From Nitrospinota bacterium (lineage in GTDB: Bacteria > JADFOP01): a stretch of DNA of 64,000 nt. This document shows, piece after piece, positions 1 through 64,000 of the stretch; the first letter of the stretch is position 1, and every line of letters begins with the position of its first letter. The stretch covers positions 20,691-84,690 of the forward strand of contig JADFOP010000001.1 of the NCBI GenBank assembly GCA_022562795.1, given 5' to 3'. The notes under the pieces are model-generated. The model saw nothing but the letters and a program-made list of their open reading frames with translations, did no database searches and was not told where the DNA came from. A program made the position numbers and the translations under genes.

Positions 1-171
1 CACGTACCCTACCGGGGGACTATTGACTGGGCGGCCTTCGCCCGTGCCGTCGAGGAATTGGAACTCGCCGCATGCCCGTTCACCCTGGAGCTTCGTCGCC
101 GCGGGCCCTACATGGACGACCTGAAATCCGCCCTTCTAACCGTGGAGCGGATGTTCCGGGGGCTTGGGTGA
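1..171 (+). CDS. 3' end of an upstream gene (partial; C-terminus ...MDDLKSALLTVERMFRGLG*); function unclear
   Basis: Open frame 1 from window edge to TGA at 169-171; overlaps GTG start of next gene by 4 nt (GTGA). Confidence 0.3.
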   Translation, partial: HVPYRGTIDWAAFARAVEELELAACPFTLELRRRGPYMDDLKSALLTVERMFRGLG

Positions 172-1199
172 GTTCCCTGGAAGCCCTCCGAACCCCCATT
201 TCCTCCCAGCTTGCGCTGATCGAGCGCCGGCCCGTGGAGGCCTTCGACCTGGAGAGTCTTCCGGGCGACGCTTCAGACCGCGACTACGTTCGGGTCCGCT
301 ACCGTATCGGGGGGGCGCCGAGAAGCTACATCATCATGGTCATGGCCGAGCCGTTTGACCCGGCCACTCACCCCTTCCTCGATGTGGCCTCGCACCTGGA
401 GTCGAGCGGCGTTCCGGTTCCCGCCATCATTGGCGCAAACCCGGCTTTGGGGCTCTTGGTTTTGGAAGATGTCGGAGATGAGACGCTGGAGGCCTTCGTA
501 GAGCGTCGGGGCCTTGAGGCGGCTCTCCCTCTCTACGACGAGGCCCTGGACCTGCTGGTGCAGATGCAGGTCTCGGCGACCGAGGGCTCTCCGGAGCGAT
601 GCGTTGCGCTACGGAGGGCCTTCGATGTGGAGCGCTACGTTTGGGAGCTGGAGTTCTTCGTCGAGTACATGATCGAGGGGCTTCGGGAGAGGGCCATCGA
701 GCCAGACCACCGCAGTGCCCTACAAGAGGAGTTCACCCGCTTGAGCCGCTTCTGCGTGGAGCAGCCCCAGGTCTTCGCCCACCGCGACTACCACAGCCGG
801 AACCTCATGGTGCAAGACGGTAGGTTGCGCGTGCTCGACTTCCAGGACGCTCGCCTGGGCTGTAGGGCCTATGATTTATCAAGCCTCCTTCGGGACTCCT
901 ACGTTACACTGCCCGAGGAGGTGTTCGAGGGGCTCTTCGCCTCCTACCTGGCCAGGTGGGCCGAGGCCTCGGGCCGGCCCGAAGACCCGGAGGCCTTCCG
1001 GGTGCTCTTCGATCACATGGCGCTCCAGCGCAACCTCAAGGCCGTGGGGACCTTCGCCTCCCAGTGGCGCCTATACGGGCGTGACTACCGACGCTACATC
1101 GCCCCGACGCTCGCCTACGTTCGGGCCAACCTGGCCAAGTACGACGACCTCGCCCGGCTCCGTGGCCTGTTGAGCGAGTATCTGGAAGAGGTTGCGTAG
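168..1199 (+). CDS. APH-fold phosphotransferase, AmgK/MurNAc-GlcNAc kinase-like
   Basis: HRDYHSRNLMV catalytic loop and VLDFQDA Mg-binding motif; N-lobe DASDRDYVRVRY...IIMVMAEPFDP...LLVLEDVGD resembles AmgK; ORF-track start (72) overlaps the upstream gene, GTG at 168 gives AmgK-like length (344 aa). Confidence 0.65.
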   Translation: MSSLEALRTPISSQLALIERRPVEAFDLESLPGDASDRDYVRVRYRIGGAPRSYIIMVMAEPFDPATHPFLDVASHLESSGVPVPAIIGANPALGLLVLEDVGDETLEAFVERRGLEAALPLYDEALDLLVQMQVSATEGSPERCVALRRAFDVERYVWELEFFVEYMIEGLRERAIEPDHRSALQEEFTRLSRFCVEQPQVFAHRDYHSRNLMVQDGRLRVLDFQDARLGCRAYDLSSLLRDSYVTLPEEVFEGLFASYLARWAEASGRPEDPEAFRVLFDHMALQRNLKAVGTFASQWRLYGRDYRRYIAPTLAYVRANLAKYDDLARLRGLLSEYLEEVA

Positions 1200-1350
1200 G
1201 AAGGACTATCATAAGGGCGCCTAGGAAGCCCCGGCCCGGCTCTTGAAAATTGGCCCTCGAGCTACAGACCCTAAATTGTACGCTGCCGGCGGCTAGGACG
1301 ACTTGCGTCGGGGGCGGCCGCCGGGATACTATCTGGCGTGGAGAGAGCTT

Positions 1351-4164
1351 ATGGCGCGCCAGCGAGCTCGAAGCCCCCGCCTCCGCCTGAGGCGGACCTC
1401 AGGCGGATCGGCAATCCTCATCGAGGGGGCCCGGACCCAAAATCTCAAGAACATCTCCTGCCGCATCCCCCACGGACGGCTTACCGTCATTACCGGAGTC
1501 TCTGGGGCGGGCAAATCGAGCCTCGCCTTCGATACCCTCTATGCCGAGGGCCAGCGACGCTACGTCGAGAGCCTCTCGACCTACGCCCGGCTCTTTCTGG
1601 AGCGGATGGAGAGGCCGGATGTCGACCGAATCGAGAACATCCCCCCGGCCATCCCCCTAAAGCAGAAAAACGCCGTCAAGGACGCCCGCTCCACCGTGGG
1701 GACCATTACGGAGATCAACGACTCCCTAAGGCTGCTTTATGCCAAGGTGGGGACTCTCGTCTGCCCCGAGTGCGAGGAGCCCGTCCGCCGGGAATCGCCT
1801 GAGTCGGCCGCCTCCATCGTGGACGACCGCTTCGGCCCGCGGGAACGGCTGGTCGTCGTAGCCCCGGTCCCTTCGGGCCGAAGCCGTCGCAGGACTCTCC
1901 AGGAGCTCGTCCGCCGGGGCTTCTACCGCCTCTGGCTGGACGGTCGGCTGGAGGACTGCACGGCGGGGCCACCGGAGGCCCTGCCGCCTAGGGGCCCGCT
2001 GCCGGTGGTGGTGGACCGCCTCGCCCTAGGCGAATGCTCCGACGGTCGGGTGCGTGAAGCTCTTGATGAGGCCTTTCGCCTGGGAGCCGGCCAGGCCTGG
2101 GTCGAGCCCATCAAAGGCGAGCGCCTCGTCATCTACCAGGGCCTTCGCTGCAACGGGTGTGCACGGGCCTTCGAGGAACCCGTCGCCCAGCTCTTCAGCT
2201 TCAACAGCCCTCTGGGGGCCTGCTCGGAGTGCGAGGGCTTCGGTCGGGTAATAATAATCGACCGCGACAAGGTCATCCCCGACCCCGCCCTCCCCCTGGA
2301 CGAGGGAGCCGTGGCTCCCTGGCGCACGCCGGGCTACGCCGAATGGCAGGAATGGATGCTGGAGTCCTGCGCGGAAAGGGGCATCCCGACCGATGTGCCG
2401 TACCGGAACCTTCCGGCACGCGACAGGCGAGCGCTTTGGCGGGGCTGGGAGGGCTTTCACGGGATAGAGGGTTTCTTCGACTGGATGGGGGGTCGCCGCT
2501 ACAGGGCCCACGTTAGAATTCAGCTCTCCAGGTACCGCGGTTACGTGGAGTGCCGCCGCTGTTGTGGGAGGCGACTCAAGGAAGAGGCCCAAGCAGTGCG
2601 CCTCGAGGGCCGCCCCATCACCGACATCTGGGCGATGAGTCTCTCGGATGCGGCTCGCTTCTTTGAGACCTTAAAGCTTGAGCCCGCCCAGGCCGAGGCG
2701 GCCCGTAACCTCCTTAGGGAGGTGCGCTCGCGCTTGAGCTACCTCCTTGCTGTGGGGCTCGACTACCTGACCCTGGGCCGCCAGGCTCGAACCCTGAGCG
2801 GTGGCGAGGCCCAGCGCATCCACCTGGCCTCGGCCCTGGGGAGCTCCTTGACCGATACACTCTACGTTTTAGACGAACCCACAATCGGGCTCCACGCCCG
2901 CGACAGCCGCAAGCTCCTCAGGGTTCTCACGCGCCTGACCCGAATGGGCAACACCGTGGTTGTGGTCGAGCACGACCCGACGATCATCGAGGGGGCCCAC
3001 CACGTCATCGACCTCGGCCCCGGCGGAGGGGCCCTCGGTGGGGAGGTCCTCTTCGAAGGAACTGTCGCGGGCCTCAGGCGGGCCTCTACCCGAACGGGCC
3101 GGCTGCTTCGCAAGCCCAAGCCGCTTCGCCTGGCTGTTGGAGAGCCGGACGGCGTAGGCCCGGCCATCACCCTCGTGGGCGCCCGGGAGAACAATCTGTG
3201 CGATCTGACCGTACGGGTGCCCCTCGGCCGGCTCGTCTGTGTGACGGGAGTATCAGGGGCGGGGAAATCGTCCCTCGTGGAGCAGGTCCTCTACAACGGG
3301 TATCTCCGTATGCGGGGGAAGACGGGGGTGGATGCCGGGAAGGTGGAGCGCATCGAGGGGCTGGAAAAGATCGAGGAGATGGTGCTCATGAGCCAGGCAC
3401 ACTCGGGCCGCTCCACCCGCAGCCTGCCGGTGACCTACTGCAAGGCCTGGGAAAAGATCCGCCGTCTCTTCGCCGCCACCCGTGAGGCCAGCCGGTTGGG
3501 CATCACGGGGAGCCACTTCTCGTTCAACACCGTCGCCGGACGCTGCTCGGCCTGCCGGGGGACCGGCACTGTGACGGTGGAGATGCACTTTATGGCCGAT
3601 CTCGTCCTACGATGCGAGGTCTGCGGCGGCAGGCGATTCAGGCCCGAAGTCCTGGAGGTTCGCTACAAGGGTCGGAACATTGACGAAGTTTTGGAGATGA
3701 CGGTGAGCGAGGCCCAGAGCTTCTTCGCCGAGAGCCCGGATGTCGTCGGCAAGCTCGCTTCCCTGGCGGCGGTGGGGCTGGGCTACCTGAGGCTGGGCCA
3801 GACGACGACGAGCCTCAGCGGGGGCGAGGCCCAGCGCCTGAAGCTGGCCTCCTATATGGAGCTGAAGGGGGCCCGAGGGGACCGGCTCTTCCTCTTCGAC
3901 GAGCCCACCACGGGGCTCCATCGCTTCGACATCCAGAAGCTCCTCGGGGCCATGGAGCGTCTATTGAAGCAGGGCAACAGCCTCGTCGTGGTGGAGCACA
4001 ACCTGGACTTCATCAGCCAGGCCCATCACATCATAGACTTAGGGCCGGGCGGTGGAGAGCAGGGTGGCCAGATCGTGGTCGAGGGCCCGCCGGAGGCCGT
4101 CATGCGGTCGAGGAGATCGGTGACAGGCCGATGGCTCCGCCGCCACCTTAAGAGGGGGGGCTAG
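1351..4164 (+). CDS. uvrA: excinuclease ABC subunit A (UvrA)
   Basis: Two ABC ATPase modules (GVSGAGKSSLAFDTLYAEGQRRYVESLSTYAR; LSGGEAQR signatures x2; Walker B DEPT), zinc-finger CxxC pairs, full-length ~935 aa architecture. Confidence 0.85.
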   Translation: MARQRARSPRLRLRRTSGGSAILIEGARTQNLKNISCRIPHGRLTVITGVSGAGKSSLAFDTLYAEGQRRYVESLSTYARLFLERMERPDVDRIENIPPAIPLKQKNAVKDARSTVGTITEINDSLRLLYAKVGTLVCPECEEPVRRESPESAASIVDDRFGPRERLVVVAPVPSGRSRRRTLQELVRRGFYRLWLDGRLEDCTAGPPEALPPRGPLPVVVDRLALGECSDGRVREALDEAFRLGAGQAWVEPIKGERLVIYQGLRCNGCARAFEEPVAQLFSFNSPLGACSECEGFGRVIIIDRDKVIPDPALPLDEGAVAPWRTPGYAEWQEWMLESCAERGIPTDVPYRNLPARDRRALWRGWEGFHGIEGFFDWMGGRRYRAHVRIQLSRYRGYVECRRCCGRRLKEEAQAVRLEGRPITDIWAMSLSDAARFFETLKLEPAQAEAARNLLREVRSRLSYLLAVGLDYLTLGRQARTLSGGEAQRIHLASALGSSLTDTLYVLDEPTIGLHARDSRKLLRVLTRLTRMGNTVVVVEHDPTIIEGAHHVIDLGPGGGALGGEVLFEGTVAGLRRASTRTGRLLRKPKPLRLAVGEPDGVGPAITLVGARENNLCDLTVRVPLGRLVCVTGVSGAGKSSLVEQVLYNGYLRMRGKTGVDAGKVERIEGLEKIEEMVLMSQAHSGRSTRSLPVTYCKAWEKIRRLFAATREASRLGITGSHFSFNTVAGRCSACRGTGTVTVEMHFMADLVLRCEVCGGRRFRPEVLEVRYKGRNIDEVLEMTVSEAQSFFAESPDVVGKLASLAAVGLGYLRLGQTTTSLSGGEAQRLKLASYMELKGARGDRLFLFDEPTTGLHRFDIQKLLGAMERLLKQGNSLVVVEHNLDFISQAHHIIDLGPGGGEQGGQIVVEGPPEAVMRSRRSVTGRWLRRHLKRGG

Positions 4165-4171
4165 CTTCGCT

Positions 4172-4648
4172 CTAATCCACGAGATCGATCACGGCCTCCA
4201 TGATGTCGCCGAGAGCGTCGTCGGGGTATATGGACATGGGGCTGTCGGCGCGGGTCAGGAAGATGGAGCCGTCTTGAACTGTGGCGCGGAAGGTGAGTGT
4301 GCGTGTCTCCTCAGGGGGGTCGCCCTTGGTGATGGTTGCGTCGATGTAGCCCTCCTTAAGCTCCACGTTGGCCTGAACCGCATCCACGGTGATGATGAAG
4401 CTCTCATCACTGGTGCGCTCATAGGACTTACTCCTGCCGACGAGCTTGCTCTCGATGGTGAAGGCGATCCCGGCAGCGTTTTGCTTAAGGAGGTTGAAGA
4501 TGTCGTTGAAGGCCATCTGGGAAAAGTGCTTCTTGACGAAGGTATCGCCGGCGGCTAGCTCGGCTTCCCTCTGCTCCTGGGGCATGGTGTAGAGCTTCTT
4601 ATCAAGAATCTGCTTGAGCCGGTCGAGAAATTTCTCACTCATGGGCAA
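4172..4648 (-). CDS. hypothetical protein (lower-GC islet)
   Basis: 158-aa ORF with a clean stop, no recognisable motif; GC lower than flanks. Confidence 0.45.
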   Translation of the reverse strand: MPMSEKFLDRLKQILDKKLYTMPQEQREAELAAGDTFVKKHFSQMAFNDIFNLLKQNAAGIAFTIESKLVGRSKSYERTSDESFIITVDAVQANVELKEGYIDATITKGDPPEETRTLTFRATVQDGSIFLTRADSPMSIYPDDALGDIMEAVIDLVD

Positions 4649-4797
4649 TGTATCTTTTTAAGTGGACGAGAAGTGGGCGATGGCGCCCTTATACCACAAA
4701 AAGGACGCCAGGCGAAGGAAATCTTGGGACTCTTACCTCTCTTCTCGTCGGTTGACGGGGCATCGTCGGCGAGCCACCTTTCAAGCAGGAGGTTTCA

Positions 4798-5124
4798 ATG
4801 AGCCACGTTGAATACGATCTTCCAGAGACACTGCTTTCCATAGTTAGGGCCAACGGGGATTACAGTATCTTCCTGCTGGAGGGCGAGAGCCTCATCGTCT
4901 TTCCCGCCTGACCGGCTGGCGAGTGGAACATCGGCGAGTCTCGCCGATCGGCCCGGCACCGGCGGCTCACCGAGCAAGAGCTGGCCCACTACATGGCTCT
5001 TCTCGCCCCTGACCTATCCCCCGAAATTGCAGCCCACAACCTCTGGCGGAGCGTGGATGGTCTTGGCGAAGAGGGGTCGCGCAAAAAGGAGCGGGCCATC
5101 GCGCGCGCCATTCTCTCTTCGTAG
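4798..5124 (+). pseudogene. ORF interrupted by in-frame TGA (pseudogene or recoded small gene)
   Basis: ATG at 4798 reads 37 codons to TGA (4909-4911), then the same frame continues 70 codons to TAG at 5122-5124. Confidence 0.2.
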
Positions 5125-5280
5125 GCAGGAAGCCCTCTCTCCAAGCGTCAAAATATTGACACAGGGGAAGATAAGCTAGAATGGAGGGGTTGGGTTCTCA
5201 GTGACGGTAACGTAGGAGGGAAATGTTTTAGTGAGCGAAGCGAACAGCACACACATGCACTTTTCTTACACTTGGACATT

Positions 5281-6222
5281 TCACTCACGCAAAGACTGAA
5301 TATGGGGTTTTATAGCTTTTGAGAAGCGTTCCATAGTATCAATCATCGCATCCTGAATAGACACCCAACTGGTTTCGTCGTCTTTCAGGCCACCCTTTAG
5401 AATGAATGCCCGAATTCGCGAAGCACGCCTCTCGTCAAGGCGTTCCCAAAGGAGGGGACTACCAAAGTCTGCTTCTATCTCTTCCTTCTTAGAATGAAAG
5501 CGGTCAAAGATGCGTTTGTTCTGGTCGTTATCTCCCGTATCAATGTATAATTCGACAGCCGTCTTTTCCTTGAGCCAAACCCCATAGATAAAACTTAACC
5601 CGGCCTTGCCCGCCCCAGCGCTAATCCAATTGCCCGTACCCGGAGAAATGCTGGCATGAAGCGTAACACCCTTTTCTATTGCCCGGTCCAGGAGTTGTTT
5701 CCAAAATTGCTTGCGAAGTTTATGCCTTTCTGCGAGTTCCTTCTTATCTCCCCCTATTTCCTTTGCCTCTTCACTGGGAGCGACGATGACTGTGAAGAAA
5801 GGCGCTGGGAGGGAATCGCCAATACTATAAGCCGCCAAACGGACGAGGTAAAAAGCAATGTCTACTGGGGTCGCCTCGTTGAGCCATGCAACAGACCTAA
5901 TGTGCTCAGGACGTGGTTCACTCGTTATCCAGATGGCGGTCTTCGCTTCAAGGTTAGTAAGATAGGTCAGCACCTTTCCGAGATGGTCGTGATCTGTTCT
6001 TTCGAGTTGGTTCTCTATAATAACGAGATTTCCGTCACCATCCTCGGCGACGAGATCAACCTGAAACGGTCCAGCTTTCTTTCCTCGCTGCACTGCGGTG
6101 AGGGATATGTCCAGAACATCTTCTAGTGCATCAATATTGTTCTCTAGCCAAGCAGAAAAGTCGCGCTCCTCGTGCTTCCATAATTCACGTAGTTGAATAC
6201 TTTCGAGTTTGCCTATAGACAT
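5281..6222 (-). CDS. PD-(D/E)xK (NucS-like) endonuclease-fold domain + DUF4268 protein
   Basis: N-terminal VDLVAEDGDGNLVIIENQLERTD (D...E-x-Q/K nuclease-fold core); C-terminal W...ELYIDTGDNDQNKRIFD typical of DUF4268; low GC. Confidence 0.55.
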   Translation of the reverse strand: MSIGKLESIQLRELWKHEERDFSAWLENNIDALEDVLDISLTAVQRGKKAGPFQVDLVAEDGDGNLVIIENQLERTDHDHLGKVLTYLTNLEAKTAIWITSEPRPEHIRSVAWLNEATPVDIAFYLVRLAAYSIGDSLPAPFFTVIVAPSEEAKEIGGDKKELAERHKLRKQFWKQLLDRAIEKGVTLHASISPGTGNWISAGAGKAGLSFIYGVWLKEKTAVELYIDTGDNDQNKRIFDRFHSKKEEIEADFGSPLLWERLDERRASRIRAFILKGGLKDDETSWVSIQDAMIDTMERFSKAIKPHIQSLRE

Positions 6223-6414
6223 GACGGTTTACCCTTTACGAAGTCAAATAAATTATAACATATTGGTGTTAAAAACCCTGTGTTTCAATAACTGAACATC
6301 AGTTTGCATAATGCAGAATCTCGCATCAAGCTAAACCATATCGGAAGCACCTCGGCGTGCAGGGCTGAGGAAGGCCGATTTTTCTCTCGATGCCGCTGGA
6401 GGTTTTCGGCTGCC

Positions 6415-7029
6415 TCAGAAGGCGCTCGAGGTGGTGATTATGTAGTAGAAGAACATGAGGAAGGCCGGCAGGGCCGAGAAGGTGGCGAAGTCCAGGTCGC
6501 TGAAGCGCACCTGCTCACCCAGGTCGAGCTCCACCTGTGTGGAGGTCGGCTCGGCTCCCTCTTTCGCAGAGGCCACGGTCACCTCAAGGCTCTTCAAAGA
6601 CTCCTGGTCGGTCTCGGGCAGCTTGAAGGTATAGACCTTGAAGCCCTGCTCCTTCAGAACCTTCCCTGGGGCCGCCTTGACGTAAGCCACGGGGTAGGAG
6701 GAGCCATTGAGGTGCTTAAGAGCCGCCTGGCTCACCGTAGCGGGGCTCTCCCCACGGTGGGCCCGCATCGTGACTTTCACGATGGTGGTATCGTCCTCAA
6801 AGGGATGGCTCTCAATGGTCGCGTCGAGGACGGTCAGCTTCGCGCCGTCAACCTGGACCTCCACCGGCTCGAAGGGGGGCCGCTCGTAGTTGACCCACTC
6901 GTGCATTTGAGATGTCATTTCATTGGCCGGGTCGGTTGCAGAGGCCCCCGCGGCCGGATCGGTTGCAGATGCCCCCGCTGGAGCAAGGGTCAGGAGTACG
7001 AATGCCGCGATGGACGCGAGCGTGCGCAT
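6415..7029 (-). CDS. secreted protein with C-terminal hydrophobic anchor (hypothetical)
   Basis: Signal peptide MRTLASIAAFVLLTLAPAGASA; duplicated ATDPAAGASATDPA; C-terminal PAFLMFFYYIITTSSAF hydrophobic tail. Confidence 0.5.
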   Translation of the reverse strand: MRTLASIAAFVLLTLAPAGASATDPAAGASATDPANEMTSQMHEWVNYERPPFEPVEVQVDGAKLTVLDATIESHPFEDDTTIVKVTMRAHRGESPATVSQAALKHLNGSSYPVAYVKAAPGKVLKEQGFKVYTFKLPETDQESLKSLEVTVASAKEGAEPTSTQVELDLGEQVRFSDLDFATFSALPAFLMFFYYIITTSSAF

Positions 7030-7135
7030 GGTGGCCCTCCTTTCGCGTTTTTCCTGGTGAGATGACAGATTCACTGTCTACGTAAAAAGATACGTCCCAA
7101 CGGGGTGGTTTGCAAGGAGAGAGGCTTAGGGGGCT

Positions 7136-8143
7136 TTACACTTCTACGGGAGCGGAGGGCAGCAGGGCTCTAATAGCTGGGTGGGTCAGGTAGGGCCCGA
7201 AAGCCGACTCGCCGCCGATGGCGTCCCTCCGAGAGGGTTGCAGGCGGCAGGCCCGCTCGAGCGCCTCGGCCACCTCGATAGCTCCCGCCTCTGGGTCGGC
7301 GGCACGGCACAATGCCGCCAGCCACCAGGCTTCGGCGTCCCGTCCGTGAGTTGCGAGGTGGGGAGCGAGGATCGCCTCGGCCTCGGCTGGACGGCCAATC
7401 CTAACCAGGGCCACGGCGGCGTTTTTTAAGGCATCACCGTTGGTCCCATCGGAGGCCAGCACCTGCCGGAAGACCTCTAGGGCCTCTGCGTGACGGCCCA
7501 GCCGCCCTAGGGCCGCCCCCAGGTTCACCCTGGCGACGACCGAGGTCGGTCTCAGGATGGCAGCCCTGCGGTAAGTCTCGACGGCCGTCTCGAGCCGTCC
7601 CTCCTCGAAAGCGGAGTTAGCCTCGGCGAGCCACTGGTAGAACGTGTCGAGGCGGGCCTGGGTGGGATCGAAAAGCCGCGCCAGCCGCCGGATAATCCAC
7701 CCCTGGGGCTCCTCTCCAACGAGGGCGGCCTGCCCGTGTTTCTGCCAGAGGGACCAGCGCCACCGAAACAAGCGCCGCTGGATGGTTCCATCCCGGTAGA
7801 TGGCCAGGAGCATGATGAGCCCGGAGATGAACAACCCTAAGAGGTAGTGGAGGACCATCGTCCCCCAGCTGAGCTCTTCGTTGTAGGTGAGGGTTTCGGG
7901 CGTGGGTTGGGGTGGCGGAGGCGGCTGGAGGGGGCTAAAGAAGGCGTCCGCCACAAAGACGATGATGACCATCACGGCCAGGGCGGAGTAAACGAAACGG
8001 ATGAAGCCCCGATCGCCGGTCATCACAACCCCGAAAACGCCGTGGTAGCCAGCGTAGCCCCTGCGGGGATAGGTCATGGGAGCTCCCTTCTGCCTTGGCC
8101 GTGTGGACGCCTCCATCATAGTGGTCCGATGGACGAAAGGCAA
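7136..8143 (-). CDS. membrane-anchored TPR-repeat protein
   Basis: Two N-terminal TM helices, poly-Pro linker, C-terminal TPR-like Ala/Leu repeats (AEALEVFRQVLASDG...); start may be the internal MTYPRR. Confidence 0.5.
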   Translation of the reverse strand: MPFVHRTTMMEASTRPRQKGAPMTYPRRGYAGYHGVFGVVMTGDRGFIRFVYSALAVMVIIVFVADAFFSPLQPPPPPQPTPETLTYNEELSWGTMVLHYLLGLFISGLIMLLAIYRDGTIQRRLFRWRWSLWQKHGQAALVGEEPQGWIIRRLARLFDPTQARLDTFYQWLAEANSAFEEGRLETAVETYRRAAILRPTSVVARVNLGAALGRLGRHAEALEVFRQVLASDGTNGDALKNAAVALVRIGRPAEAEAILAPHLATHGRDAEAWWLAALCRAADPEAGAIEVAEALERACRLQPSRRDAIGGESAFGPYLTHPAIRALLPSAPVEV

Positions 8144-8238
8144 GGTCGGCTATTGGTCGCTCCAGGCAAAACCCCTTGACCTGCCCGGACGAGTGGGGTA
8201 GGCTTTGGCCCGTTGGCGCGGTAGCCTTACGCCCGTGC

Positions 8239-8311
8239 CACGGGGGAGGCCGGGGTAGCTCAGTCGGTAGAGCAGGGGACTGAAAATCCCCGTGTCGGCG
8301 GTTCGATTCCG
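8239..8311 (+). tRNA. tRNA-Phe (anticodon GAA)
   Basis: 73-nt cloverleaf: acceptor GCCGGGG/CCCCGGC, D-arm TAGCTCAGTCGGTAGAGCA, anticodon stem GGGGA/TCCCC with loop CTGAAAA, T-arm GGCGGTTCGATTCCGTC. Confidence 0.9.
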
Positions 8312-8449
8312 TCCCCCGGCACCTCGCTTATTTCCGGGATTACCTCTTGGGCAAAAATATTTTTGAAGCGGCGTCTCCGTCTAGCGGCGACCCGCCCCTG
8401 CCTCCGGCAATGGTTAACCCCATGAGGCATTTGTTTAAGTTAACATCGA

Positions 8450-9550
8450 ATGAGTTCCAGCATGGTGAAGAATAAACCCATCACTTACGAAGACGCAGGG
8501 GTCACAAGCGCTGATGCCTTGGCTCTTCTCCTGAAATCCCTCGATAAAGTCAGCGGATTGGGAGCGCCGCAGCGGTTGGATATAGGAACCTTCGCCAATG
8601 TTGTGGAGATCGGCCCGAATCTTGGGGTCGCGCTTGCCACCGACGGCGTTGGAACGAAAATCCTGATAGCGCAAATGATGGATAAATACGATACCATCGG
8701 GATCGACTGTGTCGCCATGAATGTCAACGACCTACTCTGTGTAGGCGCAACGCCTATCACCATGGTCGATTACCTGGCCGTTCAGGTTCCCCATGAAAGG
8801 CTATTGGAGGAGATAGGAATTGGTTTGGCCGAGGGCGCCAGACAAGCGAACATCAATATCTGCGGCGGCGAATTGGCGCAAATCAAGCCCATGATTGACG
8901 GTGTGAGGCCTGATTGGGGCTTCGACCTCGTTGGGACGGCTATTGGCCTCGTAAAGCTTGACGAAATAATCGCGGGCCATGCCATCCAAGATGGTGACAT
9001 TGTCCTCGGGATATCGAGCAACGGCTTACACTGCAACGGGTACTCGCTGGCCAGAAAGGTATTGCTCGAACGGCGGGGCTTGAAAGTAGACTCGTATGTT
9101 CCTGAATTGGGCGTCTCCCTTGGAGAGGAATTGTTGAAGGAGACGTTCATCTACGTGAGCGAAGTGGTCGAGGTTCTCCAATCGGATATACCCGTCAAAG
9201 GGCTCGCACATATTACAGGCGATGGATTCGGAAATCTTTCACGGTCAGCGACATCTATGGGGTTCGTTATTGATAATCTACCGGAAGAGCAGACCCACCC
9301 AATATTCCATGTAATCCGAGAAAGCGGCCCTGTGGAGCTTCATGAAATGTTTCAGGTCTTCAATATGGGTATTGGGTTTTGCGTCATCGTCTCTAAAGAT
9401 GACGTGTCTCGGGCTAAAACGATCCTCGCCATGTCAGGCCGTAATATCTCAGAGATCGGATACGTTGATAGCTCCTTATCCAAGGAAGTGAAAATAGAGC
9501 CCTTCGAAATAAAGTGGGATCATTCAAGCAAACGATTCTCCCCATTTTGA
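8450..9550 (+). CDS. purM: AIR synthase (PurM)-like protein
   Basis: YEDAGV...ATDGVGTKILIA...DTIGIDCVAMNVNDL...GLAHITGDGFGNL...FNMGIGFCVIV match PurM-superfamily N- and C-domains; lower GC than flanks. Confidence 0.65.
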   Translation: MSSSMVKNKPITYEDAGVTSADALALLLKSLDKVSGLGAPQRLDIGTFANVVEIGPNLGVALATDGVGTKILIAQMMDKYDTIGIDCVAMNVNDLLCVGATPITMVDYLAVQVPHERLLEEIGIGLAEGARQANINICGGELAQIKPMIDGVRPDWGFDLVGTAIGLVKLDEIIAGHAIQDGDIVLGISSNGLHCNGYSLARKVLLERRGLKVDSYVPELGVSLGEELLKETFIYVSEVVEVLQSDIPVKGLAHITGDGFGNLSRSATSMGFVIDNLPEEQTHPIFHVIRESGPVELHEMFQVFNMGIGFCVIVSKDDVSRAKTILAMSGRNISEIGYVDSSLSKEVKIEPFEIKWDHSSKRFSPF

Positions 9551-9603
9551 CACGTAGGATGAAACCATAGTAGCAGTAGGAACGAGGGTCGGTAGCGACT
9601 ATA

Positions 9604-9966
9604 ATGGTCGCCGATATGCCGAAGCCCCTTGGTCGCTGGTTGGTCGTTGCCCTCTACTGTGGGCTCATATTCTATCTCTCCTCCCTCCCTTCGGAGGAAC
9701 TTCCACTCCCTCCCCTATTTTGGTGGTCGGACAAGGTGCTTCACGCCCTGGAGTACGCCGTCTTGAGTTTCTTGCTCGGACGGGCGTTGGGAATTGAAGG
9801 AAGGAAGGGAGTGCTCATCGCAGTCGTCATAGCGTCCCTCTACGGACTCACCGACGAGTTTCATCAATCGTTCGTCCCCGGCCGCGACGCGACCGCAGGG
9901 GATTGGCTCGCCGATACTGTGGGGGCTGCGCTGGTTCACTGGCGGGGGGCCTGGAGGCGGGATTGA
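9604..9966 (+). CDS. VanZ-like family membrane protein
   Basis: KVLHALEYAVLSFLL...DEFHQSFVPGRDATAGDWLADTVGAALV typical VanZ core; 3 TM helices. Confidence 0.6.
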   Translation: MVADMPKPLGRWLVVALYCGLIFYLSSLPSEELPLPPLFWWSDKVLHALEYAVLSFLLGRALGIEGRKGVLIAVVIASLYGLTDEFHQSFVPGRDATAGDWLADTVGAALVHWRGAWRRD

Positions 9967-9994
9967 TGCTCGAGCAGAACTCCTCTCCTGCCTC

Positions 9995-10795
9995 TCAACC
10001 CTCTTCCGAGGGCCTTCGGCCGAGGCTGAGGACCTCCATCATGGCTTCGTGCAGCAGGTCGTTGGACGCCAAAATCTCTGATTTGTAGATGTCGAGGGGC
10101 TCGCCGTTGAAGGTGCTCACCCGGCCGCCTGCCTCCTCAACGAGGAGGGCTCCCGCAGCCACGTCCCAGGGCTTGAGCTTCAGCTCCCAGAAGCCGTCGT
10201 AGCGGCCGCTGGCCGTGTGGGCCAGATCGATGGCAGCTGCACCGGGCCGGCGGATTGCCAGCGCCCGCCGGGCGAAGTGCTCGAAGTGGTCGAGGTTGGT
10301 GACCGAGGCGGTGTGGATGTCGTAGGGAAATCCGGTCGCCAGGAACGCCTCGGCGAGCTCTGTCACATCGGAGACGCGGATCGCCTCGCCGTTCAAGAAA
10401 GCCCCGCCGCCGGAGGTGGCGGTGAAGGTCTCGCCGTGGACGGGATCCTCGATCACGCCGACAACGAGGGCCCCGTCCACCTCGAGGGCGATCGAGACGG
10501 CAAAGATGGGAATAGCGTGGGCGTAGTTGGTCGTCCCGTCGAGAGGATCGATTATCCAGCGCCTTGGGCGCTCGAGATGCTCAGGCGGGGCCTCTTCGGA
10601 GAGCAACCCATCGTCGCCGAATGCGCCCTGGAGGGCCTCGAAGATGAGCCGCTCCGAGGCGGTGTCCATCTCCGTGACGAGGTCGATTGCCCCCTTGTGG
10701 GTGGTGCGGACGGGTTGGCCGAAGTGCTTCATGAGAAGCCGGCCGGCGGCCTGGGCGGCCTCGACGGTCACCGCGAGCTCGCGCTGATATGGCAC
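9995..10795 (-). CDS. suhB: inositol monophosphatase family protein (SuhB)
   Basis: VTEMDTASE, WIIDPLDGTTNYAH, AAIDLAHTASGRYDGFWE, WDVAAGALLVEEAGG motifs. Confidence 0.85.
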   Translation of the reverse strand: MPYQRELAVTVEAAQAAGRLLMKHFGQPVRTTHKGAIDLVTEMDTASERLIFEALQGAFGDDGLLSEEAPPEHLERPRRWIIDPLDGTTNYAHAIPIFAVSIALEVDGALVVGVIEDPVHGETFTATSGGGAFLNGEAIRVSDVTELAEAFLATGFPYDIHTASVTNLDHFEHFARRALAIRRPGAAAIDLAHTASGRYDGFWELKLKPWDVAAGALLVEEAGGRVSTFNGEPLDIYKSEILASNDLLHEAMMEVLSLGRRPSEEG

Positions 10796-11045
10796 GGGGT
10801 CCTCCGGAGTGGTTTACGGGGAGGTACAACGGGCGGCATTCTAGCCGAGGCCGCCGGGCGGCGCAAGGCGACAGCCAGCTCGGGGCTACCTGCCGGAGTC
10901 GCCGATGGTCGCCTGAACGGCCGCCGTGCCCTGGGTGGGCGATGGCGCGGCAGGGGCCCCGGAGGACTTCCAGCCTCGGCAGGAGGCGAGCGCCAGGCAG
11001 AGGGCGGCGGCAATGAGGACTCTCTTCATAACGGGGACCTCCAGC

Positions 11046-11843
11046 TTAAGGCCCTGGGAGACGGGCCAAAAACTCCTTGGCGACGTTTATGGGCACGGCG
11101 AAGCCGATTCCTTGGGCCCTGGCCGCAATCGCGGTGTTAATTCCGATGACCCTCCCTCCTAAATCGACCAGCGGCCCGCCGGAGTTGCCCGGGTTGATGG
11201 AGGCGTCGGTCTGAAGGAGGTCGTAGGAGCGCTGGGCCTTCTCGTCAATAATGCGCCCCTTGGCGCTGATGATGCCCGTCGTGACTGTGTGGGAAAGCCC
11301 CAGAGGGTTGCCCACAGCCATCACGAGCTCTCCGATTGCGATCCGATCGCTGTCACCCAGGGCGAGGGTCGGCAGGGGTTCGGGGGAGGTGACCTTAAGG
11401 AGGGCCACCTCCCGGCTCGGGTCGCGGGCCACGACTCGGGCCTCCCTCGGCTTCTGGTCGTCCTTGAGCATCACGTGGACGGCCTCGGCGTCGGCCACCA
11501 CATGGTCGCTCGTTAGGATGTAGCCGCTGGGATGGATGAGAAACCCGCTTCCCAGGCTCTTGCCGTGGGAGGTAGCCGGCACCCGGAGGCGAAAGGGGAT
11601 GAGGGGAAGCCCGATGTTGCGCTCGCCTCGGCGTAGCTGGGTGGTTAAAATGCTCACCACCGCCGGGTTGACCTGCCGGGCGAGCCTGGAGAAATGGTGG
11701 CTGGTAAGAACCGTTGGCCCCTTCGGCGGTGTGGCTTCCCGCCATAGGCGGTCGGCTCCCAGCGCGGGCCCGACGGCCGCCACAGATGCTATCAGACAAA
11801 AAAGCGGCCCGAATAAGATGGGCCTAAGCCTGCACGGTCGCAT
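11046..11843 (-). CDS. trypsin-like serine protease (S1C, no PDZ)
   Basis: Catalytic triad context TSDHVV...D...GNSGGPL; signal peptide; GGAAGGAG RBS 8 nt before ATG(MRPCRL). Confidence 0.75.
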   Translation of the reverse strand: MRPCRLRPILFGPLFCLIASVAAVGPALGADRLWREATPPKGPTVLTSHHFSRLARQVNPAVVSILTTQLRRGERNIGLPLIPFRLRVPATSHGKSLGSGFLIHPSGYILTSDHVVADAEAVHVMLKDDQKPREARVVARDPSREVALLKVTSPEPLPTLALGDSDRIAIGELVMAVGNPLGLSHTVTTGIISAKGRIIDEKAQRSYDLLQTDASINPGNSGGPLVDLGGRVIGINTAIAARAQGIGFAVPINVAKEFLARLPGP

Positions 11844-12052
11844 TACGCGGGCTCCTTCCGGCATCGATTAAATCACACCGCATGGGGGGTGGCAAGGGGC
11901 GTTGGGGGTCGAGGCTTCCGGTAACATCCTGTTTTGAGGATGGTTATATAGCACTGTTGTGCTTACTCATTGTCTCCCCCGCTTCTCCCCTCGTTGCCTG
12001 GACGCGGCCCTTTGTGCTACCATCGCTCCACCGAGAGAGGCGGAGGTGTCGA

Positions 12053-12907
12053 GTGCCAACTATCACAATCGGCCTCGGTCAGATTCAACCCACCCTGGGA
12101 GATGTGGAGAAGAATCGGGCCATCGTGCGCGATGTAATCGAGCGGGCGCGCGCCGCTGGGGTCGACCTCCTCGTGTTTCCCGAGCTGGCCCTGACCGGCT
12201 ACTTTCTAAAGGATATTGTCCCATACGCCGCCTGCACGAGGGATAGCCCCGCCCTGGCCGAGATCGCCGAGGCGAGCAACTCGATGGCCATCATCCTCGG
12301 CTACGTCGAAGAGGGCCCCCAGCACCTCTACTACAACGCCGCATCGCTGTTCGACGGCGGCCTCCCCGTCCACCACCATCGAAAGGTCTACCTGCCCACG
12401 TACGGTATGTTCGAAGAGCAGCGCTACTTCGCTCAGGGCGACCGCTTCCGTGCTGCCGATACCCGCTTCGGTCGCATGGGGCTTGCGCTGTGCGAAGACC
12501 TCTGGCACACCTCGGCGGCATATTGCCTCTGGCAGGACGGCGCCGACCTGCTGGTTATCCTAGCTTCTAGCCCGGGCCGGGGCATTACCGAGGCCGACCG
12601 CCTCACTATCACCGAGACCTGGGAGCGGCTCACCGCCAATTACGCTCAGATGTATTCCCAGGTCGTCATCTTCGTCAACCGAGTGGGCTACGAAGACGGC
12701 GTCAATTTCTGGGGCGGCTCGGAGGTTCTGGGGCCCGACGGCCGTCGGCTGCTCAAGGCTCCCTACTTCGAGGAGGCCTTTGTAACCTGCAAGGTGGACT
12801 TGGCAGAAATCCGCCGCCGCCGAATTATCGACACGACCCTGCGCGACGAGGACCTCTCCATTACCCTCCGAGAGCTTCAGCGAATCTTAGAGGCCCGCCA
12901 GCAATGA
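12053..12907 (+). CDS. carbon-nitrogen hydrolase (nitrilase-superfamily; likely glutaminase partner of NadE)
   Basis: [20 protein letters not shown] (Cys nucleophile) and E-K-C triad context; GTG start with GGAGG RBS; overlaps nadE start by 4 nt. Confidence 0.7.
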
Positions 12908-13752
12908 AGTCTACCTTTCAGACCCCGGCCTTGGAGTGGCTGAAGATCAACCCAGCCCTGGCCGAGACGATGCTCAACGGTTTTATCCGAGATGAGGTCA
13001 CCAAGATGAGCTTCTCCCGGGTGGTACTGGGGCTCTCGGGCGGGGTGGATTCGAGCCTCTGTGCCCTGCTCGCCGCCCGGGCCCTGGGCCCTGAGAACGT
13101 AACCGCCATCATGATGCCGTACAAGTCCTCGGCCCCAGAGAGCGTGGAGCACGCCCGGCAGGTCGTAAGCCAGTCGGGCATCCACTCCCTCCACATTGAG
13201 ATTACCCCCATGATCGATGCCTACTTCGAGAGCTGTCCCGATGCCGACCAGAACCGGCGGGGGAACAAAATGGCCCGCGAGCGCATGACCATCCTCTACG
13301 ACCACTCAGCCCTCCTGAAGGCTCTCGTTCTTGGCACCAGCAACAAGAGCGAGCTCCTGCTCGGCTACGGTACCCTTTACGGCGATATGGCCAGCGCCCT
13401 AAACCCCATCGGTGATCTTTACAAGAGCCAGGTCTGGCAGCTCGCCGAGTGGATGGGAGTGCCCGCCGAGGTCATCGGCAAGGCCCCCTCGGCCGACCTA
13501 TGGGTGGGCCAGACCGACGAGGGTGAGCTGGGCTTCGGCTACCCCGACGTGGACCAGCTTCTCTACTACCTGGTGGATAGACGCCACAGCCCCGAGGAGT
13601 GCGTGGAGGCAGGATTCCCTGATGACTTCGTCCGCCGCGTGGTGGGGATGGTCCAGGGTAGTCAGTTCAAGCGGCGCCCGCCCGTAATCGCTAAAATATC
13701 CGACCGGACAATCGAGGCCGACTTCCGCTACGCCCGCGACTGGGGGCGGTAG
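12904..13752 (+). CDS. nadE: NH3-dependent NAD+ synthetase
   Basis: PP-loop [33 protein letters not shown] motifs. Confidence 0.85.
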
Positions 13753-13850
13753 GGAGGCATAGCCGGCAAGTGGGGTATCGAAGAGCCTAAGGTCTAAAGC
13801 CGTTAAGCGCCCGTGTCTCCCTTTTTCCCATCATACATCGCCATTTTTTC

Positions 13851-13877
13851 CTTGAACAATATACTACATTGTAGTAT
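13851..13877 (+). promoter_or_regulatory. putative promoter/operator of the brnTA-like module (palindrome ATACTACATTGTAGTAT)
   Basis: TTGAAC then a perfect 7+7 palindrome overlapping a TAGTAT -10-like hexamer ~90 bp upstream of the toxin ATG. Confidence 0.25.
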
Positions 13878-13966
13878 CTTCTGAAAGTAGCTGAGCCCCA
13901 TCTCCGTCTAAGAGAGAGTCTAGTTATGATTCGACAAAGGTTGCGGATAACTCAGGAGTTGGGGAC

Positions 13967-14239
13967 ATGTTTATTGACTACCTCGAGTGGGACGAGGCGG
14001 TAGTAGGGAAGATAATCGCAGAACATCAAGTCGATCCAGAGGAGGTAGAAGAAGTCATCTGGGACAGCGATTTTCTGACAAGGCGTGTTGGGAAAAATAG
14101 GTTCATGATTTTGGGAAAGACCCTATCTGGTCGGCATTTGGTTATAATTCTAGATAGATTGAGAAAAGGTGATTTCAAGCCGGTAACGGCTCGAGAAATG
14201 ACCTCCAAAGAAAAGAAGTCATTTCGAAGGGCAAGGTGA
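13967..14239 (+). CDS. BrnT-like ribonuclease toxin (DUF497)
   Basis: EWDE...EEV.EVI.D......R...GKNRFMILGKTLSGRHLVIILDR..KGDFKPVTAREMTSKEKK matches DUF497/BrnT; toxin-first gene order like BrnTA. Confidence 0.65.
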   Translation: MFIDYLEWDEAVVGKIIAEHQVDPEEVEEVIWDSDFLTRRVGKNRFMILGKTLSGRHLVIILDRLRKGDFKPVTAREMTSKEKKSFRRAR

Positions 14240-14277
14240 TATCTTTTCCATAAGTCCAAACCGTGAGGGTACTTGCG

Positions 14278-14931
14278 ATGAGTCCTATAGAAAAAGGGAT
14301 GCCAAAACACCCCAAAGCTAAATTCCCCCCCGGAGAAGATGTAGAGTTTTTCGAGCGCTCGGACTTGTCTGACCTCATTGAGAAGGGTGAAGTAGTCAAC
14401 CTTCGTACAAGGAAAATTATCGAGCCATGTCCTCATTGTTCTGCTAAGCGGCTTAGAAAAAGAATTATAGATGTTCCGCTATACAACGACCAAATCGCCC
14501 TGCGGAAAATACGTGTTGTCTACTGTCCAAACTGCAAACGAAATTTTGTAGAAATTAGGGACTTTCAACGTTTTCTGGATCTTTTTAAGAGTGAGCTGGC
14601 TAAAATTGATGAAAGTTCATTACGAGAGCAACTGGAAGAGGGGATACGGCTTTTTGAGCAGCGGTGGAAAAGCAAGGTAAATCGGCGAAAAGTATTAACG
14701 TTCTATTTTCCATCGAAGACCACGGGAAAGCATAAGAATGCTCACGTATCTATAAGAACAACCGATCCTTTGGCTAAACCACTTGGGGCTGTAAATAGTG
14801 CGATGCTGAGAGATTTGCTAAGTATCCATAATTATGAAGATTTGCAGCGTGCAGCGGCCAAAGAGAATAGAACAATCAGTAAATTTATTAAATCTCGTCT
14901 ATCCTTCCTTGTTCAAGAAGTAGGGAGTTAG
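14278..14931 (+). CDS. BrnA-like antitoxin (COG3514) with inserted zinc-ribbon and C-terminal RHH-like tail
   Basis: N-terminal MPKHPKAKFPPGEDVEFFERSD as in COG3514; CPHC...CPNC zinc ribbon; C-terminal ENRTISKFIKSRL; GAGGGT RBS 7 nt upstream; low GC. Confidence 0.5.
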   Translation: MSPIEKGMPKHPKAKFPPGEDVEFFERSDLSDLIEKGEVVNLRTRKIIEPCPHCSAKRLRKRIIDVPLYNDQIALRKIRVVYCPNCKRNFVEIRDFQRFLDLFKSELAKIDESSLREQLEEGIRLFEQRWKSKVNRRKVLTFYFPSKTTGKHKNAHVSIRTTDPLAKPLGAVNSAMLRDLLSIHNYEDLQRAAAKENRTISKFIKSRLSFLVQEVGS

Positions 14932-14989
14932 TTGATTTCCGCCTCGCCGTCGGTGTGATATATTATTGGGCAAATCGGAGGAGTAGAGT

Positions 14990-15631
14990 TTGAGTAAGCT
15001 CGAGAGGCGCACCAGCACTCAATTTAGGTGGTGGGCGCCCCTATACGATGGCAACCCCCTCCAGTGGTTTCTCTTTCGACCCGCTCACGGCCTGGTGATG
15101 CGGGAGATCGAGTCGCTCGGGCGCTCCGACCTTGCTGTGCTCGATGTGGGTTGCGGCACGGGTGTGCTGCTTAGGAGCCTCAAGGACGCATTCCCAAAAA
15201 GCGTCGTCTGGGGCCTTGACCTTTCTCCCCACATGCTGGCCCGGGCGGTGCCCAAGAGGATCGACCACGACCCCTTTCACGTTACCCGCGGCGATAGCGA
15301 ATTTCTGCCCTTCGCCGAAGGGAGCTTCGATGTCGTGGTCTGCTCCAATTCCTTCCACCATTACCCCCGCCAGGGGAAGGTGGTAAATGAGATGGCTCGC
15401 GTGCTCAAGCCCGGCGGAATTGCGTGCGTCGTTGACGGCTCCATAGACGGACCGCTGGGCAAACTCATCTTCCGCGGAATTGTCGAGACTGTGGAGAGGA
15501 ACGTGCACCACTGCTCGAAGCCCGAATTCGCGGAGCTCTTTCAACGGGCCGGCTTCAGGGGCATCCGCCACACCTCCATCTTCCGGGGTCTGCCCTTAGT
15601 AATGACGATAGGCGTCTCCAACACCCCGTGA
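14990..15631 (+). CDS. class I SAM-dependent methyltransferase
   Basis: VLDVGCGTGVL motif I, LKPGGIACVVD motif. Confidence 0.7.
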   Translation: MSKLERRTSTQFRWWAPLYDGNPLQWFLFRPAHGLVMREIESLGRSDLAVLDVGCGTGVLLRSLKDAFPKSVVWGLDLSPHMLARAVPKRIDHDPFHVTRGDSEFLPFAEGSFDVVVCSNSFHHYPRQGKVVNEMARVLKPGGIACVVDGSIDGPLGKLIFRGIVETVERNVHHCSKPEFAELFQRAGFRGIRHTSIFRGLPLVMTIGVSNTP

Positions 15632-16971
15632 CGCCTCGCTCTCCGATTTCCACCGCGTCCTTGAGCCTGCCCTACGGTGAAGTTTGCCTCGCGGTAGAAC
15701 CGAAAGGCCCGGCCGTAGCCTTGGGCGCCAGGCCCACTCCGCCGGTGGCGGACGTGCTCTCCGCCGTACGGGAGGCCATCTTATGCCCGGTTGAAAGCGC
15801 TCCACTGGAGCAGATGGCCAGGGGCGCCCGAAGCGTGGTTGTGGTGTTGGCCGACGCCACCCGAAGGCTTCCACAGGGCCCCATGCTGGAGGCCGCCCTG
15901 GAGGCCCTTGAGGGACGGGAGGTCACGCTGCTCGTCGGCGGCGGGCTACACGGCCCATCGCCGCTCGATGCGATGGGCCTGCCCGAAGAGATTCTTCGCC
16001 GCTTGCCCATACACCAGCATGATGGCAGGGACCGGCGCTCCCTCGTTGATATGGGTCTCTTGGGTTCGACCCCGGGTCTCGACCTCTCGTGGGTGGCCTC
16101 CCAGGTCGGCTTGGGGTTGAAGGACGCCTGGCGTAGGCCGACGGCCAGGGGTCTCGCCGGGCGCCTATCCCGGGGGCTGCTCGCGATCCGGGCGGCGGCG
16201 CCGAACCGCCTCTCGATCAACCGGCTCTGCGCCGAGGCTGACCTCATCGTCGCCCTGGGACAGATTACGCCCCACTTCCTAACCGGATACTCCGGCGGCA
16301 TCAAGGCCGTCGTGCCCGGTGCCGCGGGCCGCTCGACCATTGTGGGAAACCACCTGAAGATTCTTCACGCCTCTGCCAGAGCGGGCCTCGTGGAGGGCAA
16401 CGTCGTTCGGGCCGAGCTTGAAAGGTCGGTCTCGCTTCTTCCGCCCATCTTCATTGTCAATGTCGTCCCGGCTGCCGATGGGCAGCCGGCCTCCTTCGTA
16501 GCCGGCCACCCCGTGGGCGCCCACCGCGCCGGTGTGGAGATCGCCCGCTCCATCTACGAGGTCGAAACGCCCCGGGCCGAAGCGGTGATCGTCGGAGCCT
16601 CTCACCCGAGGACCATCAATCTCTTCCAGCTTTTGAAGGTTCTTCCGGCGGCGGCGCGCGTCGTGAGGCCCGGCGGAGGGATCTGTGTCGCTGGGCCCTG
16701 CCCGGCTGGCCTCGGGGCCAAAACGCTCCTTCGCCAGATCTTGTTTCCCTGCTATATGGACGCCCTACTTCCGCCGGGCGTGGAGCTTACGTTGTTGTCG
16801 GGCGTTCCCCCGAGGGTGGCTGCGGCCGCCACACCGTTCAGGTCCGTGGCCAGCCTCGACGAGGCTGTGGGCCGCCTCAGGGGCCGGGCCGGGCCCGAGG
16901 GGCTCCTGGCCGTCATGGACGGCTCGGGCCCCATCGTCCCGCTCACTGACGGCGCACGCCGGGAGGGATGA
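15628..16971 (+). CDS. LarA-family (DUF2088, lactate racemase-like) protein
   Basis: LPYGEVCLAVEP, VVVLADATRRLP, LLVGGGLHG, ITPHFLTGYSGGIKAVVPGAAGRSTIVGNH matches LarA nickel-pincer binding core. Confidence 0.6.
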   Translation: MTPRSPISTASLSLPYGEVCLAVEPKGPAVALGARPTPPVADVLSAVREAILCPVESAPLEQMARGARSVVVVLADATRRLPQGPMLEAALEALEGREVTLLVGGGLHGPSPLDAMGLPEEILRRLPIHQHDGRDRRSLVDMGLLGSTPGLDLSWVASQVGLGLKDAWRRPTARGLAGRLSRGLLAIRAAAPNRLSINRLCAEADLIVALGQITPHFLTGYSGGIKAVVPGAAGRSTIVGNHLKILHASARAGLVEGNVVRAELERSVSLLPPIFIVNVVPAADGQPASFVAGHPVGAHRAGVEIARSIYEVETPRAEAVIVGASHPRTINLFQLLKVLPAAARVVRPGGGICVAGPCPAGLGAKTLLRQILFPCYMDALLPPGVELTLLSGVPPRVAAAATPFRSVASLDEAVGRLRGRAGPEGLLAVMDGSGPIVPLTDGARREG

Positions 16972-17085
16972 CTTCACATGACCCTAGATAACCCGTAAGG
17001 TTTTCTTTTAAAAGGGTGGGAATAATGTTTAAGTACTACGTTTTAAATGAAGGATTTCGATAAGTTCGGATCGGTAGGGTATTGC

Positions 17086-17820
17086 CTACTCTATCCTTTC
17101 AGCCAAATGGCAAATGCGATCGATCAATTCCCCTATACCAAGGATTTTTGGGTTTTCGCTAGTTATATCAACCCAATGATACCGGTCGTCTTTTTCTTTG
17201 TAGATAGCGGCTGCGACAAAATTGTTATATTCCGTCATTCCCTCCAACTTGGCAACGATATGTTCTAGACGATCGGCGCTTGCTAGTCGCATCATCCATC
17301 CACTAAAAAATAGTGGGAAGGTTTCCTCGACGAATTCTCCCCACCCGCCCTCGGTTTCTGGGTTTACATACCTTTTCAAGTCGACGGGCGTGTACTTTAC
17401 CTCTTTCACCCTCTTGTCGATATCGATCGATATCGTTCGCTCTGGTTTTAGTTCTTCCCCGCTACGATGTTCTGGGCTTCCAATCATCTTTAATTCCCCC
17501 GCGATTACTACGGCATCGGCGCTTACATTCCGGCCTGCGCGGGCATCGACCGTGAGGGTGATGTCGACCGTATGGATATCCGTTCGACCAGAGACACGAC
17601 GCTCGGTAAGCTGGACGCCACATCTCGACTCTGCCAAAGCTGCTATTGTATCCTTGAAGGCGTTACCCTTTTGTCTGTACTTGCCTTCTGGTACGAGTCC
17701 GCCCTTCCTCAAGCTGTCGAGCTCTTGAATTACCCTCAATAGATCATCCCTCACGTCTTCCCACGAGAGATGCTCAGCGATAATTCTTGCGCTCAGGTTA
17801 TTCCATCTTGTGAAGGGCAT
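17086..17820 (-). CDS. putative Type II restriction endonuclease (PD-(D/E)xK)
   Basis: TDIHTVDITLTV...VVIAGELKMIG gives a D...(D/E)xK core; directly downstream and co-oriented with a DNA MTase; low GC. Confidence 0.45.
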   Translation of the reverse strand: MPFTRWNNLSARIIAEHLSWEDVRDDLLRVIQELDSLRKGGLVPEGKYRQKGNAFKDTIAALAESRCGVQLTERRVSGRTDIHTVDITLTVDARAGRNVSADAVVIAGELKMIGSPEHRSGEELKPERTISIDIDKRVKEVKYTPVDLKRYVNPETEGGWGEFVEETFPLFFSGWMMRLASADRLEHIVAKLEGMTEYNNFVAAAIYKEKDDRYHWVDITSENPKILGIGELIDRICHLAERIE

Positions 17821-17833
17821 TCTAGGTGTTGTT

Positions 17834-18799
17834 CTATGTAGAGGAGACGACCCTGAGGGCCGCAGAGGAGAACAGTCCGCTGGTCTTGGAGCTCAGCCTC
17901 TTGTGCGCATGATCAAGGTAAGAGGGATGAATTTCAAATCCTATGCTGTTTCTGCCCCACTTTGCCGCAGCCAGATTCGTCGTTCCCGTCCCCATGAAGG
18001 GGTCGACCACCGTATCGCCGGCGAAGCTGAACATGCGCACCAATCGCCCAGCTAAATCTAAGGGGAACGGTGCGGGATGATTTCTCGTTGATTCTCCAGG
18101 AATTGTCCAGATTTGCTGAAACCATTCTCGGTGGTTTTCTTCCGAGATGACGCTTAGGAGTCTGGCAGCCACCGAAGGCCTACGGTAACCCCCTGGCTTT
18201 CGCTGCATGAGAATATACTCAATATCATTCTTAATGATCGCGTTGGGCTCGTAAGGTTTCCCGAGAAATCGAGAGCCATTTTCAACCTCGTATTGAGCGT
18301 TCGTGATCTTGTACCATATGATGGGTGCTAGGTTATCGAAGCCCAGGCCTCGACACTGCTCTTGAATTGAGGCGTGAAGTGGAACGACCATATGTCGTCC
18401 GTGTTTGCGGCGGGACAGGCATACATCGCCTACAACGATTACCAAACGTCCTCCTTTGACGAGGATGCGGAAACAATGCTTCCAAATGGGCAGCAACGAT
18501 TCGAGAAACAATTCGTAATCAGTGATAGACCCAAGTTGCCCACGACGAGATGGGTACTCTTTGAGGTTCCAGTAAGGCGGGGACGTTACGACGAGATGGG
18601 TGCTTTCGTTGTCTATAATATCCATTTCTCGGGCGTCACGAAGATACAGTGTATGAGTCGTTGAAAGGTGGGATATTGCAGATTGAATGGATTGGATAGC
18701 TTGGGGGTTTTTGGCTATCTTGGGTATATCCGTTTGGGGATTCTTGAGATTGGCTAGTTCTGGCGAAAGATGCTCACGAAGCAGATCGTCCAGATTCAT
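17834..18799 (-). CDS. DNA methyltransferase, beta class (SPPY motif IV; N4-cytosine or N6-adenine)
   Basis: VVTSPPYWN (motif IV) before DPFMGTGTT (motif I), the beta-class order; low GC. Confidence 0.8.
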   Translation of the reverse strand: MNLDDLLREHLSPELANLKNPQTDIPKIAKNPQAIQSIQSAISHLSTTHTLYLRDAREMDIIDNESTHLVVTSPPYWNLKEYPSRRGQLGSITDYELFLESLLPIWKHCFRILVKGGRLVIVVGDVCLSRRKHGRHMVVPLHASIQEQCRGLGFDNLAPIIWYKITNAQYEVENGSRFLGKPYEPNAIIKNDIEYILMQRKPGGYRRPSVAARLLSVISEENHREWFQQIWTIPGESTRNHPAPFPLDLAGRLVRMFSFAGDTVVDPFMGTGTTNLAAAKWGRNSIGFEIHPSYLDHAHKRLSSKTSGLFSSAALRVVSST

Positions 18800-18999
18800 A
18801 TCTTCATTCTACCATATAATTAGGTGGATAAAACTCCCAAATTTGATTTTTCATGCAGCCGACTCAAGACATATAGATGTGAAAAAGGGTCGGGAGCCAT
18901 TCTACTACCTTTAGACGAATGACCAGTGATAAAAATTACAAGTTCAGCCTTTAGAGGGTCTCCCAATAAAAACCCTCAGAGGATCTAAAATAGCCCGCC

Positions 19000-19836
19000 T
19001 CAAACCTTCGTGTGCTCGGTTTGGGCCTCTTGGGTATCGTCGGGCAGGTCGACCAGGCGGTAGTCGCCGAAGAGGTTCGGGGCCTCTCGCTGCATGATCT
19101 TGAGCATCTGGATGGCCACCTTGCGTATCTCGATGTCGGCGTCGCGGGAGCCGCGCATCTCGATGTAGTGGCGAAGGGCCCGGGCGTTGGCGCTCCAAAA
19201 AAGGTAGGTCTCGGTGGAGTTGGGCATGACGCTCCGGGCAGCGCTCCGGACGGTCTTGACCAGGAGGGTTTTATCGAGATGCTCCCGGAGGTCCTCGGCC
19301 AAAAGCTGCACAAGCTTGTCGTAGGCCCCCTGTGACTGGGCTACCGCCTCCTCCCAGACCCGCTTGGCCTCGGGGTTGGCCTCGATCATGGGCAGCAGCG
19401 CCTGGCCGCTCGCGCTCTCCGAGACGTAGCGTTGGGATCGCTGGCTGATGGCGATGCCCGCCCGGTGGCGGACGTGCTCGTGCGAGAAGACCCGGCTCAC
19501 CCCCGCGATGATGAAGTTCCAAACGGCGTGTTCTAATACGCTTCCGTGCTTCGATTCGATGATGTGGCCCAGGTACTCCCCGGTGTCTGAGCGGCCCTTG
19601 CCGAAGGCGTCGTAGCAGATCTTGCCCGCCGCCATACAGAGCAGCTCGGCGGCGTTGTCCGTGTCGGTCTCCCAGTGGAGCGGGGCCTCCTCGCCCGCCT
19701 GAGGCGGGTCGGTGACCTGCTCTCCCGCAATGGTGACCCCAACCCCTTCATCGTCGAAAAAGGCCTTCCAGCCCTCCTTGACAAGCGAGGGCCGGCCCAT
19801 CAGGTAGACCCTGGGTTCGCGGACGACGGTAATCAC
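19000..19836 (-). CDS. thyX: flavin-dependent thymidylate synthase ThyX
   Basis: ThyX signature HEHVRHRAGIAISQRSQRY (RHRxxxxxxxS...RY). Confidence 0.8.
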   Translation of the reverse strand: MITVVREPRVYLMGRPSLVKEGWKAFFDDEGVGVTIAGEQVTDPPQAGEEAPLHWETDTDNAAELLCMAAGKICYDAFGKGRSDTGEYLGHIIESKHGSVLEHAVWNFIIAGVSRVFSHEHVRHRAGIAISQRSQRYVSESASGQALLPMIEANPEAKRVWEEAVAQSQGAYDKLVQLLAEDLREHLDKTLLVKTVRSAARSVMPNSTETYLFWSANARALRHYIEMRGSRDADIEIRKVAIQMLKIMQREAPNLFGDYRLVDLPDDTQEAQTEHTKV

Positions 19837-20393
19837 GTGAGCCCTCCTTGAAAGAGTTCCGCCTGCGTGGCGGAGCGGTAGCGCCCGGCGTAGGGCTCCT
19901 CAACCGCCTCGAGCATCTTGAAGAAGATTAACTGTATGAGCCGGGCCCCGCGGCGGAGGCGAAAGCCGTGGCGGTTGTGGACCACAAGCAGGGCTTCGCT
20001 GGCCCCCTGGAAGCCCGAGTCCCAAAGCGCCGTCTCGACGGTAGCCCCGCTACGCTGGAGGCTCGATCGCGGCCGTGCGATGGCGAAGACGTCGTTTGGG
20101 ATGTGGACCAGCTCGGTGAATGCGATCCGGTAGGCCCCAGGCGCCAGCGTGACCCAGCCCTCCTCATCGAAGGCCTTGGGACGCCCGCTTGCCAACGAGC
20201 GGTCTCGATTGTCGAATCCGAGGCTTCCGGGCCCAACGAGCGCAACCACGCTCTTGAGCGTAAGCTCAATCCCGTTGGGCTGAAGTTGGGTCTCCGGGTC
20301 TAGGAGGCCTTCGACTAAGGGCGGCTCGCCTCGGAGGGCCTCTCGGAGGTCCTCGCCAGCCAGCACCGCCAGGGGGCGGAAAGCATCTTCCAT
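19833..20393 (-). CDS. dcd: dCTP deaminase (Dcd/dUTPase superfamily)
   Basis: IARPRSSLQRSG...ALWDSGFQG...ARLIQLIFF typical Dcd; overlaps thyX start by 4 nt. Confidence 0.7.
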   Translation of the reverse strand: MEDAFRPLAVLAGEDLREALRGEPPLVEGLLDPETQLQPNGIELTLKSVVALVGPGSLGFDNRDRSLASGRPKAFDEEGWVTLAPGAYRIAFTELVHIPNDVFAIARPRSSLQRSGATVETALWDSGFQGASEALLVVHNRHGFRLRRGARLIQLIFFKMLEAVEEPYAGRYRSATQAELFQGGLT

Positions 20394-20639
20394 GGGCCAG
20401 CCTCGGGGAGGGAGAAAACTAACGGCTGAAAGATATTCTCTAGGATACTTGTATCAGAACCGGCCCCTTGAGACAAGAAGTAATAGGCGGTCGTGTCTAG
20501 TTGAGGCAGTATTGAAGGGGGCCACCGGGAGGCCGGAAGGCTCGCAGTCCACCAGGTGGGAGGGAAATCCGCCGGGAACCTTTTCGCGAACCAATCCGGG
20601 CCGACCCAGCGGCCCCTTGCATCTCTATAGACCCCCTCG

Positions 20640-21110
20640 GACGCTCCTCGGTGGAATCCGCCTTAGGTCCGCCTTAGGCGGATGGGTGTCCGATTTGTCG
20701 TCTCGTACTTCCCTTACTTCCCGCACTTCACGAATGGGAAGCGATTTTTTACTATTTTAGGGTAGTCGGGGTCGCCCCTGACCCCGACACCACTCGAACG
20801 TAATGGGATGACTAACGCATCCACGCGAAGAGGGGGCTTGCTACCACGTAACGAGCACGACCTATAAGAGGCGACCCTTCTTTTGTAACAATAGCTGCGC
20901 CCAAGACCTTAGGGATTAAAAGGAGTCGGGGTCAGGGGGTCGCAAGCGACCTTTGGTCGCCCGACTACCCGGAGGTGCGGACAGGGGTAACCCTGTCCCT
21001 ACAAAGGCACACGACGATGTAGGGACAGCCTTTAGGCTGTCCGGGTTTTCTTTGCGGACAGGGAGTCGCAAGCGACCTTTGGTCGGCCCTGTCCCTACAC
21101 GGGCACAAAA
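20640..21110. repeat. cluster of structured inverted/direct repeats (MITE/REP-like or structured RNA)
   Basis: Hairpin GTCGGGGTC-GCCCCT-GACCCCGAC; GTCGCAAGCGACCTTTGGTCG twice (~20939 and ~21067); GGACAGGG...CCCTGTCC stems x3; conserved CTACA-N14-TGTAG hairpin twice; hairpin+T-run GGACAGCCTTTAGGCTGTCCGGGTTTTCTTT. Confidence 0.5.
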
Positions 21111-21169
21111 CCATGTAGTCAAGGGGCGGCTTGAGAGGCCGGATGGGACGACGGGCAGGATGCGGCGGC

Positions 21170-22111
21170 TTAGAACGAGAAGCCCAGCTCCATGACCCAG
21201 ATGTCGCCCTGGCCGTCGGCCCTGTCGGAGAAGTAGGCTATCCGCATCCCGTCGGGGCTCCAGGAGGGAGACCAGTCCCTCGCCGGGTGGTGGGTAAGCT
21301 GGCGGGGGTTATCGCCGTTGGGCGCCATGATCCAGATGTCGAGGTTGCCGCTTCGGGCGCTGAACCAGGCGATGACGCTCCCGCCGGGCCGGAAGGTGGG
21401 CGCGAGGTCCGCAGCGCGTCCGAAGGTGAGCCGCTCCTTGTTGGAGCCGTCGGCGTCCATTATCCAGATGTCCCGACTCCCGGCTCTGTCGGAGTGAAAG
21501 ACGATCCGGCGGCCGTCGGGGCTCCAGTCCGGGGCGCCGTCCGTCCCTCTCCAGGAGGTGAGCGGCTGGGCGTCTGTGCCGTCGGCGTTCATGACCCAGA
21601 TGTCGGTTTTAGTGCGCCGAATGTGGCGAACCCAGACAATCCTCTTCCCATCAGGGCTCCAGTTGGGAAAGAGGTCTCTGGCCGGGTGATTGGTCAGCTG
21701 CTCCATGTTCGAGCCGTCGGCATCCATTGCCCAGATGTCGAGGTTGCCCGAGCGGGTCGAGTAAAAGAGGATGCGGCGGCCGTCGGGCGAGTATGTCGCT
21801 GATGCGTCGACGACGGCTCCGCGCGTGAGCTCAGTCTTGTTTGAGCCGTCGGCGTCCATGACCCAGATGTGGGTGAAGCGGCCTCGCCTTGAGTCGAAGA
21901 TGATGCGGCGGCCGTCTGGGCTCCAGCCGGGCCGCTCCTCGACCGAGCGCTCGGAGGTCAGCCGCGTTTCCCTCAACACCGTGAAGAAGGAGGGCGGGAC
22001 GGCCGCCCAAGCAGCTGCGTAGAGCAAGACGACAGCGGCCGTGGCGGACGCCGCCGCCCGGAGCCTACCGCCATGTGATGTAGATGCTCGCCCCGGAGTA
22101 GGATATCTCAT
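21170..22111 (-). CDS. TolB-like periplasmic beta-propeller (PD40 repeats)
   Basis: Repeated SPDG(R/K)RI.F.S.R.G..DIW.M.ADGS PD40 units; N-terminal signal peptide. Confidence 0.7.
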   Translation of the reverse strand: MRYPTPGRASTSHGGRLRAAASATAAVVLLYAAAWAAVPPSFFTVLRETRLTSERSVEERPGWSPDGRRIIFDSRRGRFTHIWVMDADGSNKTELTRGAVVDASATYSPDGRRILFYSTRSGNLDIWAMDADGSNMEQLTNHPARDLFPNWSPDGKRIVWVRHIRRTKTDIWVMNADGTDAQPLTSWRGTDGAPDWSPDGRRIVFHSDRAGSRDIWIMDADGSNKERLTFGRAADLAPTFRPGGSVIAWFSARSGNLDIWIMAPNGDNPRQLTHHPARDWSPSWSPDGMRIAYFSDRADGQGDIWVMELGFSF

Positions 22112-22508
22112 CGTCGCTCACCTCGATGTAGGGCCGCTCCTCTTTAGGAAGGGCCGGAGAGACCCACTGGGTGGAGGCCAGGAGGTTGTCCATCGTGGCC
22201 GGCTCGCCGGTGTGGACGAGCACCCAACAGACGTCGGCCCGATGGGCCTCGACCACCTTCGCCGTCACCTCACGAACGATGAGGCGCACCGTCTCGCGGG
22301 GCAGATCCGGCCGCACCGCCACACGGGCCGAGAAGCGCCCGACGCGACCGTGGCTGTAGTCCTGGGTGCCGAGGATGGTGTAGGAGCTCTGGGGCGCCTC
22401 TTGCCCGCAGCCGGCCAGCAACGCGATGACCCAGAGCGCAGAGACGGCTCTTCTTGCGGCAATCCGTTGCCGATCTCGAAACCATCTCTTTGTGCGGTAA
22501 GCCGTCAT
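22065..22508 (-). CDS. putative lipoprotein (hypothetical)
   Basis: Signal peptide with lipobox LLAGC; 3' end overlaps the ORF-track start of the TolB-like gene. Confidence 0.35.
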   Translation of the reverse strand: MTAYRTKRWFRDRQRIAARRAVSALWVIALLAGCGQEAPQSSYTILGTQDYSHGRVGRFSARVAVRPDLPRETVRLIVREVTAKVVEAHRADVCWVLVHTGEPATMDNLLASTQWVSPALPKEERPYIEVSDDEISYSGASIYITWR

Positions 22509-22628
22509 TGCTCCTCCAAGCCCTTAAGTCTACATCTGGCGCCGAAGCGGTGTAAACGAAAAACCTCTCCGTCGGCTTGAGTCTTTCCTCTCCCCAAGAG
22601 CCGCGCTATACTTGAACGTCGGGAGCTG

Positions 22629-23378
22629 TTGAGGGGTCTGATGGCAGAGGGGTCGCTGATGCGCTGGCCGAACATTCTCAGTGTTGTTCTAACTTTCGCT
22701 CTGCTCGCCTCTGCCGCGCTGGCCCAGGGGAGCCGGGAGCCGCCGGCTGAGGCCGTCGGTCACTACGCCGAGGGGCTCCGCCACCTCGATAGGGGAGCGT
22801 TGGAGGCGGCCGAGGAGGAGCTCGAAGAGGCGGTTCGGATCGACCCGGAGTACCTCGAGGCCATTGGGTCGCTGGCTCTGGTCTACCTGAGGCGGGGAAA
22901 GAGAGCCCATTACCGGGCGTTTCTCGAGCGCGCTTCGGAGCTCAAAGCCAGAGAGTCCGCGACGGCTGGGCCGCGAATGCCCAGCCTCGCCCCGCCTCAG
23001 CTCCCAGGCGTCTCGGCGCCTCCCAAGAAGGTCGAACGAGCCCGCGCGGCCCTGCCCGATCAGAGGCGATGGCGCCACGTAGGGCCCGAGCCGAAGGGGG
23101 TCTACGTCGTGGAGCGGGAGGCCATGCGGGGCCCGCTCGGCAACCTCCGCATCGAGGGGAAGGTCAAGAACAACACCTCCGAGACCGTAAGAAGGGTGGT
23201 TGTGGCCCTCGTTGGCTTCAACGCCGAGGGCCGACCCGTCGGCCCTCCTCTCACTTACCGAGGTCCGTGGGAGCTGCCTCCCGGCGAGGAGGCCCGCTTC
23301 AGCCTCGACCTCTCAGATTCCAACGACCATGTAGAGCGCTTCGATCTAAAGGCCTCCTGGGGTGGCCTCGAGGAGTGA
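22629..23378 (+). CDS. secreted hypothetical protein with TPR-like N-terminal region
   Basis: Signal peptide ILSVVLTFALLASAALA; TPR-like helix pairs; beta-rich C-terminal domain. Confidence 0.45.
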   Translation: MRGLMAEGSLMRWPNILSVVLTFALLASAALAQGSREPPAEAVGHYAEGLRHLDRGALEAAEEELEEAVRIDPEYLEAIGSLALVYLRRGKRAHYRAFLERASELKARESATAGPRMPSLAPPQLPGVSAPPKKVERARAALPDQRRWRHVGPEPKGVYVVEREAMRGPLGNLRIEGKVKNNTSETVRRVVVALVGFNAEGRPVGPPLTYRGPWELPPGEEARFSLDLSDSNDHVERFDLKASWGGLEE

Positions 23379-23430
23379 GTGAGCGTAAGGCCAGCCCTAC
23401 GTCATTTAAATATTCTCAAAGGATGCAGGC

Positions 23431-23925
23431 ATGGAAATCTCAGTTGTACACGGAAGCCTTATCGAGGCGGAGGTCGAGGCCATCGTCAACGCCGCCAACA
23501 GCCAGGGCCGGATGGGCGGCGGGGTGGCGGGGTTCTTAAAGAAGGCCGCCGGGGATGAGGTGGAGAGCGAGGCGGTGGCCCAAGCTCCCATACCCGTGGG
23601 CCAGGCCGTCGTCACGGGCGCCGGGGCGCTTGAGCGATACAAGGCCATCGTCCACGCTCCTACCATGGAGCGTCCCGCCATGCGCATCCCATCTCAGAAC
23701 GTCTACCAGGCAACCTCGGGGGCGCTTAAGGCAGCCGATGAGGCGGGTTTCGAAAGCCTCGCCATCCCAGGCATGGGAACGGGGGTCGGCGGCGTGGCTC
23801 ACGACGAGGCGGCCCGCCAGATGGTCCGGGCCATCAGGGAGTTTGAGGCGACGGCGCTCGCCCGCGTGGTGCTTGTGGACATCGACGAGGTGATGGTGGA
23901 GGCCTGGCGCGAGGCGCTGGGGTGA
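23431..23925 (+). CDS. macro domain protein (ADP-ribose binding/processing)
   Basis: VNAANSQGRMGGGVAGFLKKAAG and GAG...IPGMGTGVGG macro-domain motifs. Confidence 0.8.
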   Translation: MEISVVHGSLIEAEVEAIVNAANSQGRMGGGVAGFLKKAAGDEVESEAVAQAPIPVGQAVVTGAGALERYKAIVHAPTMERPAMRIPSQNVYQATSGALKAADEAGFESLAIPGMGTGVGGVAHDEAARQMVRAIREFEATALARVVLVDIDEVMVEAWREALG

Positions 23926-23931
23926 AGTGAC

Positions 23932-24966
23932 CTACCAGAACTCTTCGAAGTGGATGTTGCAGCCGGGGTCTTTTCTCACCGAGGTAAAGTCGGGGTAGCC
24001 CGTCTCCAGAATCTCTATGACACCCTCCGAGTCGGGGTAAACAAACTTTCCCTTGACCCGTTTGGGGGCGCCAACCATGTCCGGGTTCCCGCATAGAAAG
24101 AAGTGCATGCTCGGGTCGATGGGCTTTCCGAGAATGTCCTCGAGGGATCCGTTTTTAATGAAGTCCTGGACGTAGACCTTGGGCACTCCCGGCGGGAGGT
24201 CCCGGGTGGTTAGGACTACGTATCGGTAGTTTGCAAAGCGCTCCTCCAGCTTGCGGTGGATGTCGACGTAGGCTAAGTCTTCGATGTAGCGGGCGCAGTT
24301 GATGGAGACGATTTGCCCTTCGTGGCCGTTTTGGAGGAGCCAGGCGATCATGGGGTTGTGAGGGGCCTCGCCGGTGCCGGTCGCCCCGAAGATGAGGTCG
24401 CTCTCCTTCGGAATGCCGTCGAGGGTATAGAAGCCCGTAATCTTAGGCTGCATGAAGACACGGTCGCCTTCGCCCTTGAGCGCTAGCCTAGGGGTCAAAA
24501 GCGGGGCGGTGTCGCCGTCGTCCCAGCCCCGGATGATGGTGATGTAGAATTCCAGGGAATTTTCCTTCAACGGGTCGGCGAAGGCGCCAGCCTCGTCGAG
24601 GACAGGGTGGCAGATTGAGTAGCTGCGCTTGATGAGCTTTTGGACCAACACATCGTATTCGTTTGTCAGCTTCTCTCGCTCCTCGAGCGGGGCTGGCTGC
24701 TCGTTGTCCTTCAGGGTGGTAATCCTCTCGCCCAACATCATGAGCTTGTCTTTGCCACATCCTTCCGAGCGGTCTTCCCACCACCCGAGACCGAGGCTCA
24801 CGTACTGGCCCGGCTTGTAGGGCGGAAGCGGAAAGTCGGCTTTGACCTGGAAGATGACGAGGGTCTCGTGAATTTCTCGAAAATGTGTGATGGTCGCGTT
24901 GTAATGCTCTTCGCGGAGCTCTTCCTTTGACATGTCCTCAGGAATGGTTACGCTCAAATCTCCCAT
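23932..24966 (-). CDS. ferredoxin-NADP+ reductase-type FAD/NAD(P)-binding oxidoreductase
   Basis: RSYSI flavin motif, GATGTGEAP NADP motif, C-terminal FFLCGNPDM; start at internal MGDLS. Confidence 0.65.
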   Translation of the reverse strand: MGDLSVTIPEDMSKEELREEHYNATITHFREIHETLVIFQVKADFPLPPYKPGQYVSLGLGWWEDRSEGCGKDKLMMLGERITTLKDNEQPAPLEEREKLTNEYDVLVQKLIKRSYSICHPVLDEAGAFADPLKENSLEFYITIIRGWDDGDTAPLLTPRLALKGEGDRVFMQPKITGFYTLDGIPKESDLIFGATGTGEAPHNPMIAWLLQNGHEGQIVSINCARYIEDLAYVDIHRKLEERFANYRYVVLTTRDLPPGVPKVYVQDFIKNGSLEDILGKPIDPSMHFFLCGNPDMVGAPKRVKGKFVYPDSEGVIEILETGYPDFTSVRKDPGCNIHFEEFW

Positions 24967-25371
24967 CGAATCGATCCTCTCGGATTCCAGTCTCCGGATG
25001 CCGGCGCCAAGCGAGGTCGCACTCCCGTCTCGACGGCGCTCCACAATGCACTAATAAGATAGACCATCCGCCGGAAAATGCAAACTCCTCAAGGCGGGAT
25101 TTTTCCCTGTCCGGAAGACGTTTTCTCCGTTGTCTGGTCCCCTAAGTTTTCAAGGAAATCGATGGCGCTATTGTCATGCGCCACCCAGACGCATATCCTG
25201 TGGGCGCTCTGCATCGGACGCGGTCAGTATCTTAGGGGCCTAGAGTCGGATCTGTCAAGTTGATTTGGAGGAATAAGGGGTGAACTTCCTTAAGGGGGCT
25301 TGCGGGTCGGGGTGATGCTCCTTGCCTTTCTCTCCGGACGTACGTAGAATTCAGGCTTTGGAGCCCTGGCT

Positions 25372-26043
25372 ATGAGTCCTTCCTTCTCTCGGATTCCTCT
25401 GACAACTCACGCCATCCGGATCTTGGCGACCGTGGCCGTCTTAGCCGTGTTTCGCTGGCGACGTCTTACGAGGCTCCGGCTCTTCCGTGCCGCCATGGGG
25501 GCCATCTTCGGTCGTCTGGCGCCGCGCTACGAGGCCTTGTGGGGGCGGCTTCCTGGCGGCTGGGAGACTCTGGAGGCACCGCTGCGGCAGGCTCTGGGTG
25601 ACCACCTCATAGGCCCGGCGCCGAGACGTGTTCTCGATATGTGCTGCGGCACCGCTCGGGCTTCCCGATTGCTGCTCGAGCGCTTTCCTGCAACGACCCC
25701 CGTCGCCCTCGATATATCGCCCGCCATGCTTGAACAGGCCAGCGTGCTGTGGGCTGGCCGCCGTCCCGATCTCGCCTGCGTGGCAGGGGATGCCGCCTCG
25801 CCGCCCTTCGCCCCCGGGAGCTTCGATATGGTTGTTGTGATGAACGCCCCGCCGGAGCCTGAGGCCGTCATAGAGCTTCTTGCGCCTCGGGGCCGCGCTA
25901 TATTCGCCTACTCTCTACCCTACACCCCGATGGTCAGGCCCTCCGTACGCCGACGGCTAGCTCTGGCCGGCTTCAACCTGACAGCCGTTCGCCCATCTGG
26001 CCTGGGGGTTCTCATTATCGCTCAACGGGATGAGGGTCCATGA
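25372..26043 (+). CDS. class I SAM-dependent methyltransferase
   Basis: VLDMCCGTARA motif I; DMVVVMNAP. Confidence 0.6.
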   Translation: MSPSFSRIPLTTHAIRILATVAVLAVFRWRRLTRLRLFRAAMGAIFGRLAPRYEALWGRLPGGWETLEAPLRQALGDHLIGPAPRRVLDMCCGTARASRLLLERFPATTPVALDISPAMLEQASVLWAGRRPDLACVAGDAASPPFAPGSFDMVVVMNAPPEPEAVIELLAPRGRAIFAYSLPYTPMVRPSVRRRLALAGFNLTAVRPSGLGVLIIAQRDEGP

Positions 26044-26146
26044 GTCCCAAAGAAGGCAGTAACTCCAATGAACTCCAATGGTTTGACACCACCGAATGGC
26101 TGTGGTATCGTGAGTTCGCCGTGTCGGTTCTGGGCCCTCTACCCAG

Positions 26147-27139
26147 ATGTTGCCCGTTGAACCCTTCCGGCGACTACCCTTCAATCTGCCCATCGCGCCC
26201 ATGCTTATTAATCTCCTGACAATCCTTTTTGTGTCGTGGCTCTTGCTTAACCTGGCAGCGATTGCTGTAGTCTGCTACCTCTTCTTGACGCTCCCGGCCC
26301 CGGAGCGCCCCGCCGACGGCAGGCGCCTGAAGGGTGAGTCGGTCCGATTCACAACGAGGGACGGCACCCTTCTTGCCGGAACCTTCGTTGCGGCTCCTGG
26401 TCGCAAACAGGCCCCATGCGTCATCTTCGGTCACCCCTTTGGGGGTGACCGCCACGCGGCCGCCCGTTCGGCGGATTTCTTGCCCGAGGCGGGCTTTCAC
26501 CTCTTCGCCTTCGACTTTCGCGGCCACGGTGAGAGCCAGTCGGACGACGGCTACCGGCCCGAGCGTTGGGCCACCTGGAGGGAGCGGGATGATTTACTCG
26601 CGGCAGTCTCCTACTGCTCCGATCGCCCAGACGTGGCCAGCGGTTCCATAGGGCTTTTTGGATTATCGCGGGGGGCCAACGCCGCCTTGTGCGGGGCCGC
26701 CGCTCACCCGGCCGTGCGCGCTGTGGCGGCCGAGAGCGCTTTCTCCACCCGCGAGCTCCTCAAGTGGCATGTCATGAAACGCGCGCCCATCTACGTTAAC
26801 CTCCCCTGGCTCTGGCGCCACATTCCCGACCCCCTCTTTGGCTTCACCACCGACCTCTCTTTAGGCGTCATGCGCCTACTCCTGCGCCGCCGATACCTGT
26901 CGGTGGAGCGGGCCGTGGCCACCCTCAACGGGCGGGCATGCCTGTTTATCCACGGCGAGCGGGACACCTACATCGACATTTCGCTGGCCCAGCGGCTCTT
27001 CGCCGTAGCGGGCGAGCCTAAAGCTCTATGGATCGTCCCCGGGGCCCGCCACAACGAGGGGCTCGTAGCCGCCCCAGATGCCTACCAGGAGCGGGTATCA
27101 AGCTTCTTTCGCCGACACCTCGAGGAGGCCTCGTGCTAG
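26147..27139 (+). CDS. membrane-anchored alpha/beta hydrolase
   Basis: N-terminal TM; HPFGGDRHAA; nucleophile elbow GLFGLSRGANAAL; C-terminal His context. Confidence 0.65.
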   Translation: MLPVEPFRRLPFNLPIAPMLINLLTILFVSWLLLNLAAIAVVCYLFLTLPAPERPADGRRLKGESVRFTTRDGTLLAGTFVAAPGRKQAPCVIFGHPFGGDRHAAARSADFLPEAGFHLFAFDFRGHGESQSDDGYRPERWATWRERDDLLAAVSYCSDRPDVASGSIGLFGLSRGANAALCGAAAHPAVRAVAAESAFSTRELLKWHVMKRAPIYVNLPWLWRHIPDPLFGFTTDLSLGVMRLLLRRRYLSVERAVATLNGRACLFIHGERDTYIDISLAQRLFAVAGEPKALWIVPGARHNEGLVAAPDAYQERVSSFFRRHLEEASC

Positions 27140-28833
27140 GCCGAATCGTCACCCGACTCGCTGCGAGGCGGGCCCGGCGGCTGAAAGAGTCCTTCGTCGC
27201 CGCCACGAAGGATCCGTGGGCCAGCCAGCAGCGGCTCCTCTCAGAACTCTTGAGCCGCAACAGGAACACCCTATACGGTCGCCGATACGCCTTCTCTACC
27301 ATCGATGGGCCGGAGGCCTTCCGGCGAGATGTCCCTCTAGTGGTCTTCGAAGACCTGGAGGCGGATGTGAGCCGTATGGCCGCCGGTGAGCAAGATGTCT
27401 TGGTTAGCCGGCGCGACCCGCTTTTGAGTTTTTGCATTACGAGTGGCACGACCGGTCGGCCCAAAACGATTCCGGTGACCGCGAGCTTCCTCCGGGCTTA
27501 CAAGCAAGGCTGGTCGACATGGGCCTGGGCGGCCATTGAGGACTTCCCGATCTTGGTGGAAGAGCTTGCCACCCACAAGCTGCTGGCCCTGGTCTCACCC
27601 TCTGTGAGCGGAAAAACCACCGGAGGTTACCCGATAGGCGCGATCACGGGGCTGACCACAAGCACTCAGGCTCGCTCCCTGTCCCGCGCACTGGCCGCAC
27701 CGCAGGCCTGCGCCTCCGTCGAAGATTTTGCTCAAAGAACCTACGCCCTCGTGCGCTTCTCCCTCGAGGAAGAGGTGGGACACATCTCGACCCCCAACCC
27801 TTCGACCCTTCTGCGTGTGGCCGACCTCATGGAGGAGCGCACCGAGGAGCTGCTTCGGGATGTGCGGGACGGCACGTGTTGGGGCATCGAGGAGATCCCG
27901 GAGCAAACGGCTTCGGCCCTCCGTGGGCGTCTGGCTCCCCGGCCCGAGCGGGCCCGGGTGCTTGAAAAGCGTGCGGCCTCTATTGGCAAGCTCAGGCCCC
28001 GGGAGGTTTGGCCCACCCTTACCTTGCTTTCGTGCTGGACCGGCGGGACCATGCGCCTCTACCTGGAGCGCCTTGAAGAGCCCTACGGACCTGTTGCCTT
28101 GCGCGACCTCGGGCTCATTGCCTCCGAGGGGCGGATGAGTCTGCCGCTTGCCGACGGTGGGGCCGGCGTCCTCGATCTCAGGAGCAACTTCTACGAATTC
28201 ATCCCAGAGGCCGAAGCCGACGGGTCTCGGCCCCAAACCCTCTGGGCGCACGAGGTGGAGGTGGGCGAGCGGTACTTCCTCGTCCTGACCAACCGTGCGG
28301 GACTCTACCGGTATCAGATCCAGGACTGCGTGGAGGTGGTAGGCCACTACGGCTCCACCCCTCTCATCGTTTTCCTTCACAAGGGCCGCTCTATCTCCTC
28401 TCTGGCCGGCGAGAAATTGACCGAACATCAGGTCTTGAGCGCCGCCGAGGCGGTATTCGCGCCCCCCAACCCAAGAGTGGTCCGTTTCATAGCATGTCCC
28501 GCCTGGGCCGATCCTCCGCACTACGTCCTCTGCCTGGAAGAGGGCGATGGCGGCGGGGACGATGAGGCCTGGCGCAAGCGTGTGGCCGACTTCGACCGAA
28601 CCCTCGAGAGGCTTAACGTGGAATATGCCTCCAAGCGCTCATCGGGCCGCCTTGGGCCCCTGGAGCTGCGATGGCTCTCCCCGGGAAGCTTTGCGAAGCT
28701 CGAGGCCGAGCGGATTGCCGCATCGGGTGGCCTGGCCGAGCAAGTCAAGCACCCTTACCTCGTAGCCGACCTCGAGTTCCTCGCCCGGCTCGGACCCCCG
28801 TTGGGGGTTGCAAAGGGCTCTGGCGCTGATTAA
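27133..28833 (+). CDS. GH3 family acyl-acid amido synthetase-like (adenylate-forming)
   Basis: TSGTTGRPKTIPVT P-loop-like motif, YRYQIQDCVEVVG, GH3-like N-terminus; GTG start overlapping upstream stop. Confidence 0.7.
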   Translation: MLGRIVTRLAARRARRLKESFVAATKDPWASQQRLLSELLSRNRNTLYGRRYAFSTIDGPEAFRRDVPLVVFEDLEADVSRMAAGEQDVLVSRRDPLLSFCITSGTTGRPKTIPVTASFLRAYKQGWSTWAWAAIEDFPILVEELATHKLLALVSPSVSGKTTGGYPIGAITGLTTSTQARSLSRALAAPQACASVEDFAQRTYALVRFSLEEEVGHISTPNPSTLLRVADLMEERTEELLRDVRDGTCWGIEEIPEQTASALRGRLAPRPERARVLEKRAASIGKLRPREVWPTLTLLSCWTGGTMRLYLERLEEPYGPVALRDLGLIASEGRMSLPLADGGAGVLDLRSNFYEFIPEAEADGSRPQTLWAHEVEVGERYFLVLTNRAGLYRYQIQDCVEVVGHYGSTPLIVFLHKGRSISSLAGEKLTEHQVLSAAEAVFAPPNPRVVRFIACPAWADPPHYVLCLEEGDGGGDDEAWRKRVADFDRTLERLNVEYASKRSSGRLGPLELRWLSPGSFAKLEAERIAASGGLAEQVKHPYLVADLEFLARLGPPLGVAKGSGAD

Positions 28834-28952
28834 TAATACACCTTCAATACAGGGGTCTGCGCCCCCATCCTGAGGCTGGTCTGGTCAAAAGAGATCCCCG
28901 GTCGGGTCGAGGGAGGGCGTGTGGTCCGTTTAGCCGGCGAGAGGGTCGCCGT

Positions 28953-29765
28953 ATGTCCTACAAAACGTCTGGCCGGTGGCGCCGCCAAAGCCTCGTCGCC
29001 TGCATAGCCGCAATTTGTTTATCAATCTCCCTCGGGCTTTCTGAAGAGACCCGCGCTGGTGAGACCCCCGATCCACACCAGCTCATCCTCTCGGTGCAGG
29101 ACAGCTACGCCTCCGTTAGCGGCTACACGGCGACCTTCATCAAGCAGGAGCGAATAAACGGCACCCTGAAACCCCGCGAGACCATCCAGATGAAGTTTCA
29201 AAAGCCCTTCAAGGTGTATATGAAGTGGGTTGAGGGGGCCAAGGAGGGCCAAGAGATCATCTACGTGAAAGGCAAGAACAACGGCAAGGCTCTGGCCCAC
29301 CTTGGGTTCGGTGGCTTCATCGGGGGGATGCTCAACCTAATACTGCCCACATTCGCTATCACCCCCGACGGGCCGACGGCTATGAATGGTAATCGCCGCC
29401 CTATTACCGACGCGGGCATCGGGATGATGATAGAGAAGATCATCCATTACAACTCTGCGGCTAAGGCCAATGGTGACCTCAAGCTCTCCTTCAAAGGCGA
29501 GGCGGAGGTGGATGGCCGTCCTGCCTTGGTGGTGGAGCGCATCTTGCCCCATAAGGAGGGCTACCCGGCCCATCGCACCACGTACTACATCGACAAGGGG
29601 TACAACCTTCCCGTCATAGTCGTCCTCTACGATTGGGAGGACCAGATGACGGCCTACTACGAGTACTCGAGCCTCGTGCTCAACCCAGGCCTCAAACCCA
29701 TCGACTTCGAGACCCGCAACAAGGAGTATCGCTTCGGCCTGGTACCCCCGATCATCAAGGATTGA
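28953..29765 (+). CDS. secreted LolA-fold/DUF1571-like protein (hypothetical)
   Basis: Signal peptide; beta-rich pattern YTATFIKQERINGTLKPRETIQMKFQKPFKVYMKW typical of LolA-like lipid-binding folds. Confidence 0.4.
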   Translation: MSYKTSGRWRRQSLVACIAAICLSISLGLSEETRAGETPDPHQLILSVQDSYASVSGYTATFIKQERINGTLKPRETIQMKFQKPFKVYMKWVEGAKEGQEIIYVKGKNNGKALAHLGFGGFIGGMLNLILPTFAITPDGPTAMNGNRRPITDAGIGMMIEKIIHYNSAAKANGDLKLSFKGEAEVDGRPALVVERILPHKEGYPAHRTTYYIDKGYNLPVIVVLYDWEDQMTAYYEYSSLVLNPGLKPIDFETRNKEYRFGLVPPIIKD

Positions 29766-29777
29766 CCCCCACGGCCC

Positions 29778-30944
29778 ATGGCCATCGCACGCATCGAAGT
29801 CTTCCACGTCCGCCTTCCTTTGCGGTGGTCCGTCGGTCACGCCGCCGCCAGGCGCCAGGTCAGCGAGAACCTCTTCGCCGTTGTAGAGCTGGCCGATGGT
29901 ACGACGGGGTTAGGAGAGGGTTTGCCCCGGCCCTACGTCACCGGGGAGACCATGGCCGGGTGCTGGCGGAGCCTGGAGAGGTTTGACCTTGAGGCCCTTG
30001 TTGCCGCCTGGCCGTCTCTTGGCGAGATCGATCGGTTGCTTGATGTCCTGGTGGCGGGCGAGAAGGCGGCGCCCTCAGCTCGGGCCGCCTTGGAGCTTGC
30101 CATGCTCGACGCTCTGGGCAGGACGACCGGCGTCTCGGCCGCCGCCCTGGTCGCTGATCTCCTGGACATGGATGCTCCGGGCGGTCGAGAGATATCCTAC
30201 AGCGCTGTGTTGCCCTTCGCCCGCCCCGCCATTCTTCGGCTGTTATGCTGGGGGGCGCGGGCCTATGGCTTCACCTCGGCCAAACTCAAGGTCGGCGGCC
30301 CGAACGTTGAGGAGGACTGTAGGCTGCTCGAGGAGGTCAGGGGCTGGCTGGGCCCTGATGTGGAGCTTAGGGCCGACGCCAACGGCGCCTGGTCGCCTGG
30401 GGATGCCCTCACCTTTATGGAGGTCTGCCCTCGGGTCCGTCTCGCCAGCCTCGAGCAGCCCGTCGCCCCGACTGCGTGGGGCGGGTTGGCCGAGAGGCTC
30501 GCCGACCCTCCGCCCGTCTCTCTCATGGCCGACGAGGGCGTCTGCACGATGGAGGACCTCGCTCGTCTGACGGCCTCGAAGTCGATCCAGGGCCTAAACT
30601 GCCGCATCGCCAAGATGGGGGGTCTTCTTCCGGCGGCTCGAATCGGACGGGCGGCGGCGGGGCTCGACCTCCTCGTGGGGTGTCACGTGGGCGAATCGAC
30701 GGTGCTCTCTGCGGCGGGCCGCCATCTGGCGGCGTTACTGCCCGAAGCCCGCTGGTTCGAAGGCTCCTACGACCGGTGGCTCCTCTCCGCCTCCATAGCT
30801 CGGAAGCCCCTGGGCTTCGGCAGAGGGGGTCGGGCTTCCGTGGAGCTTTCCCCCGGCCTTGGGACCGAGCTCCGGCGAGACGTACTAGAACGGCTTACCC
30901 TGAGGCGTATGGTTCTCTGGCCGCCGAGAGGAGGTGGGGGATGA
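29778..30944 (+). CDS. enolase-superfamily enzyme (mandelate racemase/muconate lactonizing/dipeptide epimerase-like)
   Basis: KLKVGG, ELRADANGAWS, SLEQPV, LMADE metal ligands/catalytic Lys pattern. Confidence 0.75.
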   Translation: MAIARIEVFHVRLPLRWSVGHAAARRQVSENLFAVVELADGTTGLGEGLPRPYVTGETMAGCWRSLERFDLEALVAAWPSLGEIDRLLDVLVAGEKAAPSARAALELAMLDALGRTTGVSAAALVADLLDMDAPGGREISYSAVLPFARPAILRLLCWGARAYGFTSAKLKVGGPNVEEDCRLLEEVRGWLGPDVELRADANGAWSPGDALTFMEVCPRVRLASLEQPVAPTAWGGLAERLADPPPVSLMADEGVCTMEDLARLTASKSIQGLNCRIAKMGGLLPAARIGRAAAGLDLLVGCHVGESTVLSAAGRHLAALLPEARWFEGSYDRWLLSASIARKPLGFGRGGRASVELSPGLGTELRRDVLERLTLRRMVLWPPRGGGG

Positions 30945-31795
30945 AGGCCACGGGTCAGCGGCATAGCCTCGCGGCGGCCGACGGCGTTGACTTGGCCCTC
31001 TACGCTTACGGGCCCGAGACGGCGGAGCGGGCGGCCATCGTCCTGCACGGCATCCAAAGCCACGCGGGTTGGTTCACGGCGAGCTGCGAGGCCCTCGCGA
31101 ACGCAGGCCTCCGGGTCATCTGCCCCGACCGGCGAGGCTCCGGCGCGAGCGGCGGAAAGCGGGGCCACACCGCATCGCCGGATGTGCTCCTGGACGACCT
31201 CGGGCGGATCGTCTCATGGGTTCGGGCAGAGCGGCCCGGCCGCCCCCTTCAGGCGGTCGCGCACTCCTGGGGGGCCGTCTACGCCCTGGCCTACCAGGGG
31301 CGTGAGCCTTCGGCCTTCGAGCGCTTAAGCCTCGTGAGCCCGGGCCTCTTGCCCCGGGTCGACCTGAGCCCCACTCAGAAGGCTGCCGTCGCTCTCGGCT
31401 CCCTCATCTCACCCGAGCGCGTCTTGCCAATCCCAATAAGTGGCCCGGAGGCCTTCACGGCCAACCAGGCCAAGCGGGACGCCATCGGAGCCGATGAGGC
31501 CCGCCTCAAGTACGCCACGCTCCGCTTCTTTTCCTCTGCCTGGCGGCTTCGCCGTCGGGCCTCAGCCGCCGCACGCCGCACCGAGGCCCCCATGACCGTC
31601 TTTTTGGCAGGCACCGATACCATCATCGACACCGAGGCGACCCGGAGGTTTTTCTACGGGTGCGGCGAGGGAGTCCGGGTGGAAACCTTCGATACGGCCC
31701 ACCATACCCTGGAGTTCGAGGACGACCCGGTCGCCTTTCTCGACTCCCTGGTTCTGTGGTGCCTGGCCCCGCCGGGCCGAGAGGTGTCCCTGTGA
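30941..31795 (+). CDS. alpha/beta hydrolase (lysophospholipase/monoglyceride lipase-like)
   Basis: IVLHGIQSHAGWF, nucleophile elbow AHSWGAVYAL, C-terminal DTAHHTLEFE; ATG overlaps upstream stop (ATGA), GAGGAGGTGGGGG RBS. Confidence 0.7.
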   Translation: MKATGQRHSLAAADGVDLALYAYGPETAERAAIVLHGIQSHAGWFTASCEALANAGLRVICPDRRGSGASGGKRGHTASPDVLLDDLGRIVSWVRAERPGRPLQAVAHSWGAVYALAYQGREPSAFERLSLVSPGLLPRVDLSPTQKAAVALGSLISPERVLPIPISGPEAFTANQAKRDAIGADEARLKYATLRFFSSAWRLRRRASAAARRTEAPMTVFLAGTDTIIDTEATRRFFYGCGEGVRVETFDTAHHTLEFEDDPVAFLDSLVLWCLAPPGREVSL

Positions 31796-32721
31796 TCTGC
31801 ATCACCGGTGCGGCGGGCTACATTGGCAGCCACGCCGCTTTGGTCCTTGCCGATCGCGGCGCGGCTCTGCGTGCCTTCGTTAGACCCACGGCGGCGGCCG
31901 GGGAGAGAGCCTTTCTTCAATCGCACGGCGCCGAGATTGTCCTGGGGGAGGCGGCCGACCCCCAGGCCATGGAGCGGGCGTGCGCGGGATGCCGGGCAGT
32001 CCTCCACTGTGTGGGGGGCATGCATCCGCCCAGAGACGGCGGCTTCCGCTCCCTCCACGAGGGGCCCGCCGAGGCCCTGGCGGAGGCCGCACAACGGACA
32101 GGCGTAGAGAGCATCGTCTTGGTCTCGGTCGTCGGCACCGCGTTAGAGGCCGACACCGCCTACCACCGGACCAAGGCTCGCGCCGAGGAGATCCTTCGCT
32201 CCGGTGCTTGGGAGACAACCGTAGTGCGGCCATCCCTCGTCTACGGCCGGGGCGGAGGGCTTAGGGATAGCAGGTTCATGGTGCGCTTGGCTGCCCACCT
32301 GCATAGCGGTCGTCCCTTTCCGCTGCCGGGCGGCGGCCAGAGCCTCATCCAGCCCATCTTTATGGATGACTTGAGCCGGGCTTTGGCCCTAAGCGCCGCC
32401 GAGGGTGTGGGGGCGGGTCGCACCGTCGAATTGGGTGGACCCGAGCGGATGACCCTTAGGGCTTGGGTGGAGCGGCTGGCGGCGGTCCTCGGCGTTCGTC
32501 CCAGGCTGCTTCCTCTGCCCCAGGCTATTGGGTTGGCCCTTGCCGCCTGCGCGGAACGCCTATTCTCCACTCCACCCATTACGGTTGACCAGGTTCGTCT
32601 CATGGGCCACAATTTCATAGCACCTCTCGACGGCATCGAGGCGACCTACGGATTCGCCCCAACGAAGCCTGCCGAGGGGCTGGAGAAATCCTACAGGGCG
32701 ATTGCCGACGAGGACTCATAG
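31792..32721 (+). CDS. NAD(P)-binding epimerase/dehydratase (atypical SDR, NmrA-like)
   Basis: ITGAAGYIGSH Rossmann motif; GTG overlaps upstream stop (GTGA). Confidence 0.7.
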   Translation: MICITGAAGYIGSHAALVLADRGAALRAFVRPTAAAGERAFLQSHGAEIVLGEAADPQAMERACAGCRAVLHCVGGMHPPRDGGFRSLHEGPAEALAEAAQRTGVESIVLVSVVGTALEADTAYHRTKARAEEILRSGAWETTVVRPSLVYGRGGGLRDSRFMVRLAAHLHSGRPFPLPGGGQSLIQPIFMDDLSRALALSAAEGVGAGRTVELGGPERMTLRAWVERLAAVLGVRPRLLPLPQAIGLALAACAERLFSTPPITVDQVRLMGHNFIAPLDGIEATYGFAPTKPAEGLEKSYRAIADEDS

Positions 32722-32732
32722 AGGGAGACGCC

Positions 32733-33926
32733 GTGCGACGGCCCAGTACGCTTCCACCGTTGTCCCCATGGACCCTCCTGCTCTGTGGGCTCACCCTACT
32801 TATGGGTGGCTGCCAGGGAATCCCCAGCTATCTGTCGCCCACGGGGCGTTTCTCCAAGCCTCCGCGCATCATCGAGGCCCACTCAACGGAGACCGATGAC
32901 GGCTGGACCCTGGCGCTCAAGCGGTACCGGCGGGCGGGAAACACTGGGCTCCTCGGGCCCGTGGTGCTATGCCACGGCTTCTCCACGAACGGGTTCTTTT
33001 GGGACCTCGACGAGGCCCATAGCCTTGCCCGCTACCTGGCCGACCGCGACTTCGACGTATGGGTAGTGTCCCTCCGGGGAGCGGGCGCCAGCACGAAGCC
33101 TGGGTTCAGCGCCATCAAAGGCATAATCACCACGCGTCTGGCCGATCTGCCGGCCACCATCTCGCGGTCCACCCTCGACCCCAAAAAGTTCAACTGGACG
33201 GTGGACGACTATATCGACCACGATGTGCCCGCCATCATCTCCTACGTGACCGGGGCCACAGGCCGGCCGAAGCTATGGTGGGTCGGCCACTCGATGGGGG
33301 GGATGATCCTCTTCGCCCACCTTGAGCGGGTGGACGAGGCCCGTGTGGCGGGCTTCGTGGCTGTGGCCAGCCCTATGGCCATACCCCAGCCGCCCAACGA
33401 CATCCTTCAGGGCATCCTCAAGCAGTCCTGGTTGCTGAAGCTCTCGGCCTTGGCTGTTAATGCAACGCTCCCCGCGAAGCTCGCCTCGCCCCTGGGCGGA
33501 GCGGTGCAGACGCCCCTTGACGCCCTCTTCTACAACCGCGACAACATGGATCGGGCCACCATCACCAGGCAATTCTTTATCGGGGTGGAAGATATCTCGA
33601 CGGCCGTCCTCGACCAGTTCAACCAAATGATTCGAACGGGCGAGTTCAAGCGGGCCGACGGCTCCTACAACTACACGAGGAACCTCGGCAAGGTCACGGT
33701 TCCGGTGCTGCTGGTGTCGGGCCAGGTGGACAACCTCGCTCCGCCCGAGGTCGTCCGCTTCGCTTACGATCAGGTGTCGAGCACGGATAAGACCTACCGA
33801 ATGTTCGGCCGCATCAACGGCTACCGGGCCAACTACGGCCACAACGACCTCGTGCTCGGCATACGCGCCCGAGACGAGGTCTTCCCCCTCATCGCCGACT
33901 GGCTCACCGAGAGGGCCGGCCCCTAG
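32733..33926 (+). CDS. alpha/beta hydrolase lipoprotein
   Basis: Lipobox LLMGGCQG; nucleophile elbow GHSMGGMI; C-terminal YGHNDLV. Confidence 0.7.
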   Translation: MRRPSTLPPLSPWTLLLCGLTLLMGGCQGIPSYLSPTGRFSKPPRIIEAHSTETDDGWTLALKRYRRAGNTGLLGPVVLCHGFSTNGFFWDLDEAHSLARYLADRDFDVWVVSLRGAGASTKPGFSAIKGIITTRLADLPATISRSTLDPKKFNWTVDDYIDHDVPAIISYVTGATGRPKLWWVGHSMGGMILFAHLERVDEARVAGFVAVASPMAIPQPPNDILQGILKQSWLLKLSALAVNATLPAKLASPLGGAVQTPLDALFYNRDNMDRATITRQFFIGVEDISTAVLDQFNQMIRTGEFKRADGSYNYTRNLGKVTVPVLLVSGQVDNLAPPEVVRFAYDQVSSTDKTYRMFGRINGYRANYGHNDLVLGIRARDEVFPLIADWLTERAGP

Positions 33927-34027
33927 ACGGCCGTAGCGGGATCTTTAAGTACCACGGGCAATGATGTAGATTGGGAATCTCGCAGGTTATAGGGCGGAAC
34001 TAACCTTCATTAATAGGAGGGCGGAAA

Positions 34028-34204
34028 ATGGCGTTGGTAGTCAATTGCAGGGACGTTGGGGCGGATTGTGATTTTGAGGCCCGCGCGGATACTGAAGAAG
34101 AGCTTTTTAAAATTCTCACTGAACACGCCAAAAGTGGCCATGGGATGGAGGACATTCCGCCGGAGCTCGTCGAAAGAGTACGGGCTGTCATCCGCGTGGA
34201 ATAG
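34028..34204 (+). CDS. DUF1059 small metal-binding protein (58 aa)
   Basis: MALVVNCRDVGADCDFEARADTEEELFKILTEHAKSGHGMEDIPPELVERVRAVIRVE matches DUF1059 consensus; AGGAGG RBS 9 nt upstream; below the 60-aa ORF-track cutoff. Confidence 0.65.
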   Translation: MALVVNCRDVGADCDFEARADTEEELFKILTEHAKSGHGMEDIPPELVERVRAVIRVE

Positions 34205-34272
34205 CGTTAGCTAGTCTGGCTTCCAGCTCCCTGGAGGCTTAATTCGGGTGAGCTGGGGCCGCGTCCGCCCCT

Positions 34273-34659
34273 TCATCCAACCGCTACGGCCTGGGCCACT
34301 GCCATGTCGCCCTCGTGGGCCAATGAGACCAGGACGGTTTGGCCGCCGAGGCCCTCGAGATGGGCCTGGGCGGCGCCCCTAAGCGTGCAGACCGGTCGTC
34401 CGTAGTCGTCGGCGGTGACTTCGACGTCGCGCCAGCCGACCCCCCGGGCCCACCCGGTCCCGAGAGCCTTGAAGACCGCTTCCTTCGCGGCGAAGCGGGC
34501 CGCGAGGTGCCGGGCAGGGTCGGCCCGCCCGGAGCACTCGTTCCTCTCACGGTGGGTGAATACACGCTTTAAGAAGCGCTCGCCGTGGCGGTCTATAGCC
34601 CTTCGGAATCGCTCGATCCCCACCATATCGATCCCGGTGCCCACCACGGCTCCTCGCAT
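34273..34659 (-). CDS. acpS: holo-[acyl-carrier-protein] synthase
   Basis: GIDMVGIERF...HLAARFAAKEAVFKALG AcpS motifs; ATG overlaps GT2 stop (TGATG). Confidence 0.8.
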   Translation of the reverse strand: MRGAVVGTGIDMVGIERFRRAIDRHGERFLKRVFTHRERNECSGRADPARHLAARFAAKEAVFKALGTGWARGVGWRDVEVTADDYGRPVCTLRGAAQAHLEGLGGQTVLVSLAHEGDMAVAQAVAVG

Positions 34660-35798
34660 CAGCCCGCCTCCGGCCGGTAGAGGCGGCCACGCCATACTAC
34701 CGCCCCACCCATGGCGCAAACCCAGGCCACGTTGGCCATCAGGCCAACCAACACTAGGCTCGCCAGTGGGCTTGCCAGTGAGGCGTAGGGACTCATCCCC
34801 TGAAGCCGGTAGCTTCGCCAAAGGGTGGCCGAAAGAAGCCCGCAGGTGGTGGCGGCGACGACCCACGTGAGGCCACCTCCCGCCACGAGCCAGACGAAGG
34901 GCCACAAGCCCCCGAAGAAAGCCTGAAGTAAGCCGCTGATAGCCGGTTGCGCCCTGCGCTCGAAGAGGTGTACGAAGATGCGGAGCCAGCCGGCCCAGAG
35001 ATCGCCAAGGGAGGTGTACATGCGCGTTGTCACCATGGCCGTGCCATAACCTAGGAAGAACCGCCGCTGGCTCTTCTTCAATGCTCTGGCCATGGCGATG
35101 TCCTCCAGGAGGGCTCCGCGGCACTCGTTGTGGCCCCCGATAGCTAAATAGGCCTCACGCCGGACGAGGAAATACTGGCCGCTGGCGAAGACGGTCGGGT
35201 CGGAGGGGTCGTTGACTCGGAGGGCCGGGTACCAGAGCACGCAGACCCCGCCCAGCATGGGCTGCACCACCTGCTCCCAGAAGGAGCGGGCTTCGAGCCT
35301 GGGTAGGAGGCTCAAGGCGTCGAGCTTGTGCTCCTCGGCGAAGGCCAGCGCTGAGGCGAGGCTTCCGGGGGCGTGGGTGGAGTCGGCGTCGGTGAAGAGC
35401 AGCCAGGGTTGGGTTGACGCCTCGTAGCCCACGCGGCAGGCGTTGTTCTTGCCCGTCCAGCCCTCCGGGAGCCCTTCTGTGGCTAGGAGCCGCAAGCGGG
35501 GTTCTTCTGAGGCCAGGGCTCTCACCACCCTGGCGGTCCCGTCGGTCGAGCGGTCGTCCACGACAAGAATCTCCGCCGGGGGGGCGGATTGAGCGAGCAG
35601 GGAGGTGAGGCAGTGAGCGATGTTGGCCTCCTCGTCTCTCGCCGGGACAATGACGCTTACGGGCAGTTCGCCCTCAGAATCCGGGTCGGGGGTGAGGAAC
35701 GGGTCGCGGCGAGGGGCGACGAAAGTCTCTCGAAGCCTGCTCATCCAGACGAGCCCGACAAAGGCGAGAGAGAGAAAGACGAAGAGAGCCCAGAGCAC
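34659..35798 (-). CDS. family 2 glycosyltransferase (membrane)
   Basis: VSVIVPARDEE...ILVVDDRSTDGT GT-A DxD context; N-terminal TM and C-terminal TM helices. Confidence 0.75.
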   Translation of the reverse strand: MLWALFVFLSLAFVGLVWMSRLRETFVAPRRDPFLTPDPDSEGELPVSVIVPARDEEANIAHCLTSLLAQSAPPAEILVVDDRSTDGTARVVRALASEEPRLRLLATEGLPEGWTGKNNACRVGYEASTQPWLLFTDADSTHAPGSLASALAFAEEHKLDALSLLPRLEARSFWEQVVQPMLGGVCVLWYPALRVNDPSDPTVFASGQYFLVRREAYLAIGGHNECRGALLEDIAMARALKKSQRRFFLGYGTAMVTTRMYTSLGDLWAGWLRIFVHLFERRAQPAISGLLQAFFGGLWPFVWLVAGGGLTWVVAATTCGLLSATLWRSYRLQGMSPYASLASPLASLVLVGLMANVAWVCAMGGAVVWRGRLYRPEAG

Positions 35799-37106
35799 CT
35801 AGGAGTCCTCGGCGGCCGCCAGGGCCAAAACAACGCAGTGGCCTCCAAGGCCCCGGGAGATGGACAGGGCGAGGTCGAAGGGGTGGGGCCGGGCGGCGCC
35901 TGCCACCACATCGAGGTCGCAGGCCGGATCGGACTCGGTGTAGTTGATGGTGGGCGGGACGGTCTGGTCGCTCAGTGCCGCGAGGGAGATGACCGCCTCG
36001 ATTGTGCCGCTGGCGGCCATTGTGTGACCCATCATGCTCTTGGTAGAGCTGACCGGCACCCGGCCGACGCATGCCCCGAGAGCCAGCGTGATGCCTGCCG
36101 CTTCGGTGGCGTCGCTGGCGACGGTTGCGTTGCCGTGGGCGTTAATGTAGCCGACCTCCTCGGGCTGGCGGCCTGCATCGGCGAGGGCCTGACCGATGGC
36201 CCGTGCTACCTCGGCTCCGTCTGCTCCGAGCTCGATGAGCCCCGTATCGGCGGTGGCACATCCGTAGCCCACCACTTCGCCGTAGATGCGCGCCCGGCGG
36301 GCGCGGGCGTGCTCCCATTCTTCGAGGACGAGGGCGCCCGCCCCCTCGGCTGCAACCGTTCCTCGGCGGCGGGCGTCGAAAGGCCGGCAAACGGTCTCCG
36401 GAGGCTCGTCATTGCTCGGGGCAAGCAGCCCCAGCCGCCAGTAGTCGAGCATCTCCTTGCCGTGGATGAGGGAATCGTAGGCCCCGGCAACTGCCACGAT
36501 ACACCGGCCGGTCTCAATAGCCTTGGCCGCCTCGCCGACGCTTTGAGCGCCTGAGACCCCGGCGTTGACGATGTTCATGTTCGGCCCCTGAGCGTTGACT
36601 GCGATGGAAGTGAACGACAGCGCGTTGTTGGGCAGCACCGTAAGAAGCCACAGCGGGTTTATTTTCTCCAGCACCTTATCCCCGAAGGCCTTGATGTCCA
36701 CCTCTCCTTCGGGCCCCAGGGTATCGGACACGGCGGGGAAGAAGTCCTCGGTGTCGGTCATCTTCCCCCCGCCGGCGCCGATGTATACCCCGGTCCGAAC
36801 CGGGTCGACCTCACCAACATCAAGGCCGCTGTCGGCCCAGGCCAAGGATGTGGAGGCGACGCCTAACTGGACTGAACGGCGCATCAGCTTAAGCGCCTTG
36901 CGGTCGATGTGCTGCCGGGGGTTGAAGTCCTTGACCTCCGCTCCTATGCGCACCGGGAAGGTCGAGGCGTCGTAGCTAGAGACCTCGGCGACACCCGAGA
37001 CGCCCTCGCAGCAGGCGGACCAGACGGCGTCGAGGCCAGTGCCTATGGGGGTGATGAGCCCCACGCCGGTTACGGCCACCCGTCGAGCGCTTCGGCCCCT
37101 AGCCAC
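35799..37106 (-). CDS. beta-ketoacyl-ACP synthase (KAS I/II)
   Basis: VAVTGVGLITPIG N-terminus, active-site Cys and His/His motifs (AHGNAT...GHTMAASG). Confidence 0.85.
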   Translation of the reverse strand: MARGRSARRVAVTGVGLITPIGTGLDAVWSACCEGVSGVAEVSSYDASTFPVRIGAEVKDFNPRQHIDRKALKLMRRSVQLGVASTSLAWADSGLDVGEVDPVRTGVYIGAGGGKMTDTEDFFPAVSDTLGPEGEVDIKAFGDKVLEKINPLWLLTVLPNNALSFTSIAVNAQGPNMNIVNAGVSGAQSVGEAAKAIETGRCIVAVAGAYDSLIHGKEMLDYWRLGLLAPSNDEPPETVCRPFDARRRGTVAAEGAGALVLEEWEHARARRARIYGEVVGYGCATADTGLIELGADGAEVARAIGQALADAGRQPEEVGYINAHGNATVASDATEAAGITLALGACVGRVPVSSTKSMMGHTMAASGTIEAVISLAALSDQTVPPTINYTESDPACDLDVVAGAARPHPFDLALSISRGLGGHCVVLALAAAEDS

Positions 37107-38088
37107 TTGCTGTTACCTCCTCGGCTTCGAAGCGGGCCCGCCAGAGGGCCTCCCGCGCCTCGGCAAGGACAGGGGGGACTGTGGCCGGCTCGAGCCTGTA
37201 TAGCGCCAGGCAGCTAACAGCCTTCTCGCCTTCTACGGTTCCTGCGAGGGCGAGTTCCGCCTCCTCCTCGTCCCAGCGGCGGACCTTCGCTTCCATTCGA
37301 AGGAGGTCGCCCGGCTGGAGGAAACGGCGAAATTGGATGCTTCTGACCTCCCGTAGTGTCGCTCGCCGGGGCGGATCGGGCGATTCCGACCGACCCCGCT
37401 CAAGCAGGCATAGTCCCACTTGGCTCAGGGCTTCAGCCATGATGGTTCCCGGCATCACCGGTCGCTTGGGGAAGTGGTCGTCCAGGATCGACTCTATACG
37501 CGTTACGGCCTTGACGGCCACAAGCCGCGTCCCCGGCTCCCAGGCCACGACCCGGTCCACCAGGGGGTAAGGCCAAAGCTGCCCCGCCAGGAAGGGCCAG
37601 CGCTCCTCCAACCCATCGGCGCTCCAGACGGCGTCGGCATCAGGTTCCTCGCCGCAAAGGAACCGGTATCGGGCTCTGACGAGGGCCTCGTCCTCCAGCG
37701 CCTCGATGGGGACGTAGGCGCAGGTGCCGTTCTCGAGGGTGGCGATGACTCGGCCGTCTACGAGGGCCCGGCCGCTACAGAGAGCGCCTTCCTCGTTCAT
37801 GGAGTGGATGTCGGCCTCGATCCGAAGCTGGTCGCCCGGGCGGGCCCAGCCGTCGAAGGACATCTTGCCGGTTGTGACGGCGATTGGCTTGACCCGAAAC
37901 TCCATAGAGACGATGACGAGCCAGGAGATGCAGTGGGCGATGGACTCGGCAGCATGGGCCAGGGGCAGGAGTGGACAGCCCGGGGTTAGCTCGACTAAAC
38001 CCGGCTCGCTCATCGCGACGTTCTTCACCCCAACGGCCCGTTTGCCCGGGACCACCTCGAGAAGGCGATCGACGAAGAGAAAGGGCAT
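37099..38088 (-). CDS. tandem hot-dog fold (FabA/FabZ-like) 3-hydroxyacyl-ACP dehydratase
   Basis: Two hot-dog domains (MPFLFVDRLLEV... and ...DHFPKRPVMPGTIMAEALSQV). Confidence 0.6.
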   Translation of the reverse strand: MPFLFVDRLLEVVPGKRAVGVKNVAMSEPGLVELTPGCPLLPLAHAAESIAHCISWLVIVSMEFRVKPIAVTTGKMSFDGWARPGDQLRIEADIHSMNEEGALCSGRALVDGRVIATLENGTCAYVPIEALEDEALVRARYRFLCGEEPDADAVWSADGLEERWPFLAGQLWPYPLVDRVVAWEPGTRLVAVKAVTRIESILDDHFPKRPVMPGTIMAEALSQVGLCLLERGRSESPDPPRRATLREVRSIQFRRFLQPGDLLRMEAKVRRWDEEEAELALAGTVEGEKAVSCLALYRLEPATVPPVLAEAREALWRARFEAEEVTASG

Positions 38089-38093
38089 GGTCC

Positions 38094-38558
38094 TTAGCGG
38101 AGAATGGTGGGTGGCTCGCCTGAGAGCACCCCTCTGAGAAGCCCGCGCCAGCCAGAGGCGAGCGGATCGTCAACCACCCCGTCAAAGCGGTACTTAAGGC
38201 GCGCCCGGACGGCCGTCTCCCCCTGGAGAGTCGCTTCGGCCTCGATGACGGCGGCGTCCCGACTGGCTTCCACGACGACGACCGAGTAGTTCAGCACTTG
38301 GCCGGGGCGTGCTGTCTTTAAGAAGGTCGCCTCCCCCACCGCCTCGAGGATCGGGTGGCGTGCTCCCGCCTCCGCCAGCACCATCTCGGCCAAGGTGCAT
38401 AGTCCGTGGAGGGCGATGGGGCCCGGCAGGGCCGGATCGGTGGGCGAGCCCTCCGGCACCGGGCAGTCTGCGGCGCTCACCGCCTTGAGGCCCGTTCCTC
38501 CACGACCCGGCTCTATGCTTATCACGCGATCGAGCACCCTGAGGATCCCTCCTCCCAC
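38094..38558 (-). CDS. hot-dog fold dehydratase/thioesterase-like protein
   Basis: VLDRVISIEPG...ALHGLCTLAEMV hot-dog core. Confidence 0.5.
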   Translation of the reverse strand: MGGGILRVLDRVISIEPGRGGTGLKAVSAADCPVPEGSPTDPALPGPIALHGLCTLAEMVLAEAGARHPILEAVGEATFLKTARPGQVLNYSVVVVEASRDAAVIEAEATLQGETAVRARLKYRFDGVVDDPLASGWRGLLRGVLSGEPPTILR

Positions 38559-38696
38559 GGGAATTCAAGTATAGCCCACCGTTCGGGCCCTAGCAACCGC
38601 CCTCCTCCCTCGGTTTAAGCAGGGGGAGGATGAGGAGGCCCTTGAGTGGGGGGTGCAATCCTGTGTGGAGGTTCGATGGGTCGTCCGTCGCGAGGG

Positions 38697-39287
38697 TCAT
38701 TGAGGCTTTTCGGCCTTACCTCCCCGTTCCATCTCATCCAGGATCTCTTCGATCCTGGCCTGCAGCGCCTCAGCCTCCACCTGAATTTCAGGGCCGGCCT
38801 GCGCCCTAAGAGCCCCCAGCGTTATGTACGTGAGTCTGAGGCTACGGGACAATTCGTTTTGGCGGGCGTCCTCAGCCCGGCGATTCAAAGACCCCATCTG
38901 GCCCGAGAGCTGCTCGAGCGTCGCCCGGGTCTGCGTCTGCCCCTCATTCAGAGCTCGCAGCTCGGCCTCGGGCTTCGGCGGGCGAAAAAATAAGAAGGCA
39001 AAGGCCAGCAGCGCTATGAGGGATAATCCGATCGATAAATAGCCAAGGGTGTTGAATTCGAGACGAAGGGCGGGGCTGACATCTTCCAGGCTCGGGACCC
39101 GAGGCTTCGTGGCCGCGGGGTTTTCAGCGGGAGGGGCCTGGCGGGCCCTTTGGTAGAAAGCCCCCAGGCGCTCGGCCCGACGCTCTCGTTCCTCGGCGCT
39201 TTCCTCATCGGACTCATCACCAGGCAGATGTTTGAGCGCTTTGGCCATCGCTGCTACCCTCTCAGGCCCTGCCCGCAAGTCTATCAT
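38697..39287 (-). CDS. membrane protein with coiled-coil (hypothetical)
   Basis: Single TM (LGYLSIGLSLIALLAFAFLFF) then Q/E/R-rich helix; start uncertain (ORF track to 39401 would overlap the divergent Cys-rich gene). Confidence 0.35.
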   Translation of the reverse strand: MIDLRAGPERVAAMAKALKHLPGDESDEESAEERERRAERLGAFYQRARQAPPAENPAATKPRVPSLEDVSPALRLEFNTLGYLSIGLSLIALLAFAFLFFRPPKPEAELRALNEGQTQTRATLEQLSGQMGSLNRRAEDARQNELSRSLRLTYITLGALRAQAGPEIQVEAEALQARIEEILDEMERGGKAEKPQ

Positions 39288-39358
39288 GCCACCGGGCCAT
39301 GTGGAAGCTGCTTCCGAGCACCGCTTGACAGAGCCGAAGGGCCGCGATACCGTACGCG

Positions 39359-40009
39359 ATGATGACGCCCAAGGACGAGCCCCCAATGGCATACCATCCA
39401 TTTGAACAACCAGGTCGGCCCATTACGCTGGGCGCACATCTGGAGAGCGCGCCTCACCTGGCCGAGGGTCCTCCTGCCTGCCCCCTTTGTAGGACGGTCA
39501 TTGACCTTGAGGCGCTCGAGCACTCCGTAAAGGCCAGGCGTAGTCGAGCCTCTCCCGATGAACCGATCACCTACCACCTCTCTTGCTCAATGCCCTGCTT
39601 CAACGAGGGCTGCCCGGTCTACGTTACGCTGGAGGTCACCCTCTCCGATGAGGAATACGACGCCTGGGGCCAGCTGCAAAACAAGCGGCTAGACTACACT
39701 CTCTTTCGCGACGGCCGCCCCATTACCATCGAAGCCGAAGCCGACGCATCGACAACGGCTCCGCCTCCCTGCCGCTGCCCGGCCTGTAAGTGCGAGCTCG
39801 ATCTTGCGAGCCTCATCCCGCAGTCGGAGATCCTCATCTCAGGCGCCCCCATACCGCAATCGGAAGGGCCCCCTCAAAACCGGGTGACAGCCTACACGCG
39901 CTGCCCCCAGTGTGGCATAAACTTGACGTGCGCCTGCTTCGTCCCTAACGAGGAGCTCGGCGACCTGCGGCCCCCCGGCTCACCCGGTCCGGGAGATCAC
40001 TCTCAGTAG
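39359..40009 (+). CDS. cysteine-rich hypothetical protein (multiple CxxC)
   Basis: CPLC, CSMPC...C, CRCPACKC, CPQCGINLTCAC clusters. Confidence 0.4.
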   Translation: MMTPKDEPPMAYHPFEQPGRPITLGAHLESAPHLAEGPPACPLCRTVIDLEALEHSVKARRSRASPDEPITYHLSCSMPCFNEGCPVYVTLEVTLSDEEYDAWGQLQNKRLDYTLFRDGRPITIEAEADASTTAPPPCRCPACKCELDLASLIPQSEILISGAPIPQSEGPPQNRVTAYTRCPQCGINLTCACFVPNEELGDLRPPGSPGPGDHSQ

Positions 40010-40818
40010 ACCTCGCAGGCCACCCCTGTGCTCTCTTGACACCAACCGGCTATGGCGTCGAGACGGTCCCTAGGGACTATCTTTAGTTGAGTGTCGGCGG
40101 GAATACGGTCCAGCGTGTAAAGCTGGACGGCGAGGGGACGAATCTGCTCCACCTTATCAATCCAGGCGGCAACAATATCGTCGGTGGTGTTGTCGACCCG
40201 CCCCTGGACGAACATGCTCTGCACTATGCAGTCGGTCAGGCCGGAAATGTGGGCGATCATCCGTTGGAGGTCGAAGGGACGGTGGGGTAGATTGACAGCT
40301 TGGATGGTCTCCGGGTCGCCGGCGTCAAGCTTCACCTGCCTTTCATCCAGGCGATTGAGCGCCTCGAGGACTTCGGGGCGATGGATGGTCGAGGCACTGG
40401 TGAGTATCGAGAGCTTTACCTCCGGCGCCAGGCGGTCTCGGACGGCGGCCACAACGTCAACGAGCTCGGAGAACTCGGGGTGGAGGGTCGGCTCGCCGTT
40501 GCCCGCAAAGGTGAGGCTGTCGATGCGCGTTCCGTCGGCCGCCAGCCCCTCGAGGGCGTCTTCCAGGGCCGCACCGACCGCCTCGACGGTCGGGAAGAGC
40601 TCGGCCGGAGCCTCACCGACATCGCCCACGTAGAATCCTGTCCAGCCAAACTGGCAGTAGGGACAATTAAAGGAGCATAGTTTGACGTCGAGCGGCAGGG
40701 GGTTAATGCCCAGCGAGGCCCCCAAGCGCCGGGAACGCACGGGCCCGTAGATCAAGGTGGGAAAGAGGTTCCTCTGAATTAGAGAGGAGCCCTGTTGGGC
40801 CGGAAACCTTGGGTCCAT
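40003..40818 (-). CDS. radical SAM protein (COG0731-like)
   Basis: CSFNCPYC (Cx3Cx2C) preceded by YGPVRSRRLGASLGINPLP. Confidence 0.7.
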   Translation of the reverse strand: MDPRFPAQQGSSLIQRNLFPTLIYGPVRSRRLGASLGINPLPLDVKLCSFNCPYCQFGWTGFYVGDVGEAPAELFPTVEAVGAALEDALEGLAADGTRIDSLTFAGNGEPTLHPEFSELVDVVAAVRDRLAPEVKLSILTSASTIHRPEVLEALNRLDERQVKLDAGDPETIQAVNLPHRPFDLQRMIAHISGLTDCIVQSMFVQGRVDNTTDDIVAAWIDKVEQIRPLAVQLYTLDRIPADTQLKIVPRDRLDAIAGWCQESTGVACEVY

Positions 40819-41365
40819 AGGTGCCTACTCCCATTCCACGCAGATAGTGCCATCCATCTTACACGACTGGCATCTGATTCAAAGGGTAATTATCCCACCA
40901 AAATAATCAAGATGAGAAGGGCTTTTTCCTCTCGATCCTTGATTTTTCCAATTAGGCTCCCATATTGGAATAGAATACATAACGTTGTTTTAGCAGCAAA
41001 CCAATAAGGTGTTAAGTTATGAAGAGTTACGAGGAATGTTTTGGTACGCAGACCCCACATGCGCTCCGCTTCTCTGATGGGGCCTGCATCGTGGTCTGGG
41101 CTCCCAATGACGAGCTCAGCGACCTGTCGAGCCTTGATAAGCTGGGCCAAAAGTGTCTCATGTGCAAAGATGAATACTTGTGTTTCGAGCTCTCGCGTTG
41201 CCGAGACTTCATGACGCGGCAAGAAGTGCAGGTAGCTTAAGACGTACCGCAACTTTTCTCTCTCCATAGCTCCTTTTCCTTCAATTCCATCGCAGTAAAG
41301 CACAGATTTTGGTATAATACTCTCATTCTCATCAGCCGCTCTAACTGTCAGGTCTTCCCAGGCAT

Positions 41366-41941
41366 GTGTCGCGGGGACCAACGATGGCCTCTATTTTGGG
41401 TTCAGTGCTTTTCTATCTTATTGTTACCGTGGCTCTGCTGATCATGATCCTGTACGTCCTCCCCGTGGCAGGCGCCTTCTTCTTCACCGGCGGGAGCACC
41501 TTCGTTCCTACAAGCAAGCAAAAGATTGAGAAGGTCCTGGACCTTGTTCCCATGGCCCCAGGGGCGTTGGTGATTGATTTGGGATGTGGCGACGGGCGAT
41601 TTCTCTTGGCAGCCGAGCGGCGCTACGATGTGGAGGCCGTAGGGTATGATATTAATTTGACGGCCTACCTCCTCGCCCGGCTGAACATCCTGTTGCATCG
41701 AGCTCGGGCGCGTGTTTACCTCAAGAACTTTCGAAAAGTAGACCTGGGCCAGGCTGATTACATCTTCTGCTACCTCTTTCCCGACGTGCTTCCAGCCCTG
41801 AAGCGTAAATTTGACGCAGAGCTGAAGGCCGGTTGTGTGGTGGTCTCTTGTGACTACCTAATTGAGGAATGGAGGGAGCCGGAGGTCGTCTCCTACCCGG
41901 TGAATAACAAAGAGGAAAAGATATACATCTATCGCGTTTGA
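41366..41941 (+). CDS. membrane-anchored class I SAM-dependent methyltransferase
   Basis: N-terminal TM helix; VIDLGCGDGRF motif I. Confidence 0.55.
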   Translation: MSRGPTMASILGSVLFYLIVTVALLIMILYVLPVAGAFFFTGGSTFVPTSKQKIEKVLDLVPMAPGALVIDLGCGDGRFLLAAERRYDVEAVGYDINLTAYLLARLNILLHRARARVYLKNFRKVDLGQADYIFCYLFPDVLPALKRKFDAELKAGCVVVSCDYLIEEWREPEVVSYPVNNKEEKIYIYRV

Positions 41942-42219
41942 GAGTCCGAGCTGGAGTTGGCGAGGGTGGAATTGGGAGGCTCACGGACCTCAAGAAGCTT
42001 GTTAGGAGGGCCGTAACTCATTGGTCCAGGTGGTGGGAAACCCTTCCGAGTTTCCCCTCATGCCAACGCCTCCATGCGTAATTCGTCGTATTCGTCCAGT
42101 AATAAAATAGTAATCTGGGTGGTCGGAGGCAGCCCCAAAGCGCCGGATACTTTATAATCCATTGAATATCTTAACGTTAGAAAGAGTACGAAACATAAAA
42201 CAACTTTTTATAATTTCCC

Positions 42220-42249
42220 TTGACACAATCCTGAAACCGGTGGTATTAT
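42220..42249 (+). promoter_or_regulatory. sigma70-like promoter (TTGACA-18-TATTAT) ahead of a ~320-nt leader of the OFA transporter gene
   Basis: Consensus -35 at 42220-42225, -10 at 42244-42249, in an AT-rich intergenic region. Confidence 0.35.
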
Positions 42250-42564
42250 TGGAGCCCTAAGCATCCGATGCATAATCTATCCAAACTTGTGTGCCAAGTC
42301 TACGGCTAGCACCTTTAGAATGGGGTTTTTAGCTACACCAATATAGGGGGGGGTGATAAATAGTTTGTATTGGAGGAAGCCCCCCACAGCCTATTGTGAG
42401 GTTTGGTGGGCTTCGTAGCTCATAAGGGATACTCGAGTTGAAAGGGGGTGAAGAAGCAACAGAAGAAGCAACAAAGGAGAGAATAGTAGTTCAGAAGTGC
42501 TTTTTATGTAGTAGATGAAGTATTCCATGCACTCCACGAAAGAAGTTCTAGAAGGAGCGTCATA

Positions 42565-43821
42565 ATGAATCGTTGGATGATCATGTTTACCGGAACTGCG
42601 ATTAATATCATGCTGGGAGTACTTTACTCCTGGAGCATTTTCGTGGTTCCACTTTCCAAGAAGTTTGGATGGACGCGGGCCCAGCTGAGCTGGCCGTTCA
42701 CCATGTCAATCTTCACCTTCGCTCTAGTGATGGTGGCGGCCGGGAAGTGGCAGGATAAAGTCGGACCCCGGATCGTCTGCGTGACGGGCGGTATCATCAT
42801 GGGGATCGGCTTCATCCTGACGAGCTTCGTCACGTCGTTTCCCGCCCTCGTGGTGACCTTCGGGGTCATCGGCGGGGCCGGGGTGGCCTGTAGCTACGTG
42901 ACGCCCGTGGTTACATCCATGAAATGGTTCCCAGACAAGAAGGGGTTGGCCGCCGGCATCACAGTCTTTGGATTCGGATTCGGCGCCTTCGTCTTCACGC
43001 CAATCGCGGTGGTCCTCATCAAGAATGTGGGCATCATGAACTCCTTCTTGTACCTGGGCTTCATCTGGATAATCGGCGTCGGCGGTTTGGGCATGCTCCT
43101 GCGAGTCCCTCCCCCGGGCTATAAGCCTGAGGGCTGGGATCCTCCGGCCCCGGCGGTCGGAGTCACGGACGCGGTTGCGGTGGACTGGGAGACTAGGGAT
43201 ATGATTAAGACCCCGACCTTCTGGTTGCTGTGGCTTGCCTTCCTCGGCAACGCCAGCGTGGGCATCATGGTGATTTCGATGATCGCGCCCTACGCCAAGA
43301 CGTTGGGAATCAGCGCGGAGACGGCGGCCTTCTTCATCGGCTACCTCTCCATCACCAACGGCTTCGGACGCATCATCGCCGGGTGGCTCTCCGACGCCAT
43401 CGGGCGGACCAGGGCCATGGTGCTCATCTTCTCCATCACGACGGTGAACGTATTCCTGCTGCCGATTATGGCGAAGACAGCCGCCGGATATGCAGTCGGC
43501 CTGATGATCTGCGGCGCTTCCTACGGGGCGAACTTCGCCCTCTTCCCCGCGGCCACGGGGGCGTTCTTTGGCTCGAAGAACCTCGGGGGTAACTACGCCG
43601 CCGTCTTCACCGCATGGGGTGTCGGAGGCGTCATTGGACCGCAGTCCAAGGCCGCGATGTTGCGGAAGTACTCCGCCGGCCTCTCAGGCGAGGAGCTTGT
43701 GAGCGCGAGGCTCCAGGCTTACAAGATTGCCTTCTACATTGGGACGGCCATGGGAATTCTGGCCGTGGTCACGGCGGTCCTCTGCAAGCCTCCAGGGGCG
43801 CCACCGGAGCCGGCTAAGTAA
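42565..43821 (+). CDS. MFS transporter, oxalate/formate antiporter (OFA) family
   Basis: 12-TM topology; OFA-like N-terminus MNRWMIMFTGTAINIMLGVLYSWSIF; AAGGAG RBS. Confidence 0.8.
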   Translation: MNRWMIMFTGTAINIMLGVLYSWSIFVVPLSKKFGWTRAQLSWPFTMSIFTFALVMVAAGKWQDKVGPRIVCVTGGIIMGIGFILTSFVTSFPALVVTFGVIGGAGVACSYVTPVVTSMKWFPDKKGLAAGITVFGFGFGAFVFTPIAVVLIKNVGIMNSFLYLGFIWIIGVGGLGMLLRVPPPGYKPEGWDPPAPAVGVTDAVAVDWETRDMIKTPTFWLLWLAFLGNASVGIMVISMIAPYAKTLGISAETAAFFIGYLSITNGFGRIIAGWLSDAIGRTRAMVLIFSITTVNVFLLPIMAKTAAGYAVGLMICGASYGANFALFPAATGAFFGSKNLGGNYAAVFTAWGVGGVIGPQSKAAMLRKYSAGLSGEELVSARLQAYKIAFYIGTAMGILAVVTAVLCKPPGAPPEPAK

Positions 43822-43858
43822 GCCAGACGCCACAACGGTGGTTTGTTCAGCAGTACCA

Positions 43859-43898
43859 CGAGGAGGGGTTTCCGGTGGGGACCCCTCCTCGTCTTTTA
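43859..43898 (+). terminator. rho-independent terminator after the MFS gene
   Basis: CGAGGAGGGG...CCCCTCCTCG 10-bp stem followed by TCTTTTAT. Confidence 0.55.
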
Positions 43899-43954
43899 TG
43901 TGACGTGTCCGCGGGTTTATTCGGAATAACTACAAGCCCTGCAATGTTTTTCAG

Positions 43955-43983
43955 TTGAAGCTCTCGCCGTGACTTTGTATATT
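43955..43983 (+). promoter_or_regulatory. sigma70-like promoter of the E2-JAB-E1-Ubl operon (TTGAAG-17-TATATT)
   Basis: -35 at 43955-43960, 17-nt spacer, -10 at 43978-43983, ~35 nt upstream of ATG 44017. Confidence 0.4.
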
Positions 43984-44016
43984 GGTAGATACCTTTAACC
44001 TTAGGGCGCGGGACGA

Positions 44017-45156
44017 ATGAAGTCTTCCAGCCCACTTCTTAAGCGAGGTGAGCGCCATCCCCCACCGGAGGTGGCGGATGTGATGGGAGAATACGCCGAC
44101 GCCCTCGGAATGGAGGCCGGCTTCGACGATCCACCGAAGGGGTGGCGCATCTCCCCGCGCGACGGCCGCCTCTGGTGTCTCAACGATGCGGCTCCAATCC
44201 CTCCCACCATCTTTGGCCGCCTACCCGTTTTGCCTCGCGTGCAGCGGGGCGTTATTTTCGGCCATTCTTTGGCCAAGGACGCCTGCACCGCCATTGGCGA
44301 GACCCGCCGCCCAGGCAGGGGGATGCTCATCCGGGATGACGACCGCCTGGCGGTGGCCGAAGTTAAGCGGACGGCCTGTTACCTCTCCTTCGATCTGCTC
44401 TCGTGGCCTGGCCCCATAGCAGCCATCGTGTTACGCAAGGTGCTCGACGCCGCATTGGCCGCCTGCGGAGATAAGCTTGTGGCCAGCAGTCCCCTATCGA
44501 CCGATGCCCGGCAGCTAGCGATTAAGGAGCTTGCCCATCGAACCATGTCGGCCGACGCCGACTGGGCCCGACTGCAGGAGAGGGAGGCCCGTCAAGCCCT
44601 CATGGAGGCCGGCACAAACCACGCTTCCAGCCGCCGTATCCATCTAGAGGAAGAGATCTCCTCTCTGGAAGACAACCTGGCCGAGTTCTCCCGACGCATC
44701 ACGGTTGACAGCCGCCGTCTGTTCAAGTACCAGCGGGAGTTGGTGTCCCTCGAAGGCGAAGAGGGGGGCGATCCGGTTGATTTCGCCGAAGAATACGACC
44801 GGATTCGGGCCCATCCCCTCGTCGAGGAGCTTACAGCCCAAGACGACCGGCTCACGGTCACCACCCTTCCCCTGACCGCAACATTTGAGGACGAGCTCAT
44901 CAACCTCGGACGGTTTGAAATCAAAATGCACCTCAACGGAGACCTCAGGATCACCAACCTCACACGGCGGATGTGGACCTACGATCACCCTCACATTCGC
45001 GAAGGGGTCCCGTGCCTCGGGAACATCCAGGAGGGTGTGGCGAAGCTCATCGGCACCTATCAGCTTGCCGTCGTAATTCAGGTTCTCATCGACTTTCTAC
45101 AGCTCGTCAACCCCAAGGAGTGGATCGTCTCTGCCCAGTACTGGCGGGATCCCTAA
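44017..45156 (+). CDS. E2 (UBC)-like ubiquitin-conjugating enzyme homolog with large N-terminal extension
   Basis: C-terminal YDHPHIREGVPCLGNI matches the UBC HPN...Cys active-site signature; alternative start ATG 44083 after GGAGGTGG. Confidence 0.55.
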   Translation: MKSSSPLLKRGERHPPPEVADVMGEYADALGMEAGFDDPPKGWRISPRDGRLWCLNDAAPIPPTIFGRLPVLPRVQRGVIFGHSLAKDACTAIGETRRPGRGMLIRDDDRLAVAEVKRTACYLSFDLLSWPGPIAAIVLRKVLDAALAACGDKLVASSPLSTDARQLAIKELAHRTMSADADWARLQEREARQALMEAGTNHASSRRIHLEEEISSLEDNLAEFSRRITVDSRRLFKYQRELVSLEGEEGGDPVDFAEEYDRIRAHPLVEELTAQDDRLTVTTLPLTATFEDELINLGRFEIKMHLNGDLRITNLTRRMWTYDHPHIREGVPCLGNIQEGVAKLIGTYQLAVVIQVLIDFLQLVNPKEWIVSAQYWRDP

Positions 45157-45170
45157 GGGGGGCCTCTCAC

Positions 45171-45830
45171 ATGATTGAGCGTGTTCGCGTAAGCCCCGAT
45201 GCCTGGAGCCGGATGCGGCTCTACGTCGAGTGCTGTGACACCGAAATTGGGGGCCTTGGGCTTGGGACCTTGGAAGGTTCAATATTCCACCTCGAAGAGG
45301 TGGTCCTCATCGAGCAGGATGTCACGGAAATGGATACCCTCCTTTCGCCCGACGGGCTTGCCCGCTTCCTCCACGAGCTCGTGGAGGGAGGCGGGAGCCC
45401 GGCTCGGGTCAAAGTCTGGTGGCACAGCCACGTCAACCACGCGCTTAAGTGGAGCAGGCAGGACGAGGAGACCATCCGCCAGCTCAATCACGACTATCTA
45501 CTCTCCCTGATAGGCAATAAGAGCGGCCAATGGCTATGCCGACTCGACCTCGTCGGGCCTCCAGCCCGAACCGTCGAGCCGGTGCCTCTGGGGCCGACCG
45601 AGGTGGCCGGAGCGGTCGATCCGGCCTTGCGGGCCTCCATCGAGCGGGAGGTCGCCGAAAAAGTAAAGTCGTGGGAGCTAGTGCGCATTCCGGGTCAGGG
45701 AGGGTTTTTTTTCGGCACCGAGATCGTGACGAGCGACTATTCCTACGCCCTTGAAAGCTACGGCTCCTTTCTTCTTCCGTGGGAGGGAAGCCACGGCGAC
45801 CCCGCCTCCGGGCCCGAAACGGAGGAATAG
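45171..45830 (+). CDS. JAB/MPN (JAMM) metallopeptidase, deubiquitinase-like
   Basis: Exact JAMM motif WWHSHVNHALKWSRQD (HxHx7Sx2D) with upstream Glu (CCDTEIGGLG). Confidence 0.7.
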   Translation: MIERVRVSPDAWSRMRLYVECCDTEIGGLGLGTLEGSIFHLEEVVLIEQDVTEMDTLLSPDGLARFLHELVEGGGSPARVKVWWHSHVNHALKWSRQDEETIRQLNHDYLLSLIGNKSGQWLCRLDLVGPPARTVEPVPLGPTEVAGAVDPALRASIEREVAEKVKSWELVRIPGQGGFFFGTEIVTSDYSYALESYGSFLLPWEGSHGDPASGPETEE

Positions 45831-45839
45831 GCGGCGGCA

Positions 45840-46487
45840 ATGGATTACTTCCGGCAGATGGACCTCGTTGATCAGGAGGCCCTCGACATCCCGATGGTGG
45901 TTATCGGGTGCGGGGGGATTGGATCGCTGACCACGCTTGCGCTCGCCAAGATGGGCTGTCACAATCTGACGGTCTACGACGACGACATCATTGAGCCTCA
46001 CAACCTCCCAAACCAGGTCTACCGGATGGAGGACACGGGGAAGAAGAAGGTGGATGCCATCGGAGACATCCTGCACTCGTACACCGGAGCACGGATAACC
46101 GTCCGGCCCGAGCGAATAGCCGGCCAAAAGCTTCGGGGCGTCGTCATAAGTGGTGTGGACACCATGGCCGACCGGGTCCGGATCTGGCTCGATTCGGTCA
46201 AGTTAAATCCGGCCGTGCCCCTTTACATCGACGCCCGGATGGGGGGCGAGGTGACCCGGATATATTCCGTTCGCCCCGTCGACCCGTTCCATATCCAGTC
46301 GTACGAGGCGACGCTCTACAGCGACACCGAGGCCGATCCGCTGACCTGCACCGGACGGACAATTATCTACAACACCTTCGCGATTGCTGGTATCATAACC
46401 AGCCAGGTGAAGAAATTTCTCATGGGGGAGCCGTATCACCGGGAGATTCTCTTTGATCTCCACACTTTGACGCTCAACCACAATTGA
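45840..46487 (+). CDS. E1-like ThiF/MoeB-family adenylyltransferase (Ubl-activating)
   Basis: VVIGCGGIGS Rossmann motif, DDDIIEPHNLPNQ, RMGGE, catalytic Cys candidate in LTCTGRT. Confidence 0.75.
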   Translation: MDYFRQMDLVDQEALDIPMVVIGCGGIGSLTTLALAKMGCHNLTVYDDDIIEPHNLPNQVYRMEDTGKKKVDAIGDILHSYTGARITVRPERIAGQKLRGVVISGVDTMADRVRIWLDSVKLNPAVPLYIDARMGGEVTRIYSVRPVDPFHIQSYEATLYSDTEADPLTCTGRTIIYNTFAIAGIITSQVKKFLMGEPYHREILFDLHTLTLNHN

Positions 46488-46515
46488 CCCACCACCAGCA
46501 GAAAGGGGGTTCCTT

Positions 46516-46746
46516 ATGAAGCGGTTGACTGTCGACGAGACTAACATCGAGGTTCGGATGGTCTCGATGGGCCGGGGCGTCCAGAAGTTCGTCCGGGAGA
46601 AGGGTATCAACGTTGGTGATTTCCTCGACCAGATGGGTGTCGACCAAACCATGGACTTCCGTGTCAACGGCGCCCTGTCGGAACGGTCCCGGCCGCTGGA
46701 GCACGGCGACCAGGTGCTCATCGTCCCGAAAATCAAGGGCGGTTGA
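46516..46746 (+). CDS. ubiquitin-like beta-grasp protein ending in Gly-Gly (ThiS/MoaD/Ub-like)
   Basis: 76 aa, C-terminus ...LIVPKIKGG*; beta-grasp-like hydrophobic pattern; AAAGGGGG RBS; last gene of the operon. Confidence 0.65.
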   Translation: MKRLTVDETNIEVRMVSMGRGVQKFVREKGINVGDFLDQMGVDQTMDFRVNGALSERSRPLEHGDQVLIVPKIKGG

Positions 46747-46773
46747 TTAACTTCCAGCCCACACACCCATCAG

Positions 46774-46810
46774 CAGAGGCGGTCTGAACGAGAAGGTTGG
46801 GCCGCCTCTG
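46774..46810. terminator. possible bidirectional terminator hairpin between convergent Ubl and yjbQ genes
   Basis: CAGAGGCGG...CCGCCTCTG 9-bp stem (19-nt loop) then TCCTTCGTC. Confidence 0.3.
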
Positions 46811-46847
46811 TCCTTCGTCGGATTTGGTTGGAGACCTTGCGGCTCCG

Positions 46848-47273
46848 TCAACCCCCAAGCACCTTGATCACGACCCGCTTGCGTCGCCGTCCGTCGAATT
46901 CGGCGTAGTAGACCTGCTGCCACGGGCCCAGGTCGAGGTGGCCGTCGGTCACAGGTACCAGGACTTGATGATGGACCAGGATGCTCTTTAGGTGCGCGTC
47001 GCCGTTGTCTTCACCGGTTCGGTGGTGGGCGTAGTCCCGGCCGAAAGGGGCGAGTGACTCGAGCATTTCATCGAGGTCTTGGATGAAGCCGGACTCGGCA
47101 TCGTTCACGTAGACGGCCGCAGTAATGTGCATTGCGCTCACAAACACGAGCCCCTCCTGGATGCCACTCGCGGCCACAGCAGCCTCGACCTGATCGGTTA
47201 TATTTACGTAATCCCGCCTTTTGTCGATCTCAAACCAGAGATATTCCGTATGGGCGCGCATAGCTCCCTCCAC
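46848..47273 (-). CDS. YjbQ/UPF0047 family protein
   Basis: [22 protein letters not shown] and [15 protein letters not shown] motifs. Confidence 0.75.
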
Positions 47274-47349
47274 GCAGGTTTCCCGTCATGGATTGAAGGG
47301 TTACGACGGGGGGGTAAGACCGCCTGGGCCGCAGGCGGCCTCGGACCCG

Positions 47350-47559
47350 TCACTCGTTCAAACCTAACTTCTGGTCGCTTTTGGTAATGTATCCCTCTGG
47401 GGAGGTGAATCCGTCGCAGGTCTTCAGACTGGTGGGCGAGAGGATCCGTTCCAAAGCCGTTCCATCGCATGAGGGGCAATGGGCCTCGTCGCTTGGGCGG
47501 AGGAAAAGCTTCTCGAACTGGATTTCACACCCGAGACACTGGTACTCATAGATGGGCAT
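47350..47559 (-). CDS. FmdB-family zinc-ribbon putative regulatory protein
   Basis: MPIYEYQCLGCEIQFE...CPSCDG CxxC...CxxC. Confidence 0.65.
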   Translation of the reverse strand: MPIYEYQCLGCEIQFEKLFLRPSDEAHCPSCDGTALERILSPTSLKTCDGFTSPEGYITKSDQKLGLNE

Positions 47560-47595
47560 GGTCTGGTCTCCCCGGGGTGTCGCAGACTCCCCGTG

Positions 47596-49326
47596 CTACT
47601 GGCTATATATTACGTAGGCCCTGCCTGAAATCTTCCTGGTCAGAAGACTCGGAGCTCGGGGGGCTCCGATCAGGAGGTCGCCTTTCCCGTCGCCATTGAT
47701 GTCGGCCACCCCAACGGCGGCGCCCGTTCGGTATCCGCTTCTGTGGCCGTAGAGGACGAAGTCCGTGTGGCGGGCGAGGCCAAAGGTGCCGGCGAGGCCC
47801 TTTGAGCCGTAGAACCCATAGACGCGACCGACCTGTTCGGTCGCCGTGACCTGAGCTGCCCCGAAGGGCGCACCGACGAGAACGTCATCGATGCCGTCGC
47901 CATTGATGTCCCCAGCGGCCACGGCGAATCCTGCATCTTCGCCGACCCCTATAAAATTGGTATCGCCGGAAAAATCCTCATCGTACTGGTTGCCGTAGAG
48001 GGTTATGTGCGCCTGGCTCAGCAGGTCAATGACGGCCGGGGCGCTCTTGCCGCCGAATACTACGTAGACCTCGCCCTCAGCCCCTCCGTCGGCGCCTTTG
48101 TTAAAGGCTGCTTGTCCGAGTTGATCGGACTCACTTCGGCCCAATACGTCTTTGAGGTCTTCTCGCCGTATGACGTTTAGGTGGCGGGCCGTAGGGGCGC
48201 CTAGAATCACATCGTCGATGCCGTCTCCGTTTATATCTCCCATGGCTACGCTGTAGCCTACGCCGTCATCCCGCTCGGAGCCTAAGAATCGGACGTTGGC
48301 GTCGCTTTTCAGGTCAATATCCCGAGGCATTTGAACTTGACCGTAGAGGAGATAAGCCGTACCGGCCTCTTTGCGGGGATACCCGTCCACCTCGGGGGTA
48401 GACATCGGGGCGCCGATAAGGAGGTCCGCGTGCCCGTCGCCGTTGAAGTCGCCCGTCGCCAACGCGGTGCCTGCTCGCTCGCCGGCATCGACGCCGAAGA
48501 TAATCGAGTCGGCGGATTCTTTGAGGTCGATTCGGGCCGGAAAGTTCTTTTGTCCGTTGACGATGTAAATGGCTCCCGCCTGTCTGCGGCTCCATTCCGG
48601 GCCAAAGGAGCTGATGGGCACACCGATAATTAGCTCATCCAGCCCATCGCCGGTGAGGTCCCCCATCGCCAGGGAGGCTCCCGCAAATTCGAGGGTGTCA
48701 GCGCCCGAGATGATGAAGTCGGCATCCCTCCCGATGTCCAGGTGGCCGACGAGCTTATTGCCGCCCAAAAATACATAGACCAGCCCTTCTTTATTTTTCC
48801 GGAACTTGACAAACCCATCGGCGTATGGAGCGCCAATGGCCAGATCATCCAATCCGTCGCCGTTGAGGTCCCCCATCGCCAAGGAATAGCCTCCACCCTG
48901 GCCTCTGCCGGTGATGATGAGGTCCGCCTGCGTCGCCAGGTCGCGCCTTCGCATAACGGCTTTGCTGCCGTAAATTACGTACACCCCGCCGGTGCCTTTG
49001 GCCACACCAGTATAGGCCGATGAATAAGACGCCCCGAGCGCGATGTCGGCCAACCCATCCCCGTTAAGGTCTCCTGAGACGATGCTCCGGGGGAAGATGC
49101 CGCCCAGGTAGTCGATCTGTTTATCGTCGAGCCCAAGCAGGGCATAGCCTCGGTTGACGGTGCCTAAATCTATGGCCCGCTCTTGGGCCATGCGCGTACG
49201 ACGGCTGTCCGGGGGCACTGGCTTCGGGTCCGGGATGGCCACTCTCGCAAGGTTCCGGCATGCGCCCACGGCGAATATAAGAAGTCCAATCGCCACAATC
49301 GTTCTTGTACGAAATACAGGTCTCAT
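47596..49326 (-). CDS. FG-GAP/integrin-alpha-like beta-propeller repeat protein (secreted)
   Basis: Seven units of GD(L/F/I)NGDG.(A/D)D...GAP; signal peptide. Confidence 0.75.
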   Translation of the reverse strand: MRPVFRTRTIVAIGLLIFAVGACRNLARVAIPDPKPVPPDSRRTRMAQERAIDLGTVNRGYALLGLDDKQIDYLGGIFPRSIVSGDLNGDGLADIALGASYSSAYTGVAKGTGGVYVIYGSKAVMRRRDLATQADLIITGRGQGGGYSLAMGDLNGDGLDDLAIGAPYADGFVKFRKNKEGLVYVFLGGNKLVGHLDIGRDADFIISGADTLEFAGASLAMGDLTGDGLDELIIGVPISSFGPEWSRRQAGAIYIVNGQKNFPARIDLKESADSIIFGVDAGERAGTALATGDFNGDGHADLLIGAPMSTPEVDGYPRKEAGTAYLLYGQVQMPRDIDLKSDANVRFLGSERDDGVGYSVAMGDINGDGIDDVILGAPTARHLNVIRREDLKDVLGRSESDQLGQAAFNKGADGGAEGEVYVVFGGKSAPAVIDLLSQAHITLYGNQYDEDFSGDTNFIGVGEDAGFAVAAGDINGDGIDDVLVGAPFGAAQVTATEQVGRVYGFYGSKGLAGTFGLARHTDFVLYGHRSGYRTGAAVGVADINGDGKGDLLIGAPRAPSLLTRKISGRAYVIYSQ

Positions 49327-49577
49327 CTCCGCTCCTCGTCCTTAAGCTCCAAGAGGCCTCGCCGTAAAGAAAGGCCCCGGGGCCCAAGAAGTAAGGACAA
49401 CATTCCTTAGGGCTTCAGTATCCCAATGCCTATAAATCCTTATGGCACTTGATGATAATCCTGTCGGGGAGCGGTGTCAACGGATTTCTCACCCCTCTCA
49501 GGCGCATTTCTCTTATTCTTCCTGTATGATATACACGATAAACGATCAATTTTTTCCCAGCCAGAGGGCCCCGAGCC

Positions 49578-50840
49578 GTGTTAAACCGCGAGGAATATGA
49601 ACGGCTAGAAGCCGACCGACTGGCGCCCTATGCGATGAAAAGCGCCGCCTCCCGGGGGCGCCGCTATGAAGAAGCGGAGCACCCCGTGCGCAGCGTCTAC
49701 CAGCGCGACCGGGATCGAATCATACATAGCGCGGCCTTCCGCCGCCTGGAGTACAAGACCCAGGTTTTCGTCAACCACGAGGGTGATTACTACCGGACCC
49801 GTCTTACCCACACCCTGGAGGTCGCCCAAATCACCCGCACCATAGCCCGCATCTTGAGGCTCAACGAAGACCTGGCCGAGACAATCGCCATCGCTCACGA
49901 CCTCGGCCACACCCCCTTCGGGCACTCGGGCGAGGTGGTCATGAACGAGCTCATGGCCGACCACGGCGGGTTCGAGCACAACCGCCAAAGCCTGCGCGTC
50001 ATCGAGGAATTGGAGACGCGATACCCTGACTTTCCGGGGCTCAACCTAACCTACGAGGTCCGAGAGGGTATCGCTAAGCACAGCTCTGAGTACGACGACA
50101 GCCAGCCTGGAGGATACGACCCCGACTGCCTCGCTACGCTGGAGGCGCGGATCGTCGACCTGGCCGATGAGATAGCCTACAACAACCACGACATCGACGA
50201 CGGGCTGACTTCACGTATGCTTGAGCCGGAGCCGCTCGAGGCCGTCACCCTCTGGAGGGAGCATTTCGCGCGCATCCGCCAGCGTTACCCTGGACATCCG
50301 TTCGGCCTCTGGAAGCACCAGACGGTCCGCCATATCATTAACGAGCAGGTGACCGACCTGGTAGAGACCCTTCACCAGCGCCTGGCCGACGAACAGATCG
50401 GCTCCGTGGAGCAGGCCCGCGACCCCCGCCATGCCGACCTCGTCTCCTTCAGCCCGGAGATGTCCAAGAAGAACCGAGAGCTGAAGGACTTCCTCATGGC
50501 CCATCTCTACCAGCACTCCCGGGTGATCCGGATGGAGGCCAAGGCCCGAAGAATTCTCACCGACCTCTTTACCGCATACACCGAAAACCCCCGCCAATTG
50601 CCTCCCCCGTCCTACGCCGTCATTGAAGATGCCTGGGAAGAAAACCAGCGTGTGTCGGCCGAGCACGCCGCCCAAGGCCTTACCGGAGAGGTTCTCGCAA
50701 GGGCGTTACAAGCCGTCCAGACTTACTGGGCTAACGAGGGAAGAATAAAGCGGGCCATCTGCGACTACATCGCCGGCATGACGGACCGCTTCGCCTTGGA
50801 CGAGCACAAAAAGCTCTTCGACCCTCACGAGCGGGTTTAA
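49578..50840 (+). CDS. dgt: dGTPase-family HD-domain triphosphohydrolase (Dgt-like)
   Basis: RDRDRIIHSAAFRRLEYKTQVF, HTLEVAQI, HDLGHTPFGH motifs. Confidence 0.85.
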   Translation: MLNREEYERLEADRLAPYAMKSAASRGRRYEEAEHPVRSVYQRDRDRIIHSAAFRRLEYKTQVFVNHEGDYYRTRLTHTLEVAQITRTIARILRLNEDLAETIAIAHDLGHTPFGHSGEVVMNELMADHGGFEHNRQSLRVIEELETRYPDFPGLNLTYEVREGIAKHSSEYDDSQPGGYDPDCLATLEARIVDLADEIAYNNHDIDDGLTSRMLEPEPLEAVTLWREHFARIRQRYPGHPFGLWKHQTVRHIINEQVTDLVETLHQRLADEQIGSVEQARDPRHADLVSFSPEMSKKNRELKDFLMAHLYQHSRVIRMEAKARRILTDLFTAYTENPRQLPPPSYAVIEDAWEENQRVSAEHAAQGLTGEVLARALQAVQTYWANEGRIKRAICDYIAGMTDRFALDEHKKLFDPHERV

Positions 50841-50845
50841 GCCTC

Positions 50846-51290
50846 TTAGGGCTCCAGGGCCGTCTCGTCCTGCCCCGACCGTCGTTTGCGGAACGCCAGC
50901 CAGTCGCCGTCATCCACCTCCTGGCCCTCTCGCAAAGACTCCTCCCGCAGGGCAGGGCCTACGATGTAACACCACGCCTCTTTCGACGCTCCCCCTTCCG
51001 GCTCCACCTGCTTGGCGACCCGGATAAACAGGCTGGATTCCTCATCGTCCGGTTGATAGCCTTCAATCCGGTCGCACACGTCCAGGACCTTCTCCATAGG
51101 CTCGTTGAATCGCAAGAGTTCCCCTTGGACCCAGCCCTCCTCGGTCTCCATTAAGGCCGGGTATCCTTACGGGAGATGGAAGAGGCGGCCGCGGGTTCTG
51201 GCGGCCTCCCTGCCGGCTACCATTTGGGCAATCAAACGAAAGCGCTCCTGTCCAGGAAGGAGGGTTCCGTAGACGAAGATTTCTTTCGGC
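50846..51290 (-). pseudogene. GGCT/AIG2-like gamma-glutamylcyclotransferase gene split by a frameshift
   Basis: N-terminal EIFVYGTLLPGQ (ORF 51167-51403) and C-terminal GGCT-like part (50846-51151) lie in different frames. Confidence 0.35.
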
Positions 51291-51300
51291 CCTTGGCCCG

Positions 51301-52557
51301 TCACGACTCGCCTCGGGGTGTCTCGACTATCTGCAGTGCAGAGGCGGCGAAGATGGCCACCCGGGCCGAGGCAGGATGGCGCTCTTCCAGAAAGGACCGG
51401 CACGCCGGCCAGTCGGCGAACAGGGCCGTGGATGGAGGAAAGATGAGGTTCAGCTCCCGCCTGGTGATGGTTGGGCAGACGACCGCGACGGCCCGTCCCT
51501 CGAAGAGACGGGCAAATCCCGCCCGTTCCGCCAGCGGAAGGTAGAGCGGCCCGCCGGGGCCGAGCAGCCCGTGGGTCCCAAACCCCTCGCTAGCCGCCGT
51601 CAGGACGACGACCGTGCCGCCTGGCGCCACAAGGGGCTTGTCTCGGTCTGCCCAGACGTTGAAGGCGTTCGCCACCTGTAGGAACTCGGTGTCTTTGGGA
51701 TATGCGTTCAAGCAAGCGATATCGACGGGGCCGGGTGGCGCCGGGACGGTGAATAACCTCCTAGCCTCGGCGCAGGCTGCCCGGTGTGATTCCACGAGGT
51801 GGCCGGCGACAACGGCGGCCACAACTCCTACTGCGGGGCAGACTACGTTGATGCTGAAGTCCACGCCCACCCTGGCCGCCGCCTCCTCCACATCCGCCCG
51901 CAGGACGTTACCCTCAATCTGTCCCACCGGGCCGGCCGCCTCTTTAACGGCCGGTCCGTGATTGCACTCCAAGGCTTCGAGGCTGCCCAGGCCCGGCAGC
52001 ACGATTTTCGCCCCCCCGCCGAATCCGGCCGTCGGGTGGGGCAAGACCGCTCCCAGGGTTATCTTAAGGCCCGCCTCTGCAAACCACCGGTTGATCGTGA
52101 TGGGTGTTCCGCGCCTGGTGGCGCCGTATTCCACAAGGCCGTCGTAGGGGGAGTGGTTGAAGACGGCCACCCTGCCCACCACCTCGGGCCCCAGTTTTTT
52201 CAGCAGATCGCTTCGCTGGAGGGAACGGTGAGCCCCGGTGGCGACCACCACCGCGATGTCCTCGGGGCTGAAGCCCGCCTCCTCGACGGTATCCAGAACC
52301 CAGGGTAGAAAGCGACCCGCCGGCGTCGGCCTGGTTAGATCGTCCACGGCCACCGCTACGCCGGACTGAGTCCTGGCGGCGAGCTCCGCAAGGGTCGGGG
52401 AGCCCACGGGGCTCTCAAGAGCTTTACGGATCTCCTCGGCGCCGAGGTCCGGGCCCGCCGAGAAGGGCGGGACGAAAAGCTCGAAGCGGTCAGGAAATGA
52501 AAGGCGGCGGGGTTTGGTCTCATACCACGCGCCCCAGGGAATTTCGATTGTGCCCAC
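51301..52557 (-). CDS. LarA-family (DUF2088) protein, second paralog
   Basis: VAVAVDDLTRPTP, VVVATGAHR, ITLGAVLPHPTAGFGGGAKIVLPGLGSLEALECNH. Confidence 0.6.
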   Translation of the reverse strand: MGTIEIPWGAWYETKPRRLSFPDRFELFVPPFSAGPDLGAEEIRKALESPVGSPTLAELAARTQSGVAVAVDDLTRPTPAGRFLPWVLDTVEEAGFSPEDIAVVVATGAHRSLQRSDLLKKLGPEVVGRVAVFNHSPYDGLVEYGATRRGTPITINRWFAEAGLKITLGAVLPHPTAGFGGGAKIVLPGLGSLEALECNHGPAVKEAAGPVGQIEGNVLRADVEEAAARVGVDFSINVVCPAVGVVAAVVAGHLVESHRAACAEARRLFTVPAPPGPVDIACLNAYPKDTEFLQVANAFNVWADRDKPLVAPGGTVVVLTAASEGFGTHGLLGPGGPLYLPLAERAGFARLFEGRAVAVVCPTITRRELNLIFPPSTALFADWPACRSFLEERHPASARVAIFAASALQIVETPRGES

Positions 52558-52597
52558 GAGGAGGCTCCTAGGGTTGGAGAGGGAGGGCCTGGCCGCT

Positions 52598-53059
52598 TCA
52601 GTCGAAGAGGCGGGCCCTCAGCAAGGCAAGATTTTCTACGTCCTCGCGGTTGTACTGCAGGAGCATCGCCAGTGCCTCTTCCTCGCCCCTCTCCATGTAG
52701 GCAGCCCACAGGCGCATGGCGTCCAGTCCGTTGAGGTCGGGAAGGGAGCGGCGAATCCCGAGCTTGCGTTCCACCGCTTTGAGGCCTCCGTATAGGTCAC
52801 GACGCCAGCATTCGTACATGAGGTCGCGGCACGGCACCAGTCGCCGCAGATTGAGCCCAAGGCGTCGATGAATGAAGGGCAGGTCGAAACGGTGGCCATT
52901 GTAGGTGTAGAGAGCCTGGGCGCCTGAGAGCGACTCCAGCAGCTCCGCGGGATTTATGGCAGGGTTTACCCATTGGGCCAGACCGCCGGACGGCCGTAAC
53001 AGGCCGATGACTGTTATCACCCCCTCGTAGGAGGTCTCAATGTCCAGGTAGGCTGGCAT
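52598..53059 (-). CDS. RNase H-like 3'-5' exonuclease domain protein (YprB/PF13482-like)
   Basis: YLDIETS, YNGHRFDLPFI, QYNREDVENL DEDDy-type motifs. Confidence 0.6.
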   Translation of the reverse strand: MPAYLDIETSYEGVITVIGLLRPSGGLAQWVNPAINPAELLESLSGAQALYTYNGHRFDLPFIHRRLGLNLRRLVPCRDLMYECWRRDLYGGLKAVERKLGIRRSLPDLNGLDAMRLWAAYMERGEEEALAMLLQYNREDVENLALLRARLFD

Positions 53060-53063
53060 GGGC

Positions 53064-53672
53064 CTACTTTTTCTTTTTCGGCTTCTTCGGCGGTTCTATT
53101 TGACGAACTTGTTCGTTGGCCTCGATGAGCCGCTCCATGGTTTCATGAGAAGCGGCTCTTAAACCGTCGCGGATGGCCAAAAGCACCAGACGGCCAGCCA
53201 CCGTCTGCACCCCAGGGATATTAGGCAACGATGAGAGCTCATTCTCGTCCATGGCAGCTGATTGCTCGACAATGGCCTTCGTCTCGTAGAGTTCGGAGTC
53301 CTCGTAGCGATACTTGAGCTTAACGTAGTCGCGCTCCTTCACCTCATCGTCGCCCACCTCACGAACGATGTTTTCCTTGTCGATGGCGAACGGCTTCTTC
53401 CCCCGCCGCCCCATGAGCTTTTTGACTTCCTTGAAGTAAGCGTCGAGCGTCATCGCACCCGACAGCTCATCTTGAGGAATCTTGGAGCTAATCTCGAATT
53501 CGATCTCGCCTTGCCCGACACTGGGAGGACCGATTTCGTACGTTATGCCCTTGTAGTTGAAACGGTCGCCCTTTTTAACTTGAAACTTGCTTCGAAACGT
53601 AGCGATCGTCTCGTTGACCCCCATCAGGGCGTACTCTTTAAAGACCTGGTCTCGTAGCGTTGCCATCGTCAC
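53064..53672 (-). CDS. hypothetical protein with poly-Lys C-terminal tail (lower GC)
   Basis: 202-aa ORF ending PPKKPKKKK; no catalytic motif recognised. Confidence 0.45.
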   Translation of the reverse strand: MTMATLRDQVFKEYALMGVNETIATFRSKFQVKKGDRFNYKGITYEIGPPSVGQGEIEFEISSKIPQDELSGAMTLDAYFKEVKKLMGRRGKKPFAIDKENIVREVGDDEVKERDYVKLKYRYEDSELYETKAIVEQSAAMDENELSSLPNIPGVQTVAGRLVLLAIRDGLRAASHETMERLIEANEQVRQIEPPKKPKKKK

Positions 53673-54208
53673 CCTTTCTTGTGAGAAGGTGGTTCGTCCA
53701 CCGGGAGAGAGATGTCAGTGTGTTGGGGTTCCATAAGGCGCTAAAATTGTATAGAAGGAGGTCGGTGATGTCAAACTACCCGGCAGGGCAGGGCTAAATG
53801 ACTACGAGCGCTTTTCACGCCGAACAGGCGAAGCCCGCCTCCTCCGCTTCGCTGCTCCAATAGCCCCACTCGTCAGGCCCGAAGGCTTTCAACCATGTTT
53901 ATATAGTCAGGCTTATCTTTGCCTCCCAGGTGGATATTTCCATCCCCTGTCCCCCGGTACACAATGCTCTCAGAGACTCAAGAATGTGACGATTTAAAAA
54001 CAAATATTCAAAAAGGGTTGACTTTACCCCTGAAATCATGTAAGATAGGGTTATATTGAGGTTAAGAAAATGTAAACACGGACAGACGACGGGGGTCGGG
54101 CAGTTGAGGGAACTATGGAAGCCCTATCCTCGTCAAAGGGTGCGTAATCTGCCAGCAAAGGCGTAATTTGTTATAACCTCGCGGACATCGAATAGGGAGT
54201 GACGATCT

Positions 54209-54793
54209 ATGACTCGGTCTGTGAAAGAAGAGATTCTGGCTCTTAATATCGGCTCAAAAATTAAACACCTGCGGAAGGACCGGCAGTTCACGCTACAAGA
54301 CCTCTCGGGTAAGACGGGGTTGTCCAAACCGCTGCTTTCCCAAGTAGAGAATAGCCTGGTCATTCCTCCATTGCCTACCCTTCTTAAGATTTCCACCGCT
54401 CTCAGGGTTCCGATGACGCACTTCATCAAAGATGATGAAGAGAGGATTATTGTGACCCGTGGTAACGATGTGAACTCGGCCCCCAAGCGGCTCGTCGAGG
54501 GGCGCGACCCCACCAACTGCATCTACTCAAGCCTGGTCAAAGGCAAGGCAAACAAAAAGATGGAGCCGCTATATGTGGAATTTTCTCAAGTGGCTAAAGC
54601 TAAAGTGGCCCCCCTTTCCCACCACGGGGACGAGTTCGTCCATGTGCTTGAAGGCAAGCTCGAAGTGACCTACGAGGGCGAGGTGGTGGTGCTGGACGCA
54701 GGCGACAGTCTCTACCTGGACGCGCGCATTCCGCACTCCTACCGGTCTTTGACCAAGAAGCGGACCCGGGCCATAATGGTCGTTACCGAATAA
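54209..54793 (+). CDS. XRE-family HTH transcriptional regulator with C-terminal cupin domain
   Basis: HTH QDLSGKTGLSKPLLSQVENS; cupin motif HHGDEFVHVLEGKL...GDSLYLDARIPH. Confidence 0.8.
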   Translation: MTRSVKEEILALNIGSKIKHLRKDRQFTLQDLSGKTGLSKPLLSQVENSLVIPPLPTLLKISTALRVPMTHFIKDDEERIIVTRGNDVNSAPKRLVEGRDPTNCIYSSLVKGKANKKMEPLYVEFSQVAKAKVAPLSHHGDEFVHVLEGKLEVTYEGEVVVLDAGDSLYLDARIPHSYRSLTKKRTRAIMVVTE

Positions 54794-54867
54794 CCACGGC
54801 GCTCTGGGGTTGCCTCATGGGGGGCGGAAGGGATCCCGCCTAACTCCAATTTTCGAGCAAGTAAGCA

Positions 54868-54934
54868 CATTTTCCGCGATTTTCCATCGGTGGGCCATCA
54901 ATCGCATTTTCCGCGATTTTCCGCGATTTTCCGA
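54868..54934. repeat. tandem/dispersed copies of (C)ATTTTCCGCGATTTTCC downstream of the XRE-cupin regulator
   Basis: cattttccgcgattttcc at 54868-54885 and 54905-54922, plus a third gcgattttcc at 54923-54932. Confidence 0.6.
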
Positions 54935-54966
54935 ATAACTGATTTCCTTTTACGCCGATCGGCGCG

Positions 54967-56136
54967 CTAGGGCAGCGTCGGGTCGGCGAGAAGGCGGGCC
55001 AGGGTCGCCGCCAGCAGGGCCGAACGCTCGGCGAGCGAGGCAACCCCGCAGTACTCATCGGGCGTGTGATCTTTCCCGCCCATCGGGCCGAGGCCGTCGA
55101 GCACCGCTAATCCCAGCTCGGCGAGATTGTTGGCGTCCGAGACGCCCCAGCGGTGCTCTGCCCCGACAGGTCGCCCCAGGGCCCGGCCCGCTTTCTGGAC
55201 GACATCGAGCAGACGCTCGGTCGGCGGACCGGCAGACTCCCAGGCGGGTCGGCCTCCTGTGGCGCGCAGGGTCGAGCGACACCCCTCGACGTGGGGGAGC
55301 GCCACAAGGGCCTCTATCTCGGACCGGAGAGCGGCGCCGTCCTCTTCGTCCAAGTATCGAACGTCGACCCAGGCCTCGGCCAGGGCGGCCAGCGTGTTTG
55401 CGCCGATGCCGCCTTTGAGTAGGCCGACGTTCACCGAGCGGCCTCGGTCGAGTTCGGTCAGTGCTTCCAGGGCGACGATCTGGTTGGCCAGCTCGCCGAT
55501 GGCGTTGGCCCGAAAGGGGTCGCGGGAGCCGGCGTGTCGGGCACGGCCCTCCACCTGAAGGTGAAGGGTGAACTGGCCTCGCCGGGCGGCGACCACCTCG
55601 CCTCCTTTCCCGCCACACTCCAGGACAAGCGCACAGCGGGCCTGACGGCCGAGGGCGTCCCGAAGGGGCCCCGAGTCGGGCGAGCCGACCTCCTCATCGC
55701 TGTTGAGGAAAACGACGACGGCGCCGTCTGCCCAGGATGCCGTCGCCTCCAAGGCCCGTAAAGCCGTGACCATGCAGGCAAGCCCGCCTTTCATGTCGAC
55801 GACGCCTTGTCCCAGACACCGGTCGCCCTCAATCCGGAAAGGGGGCATATTCTCCTGCTGCGGGTAGACCGTATCGGTGTGGCCGACGAGCAGGACCGCG
55901 GGGACCCCTTCGGGCCCCCTCCGGGCGACCAGGTTATCGCCGAAGCCCTCCCGCCCGTGGCGCTCCACGACGAAGCCTACGGCCTCGAGCTCGCCAGACA
56001 TGAGTGTAGCGACCTCGTCGACCCCCGCCTTGTTGGAGGTTCCGCTCTGGATGTTGACCAGACGCTCGAGCAGGGCAAGGGTCTCCCCTGCCTGGTCTAG
56101 GCTGAAGGCTTCGATCTGACGGTCTAGAGCCGTCAT
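54967..56136 (-). CDS. M20-family metallopeptidase (ArgE/DapE/carboxypeptidase G2-like)
   Basis: LLVGHTDTVYP, GQGVVDMKGG, SDEEVGS metal-ligand motifs. Confidence 0.8.
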   Translation of the reverse strand: MTALDRQIEAFSLDQAGETLALLERLVNIQSGTSNKAGVDEVATLMSGELEAVGFVVERHGREGFGDNLVARRGPEGVPAVLLVGHTDTVYPQQENMPPFRIEGDRCLGQGVVDMKGGLACMVTALRALEATASWADGAVVVFLNSDEEVGSPDSGPLRDALGRQARCALVLECGGKGGEVVAARRGQFTLHLQVEGRARHAGSRDPFRANAIGELANQIVALEALTELDRGRSVNVGLLKGGIGANTLAALAEAWVDVRYLDEEDGAALRSEIEALVALPHVEGCRSTLRATGGRPAWESAGPPTERLLDVVQKAGRALGRPVGAEHRWGVSDANNLAELGLAVLDGLGPMGGKDHTPDEYCGVASLAERSALLAATLARLLADPTLP

Positions 56137-57074
56137 CGCTTGTAGAGCCGGCGGCCGAGAAGGGTGTGCCAGGAGGTGAAAGGCCCCTCGGTGGTGTCCT
56201 CCGCGAGGTGGCGCTGCATGATGTTTAGCTTGGCATCGAGGTTGTCGACGAAATGGAGAACGAGCGCCTCGAGCGTCATAGGGACTTTCGGGGCGCCGAA
56301 CTCCGGCTCGCCCTGGTGGCTGACGATGAGGTGCTCCAGCTTCAGGAGCAGCTCCTCTGGAAAGCCGTCGATCGTCCGGGCGACATCGCGGACCATGTCG
56401 CGGCCGAGCAGGATGTGGCCGATGAGGTGCCCCGCCTCGGTGTAGCTGAAGGTCGGTAGGATGGTCAGCTCCTTAAGCTTCCCGATGTCGTGGCAGACGG
56501 CCCCCGCCACAAGTAGGCCGCTGTCGAGGCCGGGGTATTTACCGGCGAAGTAGAGGCAGCTCTTGACGACCGAGAGGGTGTGCTCGAGAAAACCACCCAG
56601 GACGGAGTGGTGAATCTTCATCGCCCCGGGGAAGGTCTTAATAGCCTCTCCGTGCTCCTCGCACAGACGCTCAAGCAGGGTGCGGAGCTCTGGGTGGTCC
56701 ACCTCGGCAATGTGGTCCAAGAGCTCGCGCCACATCGCCTCCACGTCGTGCTCCGTCTCGGGAAAAAACCGGGACGGCTCCAGGCCTTCGGCCTGATCGC
56801 GCTCCTCGATGGGGCGGAGCCTATGGATGGTGAGCTGGAGCTCCTCGTTGTAGGTGCCCACCATCCCCTCGACCTTGATGATCTCCCCCGCCGAAAAGGC
56901 TCCTTTAAAAGCCTCCACCTCGTCCCAACAGACGGCGTTGAGCATGCCGGTTCGGTCCTGGAGGACCAGGCTGAGGAACTCCTCCCCCGATTTCTTGAGC
57001 CGGACCTGTTTGTCTCGGACGAGGAAAAATTCGACGACCTTTTGGCCGTCAGCCAAATCCGCAATCCACGGCAT
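56133..57074 (-). CDS. YhaM-like 3'-5' exonuclease (OB-fold + HD domain)
   Basis: N-terminal OB fold (FLVRDKQVRLKKSGEEFLSLVLQDRTG) and HD motif HHSVLGGFLEHTL...HDIGK. Confidence 0.7.
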   Translation of the reverse strand: MPWIADLADGQKVVEFFLVRDKQVRLKKSGEEFLSLVLQDRTGMLNAVCWDEVEAFKGAFSAGEIIKVEGMVGTYNEELQLTIHRLRPIEERDQAEGLEPSRFFPETEHDVEAMWRELLDHIAEVDHPELRTLLERLCEEHGEAIKTFPGAMKIHHSVLGGFLEHTLSVVKSCLYFAGKYPGLDSGLLVAGAVCHDIGKLKELTILPTFSYTEAGHLIGHILLGRDMVRDVARTIDGFPEELLLKLEHLIVSHQGEPEFGAPKVPMTLEALVLHFVDNLDAKLNIMQRHLAEDTTEGPFTSWHTLLGRRLYKR

Positions 57075-57178
57075 GTGACCCCTCCTTGTGAACCTTGAAC
57101 GGTTTCACAACCCCTGGTTTCATAGGAGCTCGTCGGTCTCCGGCGAGGTCGGCCATCGAGCCCATCCCTTACGGGAGC

Positions 57179-57604
57179 CTAGCGGATAAAGAAGGTGCCC
57201 GAGGATTCAGCCACCACCGTCCCGTCATCCAGCCGGGCGGTGGCCTCGGCCGTGGCGAATCGGCCGCCAAATCGCTCAACGATCCGAGCTTCGATGTGGA
57301 GAGGCTTTCCCGTGGGGCACGGCTGCTTGAATCGCACCTCCATCCTAACGGTGTAGGCGGTCTCGCCTCGCTGGTAAAAACAGTTCGCCATGAGGTCATC
57401 GAGGATGGCCCCGATTAGGCCGCCGTGGGTGATGCCGTCATAGCCTTGGTGGTAGGGTTGGGGAGTAAAAGTGGAGCGGATGACATCGCCATCCACCGTT
57501 AGGGGGATGCGCAGGCCATCGGAATTATCGGGGCCGCAGACCCAGCAGCGGGCGGCTTCATGCTGGTCGCGATTGGGAGGCCGTCCGGTCATGGGACCCT
57601 CCAT
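57179..57604 (-). CDS. PaaI-family hot-dog thioesterase
   Basis: HGGLIGAILDDLM motif. Confidence 0.7.
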   Translation of the reverse strand: MEGPMTGRPPNRDQHEAARCWVCGPDNSDGLRIPLTVDGDVIRSTFTPQPYHQGYDGITHGGLIGAILDDLMANCFYQRGETAYTVRMEVRFKQPCPTGKPLHIEARIVERFGGRFATAEATARLDDGTVVAESSGTFFIR

Positions 57605-57687
57605 CTCAGTTGGAGGCTTAACTTCCCAGGCCGCCGGTGTTATACGATTAAGGCGTCCTCTTAGCCCGCCGCTCGGGGTTCGCCGGC

Positions 57688-58140
57688 TCAGGCGCCCCCG
57701 GCCTCTTTCTTCCTCGTAAGTCCCGCCAGACGCTTCTTGACCTTCTCGCCGGTGCCGCCCTTCTCGGCCCCTCGGGGCAAGACAGGCGTGTCGACGAGCT
57801 CGATGACAGCCATCTCGGCGTTATCGCCCCGTCGAGGGCCTATTCGGACGATCCTTGTGTACCCACCGGGGCGGGTGGCGTAGCGCTCCGCGAGGGGACC
57901 AAAGAGGTTTGCCATGGCTGCCTTGGTTTTGACTACCCGGAGGGCCTGGCGCCGGGCATGGAGCGTGCCCCGCTTTCCGAGGGTGATGAGGCGCTCGGCA
58001 ACGGGCCGGAGTTCTTTAGCCTTTGCGGTGGTCGTCTGAATCCTTTCGCGGGCGAGGAGCTCCGTTGCGAGGTTGCGCATGAGGGCCTTACGGTGGGCGC
58101 TCGTTCGGTTGAGCCTGCGACCGGCTTTGAGGTGTCGCAT
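57688..58140 (-). CDS. rplQ: 50S ribosomal protein L17
   Basis: [25 protein letters not shown]. Confidence 0.9.
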
Positions 58141-58150
58141 GAGAGGGGTC

Positions 58151-59176
58151 TCACTCCTCTTCAGTCAACGGGGCCAGTGGCGCCAGCTCATCTGCTTCGA
58201 GGTCGACATCCAGGTCCTCCAGTTTCATACTGAGAGAGAGCCCCATGTCGGTCAGAATATCCTTAATTTCGTTGAGGGATTTGCGCCCGAAGTTGCGGGT
58301 CTTGAGCATCTCGGAGTCGGTCTTTTGGACGAGCTCGGCGATGGTTCTGATATCAGCGTTCTTCAGACAGTTGTACGACCGGACCGAGAGTTCCAACTCC
58401 TCAACACTCTTGCGTAGATTGGTCAGCAAGCGATGGCGCTCTTCGTCGATCGGGGTGGCCACCTCCTCGGGCCCTTCGTCGAAGTTGATGAAAATCTGAA
58501 AGTGGTCCTTGAGAATCTTCGCCGCCTGGGCGATGGCGTCCTCAGGCGTAATCGAGCCGTCAGTCTTCACATCCATGATGAGCTTGTCGTAGTCCGTGTC
58601 GTATCCCACCCGGGTCTTTTCCACGGTGAAGTTGACCTTGAGGACGGGAGAGAAGATGGCATCAATGGGGATGAGCATCGGGTCGCCGTTCTCTTCGACG
58701 TTGCGATCAGCAGGCACGTAGCCACGCCCGATTTTGACCGTCATCTCGATGTTGAGACGACCCTCCTTGTTGAGGGTGGCGATATGGAGGTCGGGATTGA
58801 GAATATCCACGTGGCCCCCGGTATCTATATCCTTGGCCGTCACCTCGCCCTCACCCTTGGCATCGATAACTATAGTATGCGGTTCATCGCCGTGGAGCCT
58901 GACCTTCAGGCTCTTGAGGTTGAGGATGAGGTCGGTCGTGTCCTCCAAGACCCCTGGAATGGTGGAGAACTCGTGGTAGACCCCATCGATCTTCACCGCT
59001 GTGACCGCAGCGCCCTGTATGGAAGAAAGGAGCGCGCGGCGCAAAGAGTTTCCGATAGTGGTCCCGAAGCCCCGCTCGAAGGGCTCTGCCACGAACTGTC
59101 CACTCGTCGGAGTTAGGGTCGCCCGGTCGCTCTCTAACCTTTTGGGCCGATGGAAGCCTTTCCAGAAATTTTTCAT
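58151..59176 (-). CDS. rpoA: DNA-directed RNA polymerase subunit alpha
   Basis: [31 protein letters not shown]; C-terminal domain [20 protein letters not shown]. Confidence 0.95.
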
Positions 59177-59237
59177 GGGCTAGCGCCTCCCGTTGGTCGG
59201 TCGGAGCCGAGCGAGCAGCGGCTCCAGGGCCGACTTC

Positions 59238-59864
59238 CTACTTAGAATAAAGCTCGATGATGAGCTGCTCCTGGATATCTTGGTCAATGTCTTCGCGTGC
59301 GGGCAGGCTTAAGACCACCCCGCGTGCCTGCTCCCGGTCGATCTCAAGCCACGCCGGCACCCCCCTGGCATCGACCCGTTCCAAGGCGGTAAGGAAGGCC
59401 TCGAGCCGCCGGCTCTTCTCCTTGACGGCCACCTTGTCGCCCTTGTCGACAATATATGAAGGGATGTTAACCCTGCGGCCGTTGACCAGAAGGTGGTTGT
59501 GGCGCACGAGTTGCCGGGCCTGCTTGCGCGAGTGAGCGAGGCCCAGGCGATATACGACGTTATCGAGCCGCCGTTCAAGGAGGCGCAGCAGGTTCTCGCC
59601 GGTGATCCCCTTTTGGCGGGCAGCTTGATGGTAGTAGTTGCGGAACTGTTTTTCCAGAAGGCCGTATAGGCGCTTGACCTTCTGCTTCTCCCGAAGCCTG
59701 AGTCCGTATTCCGACTGTTTCCGTTGACGCTGGCCGTGCTGGCCCGGCCCATAGCTGCGTCGCTCGAACGCACACTTGTCCGACAAACAGCGCTCCCCTT
59801 TGAGGAAGAGCTTCATTCCCTCCCGCCTGCACAACTTGCAGACACTGTCGATGTAGCGCGCCAC
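59238..59864 (-). CDS. rpsD: 30S ribosomal protein S4
   Basis: [26 protein letters not shown]. Confidence 0.95.
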
Positions 59865-59888
59865 ATTCCCTCCGTTTTGTGAGGCCTT

Positions 59889-60284
59889 CTAGACCCGGCG
59901 TCGCTTTGGTGGTCGGCAGCCGTTGTGGGGAATGGGGGTGACGTCCTTTATGAACTCCACCTCCAAGCCCTGGGCCTGGAGACTTCGAATAGCGGCCTCC
60001 CGACCGGAGCCGGGTCCTTTGACGAAGACCTGAATTTTCTTCATCCCTTGGTCTTTGGCCTTCTTGGCGGCAGCTTCGCCGGCCATCTGGGCGGCGAAGG
60101 GGGTGGATTTCCTCGAGCCCTTGAAACCCTGAGTCCCGGCCGAGGCCCAAGCCACCACATTTCCACTCGGGTCGGTGATAGTAACGATGGTGTTGTTGAA
60201 GGTGGATCTGATGTGTGCGACGCCTTCGTAGATAATCTTCTTCTCGCGACGCTTGCGTCCACCTTTACGTTTTGGACTCGCCAT
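59889..60284 (-). CDS. rpsK: 30S ribosomal protein S11
   Basis: [30 protein letters not shown]. Confidence 0.95.
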
Positions 60285-60298
60285 AGCTCAGCTCACTT

Positions 60299-60670
60299 TC
60301 ACTTTTTCCGCTTCGCCCCAACGGTCCGTCGGGGACCCTTGCACGTTCGGGCGTTGGTGGAGGTCCGCTGCCCCCGAACGGGGAGGCCGCGTCGGTGGCG
60401 CAGCCCTCGGTAAGAGCCGATGTCCATGAGGCGCTTGATATTCATGGAGACCTCACGCCTGAGGTCGCCCTCGACGTGATGCTGCGCAGCAATGATGTCC
60501 CGCAACTTGGTGACTTCCTCGTCGGTGAGATCCTTCGCCCGGGTGTCTGGGTTGACCTCAGCTTGAGCGATAATCTTATTGCTTACCGTGCGCCCGATGC
60601 CGTAGATGTAGGTGAGCGCAATCTCTATACGCTTGTTGCTCGGGACGTCGACTCCTGCAATTCGTGCCAA
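60299..60670 (-). CDS. rpsM: 30S ribosomal protein S13
   Basis: [26 protein letters not shown]. Confidence 0.95.
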
Positions 60671-60694
60671 GGCGACACCTCCCCCCTTAGGCCT

Positions 60695-60808
60695 TTAGCC
60701 TTGCCTCTGCTTATGTCTCGGATTCGGGCAATCGATCCGCACGACTTTCCCCCGCCGAATGACCTTGCACTGGCGACAAATGGGCTTAACTGATGCCTTT
60801 ACCTTCAC
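60695..60808 (-). CDS. rpmJ: 50S ribosomal protein L36 (37 aa, GTG start)
   Basis: Hand translation of the minus strand: [37 protein letters not shown]; below ORF-track size cutoff. Confidence 0.85.
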
Positions 60809-60840
60809 CGCGTCTCACCTTCGAAGCTCGGGGCCTCTAC

Positions 60841-61062
60841 CTACTTATACCGATATGTGATACGGCCCCGGGTTAGGTCATAGGGCGAAAGCTCCACCTT
60901 GACCCGGTCGCCGGGCAGGATGCGTATATAATGCATCCGCATCTTTCCAGAGATATGGGCCAGCACACGATGGCCGTTGTCGAGCTCAACCCGAAACATG
61001 GCGTTCGGCAGCGGTTCGATGACCGTTGCCTCAGCCTCGATGGCCTTCTCTTTCTGGCTCAT
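60841..61062 (-). CDS. infA: translation initiation factor IF-1
   Basis: [42 protein letters not shown]...; ORF-track N-terminal extension rejected. Confidence 0.9.
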
Positions 61063-61070
61063 AGCAGTCT

Positions 61071-61835
61071 TTATCCCCCCCCGTCCATCTGGGTGAGAAT
61101 TTCCGTACCGTTGTTCGTAATGGCGACGGTGTGCTCGAAGTGGGCAGATAGGCTCCGGTCCGCCGTCACCACTGTCCACTTGTCGTCCAGCGTGCGAACG
61201 TCGTGCGTCCCGGCGTTGACCATCGGCTCGATAGCCAAGACCATGCCCGGCCGCAACGTGGGCCCTTGGCCCGGAGGGCCGAAGTTCGGCACCTGGGGGG
61301 CCTCGTGGAGGTGGGCCCCGATCCCATGGCCCACAAACGCCCGGACGACGAAGTAGCCCGCTCCTTCTGCGTGTTGCTGGATGGCGTGGGAGATGTCGCC
61401 CAAATGGGCTCCCTCCTTAGCCTGAGCTATCCCATTGTATAGGCTCTCGCGGGCTATGCGCAACAGACGTTGTGCCTCGTCGCTCACCTCTCCCACCGGC
61501 ACGGTTAGGGCCCCATCCCCGTAGTAGCCGTCCTTCAAGACACCAAAGTCGAGGCTGACGATGTCGCCTTCCTCAAGGCGTCGGGATGACGATGGGATGC
61601 CGTGGACGACCTCTTCGTTGATCGAGACGCAGACGCTGGCCGGAAACCCTCGGTATCCCTTAAAAGCCGCCACTGCCCCGTGCTTTGTAACACAGGACTC
61701 GGCCAGCCGATCGAGCTCGATGGTTGTCCTGCCGGGCTGTATAGCCTCGGAGAGTCGCTGAAGGGTCTCGGCCACCAAGCGAGAGCTTGCCCGGATCTTC
61801 TCGATCTCGGCCTTAGACTTATATACGATATTCAT
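61071..61835 (-). CDS. map: type I methionine aminopeptidase
   Basis: Metal-ligand pattern D..D..H..E..E ([12 protein letters not shown]). Confidence 0.9.
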
Positions 61836-62491
61836 TAACGTCCTTCCACGACTCCGAGGATTGAATAAAAAATTTCCTCGATATCGCCTGTGCCGGCGAT
61901 GTTTCTCAGCAAACCCCGCTTTTCGTAATAGGCAATAAGAGGGGCCGTCTGCTCCCTGTAGACCTTCAGTCGCGTTCTGACGGTCTCTTCCTGGTCGTCC
62001 TTGCGCTGGATAATCTCACCACCGCATTTATCGCACACCCCTTGGACGTTCGGGGGGCTGAAGGTCACGTGGTAGGGCTCCTGGCAATCCTTACAGGTCC
62101 TTCTCCCGGCGAGGCGGCGAATGAGCTCGTCGTCGCCCACCTCAATATTCACGACATGGTCGATCGCGCTTCCCAGCTGCTCCAAGGTCTCGGCGAGGGC
62201 GTTGGCCTGGACCTCTGTGCGCGGAAAGCCGTCTAGGATGTAGCCCGCCTGACTATCGGGCTGCTGGAGCCGCTCTTCGATAATGCCGATGACGACCTGG
62301 TTGGGAACGAGGTCACCTCGCTCCATGTAGCCCTGAGCCTCCTTGCCTAATGGCGTGACATCCTTGACTGCCTGCCGGAGGATATCCCCGGTGGAAATTT
62401 GTGGGATGCTGCACTTATCCGCCACCAGCTTGGCCTGGGTGCCTTTGCCCGCGCCTGGCGGGCCCAAAAAAATCAGGTTCATGTGCTCCAC
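61835..62491 (-). CDS. adk: adenylate kinase (with zinc-finger LID)
   Basis: P-loop GPPGAGKGTQ; LID CKDC...CDKC. Confidence 0.9.
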   Translation of the reverse strand: MEHMNLIFLGPPGAGKGTQAKLVADKCSIPQISTGDILRQAVKDVTPLGKEAQGYMERGDLVPNQVVIGIIEERLQQPDSQAGYILDGFPRTEVQANALAETLEQLGSAIDHVVNIEVGDDELIRRLAGRRTCKDCQEPYHVTFSPPNVQGVCDKCGGEIIQRKDDQEETVRTRLKVYREQTAPLIAYYEKRGLLRNIAGTGDIEEIFYSILGVVEGR

Positions 62492-62507
62492 GTCGCTTCC
62501 CTGCGCC

Positions 62508-63812
62508 TCATCGTCGACCCTTCATGCGCCCTTTGCGCATTAGCCCCTCGTAGTGCCGCATTACGAGGTGGGACTCTATCTGCGCCATCGTGTCCATCGC
62601 TACCCCGACAACGATGAGCAGCCCCGTCCCTCCGAAGAAAAACGGGACGTTCATGTAGGCCCGCAGGTAGTCTGGCAGCAGAACGATGGCCGTTAAATAA
62701 ATGGCGCCGACGAAGGTCAGGCGGGTTAGTAGCCGGTCGATGTGCTCGGCGGTGCGCCTCCCTGGTCGGATGCCGGGCACGAACCCTCCGTACTTCTTAA
62801 AGTTATCAGCCACCTCGACGGGGTTGAAGATAATTGCCGTGTAAAAGTAACAGAAAAAGAAGATTAGACCCGCCGTCAAGAGTGTGTATGACAGGGTGGC
62901 GGGGGTCAGGAATCCAGAGATCGACTGGAGCCACTCCGAGTTGGAGAACTGGAGGATGGAGGCCGGGAAGAGCAGGACGCTCGAGGCGAAAATTGGCGGG
63001 ATGACGCCGGAGGTGTTGACTTTCAGGGGCAGGTGGGTCGAGGTCCCGCCGTACATTCGGCGGCCCACCACGCGCTTGGCATACTGGATGGGGACACGCC
63101 TCTGGCCCGACTCGAAAAACACGATGATCGCAACGACCGCAAGCATTATAGCCACGAGCGCCACGATGAGCATGGGCGATAGGATGCCCTCGGAGGCGAG
63201 TGTGGCCGTGGTGCCTATGGCTGAGGGCATTTGAGCCACGATGCCGGCAAAGATGATGAGGCTGATGCCGTTTCCGATCCCGCGCTCGGTAATCTGCTCG
63301 CCGAGCCACATGATGAATGCCGTGCCCGCCGTTAGAGTGGTCATGGTCATCAGACGGAATCCCCAGCCGGGATTGGGAACCACGGAGGTCCCGCCCACGG
63401 AGAACTGCTCAAGCCCGACGGAGATTCCTAAGCTCTGGACTAAGGCTAGCAGGACTGTTCCGTACCGGGTGTATTGGGTGATCTTTTTTCGGCCGGCATC
63501 GCCCTCTTTCTTGAGCTGCTCCAGATGCGGGATCACGACCGTAAGCAGCTCTAGAATAATGGAGGCGCTGATGTACGGCATGATCCCCAGGGCGAAGACG
63601 CTGAAGCGGCTTAGCGCGCCGCCGGTAAACATGTCAAAGAACGCGAGGATGTTGGCCTGCTGCTGTTCGAAGAAGGAGGCCAGTAGAGACCCGTCGACCC
63701 CGGGAGTGGGCACATGCGTTCCGATCCGAAAGACGGTTAGCAGTGCGAAGGTGAAGAGCAACCGGTTCCTCAGCTCCGGAATCTTGAAGATGTTTTGAAA
63801 GCTCTCGCGCAC
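62508..63812 (-). CDS. secY: preprotein translocase subunit SecY (GTG start)
   Basis: 10-TM SecY with conserved N-terminus IPELRNRLLFTFALLTVFRIG. Confidence 0.95.
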   Translation of the reverse strand: MRESFQNIFKIPELRNRLLFTFALLTVFRIGTHVPTPGVDGSLLASFFEQQQANILAFFDMFTGGALSRFSVFALGIMPYISASIILELLTVVIPHLEQLKKEGDAGRKKITQYTRYGTVLLALVQSLGISVGLEQFSVGGTSVVPNPGWGFRLMTMTTLTAGTAFIMWLGEQITERGIGNGISLIIFAGIVAQMPSAIGTTATLASEGILSPMLIVALVAIMLAVVAIIVFFESGQRRVPIQYAKRVVGRRMYGGTSTHLPLKVNTSGVIPPIFASSVLLFPASILQFSNSEWLQSISGFLTPATLSYTLLTAGLIFFFCYFYTAIIFNPVEVADNFKKYGGFVPGIRPGRRTAEHIDRLLTRLTFVGAIYLTAIVLLPDYLRAYMNVPFFFGGTGLLIVVGVAMDTMAQIESHLVMRHYEGLMRKGRMKGRR

Positions 63813-63813
63813 G

Positions 63814-64000
63814 TTACAGCCTTACCACATCGCCGCCAGCGGCGGTGATCTTCTCCGCTGCGGTCTTGGTAAACTTATGGGCATGGACGGTCAGCCGCTT
63901 TGAGAGCGCTCCGTCGCCCAGAATCTTCACCCCGTCCCGAAGCTTCCTAATGAGTCGCTCCTCCACGAGACGCTCGGGGGTGACCTCTTCGCCGTCGTTG
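63814..64000 (-). CDS. rplO: 50S ribosomal protein L15 (partial, 3' end)
   Basis: C-terminus ...[37 protein letters not shown]; continues past window end. Confidence 0.85.

What the first reader, a model, noticed from the sequence alone, without database searches (positions are those of the whole stretch)
43955..46810. Complete E2 - JAB - E1 - Ubl(GG) operon: a bacterial ubiquitin-like conjugation module, candidate Bil-like antiphage system
Four co-oriented, tightly spaced genes (gaps 14, 9 and 28 nt) lie between a TTGAAG-17-TATATT promoter and a hairpin. (1) A 379-aa protein ends in YDHPHIREGVPCLGNI, the UBC/E2 HPN...Cys signature. (2) A 219-aa protein carries an exact JAMM motif HSHVNHALKWSRQD. 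(3) A 215-aa ThiF/MoeB E1 has GCGGIGS and a conserved Cys. (4) A 76-aa beta-grasp protein ends ...KIKGG. E1+Ubl alone would suggest sulfur-carrier chemistry. The E2 homolog and dedicated JAB isopeptidase point instead to protein conjugation, as in Bil (BilABCD) and related Ubl antiphage operons. Gene order and the long E2 N-terminal extension differ from the canonical Bil description.
Basis: partly seen in the sequence, partly recalled or inferred. Interest (0 to 1): 0.9.

Follow-up and report, generated by a model that had tools for sequence, protein, structure and literature searches.

The report
New bacterial E2–JAB–E1–Ubl conjugation operon
This four-gene operon encodes a complete ubiquitin-like protein-tagging kit built around a large E2 family that the four profile libraries searched (Pfam, NCBIfam, PADLOC, PHROGs) do not recognise, and it sits in a stable core-genome position, so it looks like a new non-mobile relative of the bacterial ubiquitination systems known from phage defence, not a Bil system.

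Summary
Four co-oriented genes lie at 44017-46746 with gaps of 14, 9 and 28 nt, and every quoted motif is present.

No Pfam, NCBIfam, PADLOC or PHROG model detects this E2. Yet a profile search finds 2,585 cluster representatives.

Across about 115 loci the E2 travels with a 215-aa single-domain ThiF-type E1 (Cys170 conserved), a SAMP2-like Ubl ending PKI[KR]GG, and/or an intact JAMM peptidase.

It is not a Bil, Bub or CBASS member. The E1 lacks the IAD-AAD-CYS architecture, there is no DUF6527 protease, no gene fusion and no CD-NTase.

Context argues against a mobile defence island:
- Synteny is conserved in related Nitrospinae-like genomes.
- Cassette and flanking genes diverge at similar rates.
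- Neighbours are mostly housekeeping genes, apart from one Dgt-type dGTPase that matches a PADLOC model.
- The E2 has no match in 50,697 phage or 72,556 plasmid records.

Best reading: an E3-independent E1-to-E2 Ubl conjugation system with a JAMM deconjugase. Targets and biological role are unknown.

The parts
43858..43892 (+). Terminator-like hairpin plus T-run after the upstream MFS gene. It marks the 5' boundary of the operon.
   Evidence: 16 pairs (10 G-C), followed by CTTTTATGTG.
43955..43983 (+). Sigma-70-like promoter candidate, TTGAAG-17-TATATT.
   Evidence: 9 of 12 matches. One site found against 0.9 expected by chance, so the position is right but the statistics are weak.
44017..45156 (+). 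E2-like protein (E2L), 379 aa. It has an orphan N-terminal beta-rich domain (about residues 12-130), long helices or a coiled coil (about 131-250), and a UBC-fold domain (about 251-379).
   Evidence: full model pLDDT 78.7, with helices 132-154, 162-223 and 230-246. No Pfam, PADLOC, NCBIfam or PHROG hit. The N-terminal domain has no PDB or Pfam relative.
44767..45153 (+). UBC/E2-fold catalytic domain of E2L.
44986..45015 (+). E2 active-site stretch: H324-P325-H326 (the HPN equivalent) through Cys333 (codon 45013-45015).
   Evidence: Invariant in alignment A1. P325, H326 and C333 are invariant in 32 diverse members, and H324 is conserved in at least 90%. HPH aligns on UbcH7 HPN and the Cys on Cys86.
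45171..45830 (+). JAB/MPN+ (JAMM) metallopeptidase, 219 aa. Catalytic residues are E25 (45243-45245) and H85-x-H87-x7-S95-x2-D98 (45423-45464).
   Evidence: sequence. Prok-JAB E 0.016, below threshold; best PDB relatives are BRCC36 and an Rpn11-like protein. E...HxH...S..D is at least 95% conserved in 50 homologs.
45840..46487 (+). Minimal single-domain ThiF/MoeB-type E1, 215 aa. Features: R5-Q6, GCGGIGS (45906-45926) and Cys170 (46347-46349).
   Evidence: ThiF PF00899, E 5e-18 (65.5 bits, cut-off 28.1); closest solved relatives are PaaA, ThiF, MccB and MoeB. R5, Q6, the G-loop and C170 are at least 95% conserved in 37 homologs; phrog_15670, E 8e-24.
46516..46746 (+). Ubiquitin-like beta-grasp protein, 76 aa, ending in mature KIKGG (G75-G76 at 46738-46743).
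   Evidence: ThiS, 25 bits against a cut-off of 22.5; the best PDB match is archaeal SAMP2, aligned through the terminal GG; the tail PKI[KR]GG is conserved across the family.
46773..46810 (+). GC-rich hairpin between the convergent Ubl and YjbQ genes. Possible terminator, but without a T-run.
   Evidence: dG -31 kcal/mol, z -1.95.

Best explanation
The operon encodes a self-contained ubiquitin-like protein conjugation and deconjugation system built around a previously unprofiled E2 family.

**Proposed mechanism**
1. The 215-aa ThiF-type E1, presumably a homodimer like ThiF and MoeB, binds the 76-aa Ubl and adenylates its terminal Gly76.
2. E1 Cys170, on the crossover loop, takes the Ubl as a thioester.
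3. The Ubl passes to Cys333 of the E2-like protein. That residue sits just after an H-P-H flap in a UBC fold.
4. No E3 is encoded. The E2's own N-terminal domain and long coiled coil probably select or position substrates, and the E2 transfers the Ubl directly to a target amine.
5. The JAMM peptidase reverses the conjugates. In this clade the Ubl is already mature, so processing is unnecessary. In relatives with C-terminal Ubl tails the peptidase probably also matures the Ubl.

**Shown here:** the folds and families of all four proteins, conservation of every catalytic residue, and co-occurrence of the genes.

**Inferred:** adenylation, both thioesters, direct E2-to-target transfer, and the role of the N-terminal domain.

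**Biological role:** most likely a chromosomally inherited regulatory or proteostasis-type modification in a Nitrospinae-like bacterium, not mobile phage defence. The targets are unknown.
For: **E2**
- UBC fold by Foldseek (UBE2L6 and UbcH7, probability 0.97-0.99).
- The model is confident: pLDDT 93.6.
- The family profile hits only UbcH7 in the PDB, with HPH on HPN and the Cys on Cys86.
- H-P-H...C is invariant or nearly so and present in 145 of the 159 proteins held at that point.

**E1:** ThiF above the Pfam threshold. R5, Q6, the G-loop and Cys170 are at least 95% conserved.

**JAB:** exact JAMM motif, at least 95% conserved in 50 homologs. Nearest solved relatives are the deubiquitinases BRCC36 and Rpn11-like.

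**Ubl:** ThiS above threshold, SAMP2-like to the terminal GG, with a conserved PKI[KR]GG tail.

**Gene linkage:** of 49 loci with enough flank, 31 have the E1 and 33 have the JAB next to the E2L. No other partner is universal.

**Non-mobile context**
- Synteny from the radical SAM gene to the dGTPase is shared with L003 (Nitrospinae bacterium) and L001.
- Cassette identity to L003 is 76-87%, against 75-92% for flanking genes.
- No GC anomaly and no flanking repeats.
- No E2L hit in phages or plasmids.
Against: - No biochemistry: thioester formation and conjugation are inferred from homology alone.
- The E1 family has an invariant N-L-P-N-Q where ThiF and PaaA (aligned), and MoeB from my memory of its sequence, have N-x-x-R-Q. 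From my knowledge of the MoeB literature, that Arg binds ATP, so the adenylation chemistry may be atypical.
- A few family members lack the E2 Cys (Ser, Val or Arg instead).
- 17 of 49 informative loci show E2L plus JAB without a nearby E1 or Ubl, and 16 of 49 lack the JAB. The four-gene set is therefore not obligatory.
- A dGTPase with a strong PADLOC hit lies 2.8 kb downstream.
- One IMG/VR contig carries the full cassette. A conflict-related role is not excluded.
Confidence: 0.7

Rival explanations
1. It is a Bil-like antiphage defence system. [quoted passage not shown]
For: - It has the same four functional parts as BilABCD (PMC10557695).
- Some relatives have the exact Bil gene order, Ubl-E2-JAB-E1 (L059, L094, L103, L106, L131).
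- A Dgt-family dGTPase 2.8 kb downstream hits PADLOC PDLC02374 at 3e-103.
- L002 carries the cassette among a PemK toxin, integrase fragments and a PLD nuclease.
- All experimentally characterised bacterial E1-E2 systems so far are immune (PMC11601596, PMC11601603).
Against: - PADLOC finds no system. It gives only E1-domain matches to Cap2 models and a weak JAB match.
- The E1 is a 215-aa single domain, not IAD-AAD-CYS.
- The E2 matches no Prok-E2 model.
- The chromosomal position is conserved among housekeeping genes in three related genomes, and divergence matches that of the neighbours.
- Recurrent neighbours are YjbQ, MFS, DUF2203, LipA and FdhD, not defence genes.
- The E2 family gave no hit in 50,697 phage and 72,556 plasmid records.
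- The dGTPase is syntenic in all three genomes, which fits a housekeeping Dgt.
Confidence: 0.15
2. It is primarily a sulfur-carrier system. The E1 adenylates the Ubl for thiocarboxylate formation, as in ThiS-ThiF, MoaD-MoeB or TtuB-TtuC. Cys333 of the E2-like protein acts as a persulfide or sulfur relay, or conjugation is only a side activity as with SAMPs and Urm1.
For: - The E1 and Ubl score best against ThiF and ThiS/MoaD models. The Ubl is closest to SAMP2.
- YjbQ/UPF0047 is convergent with the Ubl gene in two lineages. From my own knowledge, some annotation pipelines name this family a secondary thiamine-phosphate synthase.
- In the JAB-less lineage, FdhD (a sulfurtransferase) is two genes away, and ORFs I read as IscS and IscA from their N-terminal sequences (not Pfam-scanned) lie about 6 kb away.
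Against: - All NCBIfam ThiF, MoeB and ThiS equivalog scores are far below their cut-offs.
- The E1 has no rhodanese domain. It also lacks the Zn-binding CxxC pairs, which is seen directly in the sequence.
- There is no ThiG, ThiH, MoaE, desulfurase or FdhD in the window.
- A UBC-fold partner with an HPN-like flap and Cys, plus a JAMM isopeptidase, is unexplained by sulfur chemistry alone. These are the most tightly linked genes.
Confidence: 0.1
3. The E2-like protein is a non-catalytic UBC/RWD-type scaffold, or it modifies only itself or its own partners (auto-regulation, as in CBASS priming), and is not a general conjugating enzyme.
For: - A few family members lack the Cys.
- Long coiled coils suggest an assembly role.
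Against: - The Cys and H-P-H are invariant in the window's clade and in 32 diverse members. That is not expected for a pure scaffold.
- The E1 Cys and the Ubl GG are also conserved.
Confidence: 0.05

Closest known systems
BilABCD (Type I/II Bil; operon classes 6d/6c of Iyer et al. 2006)
   Same: Separate Ubl, E2, JAB peptidase and E1 genes with no E3. The E2 is presumed to recognise targets directly. Some relatives of the window's cassette share the Ubl-E2-JAB-E1 gene order.
   Different: - The Bil E1 is multidomain, IAD-AAD-CYS with a PF14459 N-domain (PMC10557695). Here the E1 is a 215-aa single adenylation domain with its Cys on the crossover loop.
- 6d E2s lack the classical His (PMC1779556). 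Here H-P-H is retained.
- Here the E2 carries a 250-residue N-terminal domain plus coiled coil.
- The window's gene order is E2-JAB-E1-Ubl.
- The context is core genome, not a defence island.
Bub (6E/DUF6527) operons
   Same: Bacterial E1, E2, Ubl and peptidase modules that conjugate proteins.
   Different: Bub uses Ser and Tyr oxyester intermediates, gene fusions (Ubl-E2, JAB-E1 or E2-E1) and a DUF6527 serine protease (PMC11601596). Here catalytic Cys residues are conserved, the genes are separate, and there is no DUF6527.
Type II CBASS Cap2/Cap3
   Different: Cap2 is an E2-E1 fusion that conjugates a CD-NTase, not a Ubl. No CD-NTase or effector gene is present here.
Archaeal SAMP/UbaA/HvJAMM1 and Thermus TtuB/TtuC (described from my own knowledge, plus PMC4443979)
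   Same: A small ThiS/MoaD-type Ubl with a GG terminus, a single-domain E1, and a JAMM deconjugase. The Ubl is closest to SAMP2. These systems are chromosomal and non-immune.
   Different: Those systems are E2-independent and double as sulfur carriers. Here a dedicated UBC-fold E2 is the signature gene.
Eukaryote-like E1/E2/RING-E3 operon of Caldiarchaeum (PMC5654768, PMC3082918)
   Same: A canonical-type E2 active site (HPN-like flap plus Cys), with a Ubl, an E1 and an Rpn11-like JAMM in one operon.
   Different: Those E2s are recognisable UQ_con members and come with a RING E3. Here no Pfam E2 model matches and there is no RING.
ThiS-ThiF / MoaD-MoeB sulfur-carrier pairs
   Same: The E1 and Ubl folds, and the likely adenylation chemistry.
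   Different: Those pairs have no E2 and no JAB, and they sit with cofactor-biosynthesis genes. All NCBIfam equivalog cut-offs are missed by a wide margin.

Membership tests
UBC/E2 superfamily (for the 379-aa protein) | UBC fold: an N-terminal helix, a beta-meander, a flap, then C-terminal helices. | tested here: met
UBC/E2 superfamily (for the 379-aa protein) | HPN-type flap followed by a catalytic Cys. | tested here: met
   H324-P325-H326...C333 is invariant. It aligns on UbcH7 H-P-N and Cys86. The Asn is replaced by His.
UBC/E2 superfamily (for the 379-aa protein) | Recognition by curated E2 profiles (UQ_con, Prok-E2_A to E, RWD, UEV). | tested here: not met
   No hit for the protein or for any of 32 family members at E up to 5. 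This is a family that curated profiles do not cover.
UBC/E2 superfamily (for the 379-aa protein) | Formation of a Ubl~Cys thioester. | not testable with these tools
   Needs biochemistry.
BilABCD | E1 with IAD-AAD-CYS architecture and a PF14459 N-terminal domain (PMC10557695). | tested here: not met
   The E1 is 215 aa with a single ThiF domain covering residues 17-197 and no other Pfam hit.
BilABCD | BilB/CEHH-type E2. | tested here: not met
   No Prok-E2 Pfam or PADLOC match. The classical His is retained, unlike 6d E2s (PMC1779556). I did not make a direct comparison with BilB sequences.
BilABCD | Gene order Ubl-E2-DUB-E1. | tested here: not met
   The window's order is E2-DUB-E1-Ubl. A minority of relatives do have the Bil order.
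BilABCD | Defence-island context or CapH/CapP regulators. | tested here: not met
   Neighbours are a radical SAM enzyme, a methyltransferase, MFS, YjbQ, a Zn-ribbon protein, FG-GAP, Dgt and LarA-N. The only PADLOC hit among neighbours is the Dgt. Synteny is conserved.
BilABCD | Antiphage activity through Ubl conjugation to a phage protein. | not testable with these tools
   Needs a phage challenge experiment.
Bub (6E/DUF6527) | DUF6527/PF20137 serine protease in the operon. | tested here: not met
   No such hit in the operon or among the neighbours scanned.
Bub (6E/DUF6527) | E1 and E2 lack a catalytic Cys (Tyr and Ser oxyesters); Ubl-E2, JAB-E1 or E2-E1 fusions. | tested here: not met
   Cys170 (E1) and Cys333 (E2) are conserved. 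There are four separate genes.
Type II CBASS | CD-NTase plus a Cap2 E2-E1 fusion plus an effector. | tested here: not met
   PADLOC gives only partial E1-domain matches. No CD-NTase or effector is found among the neighbours.
ThiF/MoeB E1 superfamily (215-aa protein) | Rossmann adenylation domain with a GxGxxG loop; curated Pfam threshold. | tested here: met
   PF00899 at 65.5 bits against a cut-off of 28.1. The G-loop and R5-Q6 are conserved.
ThiF/MoeB E1 superfamily (215-aa protein) | Conserved Arg of the N-x-x-R-Q ATP-binding motif. | tested here: not met
   The family has an invariant N-L-P-N-Q, aligned against ThiF NLQRQ and PaaA NINRQ.
JAMM/MPN+ metallopeptidases (219-aa protein) | E...H-x-H-x7-S-x2-D zinc site. 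| tested here: met
   E25, H85, H87, S95 and D98 are present. The motif is at least 95% conserved in 50 homologs.
JAMM/MPN+ metallopeptidases (219-aa protein) | Curated profile threshold (Prok-JAB). | tested here: inconclusive
   15.5 bits against a cut-off of 25. PADLOC JAB E 0.004. BRCC36 E 0.008.
ThiS/MoaD-type Ubl (76-aa protein) | Beta-grasp profile and a C-terminal Gly-Gly. | tested here: met
   PF02597 at 25 bits against a cut-off of 22.5. It aligns with SAMP2 through the terminal GG. I did not model the fold itself.
Sulfur-carrier pathways (thiamine, Moco, thio-tRNA) | Operon or neighbourhood with ThiG/ThiH/MoaE/TtuA, a rhodanese or a cysteine desulfurase. | tested here: not met
   None among the 10 neighbours scanned. 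No FdhD, IscS or IscA homolog in the 64-kb window. NCBIfam equivalog cut-offs are missed.

The most novel reading that the evidence does not exclude
This is the founding example of a widespread, vertically inherited, non-immune bacterial E1-E2 ubiquitin-like conjugation pathway.
- It has a eukaryote-type E2 active site (an HPN-like flap plus Cys), a minimal homodimer-type E1, a SAMP-like Ubl and a JAMM deubiquitinase.
- It modifies host proteins as part of normal physiology in uncultured Nitrospinae-like and Acidobacteriota lineages.
- It has been missed because no profile library recognises its E2.
Probability: 0.35. Interest if true: 0.85.

Novelty: new variant of a known kind. Interest (0 to 1): 0.75.

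Why it matters
All bacterial E1-E2 conjugation pathways characterised so far (Type II CBASS, Bil, Bub) are sparsely distributed immune systems (PMC11601596, PMC11601603).

This operon would add a fourth, architecturally distinct class:
- Its E2 family is large: 2,585 representatives at 50% identity.
- That E2 is invisible to Pfam, NCBIfam, PADLOC and PHROGs.
- It retains the classical His-Pro-x...Cys geometry.
- It pairs with the simplest possible E1.
- It is embedded in core-genome synteny.

That makes two questions directly testable. Do bacteria use E2-dependent Ubl tagging outside immunity? What did the minimal ancestor of the ubiquitin cascade (single-domain E1 plus UBC E2, no E3) look like?

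It also gives annotation pipelines and defence-finder tools a concrete new family to model.

Tried and rejected
2. The search for related loci with the diverse alignment A2 failed because no stretch was conserved enough. I replaced it with a hand-made degenerate DNA pattern for DHPH-x5-PCLGN. This biases the loci towards that motif variant.
3. My iterated JAB HMM became contaminated by out-of-frame ORFs in high-GC DNA. I rebuilt it without iteration and checked hits by JAMM motif and non-overlap.
4. N-terminal domain of the E2: no PDB-sequence or Pfam relative. Its role remains unassigned.
5. No Rfam family and no flanking direct or inverted repeats suggesting a mobile element.
6. Literature searches found Bil, Bub, CBASS and archaeal systems, but no description of this family.
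7. I considered and rejected the PRTRC system: the NCBIfam PRTRC_ThiF score is 34 against a cut-off of 145.
8. Minus-strand ORFs overlapping the operon (for example 46203-46766 and 45678-46127) are treated as high-GC artefacts. Only the plus-strand frames have conserved homologs.

Full report
**1.

Searches show four co-oriented plus-strand ORFs:
- 44017-45156 (379 aa)
- 45171-45830 (219 aa from the ATG that follows an AAGGGGGG Shine-Dalgarno)
- 45840-46487 (215 aa)
- 46516-46746 (76 aa)

The gaps are 14, 9 and 28 nt. All quoted motifs are present: YDHPHIREGVPCLGNI near the C-terminus of protein 1, HSHVNHALKWSRQD in protein 2, GCGGIGS in protein 3, and a terminal KIKGG in protein 4.

The TTGAAG-17-TATATT site is at 43955-43983. 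One such site is expected by chance in this stretch, so it is plausible but not distinctive. A strong hairpin plus T-run at 43858-43892 ends the upstream MFS gene, so the operon is its own transcription unit. The downstream hairpin at 46773-46810 is stable (dG -31 kcal/mol, z -1.95) but has no T-run.

No Rfam family and no flanking repeats are present. GC content (0.57-0.65) matches most of the surroundings, apart from a lower-GC stretch (0.44-0.55) about 1.4-3 kb upstream.

**2. Profile libraries recognise only half of the operon**

| Protein | Best library result |
|---|---|
| E1 | ThiF, PF00899, E 5e-18 |
| Ubl | ThiS, 25 bits against a cut-off of 22.5 |
| JAB | Prok-JAB, below threshold (E 0.016) |
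| 379-aa "E2" | Nothing in Pfam, PADLOC, NCBIfam or PHROGs |

The E2 assignment was therefore the claim that most needed testing.

**3. The E2 call is confirmed**

A word-indexed search found only 11 homologs. Their alignment shows an extremely conserved C-terminal ~90 residues, with invariant D323-H324-P325-H326 and P332-C333-L334-G335-N336.

An exhaustive profile search then found 2,585 cluster representatives (1,277 at E ≤ 1e-10). Most match only the coiled-coil plus C-terminal part. Of the 159 proteins held at that point, 145 carry [H/A/Q]-P-[H/N]-x(3-9)-C-x-G-[N/D]. A few have Ser, Val or Arg in place of the Cys.

Structure and profile evidence:
- Modelling residues 249-379 with a 32-sequence alignment of diverse members gave pLDDT 93.6 and pTM 0.88.
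- The Foldseek top four hits are E2s.
- Independently, an HMM of the family hits only UbcH7/UBE2L3 among all PDB sequences (E 0.035). The family's H-P-H aligns on UbcH7 H-P-N, and its invariant Cys aligns on catalytic Cys86.
- None of the 32 members is recognised by any Pfam E2, RWD or UEV model.

The protein is thus a genuine UBC-fold enzyme of a family that curated profiles do not cover. The oxyanion Asn of HPN is replaced by an invariant His.

The ~120-residue N-terminal domain has no detectable relative. It is optional in the family: short ~200-aa forms lack it, and one 1,072-aa protein appears by eye to repeat it several times.

**4. The partners are intact enzymes, and the linkage is family-wide**

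I then scored neighbours with HMMs built from confirmed cassettes.

Among the 49 loci with at least 2.3 kb downstream (not de-replicated):

| Architecture | Loci |
|---|---|
| E2L-JAB only | 17 |
| E2L-E1-Ubl | 16 |
| JAB and E1 both present (13 of them also with a detected Ubl), in various orders including the window's E2L-JAB-E1-Ubl and the Bil-like Ubl-E2L-JAB-E1 | 15 |
| E2L-JAB-Ubl | 1 |

Residue conservation:
- In 37 non-redundant E1s, R5, Q6, the G-loop and Cys170 are at least 95% conserved. From my recollection of the MoeB and ThiF sequences, Cys170 matches the MoeB C187 / ThiF C184 crossover-loop position. I did not align this here.
- The same E1 family has an invariant N-L-P-N-Q where ThiF and PaaA have N-x-x-R-Q.
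- In 50 JABs, E...HxH...S..D is at least 95% conserved.
- Ubl tails are P-K-I-[K/R]-G-G. JAB-less cassettes mostly end at GG or GG+1 (19 of 22). JAB-containing ones have tails of up to 18 residues. The window's Ubl ends exactly at GG, so its JAB would act as a deconjugase, not a maturase.

Closest solved relatives:
- E1: PaaA, ThiF, MccB and MoeB.
- JAB: BRCC36 and Rpn11-like deubiquitinases.
- Ubl: archaeal SAMP2.

Clustering 545 neighbouring ORFs across 65 locus clusters found no further universal partner. There is no E3, no effector and no regulator.

**5. Context points away from a mobile defence island**

- The closest genome hit is a Nitrospinae bacterium MAG (L003, E2L 77% identical).
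- Window, L003 and L001 share the order radical SAM, methyltransferase, MFS | E2L-JAB-E1-Ubl | YjbQ, Zn-ribbon, FG-GAP, dGTPase.
- Cassette proteins are 76-87% identical to those of L003. The flanking genes are 75-92% identical. The cassette therefore shows no accelerated evolution.
- In a second, JAB-less lineage the cassette sits between LipA (Pfam-confirmed) with ORFs I read as Lpd and LipB, and YjbQ-PHP-FdhD.
- In short-form loci it lies among catabolic genes.
- YjbQ, the OFA-like MFS and DUF2203 each recur in 6 of 65 locus clusters. This could be old synteny or a functional link.
- The E2L domain has no tblastn match in 50,697 phage records or 72,556 plasmids.

Points in favour of a conflict role:
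- A Dgt-type dGTPase 2.8 kb downstream hits PADLOC's dGTPase model (3e-103).
- L002 sits near a PemK toxin, integrase fragments and a PLD nuclease.
- The E1 matches phrog_15670.
- One 105-kb IMG/VR contig carries a full cassette.

**6. Mechanism**

Best-supported model (confidence about 0.7):
1. The E1 adenylates Gly76 of the Ubl.
2. E1 Cys170 takes the Ubl as a thioester.
3. The Ubl is transferred to E2L Cys333.
4. The E2L passes it directly to targets, which are selected by its own N-terminal domain and coiled coil.
5. The JAMM peptidase removes it.

Folds, catalytic-residue conservation and gene linkage are shown here. Every chemical step is inferred from the established mechanisms of the ThiF/E1, UBC and JAMM families.

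Rivals:
- A Bil-like antiphage function (about 0.15).
- Sulfur-carrier or dual-function chemistry (about 0.10). This is supported only by the ThiS/ThiF-like scores, the YjbQ adjacency, and FdhD and Isc genes near some relatives. No such genes occur in the window.
- A non-catalytic or self-modifying scaffold (about 0.05).

**7. Comparison with known systems**

In outline it works like Bil: a separate Ubl, E2, JAB and E1, with no E3. It fails the membership tests for Bil, Bub and Type II CBASS:
- Bil requires an IAD-AAD-CYS E1 with PF14459, a BilB/CEHH-type E2, and defence-island context (PMC10557695).
- Bub requires a DUF6527 protease, oxyester Ser/Tyr chemistry and gene fusions (PMC11601596).
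- Type II CBASS requires a CD-NTase and an E2-E1 fusion.

Its E1, Ubl and JAB resemble the E2-independent archaeal SAMP/UbaA/HvJAMM1 triad, to which a UBC E2 has been added. Unlike the 6d E2s of Iyer et al. (PMC1779556), it keeps the classical His.

Literature searches found no description of this family.

**8. Verdict**

The "Bil-like antiphage" label is not.

I rate this a new variant of a known kind: bacterial E1-E2-Ubl-DUB conjugation systems. It has a large, unprofiled E2 family and an unusual core-genome context. Interest 0.75.

Noticed in passing
L131 (IMGVR_UViG_3300037067_004901, 105.5-kb contig), 1944-5456: A low-GC putative viral contig carries a complete Ubl(68 aa, ends VKGN)-E2L(475 aa)-JAB(373 aa)-E1(217 aa) cassette. 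Its E2L has an extra Cys-rich, zinc-ribbon-like C-terminal tail. A 359-aa ORF next to the cassette looks, by eye, like a nicotinate phosphoribosyltransferase. No GenBank phage record has a homolog.
   Followed up: partly
window 49578-50840 (+): An HD-domain dGTPase (Dgt family) hits PADLOC's antiphage dGTPase model at E 3e-103. It is syntenic in L001 and L003, so it may simply be the housekeeping Dgt.
   Followed up: partly
L025 4419-6473; L128 1422-6022; also L067 and L029: E2L-JAB-only loci have no E1 or Ubl within 4 kb. They are followed by two paralogous unknown ~270-aa proteins, an unknown ~108-aa protein, a ChlI-like AAA+ ATPase and a VWA protein. This may be a distinct variant system.
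   Followed up: partly
JAB-less cassettes, e.g. L013, L024, L115 (Ubl ends KIKGGR), L004 (KIRGGC), L002 (KISGGG): In cassettes without a JAB the Ubl often carries exactly one residue after Gly-Gly. I could not identify which protease removes it, or whether the E1 tolerates it.
   Followed up: no
window 45996-46013 (E1 residues 53-58, HNLPNQ): The E1 family has an invariant N-L-P-N-Q where ThiF and PaaA have N-x-x-R-Q. From my knowledge of the MoeB literature, the Arg at this position binds ATP, and it is missing here.
   Followed up: partly
window 46848-47273 (-) and 42565-43821 (+); L013, L024, L111, L115; L020, L025, L029, L044, L067: YjbQ/UPF0047 lies convergent to the Ubl gene in two lineages whose E2Ls are only 34-42% identical. 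An OFA-like MFS transporter flanks the E2L in the window's clade and in the E2L-JAB-only clade (E2L 27-30% identical). This is either ancient synteny or a functional link, such as target candidates.
   Followed up: partly
P0050 (1,072 aa): One family member appears, by eye, to carry about five tandem copies of the orphan N-terminal domain before the coiled coil and UBC domain. That would be consistent with a modular binding domain.
   Followed up: no
L002 5281-5559; L089 2471-2887 and relatives: A DUF433-like 92-aa gene (18.6 bits, below the Pfam cut-off) occupies the JAB slot in L002. A DUF2203 gene sits immediately upstream of the E2L in 6 locus clusters of the JAB-less type.
   Followed up: partly
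window 39359-40009 (+): A 216-aa ORF with repeated Cys pairs (CPLC, CPVY, CRCPAC, CPQC) and no Pfam hit partly overlaps its neighbours. It may be a multi-zinc-ribbon protein.
   Followed up: no
window 40800-42600: GC drops to 0.44-0.55, against about 0.60-0.68 around it. The stretch spans a 163-aa ORF, the small methyltransferase gene and a ~600-nt ORF-poor gap upstream of the MFS gene.
   Followed up: no

What the first reader, a model, noticed from the sequence alone, without database searches (positions are those of the whole stretch)
46516..46746. Ubl is encoded with a ready-exposed C-terminal Gly-Gly
The 76-aa protein ends directly in GG-stop. The JAB enzyme is therefore not needed for precursor processing. 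It more likely acts as a deconjugase/editor, or on substrates. That matches MoaD/ThiS-like and Bil-type Ubls rather than eukaryotic Ub precursors.
Basis: partly seen in the sequence, partly recalled or inferred. Interest (0 to 1): 0.5.

Follow-up and report, generated by a model that had tools for sequence, protein, structure and literature searches.

The report
Ready-made Gly-Gly ubiquitin-like protein gene
A real 76-residue ThiS/SAMP2-type ubiquitin-like protein is translated already ending in Gly-Gly, which is ordinary for prokaryotes, but it is the last gene of an E2-like/JAMM/E1/Ubl operon that belongs to a large family no searched library describes.

Summary
Observation confirmed. ORF 46516-46746 (+) encodes 76 aa ending KIKGG-TGA. 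The GG-stop recurs in 15 of 16 close homologues from independent Nitrospinota assemblies.

It is a ThiS/MoaD/SAMP-type Ubl. Pfam ThiS scores above its cut-off. The family profile hits solved P. furiosus SAMP2 at E=1.9e-9, with the GG ends aligned. My AlphaFold model, built on a shallow alignment, failed, so the fold was not confirmed structurally.

It closes a tight four-gene operon:
- a 379-aa protein whose C-terminal domain is a UBC/E2 homologue, with invariant HPH and Cys aligned on HPN and the catalytic Cys;
- an intact JAMM peptidase;
- a 215-aa single-domain ThiF-type E1 with an invariant Cys.

In this clade the JAB is not needed for maturation, so deconjugation is the likeliest role. 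That role is inferred.

Type I BilA ends in Gly, but Type II BilA is usually tailed and JAB-processed. In this Ubl's own family 57 of 109 clusters end GG-stop and about 47 carry 1-6-residue tails. Some tailed ones sit in JAB-less operons.

The naked GG is ordinary. The operon family is the interesting part: 2,585 or more E2-like clusters, also on ~190-kb viral contigs, and unmodelled in Pfam, NCBIfam, PADLOC and PHROGs.

The parts
46516..46746 (+). Ubl gene: 76 aa, ThiS/MoaD/SAMP2-type, ends K-I-K-G-G then TGA (stop at 46744-46746).
   Evidence: ORF. (Pfam ThiS above cut-off). (family profile against SAMP2 1rws/5lda, E=1.9e-9). (GG-stop in 15 of 16 homologues).
46738..46743 (+). Codons for Gly75-Gly76, the predicted site of adenylation and conjugation.
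   Evidence: G75 is invariant and G76 nearly invariant across 14 diverse family members. Both are aligned on the terminal GG of SAMP2.
45840..46487 (+). E1-like adenylyltransferase: 215 aa, a single ThiF-type domain with a GCGGIGS nucleotide loop and invariant Cys170. It has no rhodanese domain, no inactive adenylation domain and no inserted CYS domain.
   Evidence: Pfam ThiF, 5.1e-18. (alignment of 23 family E1s; Cys170 invariant). (closest solved structures are PaaA, ThiF, MccB and MoeB). (phrog_15670, 7.8e-24).
45171..45830 (+). JAB/JAMM metallopeptidase: 219 aa, with the full motif E25 ... H85-S-H87-x7-S95-x2-D98.
   Evidence: motif. (BRCC36, E=0.008, motif region aligned). (Prok-JAB, E=0.017, below cut-off). 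(homologous JABs in 29 ORFs across the related loci).
44017..45156 (+). E2-like protein: 379 aa. It has an N-terminal alpha/beta domain (about residues 1-130), a long coiled coil (about 132-246) and a C-terminal UBC-fold domain (about 255-379).
44986..45015 (+). Predicted E2 active-site flap: H324-P325-H326 ... C333 (YDHPHIREGVPCLGN).
   Evidence: invariant in 11 homologues. (the HPH..C.G motif is present in most of the 150 listed representatives). (aligned on HPN and the catalytic Cys86 of UbcH7).
43955..43983 (+). Promoter-like site upstream of the operon. It lies just after a strong terminator-like hairpin (43858-43892) that ends the MFS transporter gene.
   Evidence: This is a consensus match only.
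46773..46811 (+). G+C-rich hairpin after the Ubl stop codon, probably the operon terminator.
   Evidence: -28 kcal/mol, z -2.96. (the hairpin is kept in L001, L010 and L009 with changed sequence).

Best explanation
The ORF is a genuine ThiS/MoaD/SAMP2-type ubiquitin-like protein. It is translated in its mature form, with the reactive Gly-Gly already at the C-terminus.

It is the last gene of a four-gene operon, E2-like -> JAMM -> E1 -> Ubl. The proposed mechanism is below; all steps are inferred from homology.
1. The 215-aa ThiF-type E1 adenylates Gly76 and takes the Ubl onto its invariant Cys170.
2. The Ubl passes to Cys333 of the E2-like protein. This Cys follows an HPH motif that replaces the canonical HPN.
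3. The E2-like protein's own N-terminal domain and coiled coil choose the target, acting as an E2/E3 hybrid, and the Ubl is attached to target lysines.
4. The JAMM peptidase is not needed to mature this Ubl. It most likely reverses or edits conjugates, as JAMM1 does for archaeal SAMPs.

In tailed relatives the same peptidase probably also trims the 1-6 residue tail.

Shown here: the gene, the GG-stop and its conservation, the family assignments, the intact catalytic motifs, and the operon's conservation.

Inferred: every chemical step, the target and the biological role.
For: Gene and terminus.

Ubl family:
- Pfam ThiS above its cut-off.
- All 14 diverse family members hit ThiS.
- The profile hits solved SAMP2 at 1.9e-9, MoaD at 1.6e-4, and SAMP1, ThiS and TtuB at about 0.01-0.02. 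All hits are C-terminally registered.

E1: ThiF domain with an invariant Cys.

E2-like:
- hmmsearch against UbcH7 gives E=0.015, with HPH on HPN and Cys on Cys86.
- hhalign gives 92.9% probability over 115 columns.
- The motif is near-universal in the family.

JAMM: the motif is intact.

Operon structure: intergenic gaps of 14, 9 and 28 nt, a Shine-Dalgarno-like motif before the JAB, E1 and Ubl genes, and hairpins on both sides.

Operon conservation: the E2-like-[JAB]-E1-Ubl arrangement recurs in dozens of unrelated metagenomic loci and on two ~190-kb viral contigs.

JAB is dispensable for the core: whole clades lack it.
Against: - No biochemical evidence exists for any step.
- The E2 flap that carries HPH and Cys has pLDDT below 50.
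- The E2 similarity by sequence search against PDB is marginal (E=0.015). The hhalign E-value is for a single pairwise comparison.
- Tails after GG also occur in JAB-less operons: GGC, GGCA, GGRA. Tail state therefore does not cleanly report what the JAB does.
- ThiS-like + E1 + JAB trios are also known from sulfur-transfer pathways.
Confidence: 0.68

Rival explanations
1. Sulfur-carrier pathway rather than protein conjugation. The E1 adenylates the Ubl and its C-terminus is converted to a thiocarboxylate that donates sulfur to a small molecule or tRNA. The JAB releases an adduct or trims the carrier. Precedents are CysO/Mec+ in mycobacterial cysteine synthesis and QbsE/QbsD in thioquinolobactin synthesis (my own knowledge of those systems).
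For: - The Ubl is of ThiS/MoaD type and sources name its relatives 'sulfur carrier protein ThiS'.
- The closest solved E1s are ThiF, MoeB, PaaA and MccB.
- Many relatives end GG-Cys or GG-Cys-Ala, which resembles a CysO-Cys adduct or the QbsE GG-CF tail.
Against: - The E1 has no rhodanese domain. No sulfurtransferase, cysteine synthase or cofactor-biosynthesis gene is in the operon or its conserved neighbourhood.
- The constant partner is a UBC-fold protein with an invariant HPH...Cys. A sulfur-relay pathway has no use for that.
- The operon occurs on ~190-kb viral contigs with two E2-like paralogues.
Confidence: 0.12
2. This is a conjugation system, but the JAB's main job is not target deconjugation. 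It may rescue Ubl from dead-end adducts on E1 or E2-like, cleave Ubl-Ubl chains, or process another protein such as the E2-like protein. Alternatively it may be kept only because tailed alleles such as GGLK keep arising.
For: - The JAB is intact and conserved although the Ubl needs no trimming.
- One clade member has a GGLK tail created by loss of the stop codon.
- All six other JAB-containing lineages sampled have tailed Ubls. Trimming may therefore be the ancestral role.
Against: Characterised JAMM partners of Ubls (HvJAMM1, BilC, Cap3, Rpn11) all cleave conjugates as well as precursors (for BilC; the others are from my own knowledge). Nothing in the sequence distinguishes these roles.
Confidence: 0.15
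3. The naked GG is an artefact: a sequencing or assembly error created the stop, or the TGA is read through, and the real product carries a tail.
For: One relative (L009) does read GGLK.
Against: - The identical GGC GGT TGA occurs in independent assemblies L001, L010 and L015.
- GG-stop is found in 15 of 16 clade clusters and 57 of 109 family clusters.
- Sequence downstream of the stop is not conserved as coding. It is conserved as a hairpin.
Confidence: 0.02

Closest known systems
Archaeal SAMPylation (SAMP1/2/3, E1 UbaA, JAMM1 desampylase) and the related Thermus TtuB/TtuC system
   Same: - The Ubl is of ThiS/MoaD type and is made with a free GG. P. furiosus SAMP2 is the closest solved relative, at E=1.9e-9 with termini aligned.
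- The E1 is a single-domain ThiF/MoeB-type enzyme.
- The JAMM peptidase is not needed for maturation and acts as a deconjugase.
   Different: SAMPylation has no E2. Here an E2-like protein with invariant HPH...Cys is the constant operon partner. This E1 is shorter (215 aa) and falls far below the UbaA equivalog cut-off (33.5 against 450 bits).
Bil (Bacterial ISG15-like) operons, Types I and II: BilA Ubl, BilB E2, BilC JAB, BilD E1
   Same: - The same four kinds of component sit in one operon and there is no E3. The E2 is presumed to pick targets.
- Both free-Gly and tailed Ubls occur in the family, as they do here.
   Different: - BilD is a tandem IAD-AAD-CYS enzyme. This E1 is one 215-aa domain, and no solved BilD chain appears among its PDB matches.
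[quoted passage not shown] This Ubl is ThiS/SAMP2-like.
- No sequence match to BilB was found.
- The E2-like protein carries an extra N-terminal domain and a coiled coil.
- The gene order differs.
Bub (6E/DUF6527) operons
   Same: They are bacterial E1, E2 and Ubl operons. Some contain a JAB and some do not.
   Different: - Bub E1 and E2 lack catalytic cysteines and work through oxyesters. Bub operons always encode a DUF6527 serine protease, and components are fused as Ubl-E2, JAB-E1 or E2-E1.
- Here both cysteines are invariant, there is no DUF6527 gene, and nothing is fused.
Type II CBASS Cap2/Cap3
   Same: E1 and E2 chemistry with a JAB antagonist. PADLOC E1-E2 models match the nucleotide-binding part of this E1.
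   Different: Cap2 is an E2-E1 fusion that conjugates a CD-NTase rather than a Ubl. This locus has no CD-NTase and no effector.
ThiS/MoaD/CysO/QbsE sulfur carriers with ThiF/MoeB-type E1 (with or without a JAB such as Mec+ or QbsD)
   Same: The Ubl belongs to the same family and has the same GG terminus. The E1 family is the same. A JAB partner is known in some of these pathways.
   Different: These pathways have no E2-like partner and include sulfurtransferase or biosynthetic genes, which are absent here.

Membership tests
ThiS/MoaD/SAMP beta-grasp Ubl family (Pfam PF02597) | Sequence match to the family model at or above the curated threshold. | tested here: met
   25.0 bits against a cut-off of 22.5, E=2.9e-5. 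All 14 diverse relatives match ThiS, best 1.2e-7.
ThiS/MoaD/SAMP beta-grasp Ubl family (Pfam PF02597) | C-terminal Gly-Gly in register with the family's terminal GG. | tested here: met
   The alignment runs to profile position 76 of 76. GG is aligned on the GG of SAMP2, MoaD, ThiS and TtuB.
ThiS/MoaD/SAMP beta-grasp Ubl family (Pfam PF02597) | Beta-grasp fold. | tested here: inconclusive
ThiS/MoaD/SAMP beta-grasp Ubl family (Pfam PF02597) | Activation by an adjacent ThiF/MoeB-type adenylyltransferase. | not testable with these tools
   The E1 gene ends 28 nt upstream and is always adjacent in relatives. The activity itself was not tested.
Bil operons (Type I/II) | Operon encodes Ubl, E2, JAB and E1 as separate proteins. 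| tested here: met
Bil operons (Type I/II) | [quoted passage not shown] | tested here: not met
   The E1 is 215 aa with one ThiF domain covering residues 17-197. The feature is defined. The closest solved chains are ThiF, MoeB, PaaA and MccB.
Bil operons (Type I/II) | Sequence relationship of the E2 and Ubl to BilB and BilA. | tested here: not met
   The E2-domain profile found only eukaryotic E2s in the PDB at E<=10. The Ubl profile found SAMP, MoaD and ThiS chains and no chain named BilA. PADLOC has no hit for the Ubl or the E2-like protein.
Bub (6E/DUF6527) operons | DUF6527 serine protease gene, and E1/E2 without catalytic Cys. | tested here: not met
   No such domain is found in the operon. 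E1 Cys170 and E2-like Cys333 are invariant. The features are defined.
Type II CBASS (Cap2/Cap3) | E2-E1 fusion next to a CD-NTase and an effector. | tested here: not met
   The genes are separate, and there is no CD-NTase in the operon or its flanks.
E2-independent SAMPylation / TtuB-type conjugation | ThiS/MoaD-type Ubl with a free GG, a MoeB/ThiF-type E1, a JAMM deconjugase, and no E2. | tested here: not met
   The first three are met in kind. The 'no E2' feature fails, because an E2-like gene is the constant partner.
UBC/E2 superfamily (for the 379-aa protein) | UBC fold: helix, four-strand meander, flap, then helices. | tested here: met
UBC/E2 superfamily (for the 379-aa protein) | HPN-type motif and catalytic Cys in the flap. 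| tested here: met
   H324-P-H326 and C333 are invariant and aligned on the HPN and Cys86 of UbcH7. No Pfam E2 model matches any of the 23 members even at E<=1.
JAMM/MPN+ metallopeptidases (for the 219-aa protein) | E ... H-x-H-x7-S-x2-D metal and catalytic motif. | tested here: met
   E25 and H85-S-H87-x7-S95-x2-D98. BRCC36 matches at E=0.008 over the motif region. Pfam Prok-JAB is below its cut-off, 15.5 against 25 bits.

The most novel reading that the evidence does not exclude
The operon represents a widespread, so far undescribed class of prokaryotic and phage Ubl-conjugation systems. In it a sulfur-carrier/SAMP2-type Ubl and a minimal ThiF-type E1 are coupled to a true thioester-type E2. 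That E2 uses an HPH-Cys motif and is fused to variable target-recognition domains through a coiled coil. Such a system would be a living intermediate between E2-less ThiS/SAMP systems and E2-dependent ubiquitination. Phages appear to use it as well as cells, and the phage loci carry two E2-like paralogues per cassette.
Probability: 0.45. Interest if true: 0.7.

Novelty: new variant of a known kind. Interest (0 to 1): 0.42.

Why it matters
The naked Gly-Gly by itself is routine for prokaryotic Ubls. ThiS, MoaD, the SAMPs, TtuB and Type I BilA all have it. It only says that this clade's JAB is not a maturase.

What matters is the company the Ubl keeps. A ThiS/SAMP2-type modifier and a minimal E1 are wired to a bona fide UBC-fold enzyme, in an operon family that is large and diverse. 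The family has 2,585 or more E2-like clusters at 50% identity. It occurs in Nitrospinota, NC10/Methylomirabilales and Acidobacteria, and on ~190-kb viral contigs. None of Pfam, NCBIfam, PADLOC or PHROGs models the E2-like protein.

If it conjugates proteins, it adds another bacterial ubiquitination-like pathway alongside CBASS, Bil and Bub. It also bears on how E2-dependent ubiquitination arose from sulfur-carrier systems.

There is a practical point too. The Ubl ends K-G-G, so standard di-Gly remnant proteomics should reveal its targets directly.

Tried and rejected

2. Profile of the full-length E2-like protein against PDB sequences. Only coiled-coil noise came back. Restricting to the C-terminal domain was what worked.

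3. Library scans of the E2-like protein:
- Pfam, NCBIfam, PADLOC and PHROGs gave no hits.
- Ten distant representatives gave no relevant Pfam domain.
- All 23 domain sequences scanned at E<=1 gave no E2-type model.

4. tblastn of the E2-like protein against cultured-phage and plasmid collections found no match.

5. Genome-contig scan with the close alignment gave only 2 loci because the patterns were too specific.

6. The idea that tail presence tracks JAB presence is rejected as a clean rule. JAB-less loci carry GGC, GGCA and GGRA tails.

7. The idea that the operon sits in a mobile or defence island in this genome is not supported. The synteny MFS-[operon]-YjbQ-Zn ribbon-FG-GAP-dGTPase is conserved across all Nitrospinota loci.

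8. An Rfam and tRNA scan of the window found only tRNA-Phe at 8249-8323.

9. Literature searches found no paper describing this operon type. The library is incomplete, so prior description cannot be excluded.

Full report
OBSERVATION

The ORF at 46516-46746 (+) is exactly as described: 76 codons ending ...PKIKGG, then TGA. The window is G+C-rich and full of chance ORFs. There are 90 ORFs of 50 aa or more in 13 kb. I therefore checked that this one is a gene.

- It has an AAGGGGG ribosome-binding motif.
- It scores above Pfam's curated threshold for ThiS (25.0 against 22.5 bits, E=2.9e-5). The match runs to the last position of the model.
- It has 16 homologous clusters at 78-99% identity from independent NCBI, ENA, JGI and Logan assemblies of Nitrospinota.
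- 15 of those 16 end GG-stop, and K72-I-K-G-G76 is invariant.
- Nucleotide differences from relatives are mostly at third codon positions and mostly synonymous for the nearer relatives. The GGC GGT TGA end is identical in three independent assemblies.

A sequencing error at the stop is excluded. The single exception is L009, which ends GGLK. It has lost the TGA triplet and reads two codons further.

WHAT THE PROTEIN IS

With a profile of 14 diverse family members (alignment A5), the best solved relative is Pyrococcus furiosus SAMP2 (1rws and 5lda chain B). The E-value is 1.9e-9 over residues 12-76, and the two GG ends are aligned. MoaD follows at 1.6e-4, then SAMP1, ThiS and TtuB at about 0.01-0.02. 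All 14 members match Pfam ThiS. The protein is therefore a ThiS/MoaD/SAMP-type Ubl.

THE OPERON

Four genes are packed with gaps of 14, 9 and 28 nt. The JAB, E1 and Ubl genes each have a Shine-Dalgarno-like motif upstream. A strong terminator-like hairpin and a promoter-like site lie upstream. A conserved -28 kcal/mol hairpin lies downstream.

(i) 44017-45156 encodes a 379-aa protein with no hit in Pfam, NCBIfam, PADLOC or PHROGs.
- AlphaFold2 with 11 homologues (pTM 0.78) gives an N-terminal alpha/beta domain, a long coiled coil, and a C-terminal helix + beta-meander + helices domain.
- A profile of the C-terminal domain from 23 diverse members hits human UbcH7 at E=0.015. The invariant H324-P-H326 falls on HPN and the invariant C333 on the catalytic Cys86.
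- hhalign against four canonical E2s gives 92.9% probability over 115 columns.
- This protein is therefore a divergent but real UBC-fold protein with a plausible thioester site.

(ii) 45171-45830 encodes a 219-aa JAMM peptidase with the complete motif E25 ... H85-x-H87-x7-S95-x2-D98. Its best solved relative is the deubiquitinase BRCC36 (E=0.008).

(iii) 45840-46487 encodes a 215-aa single-domain ThiF-type E1 (Pfam ThiF, 5.1e-18).
- It has the GxGGxGS loop and a Cys (C170) that is invariant across 23 family E1s.
- Its closest solved relatives are PaaA, ThiF, MccB and MoeB.
- It also matches phrog_15670, a phage family of unknown function, at 7.8e-24.

(iv) The Ubl.

THE FAMILY

An exhaustive HMMER search with the E2-like alignment found 2,585 representative clusters (50% identity) at E<=1e-3, and 1,277 at E<=1e-10. 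Most match only the coiled coil plus the E2 domain and carry other N-terminal regions. The HPH(V/I)...C-L-G-N motif is present in most of them.

Context look-ups and collection scans gave about 50 loci. The arrangement E2-like-[JAB]-E1-Ubl recurs throughout. In two lineages the Ubl gene comes first.

- Whole clades lack the JAB. These are NC10/Methylomirabilales and the acidobacterial 'Sulfotelmatobacter'.
- Two ~188-190-kb viral contigs carry the cassette with two E2-like paralogues.
- In the Nitrospinota the operon sits in a conserved chromosomal neighbourhood, MFS-[operon]-YjbQ-Zn ribbon-FG-GAP-dGTPase. It is not in an obvious island.

THE C-TERMINUS ACROSS THE FAMILY

Of 109 Ubl clusters recovered with the family profile, 57 end GG-stop. 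About 47 carry a short tail after GG: C in 11, CA in 9, RA in 5, R in 3, and others up to 6 residues. Five lack a recognisable terminal GG.

With context:
- The Nitrospinota clade (JAB present) has a naked GG.
- All six other JAB-containing lineages sampled have tails: GGC in L037, GGA in the viral contigs, GGEV in L048, G-L in L036, and GGSK and GGV in the Ubl-first loci.
- JAB-less operons are mixed: GG (L020, L021, L024, L025, L027, L032, L039, L052), GGC (L011, L018, L022, L023), GGG (L007), GGCA (L050) and GGRA (L051).

The family's JAB therefore probably does trim tails where they exist, as shown for Type II BilC. In this window's clade that job has become unnecessary. The tails in JAB-less operons remain unexplained.

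MECHANISM (INFERRED)

1. The E1 adenylates Gly76 and forms a thioester on Cys170.
2. The Ubl moves to Cys333 of the E2-like protein.
3. The E2-like protein's N-terminal domain and coiled coil select the target.
4. An isopeptide bond forms.
5. The JAMM reverses or edits the conjugate.

The JAB-less clades show that the peptidase is accessory to the core E2-like/E1/Ubl trio. That fits a regulatory or recycling role.

The main rival is a sulfur-carrier pathway of the CysO/Mec+ or QbsE/QbsD kind. I rate it about 0.12. The constant partner is a UBC-fold protein, no sulfurtransferase or biosynthetic gene accompanies the operon, and phages carry it. The GG-Cys tails of relatives keep this rival alive.

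COMPARISON WITH KNOWN SYSTEMS

- Archaeal SAMPylation. It works most like this in its Ubl, E1 and JAMM (naked GG, ThiF/MoeB-type E1, JAMM as deconjugase). It differs by having an E2.
- Bil. It has the same four parts but fails a defining feature. BilD is a tandem IAD-AAD-CYS E1, while this E1 is one 215-aa domain. No sequence link to BilA, BilB or BilD was found.
- Bub. It is not Bub: there is no DUF6527 gene and both catalytic cysteines are present.
- CBASS. It is not CBASS: there is no fusion and no CD-NTase.

Type II BilA usually has up to nine extra residues and needs BilC.

VERDICT

Its immediate inference, that no maturation is needed in this clade, is sound but ordinary. The deconjugase role is plausible and untested.

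The surrounding operon looks like a new variant of bacterial and phage Ubl-conjugation systems, with an unmodelled E2 family. I found no paper describing it. The searchable literature is incomplete, however, and prior description cannot be ruled out.

Noticed in passing
L013 841-5423 and L014 4095-10013 (IMG/VR contigs of 189,632 and 187,988 bp; the same contigs as L043 and L046): Large viral contigs carry the cassette as E2-like (438/439 aa) - JAB - E1 - Ubl (ends QIKGGA) - a second E2-like paralogue (397/401 aa) with a different N-terminal region. This suggests one E1/Ubl pair serving two target-selecting E2s in a phage.
   Followed up: partly
L007 3319-3693; L008 568-978; L021 3591-4007; L025 2060-2476; L050 2295-2711; L051 2198-2614; L052 2508-2924: In every JAB-less locus with enough flank, a DUF2203 (PF09969) gene of 124-138 aa sits immediately upstream of the E2-like gene. 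NTPase_1, arginase and BFN_dom genes often precede it. It may be a further component of the JAB-less variant.
   Followed up: partly
Ubl genes of L011, L018, L022, L023 (GGC), L007 (GGG), L050 (GGCA), L051 (GGRA): Ubls in operons without any peptidase gene still carry 1-2 residues after the GG, most often starting with Cys. What removes them is unknown, as is whether the Cys is itself functional.
   Followed up: partly
L009 1569-1805: One Nitrospinota relative ends KIKGGLK because the TGA triplet is missing. It comes from a single Logan assembly, so it could be a real allele or an assembly error.
   Followed up: yes
window 45840-46487: The small E1 matches PHROG family phrog_15670 (unknown function) almost end to end (E=7.8e-24, profile positions 24-211 of 228). 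Related E1s are therefore already present in catalogued phage genomes, although the E2-like protein has no PHROG.
   Followed up: no
window 39359-40009 (+): A 216-aa ORF holds two similar halves, each with paired Cys motifs (CPLC...CSMPCFNEGC and CRCPACKC...CPQCGINLTCAC). This looks zinc-ribbon or treble-clef-like. Only insignificant Pfam hits were found (a RING model at E=0.21). It is separated from the Ubl operon by four genes, and relatives annotate shorter or longer versions (138 aa in L001, 254 aa in L003).
   Followed up: no
window 43858-43892 and 46773-46811: Two strong hairpins bracket the operon. The first has a 16-bp stem plus a T-run and follows the MFS transporter gene. The second is a -28 kcal/mol stem after the Ubl gene. 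It is conserved with sequence changes in L001, L010 and L009 but lacks a clear T-run.
   Followed up: partly
Locus without DNA (ENA ERZ1426828, 70-kb contig): A Ubl-first version of the cassette (Ubl ending GGSK, then proteins of 338, 201 and 207 aa) lies next to DUF6908 and Rad52/Rad22 genes. That neighbourhood suggests a phage or mobile-element context.
   Followed up: no
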